NCBI RefSeq assembly: GCF_052425735.1
Contig: NC_135761.1
Coordinates: 620,001-684,000 of the forward strand
Direction: 5' to 3'
DNA length: 64,000 nucleotides
Source: Oculina patagonica
Taxonomy: Eukaryota
Notes under the pieces: generated by a model
What the model saw: only the letters and a program-made list of their open reading frames with translations
Database searches by the model: none
Told to the model about the DNA's origin: nothing
Position numbers and translations under genes: made by a program
Shown: piece by piece, positions 1 through 64,000 of the stretch
How the letters are laid out: every line of letters starts with the position of its first letter
Position numbering within the stretch: position 1 is the stretch's first letter

Positions 1-3000
1 CCTAGATTTCTCCAGCTTAGCCTAAAACGGTTCTATAAAGAAATGGTATTTAGTGAGATTTTAGGCTACTTAGGTTCTTAAATAGGTTCTTAATTTGATA
101 GGGGTGCAAGTGATCAGCACAGATAACTACTACAGGGCATTATGTGATATGGAATATATTGCTGTATTTAATAATTATCTAGAATAGGCATACAGTAAAT
201 TTATCTTCCTTAAATACTAGCATGCATGTCTAGACTAAAATTCGTTTTCTGTATTTTCATGTGTGCCTTCATTTTTTGTAAAATAAGAACCTTTAAAAAA
301 ATTTAGGCTAAATCGGTTCTTATGAAAAGAGGATTTAAAATTTAAAATTTTTAGCCTAACAAGTTCTTGAATTTTAGGTTCCTAAATGTGGGTTTTTACT
401 GTAATTCTTTTTAACAAAATGCTCATCATAAACTTCTGTCTCCTACATACAAAATCAGCACAAACACAACAAAAATCACTCCACACTAACAAAATCAATA
501 ATTGTACTGGTGTCACGTTGCCTGTTTGTTTGAATGGTGTGTGCATGTTTACAAAAAAACTTGTATAGAGAAGCTACAAAAAAAACACTAAAGAAAACCC
601 ATTTATGGTAAAGGTTCAATTCAACTCACCCCTCCATCCAATAAGTGCCCCCTTAAAATGTGCTTTTGTTAATAATAAGTGCCCCTATTCTAATAAAGGT
701 CCTCTATACCAATAAGCACTCCCATTATGTGAGTGCCCATATTCCAAACAGTGTCTCTATTCAGTTTCAATTACTATGCCATAAATGTACATTAAGATTA
801 TCCATGGTTATCTTCTTTCTGAACTATTCACATCATTCCAGCATTACAAAAGAACTGGTCTCTCACAAGAAGACCAGTTCTTTTGTAATGCAGGAATAAT
901 GTGAAAAAAGTGTCTCCACTGTAAATTAAAGTGAGAGCATAATTCCTTCAATGAAAGATTTCTCTTTCATTTTACACATTCACTAGTTTAAATAATAAAA
1001 AAGGAAATCAATATGTTCTTCATTCAGCTCCAAAAATGAAGAAGTGTCCTAGGCACTAACTCAAATAATCAAGGTATGCATTGTCACTGTGTGTTGTAAT
1101 ACACCAAAATTTTAGCCAAATGTTACAAAATATCCAATAACAAATAATAACAAAGAGAATACTAACATGATTACAATTTGAAACTACAAATAATTAATTT
1201 AAAGGGTTACTTGTCGTCAATGATAATCAGACTGCTGCTTTGAGGAAGCACAAACACAGCAGGTAGTTACAAAGGAATGACTGATTGTGCATACTAGTAG
1301 CAATAAAAATAATAATAATAATAATAATAATATTAATAATAATAATAATGATAATGATTAGACTTTATTTAACGAGGGTAACATAGTTTACTGGTGACCC
1401 AGTAGTTTATTATATGGTCCTCCCTAATACACATGTACAGTGCATTATTCACATCACCTGATTTACAAAAGACTACATTGTAGATCTCTTGAACTGTAAG
1501 GAAAGTGGTGGTTCAGTGTCATTGTAACAATGTGTGTAGCTGTATTCAGCTGTGAATTTTTTAGAAACAGAAAGATACCAACTCCCGTCACCTTTCAAAA
1601 GGTCTAAAACCATAGCAGAGCAAGTTAAGTGGGTATACTTAAAATTCCAAAGCAGCCAATAGGGTTGTACAATGCTATTTGTTTGCTAAAAAATACATTA
1701 ACAGTAAGAATATTATTACTGACATTCTTTACTTCAACACATTAATTTGCAACTAAAAAATAACTATTGTTGCCATTATGACTCAGAGACTTTATACGTA
1801 CAACTTTCAATTTTGTTTCAAAAGGATTTCATATTACCAGTAGCTTCGCAGTGTAGTATTTCCAGACAGCCAAAGAAAGTATTGCAAAATAATCTTCAGG
1901 GGTTGAAAGGATTGTGGGGAATTCCAGTGATATATCTGCTCTGGCTTACATGAAATATTACTTGTAATGGGTTGTTTACAGTCTATACCTTTATTTAGCA
2001 ATGATCAATTTAGTAATACACTATTTCTCTTTATTTCAAAACTGAACTATTGTAAGTGTAAGTAATGTTTCTCAGTTCTGAAATTAGTTTTGCCTGCTTA
2101 TCGTTGTGACCAATTACATTGTCAATAGTCAGAAAGGACAAAATGAAGGAACAAAATTGCTTGCTTCCACATTATGGTGAAAACTGGACAACAATAGATG
2201 TGTAAGTGTGAAGAGATCCAGCCAAAAGTTGCTAACACTCAAAAGGATTAAACCCACAAAGGGCAGATGTTCTGGAGTCAGTAAAAGGTTTTTAGTACAA
2301 TTAAGTACATTGATGCACTACACAGACTGTTTACTGCTCTGCTGATGATATCAACATTTCCCACTCTTCGGCATTTGTAAGCAACCTTCCATCACGGAAC
2401 AGGAAGGACAAACTTCTTATTGACTTACTATTAAAAGGAGAATGTAGTTAGCATTACAAAGGAATATACTTGAGAAAGATGATGACCTGAATGACCATTA
2501 ATGGGAATCAATAAAAGGCTGCCAGATTGTACAGGTTTTTGTTGAAATGAAAAATGTTAAAACAAAAAAGTGTATATTGGAAGTGTGTTTGCATCTTGAA
2601 GTTAAAGTCAGACAAACTTTTTTTTATAAAACTGCATTAACCATTCACTTCCTAACTAGCCCGGTGTACTCTTTGTGACACAAATCTCAACCTTAATCAC
2701 TGTGAACAACAACTACATTGACATTGCAATGCTCGTTTTTTAATACAAGTAAACATAATTAGGTTTTGAAGCCTGAGAAAAATACATTATAGGAGATTTT
2801 GAGCAATAATGTGGGACTAAATTGACAATCAAATCAGACAACAGTCTGTACCATAGTCTACCACAGACTTTGGAGAAAAAATATTAGATAGGGAACACAG
2901 CAATTTATTAATATTATTTTTACCCACAAACAGTTAGGCAAAACTGGACAAATAACCTTACATGTTGTTGCACAAAAATCCAAGTAAAAGTGAGAGGATT

Positions 3001-5780
3001 ACTTTAAACCCACATGTATGTTAGCTGGCCATAACACATAACAGAATAAATATACAGGTATGTCGAAATTGAAGTGGTTTAACAAAACAGTACTTCATGG
3101 AAGTGTGTTTGCATTTTGTAGCTAAAGTAAGACAGATAATTATTATTATTGTAATAATTATAATAATATTGCTTACAAAATATGATTTCTGCAAACACAA
3201 ATAAAACTTACAAACAATGTACGTACATCATATTGCAGTAGATACTTTCTTATTTATAGATTGAGTAAACAGGCATATCTATAATAATAAAATAATAATA
3301 ACAATAATAATAATAACAATAATAATAATAGCATAAATATATTACTAACAGTTACAAATAGTTAAAGCAGGTAAGAATGCCAGGAATGCCAATATGTGAT
3401 AAAATATGTCAAGATAAGTAATAAAATATTTATAAAGAAAAGCAAGGACATAAAACAATGAAACAATAAAACAGTAATACAACTTATTTAAAAAGAAAGA
3501 TCTGATCTACTGTTTGTTGAGTGTCGGGTTCAGTCGTAAAAACACCTTTAACATAAAGCAATCAGCTTGTTGTCGGATGACCTTGGAGAGTTCCAAACAT
3601 TGTGACACCGTATTACTAATTTTCATCACAAAATCTATTTCAAAGAAATTATTCATCAATATGAATATTATAATAATAATAGTAATAATAATAACAATAA
3701 TTTGTAAAGCAAGTCACTTTTTATAATAATAACAACAATAATAATGATAATAACAATAATAACTTGTATAACATAATTCACCATTCATTTCTTTCTCGAT
3801 GTTACTCACTGAGGACAACAATATTATTCACCTGCTTATAAAAATAAGCAGTTACCTTTTGCAGGATGAGAAACATATGGGGAATTTAGAGCATAAATAA
3901 ACACTCAGTTGACAATCAAATCAGATAGCAGTTTGCAACCTTGCCCTGATGGAAGCAGGGGCCACCACATTTCAACTCCAGACAATTCATGGAATGATTA
4001 TAAATGTTTACAGCCATCGCTTATATCAAAACAGATAATGGTGTTCAATGCAGCTTTCCAAATTAATATTATTTTTGTATTTTAGAATTAATCGTATAAC
4101 ATAAGAGGCAAATTACACAAAAGCAACAAGCAAGCAAGACCAAAACAACAATGAAGATGCAGCAAGATAGAAAAGTGAAATTAGACAAAACAAATTAAAA
4201 CAAACCTATATCATAATAACTTCACTTGAGAATGATTCAAATGAGTTCTCATTTCAGTTTGAAATGCTGTTTTATGTTTACATGTTAGCTATTGAAAGAC
4301 TGATTGTGATACGTTTCTACTTCGACATGAAGCAAACCACGTAATCGTGTGACAACTTACATCAGGGAGAAGGATTTCCCTTTTGAAACGTCACACAGGC
4401 GGCCGATCAGTTGACATTAGAATGCAGATTTTTAGTCAGGGAGCTCGCAATTTGCATTGTAAGCTTGAAAAGAAAACGCTCATTTTCTAATTACATGTTC
4501 CTACACAAATTACATGTACGCCTGAAAATATCAAATACATTGTTAAGCAGACAATGTAACAACAAAAAAAGAAAATCCTCAAATACAGTGAGGGTGTTGC
4601 CGTGATTAACACCTGGACTTCCAAATTTTCAGAACTAACATGAAAGGTATAATCAGTGGAAAGTGAAGTTAATATTTTAAGGATCATGAATTTAATAACA
4701 AAATATTCTGTGTGTTTTTGTAATGATTTTTTGGTCAATCAGTTTCAGAATGCATATTAAAAACTTCACTGTACATGTATGTAATGCTATGTTAGATTGT
4801 GATGTGGAAGATTTACATATAACAAATCAAACAAAACTACAGAGGGTACATGTACATGTATGTACCTTGACACGGGTACATGCAAGTATCTTGATTTAAG
4901 ACTACTGACCCTATAATGTATAAATATGCTGTTTGCCCATAGACTGTGAAGTACTGAACATCATTGTATAAGATTGTTATGTACAGTGTACAATAATTCA
5001 AACAGTACAGTGTATATGTATGCAACTTTGTAATGCATGCTTATATTGAATGACTGGCTGATTTATGAGGTTATATGTAATGTAATGACTAAGGCATTAG
5101 AAGGTTGCATTTCTCACTGTAAATATAGCCACTTAATACTAAAATTAGTTCGCAGGTACTCACACAAATGTTGTGTGTACACCCTTGCCCACAGCTTGGG
5201 TTCACAAAAAAATCCAATTTTCCCAAACTTACCCATGTGTTTACAGCATGCTAGGATATGTGAACATTACCATGCATTTTCATCATGCATGCCATCAGTT
5301 ACAGAGACTGGGTTTCAATGATAAGGTGGAGTATTCTCTGCTCCGTTTAATGTACACATAACAGATGAGATAAATGCTGAGAAGGAAGCTCTTTAGCCTA
5401 GGTTAAATGAAGATAGGAGTTGCCAAGAGTTCTCTCACTTCTTAACACTTCAGTGTGGCTTAACAAGTATAAGAGCACACAAGAGTTGAAAAAACTATGT
5501 TGTGAGTTGATCTCTCACTACTTAACATTTCAGTGTGGCTTAATAAGTATAAGAGCACATAAGAGTTAAAAAAAACTCATGTACAAAAATGTAGTGCACA
5601 AGCAAAAATTCTCAAGAAGGTTCATATTTGATGAGAGCAGCCAAGAGTTGACCACTGAGAGTCTAATGCCCTTCCATTCCCTCCCATTTTTATAAATATT
5701 TGTTTGAATAATTTTTTTCTTTCCTATAAACCCCTTACCATTGTGTTGCTTTATCCCTGCAAGGAGTTTTTGTTCTTTAC

Positions 5781-8465
5781 CTTGTGGAGTCCCATGCAGA
5801 ATGTTGACAGTCACCGAGCGATGCACCTCATGCTGGCTGGTAATCACTATAGCATACAAAACACCACGGCGAGCCACGTCATCTAAAAGCTCCATTATTG
5901 GTTGTGTACCATGGAAGTGGAGTTCTACCACCAATCCTACAGACTTCAGTCTTCTTTGTACCATTTCTGCATAACCTCTGGATGAAAGGAAAAATACAGA
6001 TACTGGGATTAGTTTCTACTGAAACTGTTAGTTCAAAAAGTCAACCCTCCGACTTAAGACCATTTTAGTTGCCATGGCGACTAACATTTTGGGGCTGGCA
6101 ACTAAATTGGAACCAAAGTCGCCAGCCTGGCGACTAAAATTGAGAACAAGGATTGAAAGCGTGAGCTTACATTTGGCGACTAAAAATTCTTCACTGGTGA
6201 CCAAGCTTTAGCAGTCAGTGGCCACTTAAGAAAAAAAAAAAACTTGAGAGGGTTGACAGTGTGATTGTCCAGGTGGGAAAAGATGTTAAAAGAACTGTTG
6301 TTGGTGACTGACATTTCGACAACCTTAGTGGAAGTCATCTTCAGAGTGTGACTCTCGACATCAATTACCAATAACAACAGAAGAAACTCTTTGGCAAAAA
6401 ATGACAAAGGAAAAAAACGTATTTTGGGGCTTGAAATGATAATCACACAAGTAACATGCAACATACAAATGTTTGCAAGATGACTGACAGCTGTGGACAT
6501 TATTGTTTTCACAGCTGCTAATTTAATCGCAGGTTGATTTTGCACACCTGTGAATGTTGAAGGTCATTGTTTTTAAACCAACAACAGCAAAATTGTGTGC
6601 ATGAAACAGCAAAATAATTTGCCTGAATCATAGTCAGTCAGTGTTTCAAATAGAAAATAAAGTCATCAATAATTCATCGAGTAAAAACGAAGGAAATTTT
6701 AACCATGGCCGTAGATTGAATATCTGATCTTAATTATAAACAACTTTCAAACAGATGTTCTACTACCTTCTACAGTGCCCTTAGAATTACATTTGTTATT
6801 TACCTTTGTTGTTTATTCATCACAACTATAACACAGTCAGTAGGTGCCTCTATACTCTTGCTGCTGCTGTATGTCTCATCTGGGCCGTCATACCCCATTC
6901 TTGGCCTCTTAGCGGGACCTGGATATTCATCAGGACGTGGGTAATCACGGCCATCACGTCCTTCCCTACCATATGAATCATAACGATCATAGCGTTCATC
7001 TCTTCTTTCAGGGTATGGACCCCTTGGAGAATCGTATGGATCCCTGCGATCTCTGTCAAATGGTTCTCCTCTGTGCTCAAAGTGCCTTGGATATGGTTCT
7101 CTGTGCGGGGGTTCATCTCTGTATCTCTCTCGCATGTAATAATCGTCATTTCTACCATAAGGACGGTCCTCCATTCTTCGAGGTGGAGATGGGGACCTTC
7201 CACGTCGATCAAAAGGAGGTTCAAACCGTGAGGGGAAACGATCGTAATCTTCGAACCTTGGTCTCTCTCGGGGTGGAGATTTTCTAAATGGTCTGTTTCC
7301 ATCACGATCAAAGTCACGTTCTCTTCTGTTGAAGGGAAATGGTGGTCTGGAGTCTCTGTCACGTGGCCTGTCATCCATTTTTTCCTTTCTTCTATCACCA
7401 GCTAGATTGACATCTACATGTAGGAAAAAAGAAACTATGATCACTGGGTGTGTAATAAATACAACTATTTATAATCCATCAAATATTTTACGCTTGCAAT
7501 TGGTTAAAAAACACATCACATGATCAAGCCAAAACTGGGGAATATTAGATGTATCTCCCAAGTGTTATTCCCCAGTTTACAAAATTTGCGATTTACATTC
7601 CAAGTTAAGTTTTTATTCCAAGTAAATTGACAAATTGAATAGACCTGAACATTTTCAACAGACTTTTGCGACAGAATTACTTTCACGTTTGAAACCTTTG
7701 AAAAAAAGGTCTCTCAAAACTGAATGGTCTTGCATAAAAACATTTGAAGGATAATTAATGAAATAGCCTCCATTTGGCTTCAAAAATATCCACTGATATT
7801 TGTCCTTGGACATCATCTGTTCCTCAAAGTTTAGAGTTTTCCTCGAGCTTTGCTCTCGGAAAACTGTTTGCTTCTCGGAACAGATAATGTCTGCGGACAA
7901 ATATCAGGGCCTATTTCGCCCCAAATGGAGGCTTTTGTTTATATATGCCCACTTATATTATAGCAATACTACAATGTACTATACATTGCAGAGACAAACT
8001 TATAACACAGGAAGAAGGAAATTTACATTATATTAACATAAAGCTGAATGCATTATATTGCCCGCTGAAAGAAAGATTGGCTCTTATGATGGGAAGGCAG
8101 CTCTTCTCAGCTCTGAGCGACTCACCTACTCGTTTCCCATTATAAAATTTGCCATTTTCTTTTGCAACTGCATCGTCTGCTGATTTTTCATCTTCAAATT
8201 GCACAAAGCCGTAGTTATTATGCACAGAACAGCCCACCACTTTGCCGTACTGAGAAAAAATGTCTTCAAGTTCCTTGCGACTCATCTGAAGATTGCCGAT
8301 GAAGACTCGACAACGAAGAGAGTGGGGGTCATCTCTGTTGGTTTCTTTGGGTGGTGTACTATCGCGCCTCCCTGGCTTGCCCCATCTGTCTGGGGATCCC
8401 TTACGACTATCGCGGAATCTGGTGTCTTTCTTATCATTGGGTGCCATTTTTTGATCAGAACTCAT
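5781..8465 (-). CDS. NCOA5: NCOA5/Neosin-like RNA-binding nuclear receptor coactivator, 5' part (coding exons 8465-8126, 7413-6804, 5977-5781; continues beyond left edge)
   Basis: GT-AG splicing keeps the frame: RRM (RVFIGNL...YGFVQF...RV|DVNLAG), R/D/P-rich low-complexity region, then DCVIVVMNKQQ|RGYAEMVQRRL...AIVITSQHEVHRSVTVNILHGTPQ, matching the NCOA5 anticodon-binding-like domain. The expected next exon (EHRNMP-like) was not found in 1-5780. Confidence 0.88.
6306..6347 (-). ncRNA. Degenerate minimal hammerhead ribozyme motif in a Penelope-like repeat fragment (about 6255-6347), NCOA5 intron
   Basis: Minus strand reads ACT-CTGAAGAT-GAC(ttccactaaggtt)GTC-GAAA-T-GTC-AGT: CUGANGA core, 3-bp stem II, GAAA, GUC site and short stem I. 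GAAAC is mutated to GAAAT. Confidence 0.55.
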
Positions 8466-9390
8466 GTTGCTAATACTGGAAACAAAAAAAGAACTAATTA
8501 CCAACAAGACAAACTGTGAAAAATAGAAAATGCTGCACTAGGTCGCAATTGTTTACTTTTCAAATGAACTTTTGGACTTCCTAAGTTAGATGACATAGCT
8601 TTTCAGTTGAATAGACCGAGGGCACAATATTTATTGTGCAATAAAAACACCACCATTCCCAAAAACCTAAAACAGTTTTTTGTCTTTTTGATAGTAGAAC
8701 TTTTTCATTTCCAGCAATCAACCAACAATGGCCTCAAAAAACACCTATCGCAGCAAAATCACCCACTTGAAAGTCCAAAAACATATGTGTACCATATCTC
8801 CTTGAACAGTAGCCAGGGAAGGATTTTTTCAAAAATCCATCCCTGGTTCTCAAGTAAATTCTTAATTTAACATCATGTCTCGGCCAGCCCTTAGTTACCA
8901 CTTTGCACAGTTTTTCACGTAACCAGAAGTGAAATTTAACTCTTTCCACCAGCTAAAATGCAGCGAAGAAAAATTTTCATGCTTTTTTCAAAGTTCACAG
9001 AAGGATACCATGAAGATGATACAAATAAAAATATATATGTTTTAAACACTTTTATATTTTTGATCAAAGGAGTCAAACTTTTTGAGTATGGAATGACTAT
9101 GTTAGCAGTAGGCTACGCTACAATTTGAGGCAATATGTCTTCTTCAATACCGGGAGGAAAAGGAAAAGATGTTTTCAGCTTCTTATATTGCTCTCCGACG
9201 GGTGACACACAAAGGTCGCCACCCACTTCGGTCAAATCTTATTTAAGTCCTTAGTCTAAAACTGTTATTTGTCTTTCTGAAGCATGAAAGCGCGAGCTTT
9301 ATAAAGCAGTGCAGGTGTATCCTACAGCATTTCCCGGATCCCGTATCGCGAAGGAAGCACATGTGGTCTGCAGTGAACTGTCGGCTTTAA

Positions 9391-10410
9391 GGTGGCTCCA
9401 TAGGGTTTTGAGATATTACGGCGCGCGCACAAGTGATACCCATCAAGAGATCATTTTCGCGTTATTTTTTAAACTAGTTACATATAAGCTGCCGAAATAT
9501 TAAAAGCAAAGGCTAAAATATGTTGTGCATTATTCTTTTTTAAAATAAAGGCCTTTGTTTTTTAGCTACATCTACTCAAAAAGTCCTATTTTTTGGTGTT
9601 TTTATGGCTTTGATCTTAAATTTCTTTAATTTTCTTCGGTGAAAATTTTTGAAATTCTCTCAACGGATTGAAACTGATGAGAAGTAACTTTTAAAAACAA
9701 AAAAAGTAGGGGTTGTCCAGGTCGTTTTTGCGTTTTTGGTTATTTTGTGTTTTTTTGACTAAGCAAAAAAACTGGCTTACAAATTTTTTTAAAAAAACGG
9801 CAAAAAGGGCAGTTAAAAAGGTATCACATCTATGCCAAATTTTAAGGAATTTCACCGAAGGAAACTCTAGTAAATACCAGGGGAAATTTTCAATTTTCGC
9901 CCGAATAACAATTACGTCATCAGAATAGAAATTGTCCAAGATCGCTATTTGAGCATGCGCGAACTTTCGAACCATACGAGTTGATGTGTAAAGACGAGCG
10001 TTCCCCGTTGTTGTCGGTTTTTGTGCGAATATCTGTTAACCCAAAGGTTAGTTAGAGACATACCTTAATCCTTTATGTAGCAGAATCTCTGAAATTCTGC
10101 TCGAAGTATCTCACAATCGCGGAGACTATTCTTTATTTTCTCTTTTACTTTCGATCGTACGAACTTTACAAAAGCGGCCAGAAGCACCGCGGACGTTGTA
10201 AACACCTTTTTAGGGTGTTGTAAACTCTTTTATCTGATCCACACAGGAAAGCACGGGTGTTGTTTCATTGGCAGGAAGCAAGTCTCGCGTTTTCTCGCCG
10301 AAAATTTCACGCTCGCGTGAAGCCGCCATGTTTGTTTTGATTTGCCGGCATTTCAAGCTCGCCCTTTCGTACCCATTCTTCGCGCGGTCAAGAAACCCTA
10401 TGGAGCCACC
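9391..10410. mobile_element. Non-autonomous TIR element with TTAA target duplication (Kolobok/piggyBac-type MITE)
   Basis: 18-bp TIR GGTGGCTCCATAGGGTTT / AAACCCTATGGAGCCACC, flanked by TTAA at 9387-9390 and 10411-10414. Confidence 0.85.
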
Positions 10411-10660
10411 TTAATGCAAAGCCGGCCGCACTATTTTAAAACAGAACGTATGAACGTTTCGTTTCTTACATATTTTTAGGAATACGTCTCTGTTTATATA
10501 AGTAGTAAAGAGAAAAAATAAGTCGCCATATCATACGATCCTGTCACGATCTAATGCAATGTGTCAACTTGAAAAGTGGCTTGACGGAAGAGTAATCTCG
10601 AAAGACCACGCGCTCGCTCAAATGTGTGCTAAGTAATACCGGTATTTAGACCATATTTAC

Positions 10661-10850
10661 CTTGGTTCAGCGAACCTTCTGTAACCCGCAAACAGTCTTC
10701 CTTTTGCACTGAATCTCCAGCAAGCGAGAAAACGTTAAAAATACTTGTCAATGCATAGAGAAAGGTAAAAATACTGAGGACACCGCAAGAAGAAGCGAAC
10801 GAAGCGAACTGACTGAGAGGACAACGTGGTTACTATTATGGGATTTTATT
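10661..10850 (-). promoter_or_regulatory. Candidate 5' UTR exon and promoter of the NCOA5-like gene
   Basis: The ATG exon is preceded by an acceptor (AG at 8477-8476), so an upstream non-coding exon is needed. Good minus-strand donor AAG|GTAAAT at 10661/10660 within a CpG-richer stretch. Confidence 0.4.
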
Positions 10851-12131
10851 GTTGGGAAAGACCGCTGCCAGCAAGCCTTTTTTCGGCGCCGGCTACGCCC
10901 CAAAGGGTCTGGGGCCCCATTTCATAAAGAAAGCAAGACTTTTTGTTAAAATCAATCTCTCAGTTTACTGTTGCTGATTTTCACGAAAACAAAAATAGCA
11001 TTTTAACGCAATTTTGTTGAAAAAAATTGCCGGTACCACAAAGCAAAACAAGCCGGACCTGAAGTTACATAGCAGCAGCAAGGAAACACTGAAAAAGATC
11101 AAAGATCAAAGAATACACTCATTAGAGATGTTTCGCATAAGCCCACTCCATACGCTAATGATCCGCTATTAGTGGATTTAGCAGAAATAGCCAGGAGACT
11201 ACCCTTTGCTTTGTTTAAAGGAGGTGAACAGAACTTTGTTGGGCAGATTGTTAAATTGTCGTTTTAAAAAAACAACCTAGCAGTTGAAAACTTATGGCGC
11301 CATCCTATGTGGTTTCTGCCAGTCAACTATCGCACAGAGGCATGTTGTGCAAAAGTAAAGTTGAGTGAACGTAAAAAAGCGAAAGATTCGAGTAAGATTT
11401 TTCATTAAAAGTTAACCGTGATTCCAGTGGGAATATGACAAAGAATTCGGAAATAAAGATGATTTTGTGTGAGGTAACACGAAACATGCATGAGCGCATA
11501 CATAATCACGATTCGCAAGAATTTTTTATCAAAGACTGCGAGTCATGGCCCAGCCGTTAGTTGTTGTTGTTGTTGCTTTTCTTTTTTGCCCGTCGCATTT
11601 CTGCGCAAAATAGAACGGTTTCATTGTTATTGACAGGAAAATGATCGTCTTGAACAAAAACAACGGCTTGTGCATGTTCCTTTGCAATCAAAACTGTAGG
11701 AAAAACTGGTCTCCTGGGTAATTCTACTAAATCCACTAATAGTAGATGATTAGCATATGGAGTGGTCTTATGCGAAACATCTCTATTATACCAAACAGAA
11801 GAATAGGAAAATGAAAGAAAAAATTATTTAACACATACACTTGAGAATAGCAATTCACCACAAAGGAAGCCATAACGATTGCTATTAATGAGCACATTGA
11901 TAAGTGAAGCCCATTATTGTTATACCGTTACGTCGGTCCGAGTGTTTCTTTTCACCTGTTGCACTTTTGTTTCTTTATTTGACAAGAACTGTGCTTTGTG
12001 TATTCAGCTGAAGATTCACGTCTACTCTGTCTCCGACTGGAGAAAACCGATATGCTATAAGGAGGCTGAGATACGCTCTCCGTCCGCCGTCTGAAAGCAA
12101 AACAGTGGTGAATATAATAAAGTGTAATAAA

Positions 12132-12516
12132 AGCTTGGCCAAACGGAGACGCAAGTAGACGCAGTGTTCAACTTGCGTACTCTTGCGTCTCCGTTTGACA
12201 GGACTTGCGTGCACTTGCATCAACTTGCGATGACTTACGTTCACTTTGGTCGAGATCAAATTTGCACGCAATTCAACGCAAGTTTTTCACCGTTTGGCCA
12301 CCCAACGCAAGACAACGCAAATCTTACTGTTTACTTCAAGTACTGACTTGCAGCGCGCGAAGTAACATTGGAATTTGTTTTTTTTTTTTTTTTTTTTTCA
12401 GAACTTGCTTGCACTTGCGAGTAAACTTGCGTCCGTTTGCCTAGCCAACACAAGTCTGTACGCAAGTTCAACCTGCGATTACTTGCGTCCACTTTTCGTT
12501 ACCGTTTGGCCATGGC
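12132..12516. mobile_element. MITE-like element with terminal inverted repeats
   Basis: TGGCCAAACGG at the left end and CCGTTTGGCCA at the right end; internal ACTTGCG repeats. Confidence 0.6.
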
Positions 12517-14693
12517 ATAATAGTTCTTTAAATAGAGGGCAAGCAACCACTGTAACCTTTACAGGTGTTTTTTTTTGTGGAATATAAAAGGAAACTTATC
12601 TCTTACTTTGTTTTGCAGCGAATTGCCGGACATTTCTGGATTCCTCGCGCATTTTATTGGGGAGGGGGTAAGGAGGGGGGGGGGGCATACAATGTAAGCA
12701 ACAGAGGCTCGGCCTTCAGCCTAACATAGCTTTCTGATTTTGAACTTGTCCATAATGTGCATGTACTTATGTAGAAAAAGGCAAGGAGGTTGATGTATCA
12801 ACAAAACACTTGATGTAATACTGAGACTAGTATTTCTTGGAATGATTTTAGAAAGCGTTCGTTCAAGGAGCCCTGCGAGCGGGCTGTGGTCGTGTCAGGG
12901 TCACTGAGGGCTTTTGTTTCATTCAGTACTGTCATGGTGCCTTGTTTAATTTGATTGGAAAGGAGTAATGTTGTTTGATTTTAGTTACGTGTTTTAAAGA
13001 AATCAGGATCAAGAAAACCTATCTAAAAAAAACTAAACAACAGTCTATAAAAAACTAGAACATTAAACTGAGATTAAAGCTGTTTAAACGCCAATAAAAA
13101 AGATATCCGAGTAGTTTTGTTATATAATAATTATACCCGTTCGGAGTAGATATAAAACTAAGTTTCCAATATAAGAAAGCCATAATTAGCATCTCCTACA
13201 TAAAGTACACTGAGATATGAGAATTTGTTTGAAAAGAAAAACCGGAAGTAGGAAAAGATTTAAATAACATTCAATGAATGTAGTTATTATCACAAGTTTC
13301 ATAGGTAGAAAGATAATTGTACTCAGAAAAACTGAGTTACTCTAAAGTTTACTGAACCAACTTTCTTTAATTTTAAAAGGCTTCATAAACCAACTGCGTA
13401 CAAAGTTTTTTTGTTTTTAATTGGTTTCCATAGTGGTCTTAGTGCTGGCATTGTGTTTTTGATATCCGCTCTCAAGGACGTGTCACCGACAATTCTCAAT
13501 AAGACAACATCTCATTTAAGTGATTATTCTCTGCTGACGTAAGTTGTAAAGAAACCAAGCTCGAGAAATAATGAAAACTTTTGTTATGGAGAAGTTTCAG
13601 ACTCTTGCTTTACACAGCAGAAGTAAACATTGAATTTCTTGACTAGACTGACGAAGTGATTTTTTGCGTCAATCAGCAATTTTCGTTTGTTTAAAAGATT
13701 CGTATTGTTTCTTAAACCAACACCAGTGTCGCCTGTTTAAACTATGCCTGGTATTAAAAGTTGTTTTTGCTCAAATAAGTTTCACTCACCATTAACACAA
13801 GCAGCATTTGAAACATCTCCTCTCCTTGTCTGCGAAGAAAGTCGCTTGCCCTCCAAGAAGTTCGCTTTTCAAGCCAGGTATTAAGTCTTTTGATTTTCTT
13901 TTTAATAGAACAAAGTGCATTCTAACTTTTGAACAATAGTATGGTTGGCCCAAGAATTGGCTGAAAAGATATTTAGCTCATTTGATATGTTTACCTTACA
14001 AACAGTAACAAACCTTTAGGACAAAATCCGGCGTGATGCTGGGTTCGGTTATTTTTAATTTCGGTTGATATAAGCTTCATCTCGAATGTTATTTGATTTC
14101 TAAAATTCCTGGGTCATATTACTCGAGACAAGAAATGTTTGCCTCAGTTCTCAAATCAGACTCCATCCAAGGAAGATCTAAGGTCAGCGATGTTTAAATA
14201 AGCGATTTTTATGAACCTCCATCCAGATTTACTATACTCGTATTCACTTTATACGTATTTATCTCTAAATTAATATTGGGTTTGAAATTTCAAGAGCAAG
14301 GTTTTTCTTTTTCAATCCGAGAAGGCTGAAGGGCAAAATCAGATTTGCACGAAAAACGCAATTACTGTACTGCTTGAAGCAAATAAGCATGCGGGCATAG
14401 GCTATTAAAATAAATAATCATTAAAAATCACAAAAATGTAGAACAAAATCAAATATACTATGAATCACTTGCGCTTATTGTTGCCAAGCATTTCTTCACC
14501 AGTTCCCAGTTCGTTGTAACGACAGGAAAATTTCATAAGGATTGATGTCATTTATAACTAAACTGACAGATCAAATGAAGGGCTTAACCTAAAAAATAAT
14601 GACATAAGCTTTTCACTGTTTCGACGACGCTGATATATTTCTAATAAGTGATCTCACTCCTGCTATTTTCTCCTAGTGTTGTCCGTTTGTGAT

Positions 14694-18219
<3,526 letters not shown>

Positions 18220-19948
18220 AGGATGGTCGAAATTATGAGGTTGTTTTTCCGTTTGAAACGAGTTTAACGGACACTGCAATGTAGTTAACTTTAACTGGGA
18301 ATAAAAGAGATCATTCACAAACTTAATTTCGTATATTTGTTGTTTTCCTCTTCAAATTAGAAGAAATCAAGTCTATTTCTCCTCTTATTTATCGCTGAGC
18401 ATTTTTGCTTTAAAGTATGCGACATAATTTTATATCCCTGAAATACGCATTGGTAATATAGATCCAATAAGCCTTCTTTCTCCACAACCTCATGGCTCCT
18501 GGCTGGGTAGGCTGTTTTCTTCGTTAGTTAGTAGCACATATAGTTTTACTGTTTCATTTACTCTGCATTCACCTTAAAAATACCAATATTACACGAGAAC
18601 CACACGGGATTACATTTGCTATATGTACAATATACAGAATATACTACAGCCGTCTTTTTCTCATGTACGCTATTTCTCATGATATTCGTTCTAGTTAAGC
18701 CTTATACTCAGTGAATTGCGTTTTAGCCACTTGTATCCCCAGCTCTAAAGGCTAGTTACTTGTTTAAACAGTTTTCAGGCAATATTTGCTCTCAAACAGC
18801 AGGCACTGACCCGTTAATTGAAAATTTCATTACAGCTTATAGCCTGACCCGACATTAAGATAAACAGCAATAAAAGTCATAAAAATGTCCAAGGTTGAAT
18901 ATTGAAAAATAATGCTGTTGAGTTCATAAGGTAAAACGTAATGAAATAGGAATAATTAGAAATTATTCCTTAAGAACTTGTTCAAGAAGAAAGATGAAGC
19001 AGCTATAATTCTGTAAGTATTCACACAGATCTTTTGTCCCACCCATATAAAGACGAAACAACATTCACTTTCATTTGGTCCTGTGTGCCTTTTAAATTCC
19101 TTAGCGATAGTAAAAAAAAAGGGCAAACTTGTGTAAATCTTGAATAAAGCACTGCAAAATCTTTAGATTAAGTATATAGATGAACTATTCTTTCTAGACT
19201 AAGCTTCTCAGGGAAATTCCTTCATCAGTCAAATAAAATGCTGCTGCAGGAGATTCAGGCCGAAATCACTTCGATTAAGGAAGCTTCGATTTTATCTCTT
19301 TGTGAATTGATTTGCCATTTACCGCTTGAAGTGCTAATAAAACCTCTGCTATTTTATTGATGTATAATATTTACTATATACTCTTAGTACATCACTAAAT
19401 TGAAAATCACCTCAATGCAGCCAACTCGTCTAGGTACCAAATCTGAACACAACTTCGCCAGCAAATTTGCAATTTAAAAATCCTTACCAAAAATAAAACG
19501 AGTACGATAACCTGTGCAGTATTGTTGCTAAAAGAAATAAGAAAAGGNNNNNNNNNNNNNNNNNNNNNNNNNNNNNNNNNNNNNNNNNNNNNNNNNNNNN
19601 NNNNNNNNNNNNNNNNNNNNNNNNNNNNNNNNNNNNNNNNNNNNNNNNNNNNNNNNNNNNNNNNNNNNNNNNNNNNNNNNNNNNNNGAATTATTTAGTGT
19701 ATTAAGCAGTAAGGTAGGGCGAGGAGACCTCCAGGAAACCACCAGGCGAAAAATTAAAGGAGAGTTTATTCACCTTCCAGGTGCAACTAAACTTTAATTT
19801 AAACTAGAACTTTGATGTCTGAAGCAATGGACAAAATTAAACAACAAACTGCAAAATCTATAAGAGTGCACTTCGAAAACTACTAAAAACAAATAAAATA
19901 CGATTTAATATTTTCTATTCAATTTAGATTCTTGGGATGAGCAAAGTT

Positions 19949-20040
19949 CAGCTGTCAGGTGTTAAATGTCGTTCCAAACAAAATTTAAAAAACAGGTTAA
20001 CTGTAGAACAGTGGGAGTGTACACAACGAGTTATAAAAGA
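19949..20040 (+). promoter_or_regulatory. MMP-A proximal promoter: CAGCTGTCAGGTG motif and TATAAAA
   Basis: Motif at 19949-19961 and TATAAAA at 20032-20038. The motif recurs upstream of MMP-B (39914), MMP-C (47516) and MMP-D (53547). Confidence 0.6.
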
Positions 20041-20099
20041 AGTGGGATTCAAGAATTCTTCACACAAATCCAATCTAGTAATCTTGTTGGTTTGCTAAC

Positions 20100-23000
20100 A
20101 TGAAGATGCTGTGTTCTATGCTGTTGGTTGTTCTCGCTTCACAAGCGTTCGTCTTTGCTTTCGACGATAATGAGACCATGGCATGGGTGAGTGGTTTTCT
20201 CCTTTTAACGCCAATACTTTTTCAACTTGTATTAATTGTGAAGCGCATTGAGCTTTGTAAATGCACTATATAAGAACCTTCATTCATTTATATTACATAA
20301 GCCTAGCTTTAAAGGGACTGTGTTACCATGATTTAGTGTCACTTGAAAATCCAATGAAGGTGTTAGTATTAATTAATGGGAAATCCACTAAAAGTGACCT
20401 GGCTTTTCTAAAATGTACTGTACTAGTCATGAAAATTGTTAAGAAGTGGTGTGGCTACGGATGGGTAGGAAGAAAGGGACCTAAAACTTGAAAAGTTCGT
20501 GGCCGATGTTTTTAAGTTTGACAGTGTCTCTTGGAAAGAAATAACATAAAAACCATCGGTTACAGTTTATTCACATCTTGGGGAATGAATTCATGCCTTT
20601 CTTTTATTTTTTTAAGGTTATTTTGTGAGTGCACCCCCACAGTTCTAGCATAGTTTACATAAAAAGCTTAGACGACTTCTCGTGATACAGTCCCTTTCAC
20701 TCGAATACCTTAGGATCTACAAATTTCCAAAAACAGCTTGCATAGCCTGCGAATACAGCCGCCTCTCACGCTTCGATCCGCTGCGTTCGGAGAGGAGCGT
20801 GAGAGACGGCTGTATTCGCAGGCTACAGCTTGTCCGACATAACCTTGAAAGGAACATGGATCGAATCTAACTGTAGAACCATTTTCCTTTGGTAGAAATT
20901 TCTGACCAAATACCGCTACATATCTCCTACACGTTCGGGAAATCAAAACATGGAAACAGCCATCAAAAAATTCCAAGAATTCACTGGTCTGCCTTTGACC
21001 GGCAAATTAGACCAGGCCACCATCGCACAAATGAAGGCACCGCGATGTGGAAATCCAGATAATGTATCAAGCCGTGTCAAGAGGTTTAACACTGCTACCC
21101 CATGGAATAATAATCGCTTGACATACTTTGTGCAATATGGGGCAGATTTGCCACGATCCACTCAAGATAGAGTGTTCGCCAGGGCTCTGCAGTACTGGTC
21201 CGATGTATCGGGACTGTCTTTCTCTAGAGCTGCCAGCATAAGAACTGCTGATCTTAAGATCCGGTGAGTAACGACACATTTTTTCAGGGTGGTTTGAGTT
21301 ACTTTCTATGTGCATTGCAGCAGTTAAGGGGGGCCGTGTCACCGTGATTTAGTGCTACTTAAAAATCCAGTGAAGGTGTTGGTATTAATTGGAACTCGAC
21401 TAATTGTGGCCTGGCCTTACTAAAACGTACTGTACTAGTCAAAAAAATTGTTAAAAAGTGATGTGGCTATGGATGGATAGGAAGAAAGTGGCCTACAGTT
21501 TGAAGAAGTCGGGACGAAGTTTTCAAGTTTGACAGTGATTTTTGGAAGAAAATCACATAAAAACTATTGAATACGGTTTATTTACATCTTGGAGAATGGA
21601 TTTATGCCTTTCTTATGTTTTTAGAAGGTTAATTTTGTTGATCAGTCATCATACCCTGACAGTTCTAGCATAGTTTACACACAAAAAAACTTAGCTAAAC
21701 TTAGTCTTCTCGTGACGCTGTCCCTTTATCGTTCAAGAACGACAGGACACTTATCAAACAACTTTGTTATTATAAAAAAGGTACTGAGTTAGAGGTGTTG
21801 CTTTTTACGTCCAAGTAGGACTCCTGCAATGCTAGGCTTCGCACCTCACTATAAGAGATCAGTTTATAGGGCCTTACTCTCGAGAGAAAAACTTGCGATC
21901 AGCTTTGTAAGTGATCATACGAATGTGGATCATTTTCAGTTTGTGCAGCAATGCTTCGATTAAAATTCGTTGCCAATTTGCATTAAGTATGGTCCTGCAG
22001 TAGATTTCTTTAAGAAGAGCCTAAAGAAGTATCTTTTTTAAAAATCTTTTTCTTTTTCAAAAATCTGGAATGGTGTCAGTGATGACATTAAGCTTCTGTC
22101 ACTTAAACAATTTAAGAAAAAGTACAAATCAAGCATTATTGCAAGTTATTAACGGAACATTTTATTAACTCTAGTTTTCAATTCCTCTCTTCTGTTAGTT
22201 AATCTGTCCATATACTTTATTTCCCATCTTTTTTTTCCACTAAATTTTTTAAGCCTACTTAGATTATTTTTGTGTGTTTGTGTGTGTGTAGTTGTTATCT
22301 TAATCTTTAGTACACCTGACCCTTTTATAAATTGTTGTAATAAACACTGAGTATCGCTGCCCAATCTTGTTAGCCAATGGTGGTTATTTTGGGCAGCCAT
22401 GCACTTTACTTTATTTTATTTTTATTCTTATATGTATTGCAAATTTAATTGAATTAATGGGTGCGAATAAGTTGTTGTTGTTGTTTAAGGAAGCTTTCTA
22501 TTGACCATTTATTTTAGTAAGTGTAGAAAGTATTATTTAAAATGATAATAATTAGTTTTTAAAAAATAGTTTGATAGGTTTTAGAGGGGCCTAGAAGGGT
22601 AAAATCAAAACTGGAGTTTGGGCAAATTTTCGTTGGGAAAATGGGATTTTGGACACTGAGACCGGAAATCACAACCAAAACAATGGGACTGGGATTTGGG
22701 CAAAATTTGACCAAGATGCAGAAAAAAATAGTTACTTTAAAATTCAGAACATTTTAATGCTCTTTAACTCTTGTCTTTCTTTGCGCAGCTTTGGAAGGAG
22801 AAGGCACAGGTGCGAGGGGCGTTTCGACGGACCGAGCGGGGAACTAGCACACGCCTTCTTCCCCGAAGATGGCCGCATACACTTTGATGAAGCTGAAACA
22901 TTCACCGACGGAACACCCCGGGGCATAAACCTTCTGTGGGTTGCTACTCACGAATTCGGTCATGCTTTGGGAATCGACCATTCTGATGTCAGAAATGCTG

Positions 23001-26000
23001 TCATGTACCCATACTACGAAGGATATAGGGCAGACTTCGATCTCCATCAGGACGATATTGATGCGATTCAGTCTTTGTACGGTAAGTCATAATAATAAAC
23101 ATAACAGCCTCGTCCGCAGGCAGGCCTCGTCCTGTGATTGTGCACGGTTCGCTTGGCGTTGTGGGACTGACGTGCACGGTTGGCTGATGGCGTTCTGGGC
23201 CTGATGCGGAGGCGCCTTTTCTCCCTAACTCCTCAACCCCCGCGCTCCCTGTTTCTCCCATCCCCAATCCTCTCCCAACGTCCGAAGCCAAGATCGGCGC
23301 CCGTCAAGGGGACGAATGTGCCCAGATAACACGTGCTTTGAAGGCATAACAAGTCAACAGTGACAACAATGGAGTGACAGGCCTGCACAACTCCCATCCA
23401 CGTGTAATAGCCAGTTAAAGCTTTGCTCTTACGAGTATATCCTTTTAGGGATCTGCCCCTTTTGTACGAGACAATAGGGGGATCTTTGAATATTCATCTA
23501 AGCAATGGTTGTTGTTGAATTAAATGCCAATGCTGCATAAGTATTTGCTTCAAGTTAGGCACTGATGGGTGATGTTGTGTAGGAAGATTCGCGTGTCTGG
23601 GTTACGTTTCTGTTGTAGGGCAGGTTTTCTCTCCTCAAATATAAATTCTTCGAGGGTTGTAGTAGCCACGTGTAATAGCTGGCCATTGCACGTGGATGGG
23701 AGTTGTGCAGGCCTGTCACTCCATTGTTATTGCGGCCAACCCAAAGTCCCGAAATTATTGTCAGTGTAATACTATCAGTAAAACCTTTATTTGGCGGCGG
23801 GCACCTCTGTTACCACCTTTCGGCCATCTCAATGAGGATTTTGTCTATTCGTAGTCATTGGCCTAATCTCGTACCCAGATGTCTACTTACCACGGTAGCA
23901 CTACGAGGGTTGAGAAGATCTGGGTACGAGATTAAGTTTGGCCTTGTTTTTCATTTTCCAATGACAGATGAGAGTCCGAAATAGCAAGTGGGACGAGGTT
24001 GGACTATTGAAAACATTCAAACACACGCCTAATTGTCTTGACATGATTCCTTAAAGCTAAGTGATGATGTTTTAATTTCCTGGCAATAAAGTGATGTTTG
24101 TACCACATCTTGTGCTTATTTCTGATGAACCGGCCCTATTAAGCGGTCACTTACCATTTCCCCAATTCGATTGTATTTGATCATTAGTAAAGTCGATCAT
24201 TCAATGGCAACAAGGTTAAATAAAATTGCCTTGTGAAAAAAATTAATTAAAAGCCCTTCTATCCTTTTGGCATGATATTGAAACTCTCGATAAAAGCGTA
24301 GGCTCGATTTCCACCGCTCTCACAGGACGAAAACGCACGTTTCCGTATTTCTGAAACATGACGGAAACATAGAACTCTATGTTTCCGTCACGTTTACGTG
24401 CTGCGGAAACGTGAAAATCCAAGTCTCTCTGATAATATCACGTTTCCGTCATGTTTCCGCAACGGAAATGCGAGTTTACGTTTCCGTCACATTTCCATTA
24501 GCGGATAGCCGCTGTTGTTTGTTTCCGTCACATTTACGCTAGCGGATTTCTGCTGTTGTTTGTTTCCGTCAAATTTACGTTAGCGGATTTCTGCCGTTTG
24601 TTTCCGTCACATTTACGTTAGCGGATTTCTGCTGTTGTCTGTTTCCGTCAAATTTACGTTAGCGGATTTCTGCTGTTTGTTTTTGTTATTTTTCTGAAGA
24701 CGGATCTCCAATTTGTTTCTATCAACCTTAACTTTTTGAGTAAATTAAAGCATATTTGTGACACAAGTTTAGTAAGAGAAATGAAATCTCAATCATGACA
24801 TGTTATCATCGCGTAAAAGGAACGTAACAGGGCTTTCTCAGTGCGTTTTGTTGTGATGATTGATAAGCATATCCCATTAATAGCTATTTATCACAATACA
24901 GTGCAGCCTGCTAGAACATCACTGCAAACATGCAAATTGTAATCAAGTTTTTTTTATTAATCCATCATTTGAGCTGGTTGGGTCATTTGATGCAGTTATT
25001 ATTTGAGTCAATTGGGTTATTTGCACTGGTTTGATCACTTTAGCCAATTGTGTCATTTGAGCCGGTTGGGTCATTTGAGACAGTTTGGTCATTTGAGTCA
25101 GATGGGTTGTTTGCACTGGTTGGAGTGGTTGACCCAGTTGAGTCACTTGAACCAATTGTGTCATTTAAGCCGGTTGGGTCATTTGTGACGTTTTGGTCAT
25201 TTGGGTTCGATGGGTTGTTTGTACCGGTTTGATCACTTGAAGCAGTTGTGTTATTTGGGCCGGTTGGGTCATTTAAAACAGTTTGGTCATTTGTGACGGT
25301 TTGGTCATTTGAGTCTGATAGGTTGTTTGTACCGGTTTGATCACTTGAAGCAGTTGTGTCATTTGAGCCAATTGTGTCATTTGAGCCGGTTGGTTGATTT
25401 GAGCTGGTTGGGTCATTTAAAACGGTTTGATCACTTGAGCCCAATGGGTCAATTGATGCAGTTGGATCACTTGACCCAACAGTATCATTTGAGTCGGTTG
25501 GGCTATTTGAGACAGTTTGGTCATTTGAGTCAGATGGGTTGTTTGCACCGGTTTGATCAATTGAGCCAGTAGGGTCAAGTGACACAGTTGGGTGACTCGA
25601 GCCAATTGTGTCATTGAGCCGGTTGGGCCATTTGAGACAGTTTGGTCATTTGAGTCAGATGGGTTGTTTGCACCGGTTTGATCAATTGAGCCAGTAGGGT
25701 CAAGTGACGCAGTTGGGTCACTCGAGCCAATTGTGTCATTGAGCCGGTTGGGCCATTTGAGATGGTTTCTTCATTTGAGTCAGATGGGTTGTTTGCACTG
25801 GTTTGATCAATTGAGCCAGTAGGGCCAAGTGATGCAGTTGGGTTACTCGAGCCAATTGTGTCATTGAGTGGATTAGGCCATTTGAGACAGTTTGGTCATT
25901 TGAGTCAGATGGGTTGTTCGCACCGGTTTGAACCTGAGCCAGTTGGGTCAAGTCATGTAGTTGGGTCATTTGAGCCAGTTGTCCTATTTGAGCTGGTTGG

Positions 26001-29000
26001 GTCATTTGAGTTGGTTGAGTCATTTGAGATGGTTTGTCATTTGAGTCAGATGGGTTGTTCGCACCGGTTTGAACCCGAGCCAGTTGGGTCAAGTCATGTA
26101 GTTGGGTCACATGAGCCAATTGTGTCATTGGAGCCAGTTGGGTCATTTGAGTTGGTTGAGTCATTTGAGATGGTTTGGTCATTTGAGTCCGATGGGTTGT
26201 TTGCACCAGTTTGATCACTTTAGCAAGATGGGTCAATTGATGCAATTGGATCACTTGTCCCAATAGTATCATTTGAGTCGGTTGGGCTATTTGAGACAGT
26301 TTGGTCATTTGAGTCAGATGGGTTGTTTGTACCGGTTTGATCAATTGAGCCAGTAGGGTCAAGTGACACAGTTGGGTCACTCGAGCCAATTGTGTCATTG
26401 AGCCGGTTGGGCCATTTGAGATGGTTTCTTCATTTGAGTCAGATGGGTTGTTTGCACCGGTTTGATCACTTGAGCCCGATGGGTCAATTGATGCAGTTGG
26501 ATCACTTGACCCAAAAGTATCTTTTAAGTCGGTTGGGCCATTTGAGACAGTTTGGTCATTTCAGTCCGACGGGTTGTTTGCACCGGTTTGATCAATTGAG
26601 CCAGTAGGGCCAAGTGACGCAGTTGGGTTTCTTGAGCCAATTGTGTCATTGAGCCGGTTGGGCCATTTGAGATGGTTTCTTCATTTGAGTCAGATGGGTT
26701 GTTTGCACCGGGTTGATCACTTGAGCCCAATGGGTCAATTGATGCAGTTGGATCACTTGAGCCAATTGTGTCATTGAGCTGGTTGGGCCATTTAATACAG
26801 GGGGTTTGGTCATTTGAGTCAGATGCATTGTTTGCACCGGTTTGATCAATTGAGCCAGTAGGGTCAAGTGACGCAGTTGGGCCACACGAGCCAATTGTGT
26901 CATTGAGCTGGTTAGGCCATTTGAGACAGTTTGGTCATTTGAGTCAGATGGGTTGTTCGCACCGGTTTGAACCCGAGCCAGTTCGGTCAAGTCATGTAGT
27001 TGGGTCACATGAGCCAATTGTGTCATTTGAGCTGGTCGGGTCATTTGACGCGGTTCAGTTATTTGACTCAGATAAGTTGTTTGCACCAGTTTGATCAAAT
27101 GAGCAGTTGGATCATTTGAGTAGTTTGAGTCATTTGAGCCAGTTAGGACATTAGTTGGAACAGGGTCATTTGACCTGGTTGGGTCATTTGATGCATGTCA
27201 GTCATTTGAGCCAGTTACCGCAAATAATTGAGTTGGTTGGAGCATTAGCCTGCGAATACAGCCGCCTCTCATTCACGTGCCGCAACAAACGAAACGGAAA
27301 GAGCTCTTCGTTGCGGGACGTGAATGAGAGGCGGCTGTATTTGCAGGCTATTGGAGCATTTGAACTATTTTGGTCGATTGAGGTGGTTTGGTCATTTGAG
27401 CAGGTTAACTTGAGGGGGCTGTTTCAATTGAGTCTGTTGGGTGTTTGTTTTAAGCAGTTTGGTTTGTTCAAAGAGGTTAGGTTGTTTAGTTGGTTGTTTA
27501 AGCCAATTTGTCTTGGTCATTTGAGCTAGATGGATTTTTAAAGCAGTTGAGTCATCTAAGGTAACTGTCTTATTTGTAGAAAAGGAGTATCTATGTAACA
27601 TTCAGGATAGTGTCATTTGGGGAGTACAGTGTAACCTCGGTTTAAGTAAGGGCAAAGTAAGGTTTCGTTAAATCAGGGTTCTTCTCAATATATTTCACTA
27701 TTATTGGGACAAAACCATAGTTCTTTAAATCGATGACTTTATATACGGGTTCTTTAAATCGAGGTTCTACTGTAGCATCTTCTTATAAATACTAATGACA
27801 GATGTCTCAAATAGAGTTGCACTTCATACCAATGTAATTTCAATCCAAATAAATGTACATGAGTCCTGTAACATTATAAGACCAAAGTCTACATAAATGC
27901 TTATGTACATTGCAGCCTCAAAGTGTGACCACATTCACATAGTTCAGGATACACAGCATATTTTTCCAGTTTAAAAGCAAAGATAAAATGTGAATTAACC
28001 GATTGCGGACACTTTTTGTGGCTCCTTGCTTTAACTAATGTAGCTATTAAGTGGCACGTTCCTGTAAGCAAATATAAAATGTCAACTTTCTCTGTCAGGA
28101 TGTACTGTATTCTTTCACTAGATGTATCTCCTTACAGTCACTATACAGCTGTAAATAGTAATTAAAGCAAGGTTCTCCTGATCTTGGTTATCAAAGCCGC
28201 TGTAGTTCCTCTGTTCTCCAAAACTACCCGGAAAGATCTTGTAGCAATGAGAGCAACCTCTCTTTGCACTATGGCCAAGGAATCCGCAAAGTTTCCGTGC
28301 TGCTGGAATATCAGATGCAAAACACAACACAGCTGCATGAATTTCCACTGCAGTAGATGGGCTTCGATAAGTGTTCACCTTGACTCCTTTCCAGAGAGCA
28401 TTCAATTCATCGACAGCTGGCTCAAGAAAATGATTTAGGGATTTATGTCACTTACATAGTTCTTGTATTGTCAGACTAGGACAAAATAAACAAGCCATAT
28501 CAAAATGATCCATGTGTGCTGCTGACGTGTTCGTGGTGGTAAAGGTTGCAGCAGTTTTACATCTTCAGAGTGAAGCAATTCCTCAACATCACTTAAGTCC
28601 GAGTCGACATAATCTGTACCACCATCTTCATGGTGGCTACTATCCTCATCAGAAAGGCTGTCAGACTCTTCTTGCTCCTGAAAGAAAAGAAGTGTACTTG
28701 TTATTATTTTACTGAAGATACATTTAGAGGAAACTCATTCAGAGGATTCTCAAGCAACCTCCTGCAGCAGTATAAGAAATAGTGAATAAAAGAAATAGTG
28801 CAGTGTGCTGCATTTTAAAGGGCCTTAGTTTAAATTTATTACAGAACCTTTTAGTAAAGCACTAAATCCTTACAAACTGGATGGTATAGTTAGCCATTAA
28901 TTCTGAACTTGTCTAAAAAAGATCCTAGTCACACCCAGTTTTTTTTAAAACAAAAATTTAGAATCTGAGAGACTGGGAGACGTCTCATGTTAAAAACAAT

Positions 29001-32000
29001 TTGGGGCAACAGTACACGATGGGTAACTGTTATAATCATACAATGTAACTTTATGACCCATGAGGATTTTTAGATTTCCCCCACCCTAGTAAATTAGATT
29101 GGGGTATTATTACAACTTAAAAATATAAAAGGGGTACGTAAGAGACTCATATCTTACAATTTAAATTGTTCAAGCTGAACAGGAATTACCGTGCTACTTG
29201 TAAAACTGTGAACACTTACATGTAAGAGCCAATGCTACCAACAGTCAGACATAAGACAGCAAGAGTCACTCATATTCTTACCACAGATGGGCCTTAAATA
29301 TGAAACAAACCACTGTATACTATGTTTGGCTGAATATCAATTTGTTTTGAATCAAGAAAATTGATTACTGCAAAAATTGAAATTTCCTCCGAGTTTGCTA
29401 TAAGTAGCACAGGGACATTATGAAACAATCAAAAAAAATTTCTGCCAAGACCTATGCCCAGCACTACATGTATGTAAACACATGTTCTTTGTGACCGTTA
29501 TTTTCTCTACAGCTAAGGACTCCCTGTGTACCAGAATGCATTGTGTGCTTTGACTTGAGTTTGGTATGATATGAAACCTTTGTTTTGAAGTGTTTTGCCG
29601 TAGCCTGTTCCAATCTCCGTTAATCTGAGTAATCAAGCCAAATGACCTCAGAAGCAACATTTTTTACCTGTTTCTACTGTTAAATACTATTTAAGACGGC
29701 CAAATGCCCCAAATCTTTTTTATTTTCAAGGGCTTTTCTTCAGCGACAGAATCAAACAAAAACAAACGCTCCAATGCATAACCGTTTACAATGTACCTAT
29801 ATAACAAAGTCTTTAGTATAATGAACGATATTCTTCAGCCCGGCCAAAGTTACAGTAAAGTTTATGGAACAGTACTTCAAGATAACAAACCTCGATATAA
29901 CGAATCAAATCCATCCTAAAAAACCAAACCAATCTAAATATTTTGAAAATTCAAAAATCCTTATCAAAAATGCCCTCTTTATAATAATTTCCTCCAAAAA
30001 TAAACCCACCAAAAAGTCACTTGAACAAGTTAATTTACACACTTGGCCACAACTTGTTTAAAATCACAAATAATTTCCAGGGATGTCGCTAAGGGCCGGC
30101 TGGCAGCTAATTTCACCGGCTGAAAGAGAACTTAAATCCGGCTGAAATTTCAATGAAAACACAGACTAAGGTAAACTTTTAGATCTGCCAAGGCCAGAAA
30201 AGCCAGCTGGGTTTGTTGAAGAGCTGGCTTAGTGTTTTCTTAGCTACAACTCTGAATTTCTAATTTCACATGACAGTTGAAAAAGACATCTCCGATTCCT
30301 TAAAGATCCTAATTTAATGATAACTATATTTTATTCGGGGGACAAAGGTCATCCGTTCAGAACTGCACATCCGTGCGAGCGGCTTGAGTAAGCCGTTTAG
30401 GAAAAGTAAATGCGATCTGTTGGTCTCGTTGACGCGTGCCAAAAGATCAAAAATTTATCTCACAAAAAAAGTTTATAAATGTTCACGGCGCATCATATAA
30501 TCTTTCATAACACATAACTTCTGGGTATAATGCGTTCGAATATATTGTAAGCCATTTCGCCATTCATCGCTATGCATTCGGAATAAATTGTAAGCCGTTC
30601 CGCTGTTCATCGCTCTGCGTTCACAAATTTTCGTAAGCGGTTCAGTTGTTCATGACCATGCATTCAGAATAAATTATAAGCTGTTCAGCCGGGCAGTTTC
30701 ACACGTTCCACACGGCTTTATGAGCCATGCGTTACCCGTTCCATAGCCGAACATTTTACCCGTTCAACAGAAAGCCGATAGTGTACGTTTTCACGTGAGA
30801 CGTCACAAATAATTTTTTAATTTTTTTTAATTTTTTTTTTTTAGTTTTTAATTTTTTTAAATTTTTTTTTTCTTTTTTTTCAATTATTGTATTTGTTTAC
30901 TTATACGTTATTTGTGTGTATTTTTTCTATTGAAATGAATAAAAAAAAAAAAAAACACAGAGGGGGCTTACCTGAATCACTCCCAGAAAGATCCTGTGCA
31001 TGTAAACATGTAGCTGGCACCAATGATAGGTCCAAGTTCCCATCTACATTAAAATACACATTGGTGATTATCATAGGATTTACTGTACATATAATGTAGA
31101 TTATACCCAGCATATCACATCGAACAAAACCAAACAAATTTTTCATCAAACTCAATCGAACAAATTTGGAAGGCATCGAACGATTAAATTCAATGTTGTT
31201 CGGTCATCGAACGAAATCGGACAACTATTCTTTTATGAGTTTGATTTCCAAACCAAATCGAATGAAATCGAAATTAAGCGTTCAATTTAATTCGATTAAT
31301 GTAAATTGAACTTGTAGCTTAAATTTAAAATAAAGAAATTGGAACCTAATGAGCGAGTAAAAAGTTATTGATTATTCCTTACATGGTTTTGGAATAAGTG
31401 ATGGGACACGGTATCGTATAATCACAGCTCTAAAAATTAGTATGGAAATAAAGGAAACATAAATTTAGATGGCTGGATCGACTGATGCATTTATAATCCC
31501 CATTGATAATCAAATGACGGAAAACTGAACATTCGATTTTGCTTGATTCAGATTATATTGTGATACGTCATAAGCCACTCGCTTAGGTATCGTTCGACGA
31601 CAGAACTAAGTTGAACCTCATCGAACTTTATCGAACGTTCGATTTGGTTTGATTTGCATTTATTTTTTGTAAGTTCGATTTCGTTCGATGACCGAACAAC
31701 ATCAAATTTAATCGTTCGATTTACGTTCGATTGAGTTTGAAAACCAAACATTTGATGTGATACGCCAGGATTATAAAGCCTGTCTTCACATAATTAACTG
31801 TGGGTTGAAAAATTAATGTTACCAAATTAAATGTTTTTCCTGGTCAGAAATAATTTGTCTCTTGACCAGTCATTTGTTTGAGCCCTGGATAATCAAGAAC
31901 CTTGAGCACTGGTTGTAAATAAACAGCAAACGTGTGAAGTCCAAAGGGATGGGCAGTTAAATACTGTTGTTTCAAACTTTCTTGTCAACCTAAAAATATG

Positions 32001-35000
32001 GTTGTTCAAGCCTTCACTTTTCAGACCTTAATTACAAATTCAAATGAGTTTGATCACTGCACAAGGTTAAATTATAAAAAAAAGATAACGCGTAAAGTTT
32101 ACCTTCGCTTTCACTTGAGCTCGATCCAGGAACGTCTTTAGGTACAGAATGAGATGTAGAGGAGTTGATATATCTTTTTTTCCACAGTTTTCACTGATTT
32201 ACACTTGCATCGAATTACAGTCTTCGGTGTTCGTGGTATTGTGAGTTGCTAAGAAGCTGATGGCAATGACCACATCGTTGTCTGCATCTTGTTCGCCTCT
32301 TTTGACGACTCGACTCGCCATGCATTTCTTTCCTCCTCATCCTATGCTCGTTTAATGCGTTGATTTAAAATTATACTTAAATAAAAGATCAAAATCTCCT
32401 CGAAAAAGCACGATTGATCACTAAAATCACACGAAAATTTATCCACATCAAAAGGATCGAAAGGTGACAAGTGCGCAGATGCAGTTGCGCATGGTGATGC
32501 GGGCTCAAGTTCGGTCAGCAAAGACTCGCGTCGCGTCACTTGCGAGGCGGGAAATTTGTAATTAGCAAAGCGAAGATTCAACAACGAAAGCGAGTGTCAG
32601 CACCTTTACATCTGTTCTATTTCGACTGTTTGGCAAGTGCTATGGAATCGCCGAGAGAAGAGAGATAGAAGACCTGATCGAGAAACCCCAAGAGCTGCTC
32701 CAGAGAATCAGGCTACTCCAGAAGATATCGATCTTGTGAGAAAGTTACTGACCGAAGTTGCGGAAATTCGCAAAGAAAATCAACAACTGAAAAGTGAAGT
32801 GTCAAATCTTAAGACAAAAACAAGAAGGCGACTATTCCAGAGATCAAAAGACAGCGATAGTGAGTGCTCGGTGAGTAAGATTATTTTACTATTATACTTC
32901 TAAACTGAATACTAACCGAATATCGAGACGCTCGAATGGCGGTTTTAATAATGAGTCTTTGGGTGATGTGTGACATTCCCCATGTATTAATGAACGTTGT
33001 CAATGAAGGTTTAGCTTTAACTTTTGCGCTCCGAATATCATTCACTGCAAACTAAACATGTAACTAAGTCATCTACGCAAAAGTGCGTGCATATATTTGC
33101 TTAACAGTATCATAATGATTAAATCCAAGAGTACTTATGAGTCTATCATTCATTCACATACACTTGAATTCATTTGGAGTCTTTGTGCAAATTCATGGTT
33201 TTGTTTAGCAAAGGAAAGGTTTGAGAGAAGAAACTAGAACGGTTTTCAAAAAGCACATGCTTTTTTCCGTTAACTGGCGTTACATTTTCCACTGAAGAAG
33301 GGGCAGTAGCCCCGAAACGTCTGGGAAAAACTTTCAATCATCGGCGCATTTAACATTTACATTTTAACATTTCTATGAACTAACTATATGCGCTACACAG
33401 CCACACGAAAATTTAATATATATGCTAACAGCCGAGAGAAACGCGCGCAGGCTGATTTAAACACGACTTCTATGCAACTTATTCCCACTAACCAGGTTAT
33501 AAAATCGATTTGTTTCGTTAATTCAAACTTAACAAAAATTGGATTATACATGTATGTTACTCTGTAATATATGTTTATTCGCAAGCAGTGAACAATACAG
33601 TAATCACCCAAAAATTACGTTCGCTCGGTGCTTCCAGTTTGAGTCGATGTATTCAAACTTAACAAAAATTGGATTATACATGTATGTTACTCTGTAATAT
33701 ATGTTCATTCGCAAGCAGTGAACAATACAGTAATCACCCAAAAATTACGTTCGCTCGGTGCTTCCAGTTTGAGTCGATGTATGTATATTAATTGTGAAGG
33801 TGTGCTTTAAAAAATTTAAAATGTCAATGTGAGTTAGTTTGACACTGTTTTTTTTTCTGTTATTATAAAACTACAAGAATGCTGTCAGGAAAGTGTGGCA
33901 GGAACTGACAAGGCAAGAGGATCAGGAAAACCAGCTTGAATACAATTTGAACACCAGGTGAAATATGTAATAGATTGGTTCTTTTTAGTCTGCATTTACG
34001 TCGTCTGGACGCGGTTTACCGGCGTTTTGAGGAAAATGACATAACTGTGAATAATCGGCTAAGTAATCGACTTTAGACCATGACGTTCACTGTCTGAAGG
34101 GCTATAAAGCGCTGCATAATAACAGTTTTTCTATCTGCAAAATGCGTTTCGTTGACAATTTGTAGCCTGTGTACAGCCGTCCCGCTCCCCTCAAAAAAAT
34201 CGGGGAGGGCACGTCGTTCCCTCTCCGATTTTTTTGAGGGGAGCGGGACGGCTGTACACAGGGTAACAATTTGTTGAATAATAAAACAGATATCCTGCTC
34301 AATTATGCGGAATATCGTCTGGGGGTATCAGGCGCGATTCGCAGAATAATTGTTTAATATCCAACTCGCGCTCATGGAATAATTGTTAAGTACACAACAG
34401 TTATCCTGCGATCTACTTACATGTATTGCGCGTCAGCCAAGTCATGTGGGGGGAAGAGGAGAGCGCTTACCGTAACTTTTAGTTTTTTTTGTTGCGAGTT
34501 GTGATGGGTTCGTTGTATTATTTGTTTGATTGAGATGAGATTAATACGGTGGCCAAGAAGGGACAAGTTCACAACGCTTCTTCTTGAAAATGCAGTGTTG
34601 TTCTGTAGAAATCTAACTGTTATTTTTAGAACTGAATTTGCGAACAACACTGCATTTTCAAGAAGAAGCGTTGTCCCTTCTGGGCCACCGTAGATTTAAC
34701 TGCTTCAATTCAGCAGTTAATTATGCGTAATGGGTTTGTATAGTCTTTTATTCATTACCGATCATTACCTCTATCGTAGGTTTAATAGTCCATCAAACCA
34801 GGCCATGGCAAAGAAAGTTGTCAAAGAAGTGCAGTCAGTGTATGGCAAGAAAAAATGGAAAAAGGCTATCATAAGAGGTAAATTTTCTCGTAAATGTTGT
34901 ATGTACATTACCAATTTTTTTTGTCTTTTTGATTACTCGTTTTAACAATATTATTCTCAGTTAAACAGTTTTAAAGGGCCTCAATAAATTTGGAATGATG

Positions 35001-37523
35001 TAGACTTAAATTTCGTTTTAAGTTTGTTTAATTGTTATCGCTCTAGATCTGTACATGTAGTACATGTATTTTGGGCTTGTAATTGGCGAAACGCCGTAAG
35101 TAGCCTCCCTTATTAATAAATATTCTGTTGCATTTTAGTTGCCGTTCAACAACACTGGAGATCCTTACGTGACGATGCAACCAGAAAAACAAATAGCAAG
35201 TTCGAGGAACACAGACGAAAAGTAAAGCGGAACAATCGTTTAAAGAGAGTAAGTATAAGAAACATACATTGTTGCTCCTTGATGATTAACTGGAGAGTTT
35301 CAGCTTTAGCCTTTACTTCTCTCAAACGATTGGCATTAACTTTTGTAAGACTGGTTTTCACTGGCCATAAACATAAGCGCATAAGAAGAGCAAACACTGT
35401 CCGATTAGACATAAACAAAAACCAAAAGAAAACGAAACTATTCGTTCTTCTTGTGCTTTTCGTATCCCTTCGGGGCTTATTATTCCTGTGCATGTTGAGA
35501 ACAGGATGATAAGAAAGAGTGTGTTCAATCTTCTTATGCGCTCTTGTGCTTGTACTTAACTCGGTGAGAATCAGCCTTTTAATAAAGTTCTAAACGACAA
35601 TATTTTTAGTCAAACAGAAAGTTAAAGTTCTTTTTTTGATGCGTTTTCCCTTTCTATCTTTTAGAAACTATTCAGGCGCCTCCAAATTCTACAGAAACGC
35701 ACTCTGTCAGAAAATGACAAAGACAAGGCGAAAGAAATCCTATCTTCCCCGAATGCGATTGACTTTATGTCATCAGAGGAAAGTGAAATCGATGATCCAG
35801 ATTCGACGAGTGGTCCAAAGCAAAGAAAAACAAGAAAACTGACGTGGGAACGCACCAAGCTCAGGAACATTAAATCAAAACTAGACGAGGCTCATTTAAA
35901 TGGCCTGAGCGAGAAACAACGTCGCACAAGTGCCCGTGTAAACAGAACCGAGACGGCATCTGTACGGCCCTGCCCGACCAATGCCCCTAGTTGGGCAGTA
36001 CGCAATGATTGATAGCCACTGGACTGAGTGTATTGACTGTGTCATAACCACTCATACAAATTTTTTAGCTTCAACGAACAGTGTGGAACCTTGAAACGTT
36101 CATAATCAATATACATTTTAATAAAACATATATCATTTTTCTTTATTCTTGGGGACAATCAGGTTGTTTCCATTTCCAGATTTGCCAGCAAGTTATGTTA
36201 TGATGCGTAAGACTTTTTCAAAAACAAGATCAGTAAAATAACGAACGCTACTTTTTCAACAACAAAAATGATTATAGGAAAGGAAAATAAATAAAGTTTC
36301 GGTAGAAACTATCGGCGTCCGCAACTGCTATCACACAATTACGCGTCCAGTATTGGGCCTGATTACGTCAACGGAAACAAGAAAAAATAACATGTTTCCG
36401 GAACGTTACCTGGTATTTCCGTCACTTTTAGGCCTGTTTACGTCGACGGAAACCAGCAAAAATCATATTTCCGGAACGTTATCCCGTGTTTCCGCAAACT
36501 TTAGGTCTGTATACGTCGACGGAAACATGAGAAAAACATATTTCCGGAACGTTATCGCGTGTATCCGCAAACTTTAGGTCTGTATACGTCGACGGAAACA
36601 TGAAAAAAACATATTTCCGGAACGTTATCGCGTGTATCCGCAAACTTTAGGTCTGTATACGTCGACGGAAACATGAAAAAAACATATCTCCGGAACGTTA
36701 TCGCGTGTATCCGCAAAGGTAACCATGAGGTTCCGCTTGCGGAAACCGTTGTTTCCTTCAGCTGAAACATGACGGAAACATGTATAAAATTGGTCCGGTT
36801 CCGCTGTGTCCGCAGCAACGGAAACACGAGTAAACGCCACAAAACCGCAGACGGAAACACGAGTTGTCCGTCATGTTTCCGCAACGGTGACACATGTTTC
36901 CGCAACGTTTCCGTTTACGGATTCTTGGTATTTCGTCCTGTGCTCGAGTCCGTTCTTTGTTCCTCCCCGAGAAAAGAGTCAAAAGTCCCTGAACTGAACG
37001 ATGTCAATAATGAGACACACAACAACCTGTGGAGTCGCCAAATAATAAAAACAACTTTAAGCATGGGTATTTTGCAGCAAAGTGCGAAGCACAAGACAGA
37101 GCGTTCTACATTACTGTGAGATTAGGCGTTCTTTTCTTCGCGACGGGAAGAAAGAGAGAAAAAAAAACGAGAAAAAAAAAAGAACGCCGTATCGCAGGTT
37201 GTATTGAGAAGGGAGGTACAGAATCTGGAGGAGGAAGAAATTTTGGCTAAAAAGATAGGGAGGAGGGAGAAATTTTAGCTCCAAAAATAGGGAGGAGGAA
37301 GAAATGATGCAAAAAGTAGGGATGAGTTACCCTGCTGTCCCTCCCCCCGCTGAATTTTACAGGACAGTTAAACTGTCTGTCTCGGCTCGTGATTCACGTG
37401 TCCTTTCGACACCCGCTTCAACGTCTGTTTTGCAGGATAAAATTAATAATTAAATTTTCCCAGCCTTGAACATTTTATGACTTTCTTTTTATTGCTTTTT
37501 ATTTTTTTGCAGGCTCATCTTAA
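20100..37523 (+). CDS. MMP-A, minimal matrix metalloproteinase (M10A); coding exons 20100-20186, 20896-21263, 22789-23081, 37513-37523; 3' UTR exon from 38116
   Basis: Signal peptide, PRCGNPD cysteine switch, RVKR furin site, [12 protein letters not shown] zinc site, AVMYP Met-turn. The last coding exon (G-S-S-stop) is assigned by paralogy with MMP-B and lies beyond the 12.6-kb transposon. Confidence 0.88.
20313..20695. mobile_element. AGGGACTGTG-TIR MITE (TTAA target) in MMP-A intron 1; related copies at 21328-21725, 40221-40574, 42277-42655
   Basis: TTAA-AGGGACTGTG...CAGTCCCT termini. The 42277 copy has TTAA on both sides. MMP-B has an empty single TTAA (41413-41416) where MMP-A has the 21328 copy. 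Confidence 0.8.
20743..20825. mobile_element. Short palindromic TAGCCTG...CAGGCTA element; related copies at 27246-27350, 34163-34265, 49896-50056
   Basis: Hairpin structure with target duplications: TTGGAGCAT (27246 copy), ACAATTTG (34163 copy), ATCGTTTT (49896 copy), partial CAGCTTG (this copy, absent in MMP-B). Confidence 0.8.
24338..24705. repeat. Left subterminal repeat array of the transposon
   Basis: About 40-bp tandem units GTTTCCGTCA(C/A)ATTTACGTTAGCGGATTTCTGC plus dispersed TTTCCG motifs. Confidence 0.9.
24962..27240. repeat. Complex 18-bp-period minisatellite with higher-order units, inside the transposon
   Basis: Consensus near TCATTTGAGCCAGTTGGG. The minus strand reads SNDPTG-type hexapeptides in broken frames. 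It fades into degenerate copies to about 27620. Confidence 0.92.
28172..32340 (-). pseudogene. Decayed EnSpm/Tnp2-type transposase (remnant exons about 32340/32325-32103, 31043-30972, 28677-28172)
   Basis: FLEPAVDELNALWKG...SDIPAARKLCGFLGHSAKRGCSHC is the typical CMC transposase core. N-terminal RCGHCHQLLSNSQYHEHRRL*F and WLVYFVLV*QYKNYVSD contain stops. Apparent deletion junction near 28440; C-terminal half missing. Confidence 0.82.
32642..36012 (+). CDS. Transposon second gene (TnpA-like accessory, C14orf93-like C-terminus); exons 32642-32870, 33878-33957, 34780-34877, 35139-35248, 35665-36012; one frameshift just after the ATG
   Basis: Four GT-AG introns join in phase (0,2,1,0) with no stops, about 290 aa: coiled coil, basic helix (HRRKVKRNNRLKRKLFRR), DFMSSEES...RKLTWER...LDE...RPCPTNAPSWAV. 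AATAAA at 36120-36125. Confidence 0.8.
33285..33328 (+). ncRNA. Minimal type I hammerhead ribozyme (Penelope/retrozyme type)
   Basis: TTTTCCA-CTGAAGAA-GGGGC(AGTA)GCCCC-GAAAC-GTC-TGGGAAA: 7-bp stem I (one G.U pair), core CUGAAGA, perfect 5-bp stem II, GAAA, palindromic ACGT instead of stem III, GUC cleavage triplet ending at 33321. Confidence 0.75.
33521..33780 (+). repeat. Near-perfect 130-bp tandem duplication in intron 1 of the transposon second gene
   Basis: 33521-33650 repeated at 33651-33780 with one visible mismatch. Confidence 0.9.
36365..36920. repeat. Right subterminal repeat array of the transposon
   Basis: About five copies of a roughly 70-bp unit (TACGTCGACGGAAACATG...CCGGAACGTTATCGCGTGTATCCGCAAACTTTAGGTCTG) plus dispersed GGAAAC motifs, inverted relative to the left array. 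Confidence 0.9.
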
Positions 37524-40062
37524 AATAGCAATTTAGGAGATGAGGAAAGGGAGGAGGAGGAGGATGTAAGTTGCGTAATTTCCGGTCCATAACTGACTTC
37601 CGGTTCTTAAATTCTAAATTTGATACAAAACAAAACTCTAAATTCACTTAATCAGATTAAGATTACTTTTGGAAAGAAACGAAGATAATTCCTGAGAATA
37701 TAAATAACATACAGTTGGAACTGTTATTTGTATTTTTTTAAGCATTTCAACAACTTAACCGAGGTTTCAGAACTAAAACGATGACATTTGTTAATATTTC
37801 AGTACGATAGGTTGTGTAGATAAAACGCAAAATTTTTGAACGACCGAAAATTATCCAAATGAAGACGCTTAGTTCGGCATTGAAAATTTTCCAAAATTTC
37901 AAATCCGAATATTTGTTGAATGGAAAGAGGTCATGATTTTGCTCTGCCAATCGTTTAATAAGCCTAAAAACTTTGCAATGATCTCCAATCCTCCTCTGAT
38001 AAACAAATATTTGTCACTATTTTTCTCCGTACTAGTCGGAGAAAATGAAATAGGGGTTGTCACAGCGAGCAACGGTTTATATCGACTGATGAATATTTTA
38101 TTATATTTATTTTAGATTTGCTGTCACAGAGGGAGAAGAAATTTGATTTATTTAATGTAACCCAAGAATAATGAAAAAAAGTGTTACTAAAGAGATTGAA
38201 AATTAAGATTTTGTCCAGCACTTTATTCTGCCTCAGTAGTAATGGTTGTTTTCGTCTCTAAAAAAATAAATTTAAATACTCCTCTTATTACTCACTGTGT
38301 AGTTTTGCTTTAAAGAACGCGACACAAATTTACATCCCCGAACTATGCATTGGCAAAACATCCAATACGCATTCTTTCTCCACAACCCATCCCAAAATGA
38401 AGCAAAGTATAATTATTTTTATTGTAGATTTATTTTTTTTTATATTTTTAAAGCCGGAAATAATTTATTTGCCTCTTTTTTGCAGACTGATTTCTTTGGC
38501 AGTGAGTAGCGCACAGTTTTACTATTCCGTTCACTTGTCCCCAATATTACACGAGAATCACACAGTCTTTAATTTTCTCATGTTATTCTTCCCAGTCAAG
38601 CGTTGTACTTAACTAATTGAATTCGTTTTAGCCACTTGTATCCCAGTTCTAAAGGCTAGTTGCTTGTTTAAACAGTTTTCAGGCAATATTTGCTTTTAAG
38701 CAACAGGCATTGACCCGTTAATTGAATATTTCATTACAGCTTATAGCTTGACGCGACATTTCAATCAAAAGCAATAAAAAGAAAGTCATAAAATGTCCAA
38801 GGCTGGATGTTGAAAAAATAATGCTGCTAAGTTCATCAAGTAAAACATAAATAGATAAACAAAATTAGAAATAATTCTTCAAGAACTTGTTCAAGAAGAA
38901 AGGTGAAGCAGCTATACTTAGGTCAGTATTTACACAGATCTTTTCTCCTTCTCATATAAAGACGAAACAACGTTCAATTTCGTTCGGTCCTGTATGCCTT
39001 TCAAATTTCTTAGCGATAGTAAACAAGGGCAAACTTGTGTAAATCTTGAATAAAGCACTGCAAAATATTTAGATTAAGGATTTAGACTAAAACGTCTTAG
39101 GGAAATTCCTTCCTCAGTCGAATGAGACGCACCACCCATAAATAATGCCGTTGCAGAAGATTCAGGCCGAATTCACTTCTATAAAGGAAGCTTCGATTTA
39201 ATCACTTTATTTATAAATTGATTTGCCATTTACCGCTCGAAGTGCTAATAAAACCTTTGCTATTTTATTGATGTATAAATATTTACTATATACTCTTAGT
39301 ACATCACTAAATTGAAAATCACCTCAATGCAGCCAACTCATCTAGGTACCAAATCTGAACACAACTTCGCCAGCAAATTTGCAATTTATTAATCCTTCCA
39401 AAAATTAAACGAGCACGAATACCTGTACGGTAGTGTTGCTAAAGGATATTAGAAAAAGATTTTGCCGTCCCTCTCCTCTCGAAAAAATCGGGGAAAGGAA
39501 CATCAGTGTGTTACACCATCGTTAATCGTGTTCCATTCCGGGTGGGTTTCCCGGAATACGTTCCTTTCCCCGTTTTTCGAGGGGTGAGGGACGGCTGTAC
39601 ACAGGCTGTTTATCAATCATCATCATCATCGTTTATTTGCCACTTCAGAAAAAAATTTTTAATTCAAATTAAACAGTAAGGTAGGGCGAGGAGACCTCCA
39701 GAAAACCACCAGGCTTACAGGAGAGTTTATTCACCTTCCAGATGCAACTAAATTTTAATTTAAACTATAACTTTGATGTCTGAAGCAATGGACAAAATTA
39801 AACAACAAACTGCAACATCTATAGAAGCGCACTGCGAAAACTACTACTGAATAACAAATAAAATACGATTTAATATTTTCTATTCAATTAAAATTCTTGG
39901 GATGAGCAAAGATCAGCTGTCAGGTGTAAAATGTGTTTCCAAACAAAATTAAAAAACAGATAAACTGTAGAACAGTGGGAGTGTACACAACGAGTTATAA
40001 AAGAAGTGAGATTCAAGAATTCTTCACTCAAATCCAATCTAGTAATTTCGTTGGTTGCTAAC

Positions 40063-43000
40063 ATGAAGATGCTGTGTTCTGTGCTGTTGGCTGTTCTCGC
40101 TTCACAAGCGTTCGTCTTTGCTTTCGACGATAATGAGACCATGGCTTGGGTGAGTAACTTCCCATCTTTCAACGCCAGCACTTTTTTAACTTGTGTTTAT
40201 CGACATAAGCCTAGCTTTAAAGGGACTGTGTCACGGATTTAAGCCAAATTTAGGGATCGGAAATGACCATCAAATTCTGTGAAATATAAAATTAACATCT
40301 TAAAACAGTAAAGGAACATTTCAATAACTCAGCAAATACAAAATAAGATACCAATGGCCAAAGCGACGAAGATTGAAACGGATTGAGATATGGGTTTTTG
40401 AAATATTGTTGGGCTGAATAGTTTTAAATTTAAAATATGACGCCCGCGGGAGACACATTTGGGTGCAAAGATAAGGTTTTACCATTTAGATCCATAGAAG
40501 TAATTTCTTTGCAAACAGCAAGTATTTGGCAAAGCTAAATAAAATAAACTTAACTCAGCCGTGACACAGTCCCTTTTATTAACGAAATACAAAAACCCTC
40601 AACTTGTCGCGCAACATTGTTGCATTGCCAGTTGAACGAGTTGTTGCCTGTATTTCTACCGCGCGCTCAACTTGTCTCGCAACAAATTTCGGTATTGCAA
40701 GTTGAAAAAAATTGTTTCAAAAAGTAGAACTCGGTTCTACTTTGTGCAACATGTTGCTGCAATTTGCACCACTAAAATTTGTTGCGAGACAAGTTGAGCG
40801 CGCGGTAGAAATACGGGCAACAACTCGTTCAACTGGCAATGCAACAATGTTGCGCGACAAGCTGAGGGTTTTTGTATCTCGTATTTCGCCGCCTTAAGTC
40901 GAACACCTTAGGATTAACAGATTTTTAATAACAGCTTGAACACTGATTGAGTCTAACTGTAGCACATTATTTCCTTCGGTAGAAATTTCTGACCAAATAC
41001 CGCTACATTTCTCCTACACGATCGGGAAATAATAACATGGAAACAGCCATCAAAAAATTCCAAGACTTCACTGGTCTGCCTGTGACCGGAAAATTAGACC
41101 AGGCTACCATCGCACAAATGAAGGCACCGCGATGTGGAAATCCGGATAATGCCGTATCAAGCCGCGTCAAGAGGTTTAACACTGCTACCCCATGGAATAA
41201 AAACCGCTTGACGTACTTCGTGTCATTTGGAGCAGATTTGCCGCGAGCTGTTCAAGCCAGAGTGTTCGCCAGGGCTCTGAAGTACTGGGCTGATGTATCG
41301 GGATTGTCTTTCTCTAGAGTTCGCAGCAAAAGAACTGCTGATCTTAAGATCCGGTGAGTATTAACAAATTTTTAGCAAGGTTTCTAGTTACTTTATATGC
41401 GCATCGCAGCAGTTAACGTTTGAGAACGACAGGGCATTTTCTTACGGCTTTGTTATTATAAAAAGGTTACTGAATTTAAGGTTCTTCATTTTACGTATAC
41501 GCACCTCATTATAAGTTATTTCATTGAAAAAATGGGATTTGGGACACTGAGACCAGAAATCGAAGCCAAAATAATGGGACTGACTCAGAGATTTGGGCAA
41601 AAATTGGGCAATCATTAGGCTGGGAAATGGGATTTGGGCAAAATTTGATCTGAAAATGGGATTAAAGTTAGACCCCACATTCATNNNNNNNNNNNNNNNN
41701 NNNNNNNNNNNNNNNNNNNNNNNNNNNNNNNNNNNNNNNNNNNNNNNNNNNNNNNNNNNNNNNNNNNNNNNNNNNNNNNNNNNNNNNNNNNNNNNNNNNN
41801 NNNNNNNNNNNNNNNNNNNTACAGCTTTCGTAAACAAGACACATACATGCAAAAAAAAATTAGCTACTTTAAATTCAGGTCATTTTAATGCTCTTTAACT
41901 CTTGTCGTGTCTACTTGTTTGCACAGCTTTGGAACACGGCGGCACAAGTGCGAGGATAGTTTCGACGGACCGAGCGGAGTGCTAGCACACGCCTTCTTCC
42001 CTGATGATGGCCGCATACACTTTGATGAAGCAGAAACATTCACTGTTAGAACATCCAACGGAATAAACCTTTTGTGGGTTGCTGTGCACGAATTCGGTCA
42101 CGCACTGGGCCTCGACCATTCTGATGTCAGAAATGCTGTCATGTACCCGTACTACGAAGGATATGTGCCAAACTTCGATCTCCGTCAGGACGACATTGAT
42201 GCAATTCAGTCCTTGTACGGTGAGTTTAACATGACACAATATTGCATTTTGGCAGGTACAGTCAAACCCCTATTAAAGGGACTGTGTCATGGATTTTAAC
42301 AGATTTTTGAAAAGCCAAAATTTATATTTGGGTCGTAGGAAACTTAAAAATAATGGTCCATTTTTATTAACAATTGCCTTTTAAGAGCACTGAAACTGAT
42401 TAAAAGCGTGATTGGCTACGAATGGCTCGGATGGAAATGGATTGCAATTTGGAAACGTTAGCCAACATTTTCAAGTTGTTTCCGCGCGCCTTCAAAAAAA
42501 TCGATATTTATAGCCGAAGTTTGATTTTTATCCCCAAATAACGGTTATATCTTCAATTAAATGTTCAAAAATGTTTTTCATGGGTAAAGTTGCCTACCAC
42601 TTATTTCAGAACAGTTTAGACCAAAAAACTGCGAAATCCCTGTGACATAGTCCCTTTAAGCGGGCAACCCCTTTGTCAAAGTCCCGAAATTATTGCCAGT
42701 GTAATACTGTCAATAAAACCCTTATTGGGCGAGCACCTCTGTTACCACCTTTCGGACGTTTCGATGAGGATTTTTTTTATTCGTATTCTGGCCTTGTTTT
42801 CAACAACAACCTAATGACAGACGAGAGTCCAAAATAGCAATTGACGACTGATGAAAACGTTCAAGCACACGCCTAATCCTCTTGACGTGATTTCTTAAGC
42901 TAAGTGGTGATGTTTTAATTTCCTGTCAATATAGTGATGTTTATACCACACCTTGTGCTAGTTTCAGATGAGCCGGCCCTATTAAGCGGCTATCCTCTAT

Positions 43001-43905
43001 TAAGCGACCTCTAGCCATTTCACCAATTCAATTGTATTTGATCACTAACAAGGTCGATAATGCAATGGCAACAAGAGTAAATAGAATTGCCTTGTAAAAA
43101 AAAGATATAAAAGCCCTTCTATCCTTCTGGCATGATACAGTAAAAACCCGCGCGGATTCTGATAGAGAGTCATGAGTGGGAGGATTGGGAGCGAGCGCAA
43201 AGCGCGAGCGGTCGGTGATGGGAAGGGAAAAAGCAGAAAGGTTTCTTTTCCTGCCCGTGTCTCCCTTCGCCCCTGCTTTCCTCAATAATTAATTAGCATT
43301 TTCCCTCAACGATCGCGAGCGACTGGGGACGAGGCAGCACAGCTGGTACTTCAAGTTTCCTTTCTACACCCGCTTCAACGCCTGTTTTGCAGGATAAAAT
43401 GAATAATGGTAATGCCCGATTCCCTCTATAGCGCGCGCCTGCAGGGTATCACGGTAGTTGTATTCATCGAACCATACGCGAGACTAAGCAACGATGCACG
43501 TTGCTGAGTCTCACACATGGTTTGATGAATACAACTACCGTGATTCCCTGCAGGCGCGCGCTATAGAGGGAATCGGGAATTGAATTGAGTATAGCGCAAT
43601 TTGGTCTGAAATCATACGCGTGATTCCAAAATCGAACGAGCGTGCAGTGAAGCCAAAAAATAGTGCGATTTGTGAACAAATCGCATTGCTGAGAGCCAAT
43701 CAGAGTGTAAGGATCACCAGTGATTTCAAAATGGATATATTAAATATTACATAAATTTCCCAGTACGGCCCTCGCAATCGATTAATAACAAATAATTATC
43801 ATCCAAAGTTCGAGGTTCATCTTTCATTTCTTTATATCTTGGATTGAAATGAGACTAAAAAAGTATCTTTTATTATTTATTTTTTTTTTTTCAGGCTCAT
43901 CTTAA
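40063..43905 (+). CDS. MMP-B, minimal matrix metalloproteinase; coding exons 40063-40149, 40983-41353, 41927-42219, 43895-43905; 3' UTR exon from 44654
   Basis: Close paralog of MMP-A: [28 protein letters not shown]; same intron phases; AATAAA at 44725-44730. Confidence 0.9.
40581..40895. mobile_element. Long palindromic MITE in MMP-B intron 1
   Basis: About 110-bp arms (ACAAAAACCCTCAACTTGTCGCGCAACATTGTTGCATTGCCAGTTGAACGAG and its reverse complement); absent from MMP-A. Confidence 0.8.

Positions 43906-64000: not shown

Follow-up and report, generated by a model that had tools for sequence, protein, structure and literature searches.

The element and its family

What is the 12.6-kb element that lies at positions 24321-36942 of a 64-kb stretch of the Oculina patagonica genome (C4:620001-684000), and which proteins moved it there? 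The whole stretch is called the window hereafter, and positions refer to it unless stated otherwise; genome-wide searches were performed on the 529-Mb assembly of this species. A sequence-only reading of the window had described a CMC/EnSpm-type transposon with two genes reading away from each other. On the evidence assembled below, the element very probably belongs to a young EnSpm/CACTA family of Oculina patagonica, as a non-autonomous copy that is doubly defective. Taken alone, this copy is an ordinary dead transposon and its family matters more, as the family provides a fully delimited animal EnSpm element with its ends, its target duplication, its cis motifs and both of its genes.

Both ends of the element are delimited. 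The 12-bp terminal inverted repeats (TIRs) that had been claimed were found to be perfect: CT followed by CACAGGACGAAA is present at the left end (flank at 24319-24320, TIR at 24321-24332 on the plus strand) and TTTCGTCCTGTG followed by CT at the right end (TIR at 36931-36942 on the minus strand, flank at 36943-36944), the right TIR being the reverse complement of CACAGGACGAAA. The left TIR was found in more than 20 genomic places, and the right TIR in 19 genomic places as well as in contigs of other corals. Larger parts of the ends behave similarly: matches to the initial 380 bp were obtained at more than 20 places and to the final 243 bp at 19, mostly with 96-99% identity. A genome search for the ends gave about 15-18 further copies of the family, located on other chromosomes. 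Termini of the CAC...GTG type (CACAGGACGAAA and its reverse complement) are found in the window copy and in at least 13 copies. The reading of the element as a chance inverted repeat was rejected.

The subterminal regions contain a repeated 9-mer, GACGGAAAC/GTTTCCGTC, which was observed 14 times in the 64-kb window compared to 0.28 occurrences expected, a count matched by none of 100 shuffles of the window. All 14 copies are confined to the ends of the element, at most 330 bp from the left end or 500 bp from the right end, and their orientation is mirrored, in agreement with the earlier description. The left subterminal region (24333-24682) carries eight copies at 24360-24649, one on the plus and seven on the minus strand, and the right subterminal region (36364-36930) carries six copies of GACGGAAAC at 36445-36858, all on the plus strand. 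The 9-mers are partly included in tandem arrays, of a 41-bp unit on the left (5 units, 24480-24682) and of a 73-bp unit on the right (4.8 units, 36364-36717). In diverged lineages of the family, 9-mer positions 40, 61, 122 and 160 from the left end are kept. Short subterminal repeats inverted between the two ends, as found here, are a criterion of EnSpm/CACTA elements. An internal minisatellite with an 18-bp unit and a higher-order organization of 125/251 bp occupies 2.2 kb of the window copy (24965-27216). It separates the left end from the 3' end of the transposase gene, and every lineage of the family has it, with a variable length.

The window holds a plus-strand tandem array of MMP genes, the first of which has its zinc-site exon 1.2 kb upstream of the element. 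The next paralogous MMP unit is collinear across the insertion, with 213 bp there versus 13.1 kb here; when this unit was taken as a stand-in for the empty site, the insertion point failed to align. Insertion into an MMP intron, as proposed by the sequence-only reading, is not established since no coding exon of the first MMP gene was found beyond the element, and the site may be an intron or, equally, a 3' or intergenic spacer.

Two genes diverge from the centre of the element

Three relatives with the same ends were found to carry an open transposase frame containing the Transposase_21 domain: copy A (C8 at 21.45 Mb, 789 aa), copy B (C2 at 26.41 Mb, 26407470-26422550; 890 aa) and copy C (C2 at 20.28 Mb, 890 aa), the domain being detected at E values of 1e-15 to 1e-17. 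The whole-genome search revealed no other transposase of the family, and it returned several more distant EnSpm families with 46% and about 40% identity. The transposase gene of copy B consists of four exons with GT-AG borders and encodes an uninterrupted protein of 999 aa in which the motifs NVDWFQPF (383), DIPAARK (477), CSHC (496-499) and HLHLHLKE (709-716) follow one another. This order fits the arrangement D, D, C(2)C, H(3)H, E, from which the catalytic residues can be putatively assigned. The annotated protein of copy A is shortened by an insertion of about 1.6 kb near its C-terminus, and the transposase frame of one copy corresponds to the NCBI protein ACROYT_G028667 with 100% identity. 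Hundreds of homologues of the transposase are present in animals.

The second gene is carried by the plus strand. Its first exon (32642-32870) encodes an acidic N-terminus and a leucine-zipper-like coiled coil; it is followed by exon 2 (33878-33957), exon 3 (34780-34877), exon 4 (35139-35248) and exon 5 (35665-36012), which encodes a conserved C-terminal domain and ends with the stop codon at 36010-36012. This model is based on blocks conserved among diverged lineages and on canonical GT-AG splice sites; the joined exons were used only for frame checks and substitution rates, and exon 5 and natural database proteins served as search queries. The same exon model is open in copies A and B (297 aa) and in copy C (285 aa). 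When the whole genome was searched with exon 5, no additional copies came up.

The transposase reads towards the left end and the second gene towards the right end. In the window, their start codons at 32340 (minus strand) and 32642 (plus strand) are 302 bp apart, as had been noticed. In the coordinates of each copy, the transposase and second-gene starts, again on the minus and plus strands respectively, are at 15229 and 15561 in copy A (332 bp), 9801 and 10135 in copy B (333 bp) and 13080 and 13402 in copy C (322 bp). Since the same divergent starts are found in copies A, B and C, the layout is a property of the family; the co-occurrence of the two genes, head-to-head between the same ends, was likewise borne out in these other copies. 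The 301-bp spacer between the divergent start codons (32341-32641) is a presumed bidirectional promoter, as suggested by this geometry.

To extend the comparison beyond the family, the 10 kb upstream of six transposases belonging to other EnSpm families were searched with a profile of the second protein. A homologue of the second gene (last exon) was detected upstream of the transposase in four of these six families (E 2e-24 to 3e-5), and all four homologues are on the opposite strand, as predicted for a divergent gene. The transposases of these four families are about 40% identical. In the two families with a 46% identical transposase, no homologue of the second gene was found within 10 kb upstream. 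In the starfish Acanthaster planci, a homologue of the second gene (LOC110985748) and a homologue of the transposase (LOC110985747) are both assigned to a contig of 758,555 bp. Gene numbering and equal contig size, not coordinates, indicate that the two are most likely neighbours.

Conservation of the second gene in corals and other animals

Exon 5 matches hypothetical proteins of Acropora, Porites, Stylophora, Montipora and Oculina. A profile search against 1.84 billion representatives gave 326 matches, including distant proteins of 250-580 aa from Acanthaster planci, Patiria miniata, Actinia tenebrosa, Actinostola, Potamilus, Sinanodonta and Macrostomum. The distant homologues align to coral residues ~30-295 with 26-34% identity, so that nearly the full length is covered in sea stars, anemones, bivalves and one flatworm. 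A profile built from full-length homologues, used in another word search, yielded four matches and was swamped by low-complexity words.

In other corals the second gene is found together with the end of the element. On coral metagenome contigs, the same right end is reached 0.9-1 kb beyond exon 5, and GACGGAAAC is present 171 bp from this end; the right end and the 9-mer at 171 bp are kept where the protein is only 63-72% identical. One coral contig carries a transposase exon upstream, on the strand opposite to the second gene. On two other-coral contigs, exons 3-5 are fused exactly at the predicted junctions and one of these two contigs also carries the right end, which identifies an element that has lost introns. 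Such a precise loss implies that a spliced mRNA with the predicted junctions existed. Between lineages of the family, dN/dS is 0.12-0.18 for the second gene and 0.07-0.08 for the transposase exon, and the second gene is therefore under purifying selection.

Candidate roles of the second protein

The second protein is a basic, coiled-coil protein of 285-297 aa. No Pfam family was found at E values up to 10, either for the exons taken singly or for ten full-length homologues, and the different accessory protein that had been proposed from the window is indeed unrelated to plant TnpA by Pfam. A sequence profile search of the PDB identified no relative, and a search of a protein atlas with exon 5 gave no usable match. 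Weak matches of the bZIP/HALZ type (E ~0.002-0.006) do not extend beyond the zipper-like helix that exon 1 encodes. None of the named matches bears the name C14orf93, no result obtained here speaks for a relationship with that family, and the literature searched gave no connection between C14orf93 and transposons. The 302-aa homologue P0330 was modelled with AlphaFold from 36 aligned sequences; the model is confident (mean pLDDT 90, pTM 0.64) and predicts a long N-terminal helix, a helical domain and then a beta hairpin with helices. With this model, Foldseek found no structure at E <= 0.001, and the best VIA-align score (Z 7.0) is within the noise range stated for helical models.

We propose that the second protein would be a required accessory factor of the element, most likely a dimeric 9-mer binder that helps to assemble both ends, as TnpA does in maize En/Spm. 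Binding of the subterminal 9-mers as a dimer, helping to pair the ends, may be given about one chance in three. What favours this role is the parallel with En/Spm, together with the fact that some protein has to recognise the 9-mer arrays. A broader proposal would make the second gene the animal counterpart of TnpA and an ancient metazoan partner of EnSpm transposases (in cnidarians, echinoderms, molluscs and flatworms), its product having a well-defined fold with no solved counterpart, dimerizing through the N-terminal zipper and reading the GACGGAAAC arrays to pair the ends, with a divergent layout around a central bidirectional promoter that would be ancestral to the animal clade; taken with all its parts, this proposal is tentative and rather doubtful.

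A role of the element-encoded factor other than end binding is a serious possibility. Candidates are the countering of host silencing, the regulation of element transcription, and the nuclear import or stabilization of the transposase. No DNA-binding domain or fold can be recognised in the protein, many nuclear roles would be compatible with its coiled coil and basic stretches, and the CxxC...HxxxH motif in the N-terminal part of the transposase could read the ends; furthermore, TnpA of maize also regulates the promoter (PMC1636069). Nothing stands directly against such roles, end binding being favoured only for the two reasons given above, and a regulatory or anti-silencing function appears about as likely as binding of the 9-mers at the ends.

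It is improbable, by comparison, that the second gene is a passenger which a single transposon lineage took over from its host and which has no role in transposition. Capture of host genes by transposons does occur, the second protein matches no known family of transposon proteins, and two EnSpm families gave no homologue within 10 kb upstream of their transposase. However, the position and divergent orientation of the gene are kept in three lineages and in four families whose transposases are only about 40% identical, and the starfish homologue probably adjoins a transposase homologue. Besides, the dN/dS values between lineages point to selection acting through the element, and the gene keeps a fixed distance to a conserved right end in other corals.

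Comparison with known elements

Maize En/Spm and plant CACTA elements share with the Oculina family the Transposase_21 domain, the CAC...GTG termini, the 3-bp duplication, inverted short subterminal repeats, a second element-encoded protein and abundant internally deleted derivatives that are moved in trans. Their gene organization is different. Plant En/Spm uses a single transcription unit that starts from one end and is alternatively spliced to give TnpA and TnpD (PMC1636069). In contrast, the two genes described here are on opposite strands, diverge from the centre and have their own starts, and no TnpA-type protein is produced from a shared transcription unit; by Pfam, the second protein is related neither to Transposase_24 (TnpA) nor to any other family. 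Where the plant elements have CACTA as their terminal pentamer, the Oculina family has CACAG.

Among animal elements, EnSpm/CMC transposases of amphioxus, acorn worm, oyster, starfish and gorgonian are 41-47% identical to the transposase of this family over more than 85% of the length and carry the same Pfam domain. Unlike here, they are annotated as lone hypothetical genes, and in the literature searched we found no described ends or partner gene for them. SmTRC1 of Schistosoma mansoni resembles the present family as an animal element with Transposase_21 and with extra proteins unrelated to TnpA; it differs by its CCC termini, by its 2-bp duplications and by accessory ORFs that are on the same strand and are expressed via alternative splicing (PMC1636069). 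Its authors reported that the accessory proteins had no similarity to anything in other animal elements (PMC1636069).

The divergent two-gene plan with a conserved, unnamed accessory protein is apparently an undescribed variant of EnSpm. The principle of a transposase working with a separately encoded accessory protein is also found in PIF/Harbinger elements, in which a small protein is required for transposition. That superfamily differs from the elements described here by an unrelated transposase, an accessory protein of the Myb/SANT type and TWA duplications. The second protein accompanies the transposase, always in the same divergent arrangement, in lineages that range from corals to, probably, starfish. 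A concrete candidate and a putative binding motif now make it testable which protein does the job of TnpA in animal CACTA elements, and hundreds of invertebrate "hypothetical proteins" become recognisable as one of two transposon genes.

Target site duplication and family assignment

EnSpm/CACTA elements are defined by CAC...GTG termini and a target duplication of 3 bp (PMC12730594). We retrieved 14 paired copies (2.2-20 kb) and 3 one-ended copies; the duplication was scored in the 13 pairs with both flanks readable. The 3-bp flanks are identical in 8 of these 13 pairs (GGG, TTG, TAA, CGT, AAA, CAC, AAA and AAA), two pairs show one mismatch over 3 bp, and three pairs, among which the window copy, have no 3-bp match. 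Four of the perfect pairs (TTG, TAA, CGT and CAC) fail a 2-bp reading. The duplication of the family is therefore 3 bp long, following the EnSpm/CACTA rule. The window copy has TCT before its left end and CTC after its right end; these flanks agree over 2 bp only, two of the three bases of the family duplication. The CT duplication announced by the sequence-only reading is thus real as a sequence present at both ends, but it does not represent the duplication of the family; the CT match may result from a 1-bp slip at one junction or from chance.

These data bear on the possibility that the element is a Mirage-like CMC transposon generating 2-bp duplications, which is highly unlikely. The CT present on both sides of the window copy would be in line with it, as would the 2-bp duplications made by some animal CACTA-like elements such as SmTRC1 (PMC1636069). 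However, a 2-bp match is expected by chance in 1 case in 16, and at the level of the family the Mirage reading is refuted by the eight perfect 3-bp pairs, four of which (listed above) do not pass the 2-bp test. With Transposase_21, CAC...GTG ends and subterminal repeats, the CMC/EnSpm-type identity initially given to the element was upheld.

Decay of the window copy and mobilization in trans

The transposase gene of the window copy is a relic, as had been recognised, and its identity could be confirmed: the minus-strand open frame 28121-28447 matches Transposase_21 (PF02992) with an E value of 2e-7 and a score of 30.8 bits, above the Pfam cut-off of 28.6. Four pieces of the gene remain, all on the minus strand. 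Exon 1 (32128-32340, start codon 32340-32338) retains a zinc-finger-like CxxC...HxxxH motif and contains in-frame stops at codons 42 and 50. Exon 4 is represented by two fragments, numbered according to the 789-aa reference frame: the acidic N-terminal part, residues ~1-76 (28446-28704), and residues 315-403 with DIPAARK, CSHC and Transposase_21 (28178-28444). The fourth piece (27913-28180) is a remnant of the transposase 3' end and downstream region, which a deletion joins to residue ~403. The window transposase consequently lacks residues 77-314, at the deletion junction 28445/28446, and everything after residue 403; among the deleted residues are the putative first catalytic D as well as the catalytic E.

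Both deletions are common to every copy of the subfamily to which the window copy belongs. With identical breakpoints they are present in at least five other copies (C3, C12, C2, C1 and C10), four of which are flanked by their own perfect 3-bp duplication. Deletions shared by copies with their own duplications are older than the spread of these copies, and the transposase must thus have been supplied in trans. The mobilisation in trans that had been suggested from the intact ends is therefore supported, with at least six copies on different chromosomes carrying the same two transposase deletions.

The claim of a plus-strand spliced second gene held for its structure, with five exons, GT-AG borders and an ATG at 32642, but not for the intactness that it implied: the window copy has lost 8 bp near 32663, after codon 7, and this deletion generates the stop codon TAG at 32666-32668 as codon 9. 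Downstream of the deletion, the gene is open throughout in the shifted frame. This deletion is private to the window copy and is absent from seven sister copies. None of the second genes of the subfamily is intact, and their lesions differ from copy to copy, which indicates that the second gene of the founder was open and that its decay has been private and neutral.

That the window copy is autonomous or expresses a working second protein is refuted by its sequence and practically inconceivable: the second gene does keep its splice sites and all but one of its five exons without damage, but the transposase is mostly deleted with stops in exon 1, and the second gene is stopped at codon 9 with its next in-frame methionine in exon 3.

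The history of the subfamily is the following. Its founder, in which the second gene was open, had already lost transposase residues 77-314 and all those after 403. Its descendants came to occupy at least a dozen sites, and each copy acquired its private second-gene lesions after the spread; the transposase that moved them in trans would have come from the three relatives with the same ends. The central spacer of ~300-330 bp would act as a bidirectional promoter, as its geometry suggests. Over 1.35 kb, the pairwise distance between copies of the subfamily is 0.7-3.6%, with a mean of 2.1%.

Mosaic structure of the transposon copies

Copy A (C8, 21.45 Mb) and copy B (C2, 26.41 Mb), two transposase-bearing relatives of the element, share 90-99% identity over the segment that starts with transposase exon 1, includes the second gene, which lies head-to-head with the transposase gene, and extends to the right end; the second-gene dS between them is 0.08. 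In contrast, their large transposase exons are only ~76% identical, with saturated synonymous sites. This juxtaposition of near-identical and diverged parts suggests that lineages have recombined. Similarly, the left 380 bp of the window copy match copy A at 98% identity, the interiors showing 75-94% identity. In copy A, an insertion of ~1.6 kb (L008, C8:21464169-21465761) separates the final ~130 transposase codons, and the NCBI model ACROYT_G028667 (896 aa) ends within the inserted sequence.

Intron loss in other corals

On two metagenome contigs of other corals, L030 (1320-1808) and L033 (407-936), exons 3, 4 and 5 of the second gene are joined precisely at the predicted splice junctions. 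The right terminal repeat is also present on L033, at 1823; this contig thus represents a transposon that has lost introns and not a cDNA.

Non-coding repeats within the element

The non-coding parts of the element contain four near-perfect palindromes or inverted repeats with 91-100% arm complementarity, located at 27243-27353 (arms of 47 nt), 31175-31720 (48 nt), 34157-34271 (57 nt) and 34571-34674 (33 nt). They could represent small nested insertions of foldback or MITE-like type. A minisatellite with an 18-bp unit (24965-27216) occupies the same position in all copies and is a constant component of the family, its length being highly variable (0.7 to 4.6 kb). Several of its frames are open on both strands, and the annotation of hypothetical protein P0144 includes the minisatellite, fused to exons 4-5 of the second gene.

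Further EnSpm families

The Oculina genome carries at least two more EnSpm families with open transposase frames of 866-933 aa (C1:45131292-45133880, C5:28717973-28720558, C13:35975450-35977984, C5:8502571-8505054, C9:27734199-27736745 and C5:11158544-11161069). Their identity to the transposase of the element's family is 46% for one group, in which no second-gene homologue was found within 10 kb, and ~40% for the other, in which a divergent homologue lies upstream of the transposase.

The host array

Three runs of N are present in the window, at 19548-19686 (139 bases), 41685-41819 (135 bases) and 55821-56157 (337 bases), none within the element. The plus strand carries a tandem array of at least four matrix metalloproteinase genes (20852-24277 with 37393-38238, 40938-44778, ~48100-49000 and ~55450), with cysteine-switch exons at 21040, 41127 and 48147 and zinc-site exons at 22949, 42087, 48953 and 55457.

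Follow-up and report, generated by a model that had tools for sequence, protein, structure and literature searches.

Organization and transcription of the partner gene

The window, by which we mean the whole 64,000-nucleotide stretch of Oculina patagonica DNA that was analysed, carries at positions 32642-36012 one real gene of five exons, which is the second gene of a CMC/EnSpm transposon and is referred to below as the partner gene. Its parts are the following:

32642-32870, plus strand: exon 1 of the partner gene, with the ATG, a private 8-bp deletion and then a coiled-coil helix; junction 32870^33878
33878-33957, plus strand: exon 2, open frame; junction 33957^34780
34780-34877, plus strand: exon 3, with the internal ATG at which the RefSeq models start; junction 34877^35139, found in two runs
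35139-35248, plus strand: exon 4, encoding a basic helix; junction 35248^35665, found in three runs
35665-36012, plus strand: exon 5, encoding the conserved C-terminal domain; stop codon TGA at 36010-36012
36120-36125, plus strand: AATAAA 3' of the partner gene, which may not be the polyA site in use

Upon translation, the joined frame of the five exons is free of stops except just after the ATG, and exons 2-5 are without any lesion. The summed exon length is 862 nt in the window copy, compared to 870 nt (290 codons) in its sister copies. All four GT..AG junctions are found in contigs from three putative RNA runs and are absent from the contigs of a DNA run; the runs were examined as contigs, and their RNA nature is a guess. 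The same junctions are found in the GenBank protein KAL9974121.1 (252 aa), and RefSeq models the locus as LOC144652051, whose variants X1 and X2 (products of 176 and 183 aa) span only exons 3-5 and start at the ATG of exon 3. The gene is hence not hidden, as had been supposed, but already represented in both databases. The exons were searched singly, and database proteins (KAL9974121.1, the paralog P0067 and others) stood in for the full-length product. In another coral, a 1223-nt intronless contig encodes a homolog of 298 aa.

The sequence-only reading had described five exons, a product of about 290 aa and a polyA signal. The exons and their frames stand, as does the length of about 290 aa in the sister copies, but the AATAAA at 36120-36125 is overrun by RNA contigs that go on beyond 36296, and may therefore not be the site that is used. 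One spliced RNA contig (1334 nt, run X18) extends about 500 nt past 36296, so that the transcript may run into the subterminal repeats of the element; this contig bears sister-copy letters and may stem from another copy. The introns of the gene hold MITE-like insertions that are palindromic, as well as a tandem duplication of 130 bp (34157-34271, 34545-34692, 35371-35547 and 33521-33780). The summed depth of the DNA run reaches 57,000-74,000 in the bins covering 34103-34364, where the first palindrome lies, against a few hundred nearby, and the repeat family at this position must therefore be very abundant.

A private lesion in the window copy

In the window copy, the frame opened by the ATG runs for eight codons before it meets a stop. 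In four sister copies, 8 extra bases follow MESPREE and the frame is continuous, so that the lesion of the window copy is a private 8-bp deletion at about 32660-32666. The frameshift after the ATG, which had been read from the letters as the only lesion of the gene, is thereby borne out and given a size, and a misread start in place of a frameshift is ruled out by the same four copies. The DNA contigs are interrupted between 32656 and 32731, across the deletion site.

That the frame at this locus is a dead remnant, and that the two RefSeq products (176 and 183 aa) are longest-ORF artefacts downstream of the frameshift, strikes us as somewhat the better reading of the window copy, given that the deletion is private to it, that the RefSeq models begin at the ATG of exon 3 and that the RNA contigs carry sister-copy letters (e.g., at 35698), which makes transcription and splicing evident for sister copies but not for the window copy itself. 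The intactness of exons 2-5 speaks against it. This reading concerns the window copy only and is compatible with the explanation that we prefer for the gene as a whole.

The surrounding element and its subfamily history

The partner gene lies inside an element of 12,622 bp, at positions 24321-36942, in which we recognise the following further features:

24321-24332, plus strand: left terminal inverted repeat CACAGGACGAAA, with the same ends in sister copies
24326-24649, minus strand: left subterminal array of GACGGAAAC motifs, from the motif count in 64 kb
24900-27250, no strand assigned: internal satellite with an 18-bp period, differing in length among copies
28178-28444, minus strand: transposase remnant corresponding to residues ~324-411 of the 890-aa Tnp2 exon, 79% identical to the intact ORF of copy C2c, with a weak PF02992 match
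28447-28635, minus strand: transposase remnant corresponding to residues ~23-85, abutting the other remnant, with residues 86-323 deleted
36370-36915, plus strand: right subterminal array of 73-bp repeat units carrying GACGGAAAC
36931-36942, minus strand: right terminal inverted repeat (inverted CACAGGACGAAA), with ends compared to those of sister copies

The motif GACGGAAAC has 14 exact matches in the 64 kb, all of them in the two element ends and in opposite orientations; when one mismatch is allowed, the number of matches rises to 31, where chance would give 10.2 on average, and none of 100 shuffles reaches 31. The motif also occurs in copies C2c and C8a. Target duplications of 3 bp are seen in copies C10a (CAC) and C2c (AAA), while the flanks of the window copy, TCT and CTC, differ, making its target duplication imperfect. 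Taken together, a Tnp2 (PF02992) transposase, inverted ends starting with CAC next to a target duplication, and subterminal motif arrays identify the element as one of the CMC/EnSpm type. The internal satellite at 24900-27250 can be read without stops in several frames of both strands (PTGSNDQT-type repeats). Outside the element, on the plus strand at 20950-23092, there are open frames with a matrix-metalloproteinase (MMP) cysteine switch (PRCGNPD) and a zinc site, and the transposon appears to have inserted either into an intron of this host MMP gene or shortly downstream of it.

Compared to the partner gene, the transposase has decayed much further, as had been noticed from the letters, with only residues ~23-85 and ~324-411 of 890 left in the window and one TGA in each remnant. 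The gaps are not introns, as the remnants abut and residues 86-323 and 412-890 are unmatched anywhere in the element. These deletions are common to all five young copies, which points to a non-autonomous subfamily, a deletion derivative in which the partner gene was retained. The lesions of the partner gene, on the other hand, differ from copy to copy, and being private to each copy they indicate that the partner gene of the master element was still intact. The genome also has two older subfamilies (L034/L035 and L036/L037) in which all five partner exons are combined with an intact opposite-strand ORF of 890 aa; these ORFs match PF02992 (Tnp2) with 56.3 and 64.3 bits, at a cut-off of 28.6.

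We consider it likely that the DNA transposon is of the CMC/EnSpm type (CACTA-like) and has two genes, of which the stretch represents the second, with the following layout, history and partner role. The autonomous element would measure about 15 kb, with CACAGGACGAAA inverted ends, 3-bp target duplications and GACGGAAAC arrays in both subterminal regions, and would carry two divergent genes, one for a Tnp2 transposase of about 900-1000 aa and the other for a five-exon partner of about 290 aa. The window copy would come from the young non-autonomous subfamily, whose master would have lost most of the transposase and kept the partner gene intact, and would later have gained the 8-bp frameshifting deletion after the ATG, while sister copies are transcribed and spliced. 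The partner protein itself would work in transposition beside the transposase.

Selection on the gene and linkage to Tnp2 transposases

The partner gene is under purifying selection. All five of its exons are open in copies C2b, C2c and C8a, with conserved splice sites, and the Nei-Gojobori dN/dS between three subfamilies, over about 265 codons, is 0.09-0.17.

The C-terminal domain encoded by exon 5, whose consensus over 81 sequences shows the motif MSSEES ... W-E ... LD ... S-R-P ... P-W-A, has 26 matches in the O. patagonica genome (529 Mb). When the coordinates of a six-frame transposase search were compared to those obtained with the 81-sequence profile of this domain (A4), 8 of 10 full-length Tnp2 loci in the genome proved to be accompanied, at a distance of 1.6-11 kb, by a divergently oriented partner match on the opposite strand, including lineages whose transposases are only 40% identical. 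Two full-length Tnp2 ORFs that are 46% identical to the reference (C1:45131292-45133880 and C5:28717973-28720558) have no partner-family match near them, and different CMC lineages may have different partners. Elsewhere on the contig that holds the window (C4, 33.5-41.3 Mb), many degraded Tnp2 fragments are clustered with several partner-family and several DUF4616-like matches, and this region may be rich in transposons.

Outside of O. patagonica, a profile search over 1.84 billion proteins returned 486 relatives at E ≤ 0.001, with named examples in sea stars, a sea cucumber, an acorn worm, a brachiopod, a nemertean, amphioxus, an anemone and a mussel, and all annotated as "uncharacterized". 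Of nine non-Oculina loci that were fetched, five have a Tnp2 upstream on the opposite strand (Porites lutea, Desmophyllum, where the Tnp2 is a fragment, Apostichopus, Ptychodera and Lineus). In Lineus longissimus, this is a nearly full-length ORF (L052:2491-4909, minus strand) that is not annotated as a Tnp2 and shares part of its extent with an annotated protein kinase gene. The other four loci (Acropora digitifera, Lingula, Patiria and Branchiostoma) have no Tnp2 within 10 kb, which indicates that the family also exists apart from transposases. This head-to-head pairing, at most Tnp2 loci of one genome and in five other species, agrees with the sequence-only proposal of a partner to animal CMC transposases, and supports the family, by its genomic arrangement, as the regular partner of CMC (Tnp2) transposases in animals that include corals and echinoderms as well as a hemichordate and a ribbon worm.

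Predicted fold and possible role of the partner protein

In the AlphaFold model of the intact paralog P0067 (pLDDT 91, pTM 0.73), the N-terminal part forms a long coiled-coil helix, there are helices of strongly basic character, and a compact fold of helices plus a small sheet is predicted with confidence. Foldseek found no match for it in the PDB at E ≤ 0.001, and the best hit of VIA-align against 48,161 chains (Z 6.9, on a helical stretch) is at background level, so the predicted fold would seem to have no solved relative. Pfam searches with each exon, the annotated proteins and 137 relatives brought up neither a DNA-binding domain nor a TnpA family, and the helix of exon 1 gave only weak matches of coiled-coil or leucine-zipper type. 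In view of these results, the protein is tied to the subterminal repeats by analogy only.

By that analogy, the role we regard as the most likely single one, albeit tentatively, is that of a dimer that would recognise the subterminal repeats and aid or regulate the transposition complex, in the way that TnpA does for TnpD; the likeness to TnpA would be one of analogy and not of homology. A dimer binding the ends would fit the coiled coil, the basic helices, the motif arrays and the retention of the gene in copies that lack a transposase. Slightly less probable in our estimate, and on the unlikely side, is a true element gene whose product does not bind the ends but acts as a regulator, for instance as a dosage inhibitor, an adaptor for nuclear import or chromatin, or an anti-silencing factor for the transposase. 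Such a product could do without the DNA-binding domain or fold that the searches looked for, its richness in coiled-coil and charged helices is typical of protein-protein scaffolds, and GACGGAAAC is unchanged across subfamilies that diverge at about 35% of the exon 5 residues of their partner proteins. Against it, the conserved helices are highly basic and a short motif is densely arrayed at each end, as would fit an end-binding partner, and the non-autonomous copies retained the gene.

Relationship to DUF4616

The sequence-only reading had likened the protein to those of the C14orf93 type. Vertebrate C14orf93/RTFC is, as we assume, a member of the Pfam family DUF4616 (PF15394), and it is with DUF4616-like proteins that a kinship became apparent, through profile alignment, fold and intron positions, although the Pfam model itself matches neither the window protein nor any of the 137 relatives, even at E ≤ 1 to 10. 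In a six-frame search of the genome, the DUF4616 model matches only two other loci. One of them (C6:1299549-1301220) seeds a small coral family of nine proteins (A3), seven of which have weak PF15394 matches. Aligned with hhalign, the A4 profile (81 sequences) and A3 match over 85 columns with their motifs in register (Prob 93.8, E 1.8e-7), and 60 column-shuffled controls score at most 18.3, against 44.9 for the real alignment. The signal emerged only with the 81-sequence profile, a shallow, coral-only alignment (A1) giving no significant hhalign result (Prob 1.3, P 0.04). The A4 model also detects the DUF4616-like locus on C6 in the genome with an E-value of 2.4e-4.

The partner gene and the coral DUF4616-like gene agree in the positions and phases of their last two introns, and the C-terminal motif of DUF4616 (an acidic S-[SD]-E-E, W, S-x-R-x-x-P and W-A) is in register with that of the partner. 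At the level of structure, the ESM Atlas clusters matched by the AlphaFold model include one with the name "DUF4616 domain-containing protein", at a TM-score of 0.64 by both lengths (214 residues, rmsd 3.1), and one from a mollusc, at a TM-score of 0.72, and a feature-based search returns the same neighbours as the DUF4616 fold match. The matched clusters of DUF4616 come from fungi (Mucoromycota) or cnidarians, and the comparison was confined to non-vertebrate sequences. A distant relationship between the partner family and DUF4616 is thus supported, if indirectly.

The genomic context is shared as well, as DUF4616-like and partner genes both adjoin Tnp2 transposases in O. patagonica; by its match coordinates, the DUF4616-like gene on C6 has a Tnp2 ORF in divergent orientation at a distance of about 10 kb. 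This bears on a third reading of the partner gene, that it is cargo: an ancestral CMC element would have captured a DUF4616-type host gene and its descendants carried it along, without any part in transposition. CACTA elements do capture host sequence as a matter of general knowledge, and the homologs without a transposase in Lingula, Patiria, Branchiostoma and Acropora adjoin ordinary host genes. We nonetheless regard this reading as improbable, because the same divergent pairing recurs with transposase lineages that are only 40% identical and in four phyla, because the gene is under strong purifying selection within elements, and because the DUF4616-like sister family is likewise paired with a Tnp2 transposase.

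Returning to a partner that takes part in transposition, a more far-reaching scenario, which we find doubtful at present, is that of one ancient family that would be the obligatory partner of one metazoan CMC/EnSpm clade and from which the stand-alone DUF4616 genes, C14orf93/RTFC included, would have been domesticated. The same could perhaps extend to fungi, where DUF4616 and DUF8263 clusters abound. In the literature library searched, nothing was found on DUF4616, on PF15394, or on C14orf93 together with transposons. The relationship places an orphan Pfam family in a transposon context and makes the origin of C14orf93-type genes, as presumed members of DUF4616, a testable question.

Comparison with known two-protein elements

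Transposition by two proteins is textbook knowledge for the CACTA elements of plants. Maize En/Spm, which encodes TnpD and the subterminal-repeat-binding TnpA, shares with the coral element a Tnp2-domain transposase, short inverted ends starting with CAC, a 3-bp target duplication, subterminal motif arrays, a second element protein and the occurrence of deletion derivatives. The two differ in that the coral element has two divergently transcribed genes, whereas En/Spm makes its proteins by alternative splicing of one transcript, and the coral partner has no similarity to plant TnpA, as judged from the exons, the annotated proteins and the 137 relatives, none of which has a TnpA match in Pfam.

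Among animals, a second CACTA protein has so far only been proposed, for one schistosome element and without known relatives. This element, SmTRC1 of Schistosoma mansoni, yields the non-transposase products PrA and PrB by alternative splicing, which were proposed as analogues of TnpA and for which the authors found no relatives in other animal elements (PMC1636069). SmTRC1 resembles the coral element in being an animal Tnp2 element with a second, non-transposase protein proposed in the role of TnpA; in contrast to PrA and PrB, and comparing the systems by description, the coral partner family is conserved from cnidarians to deuterostomes. The partner family described here is conserved, well-folded (by prediction) and expressed, is linked to Tnp2 transposases across four animal phyla, and offers a concrete, testable candidate for the second component of animal CMC elements.
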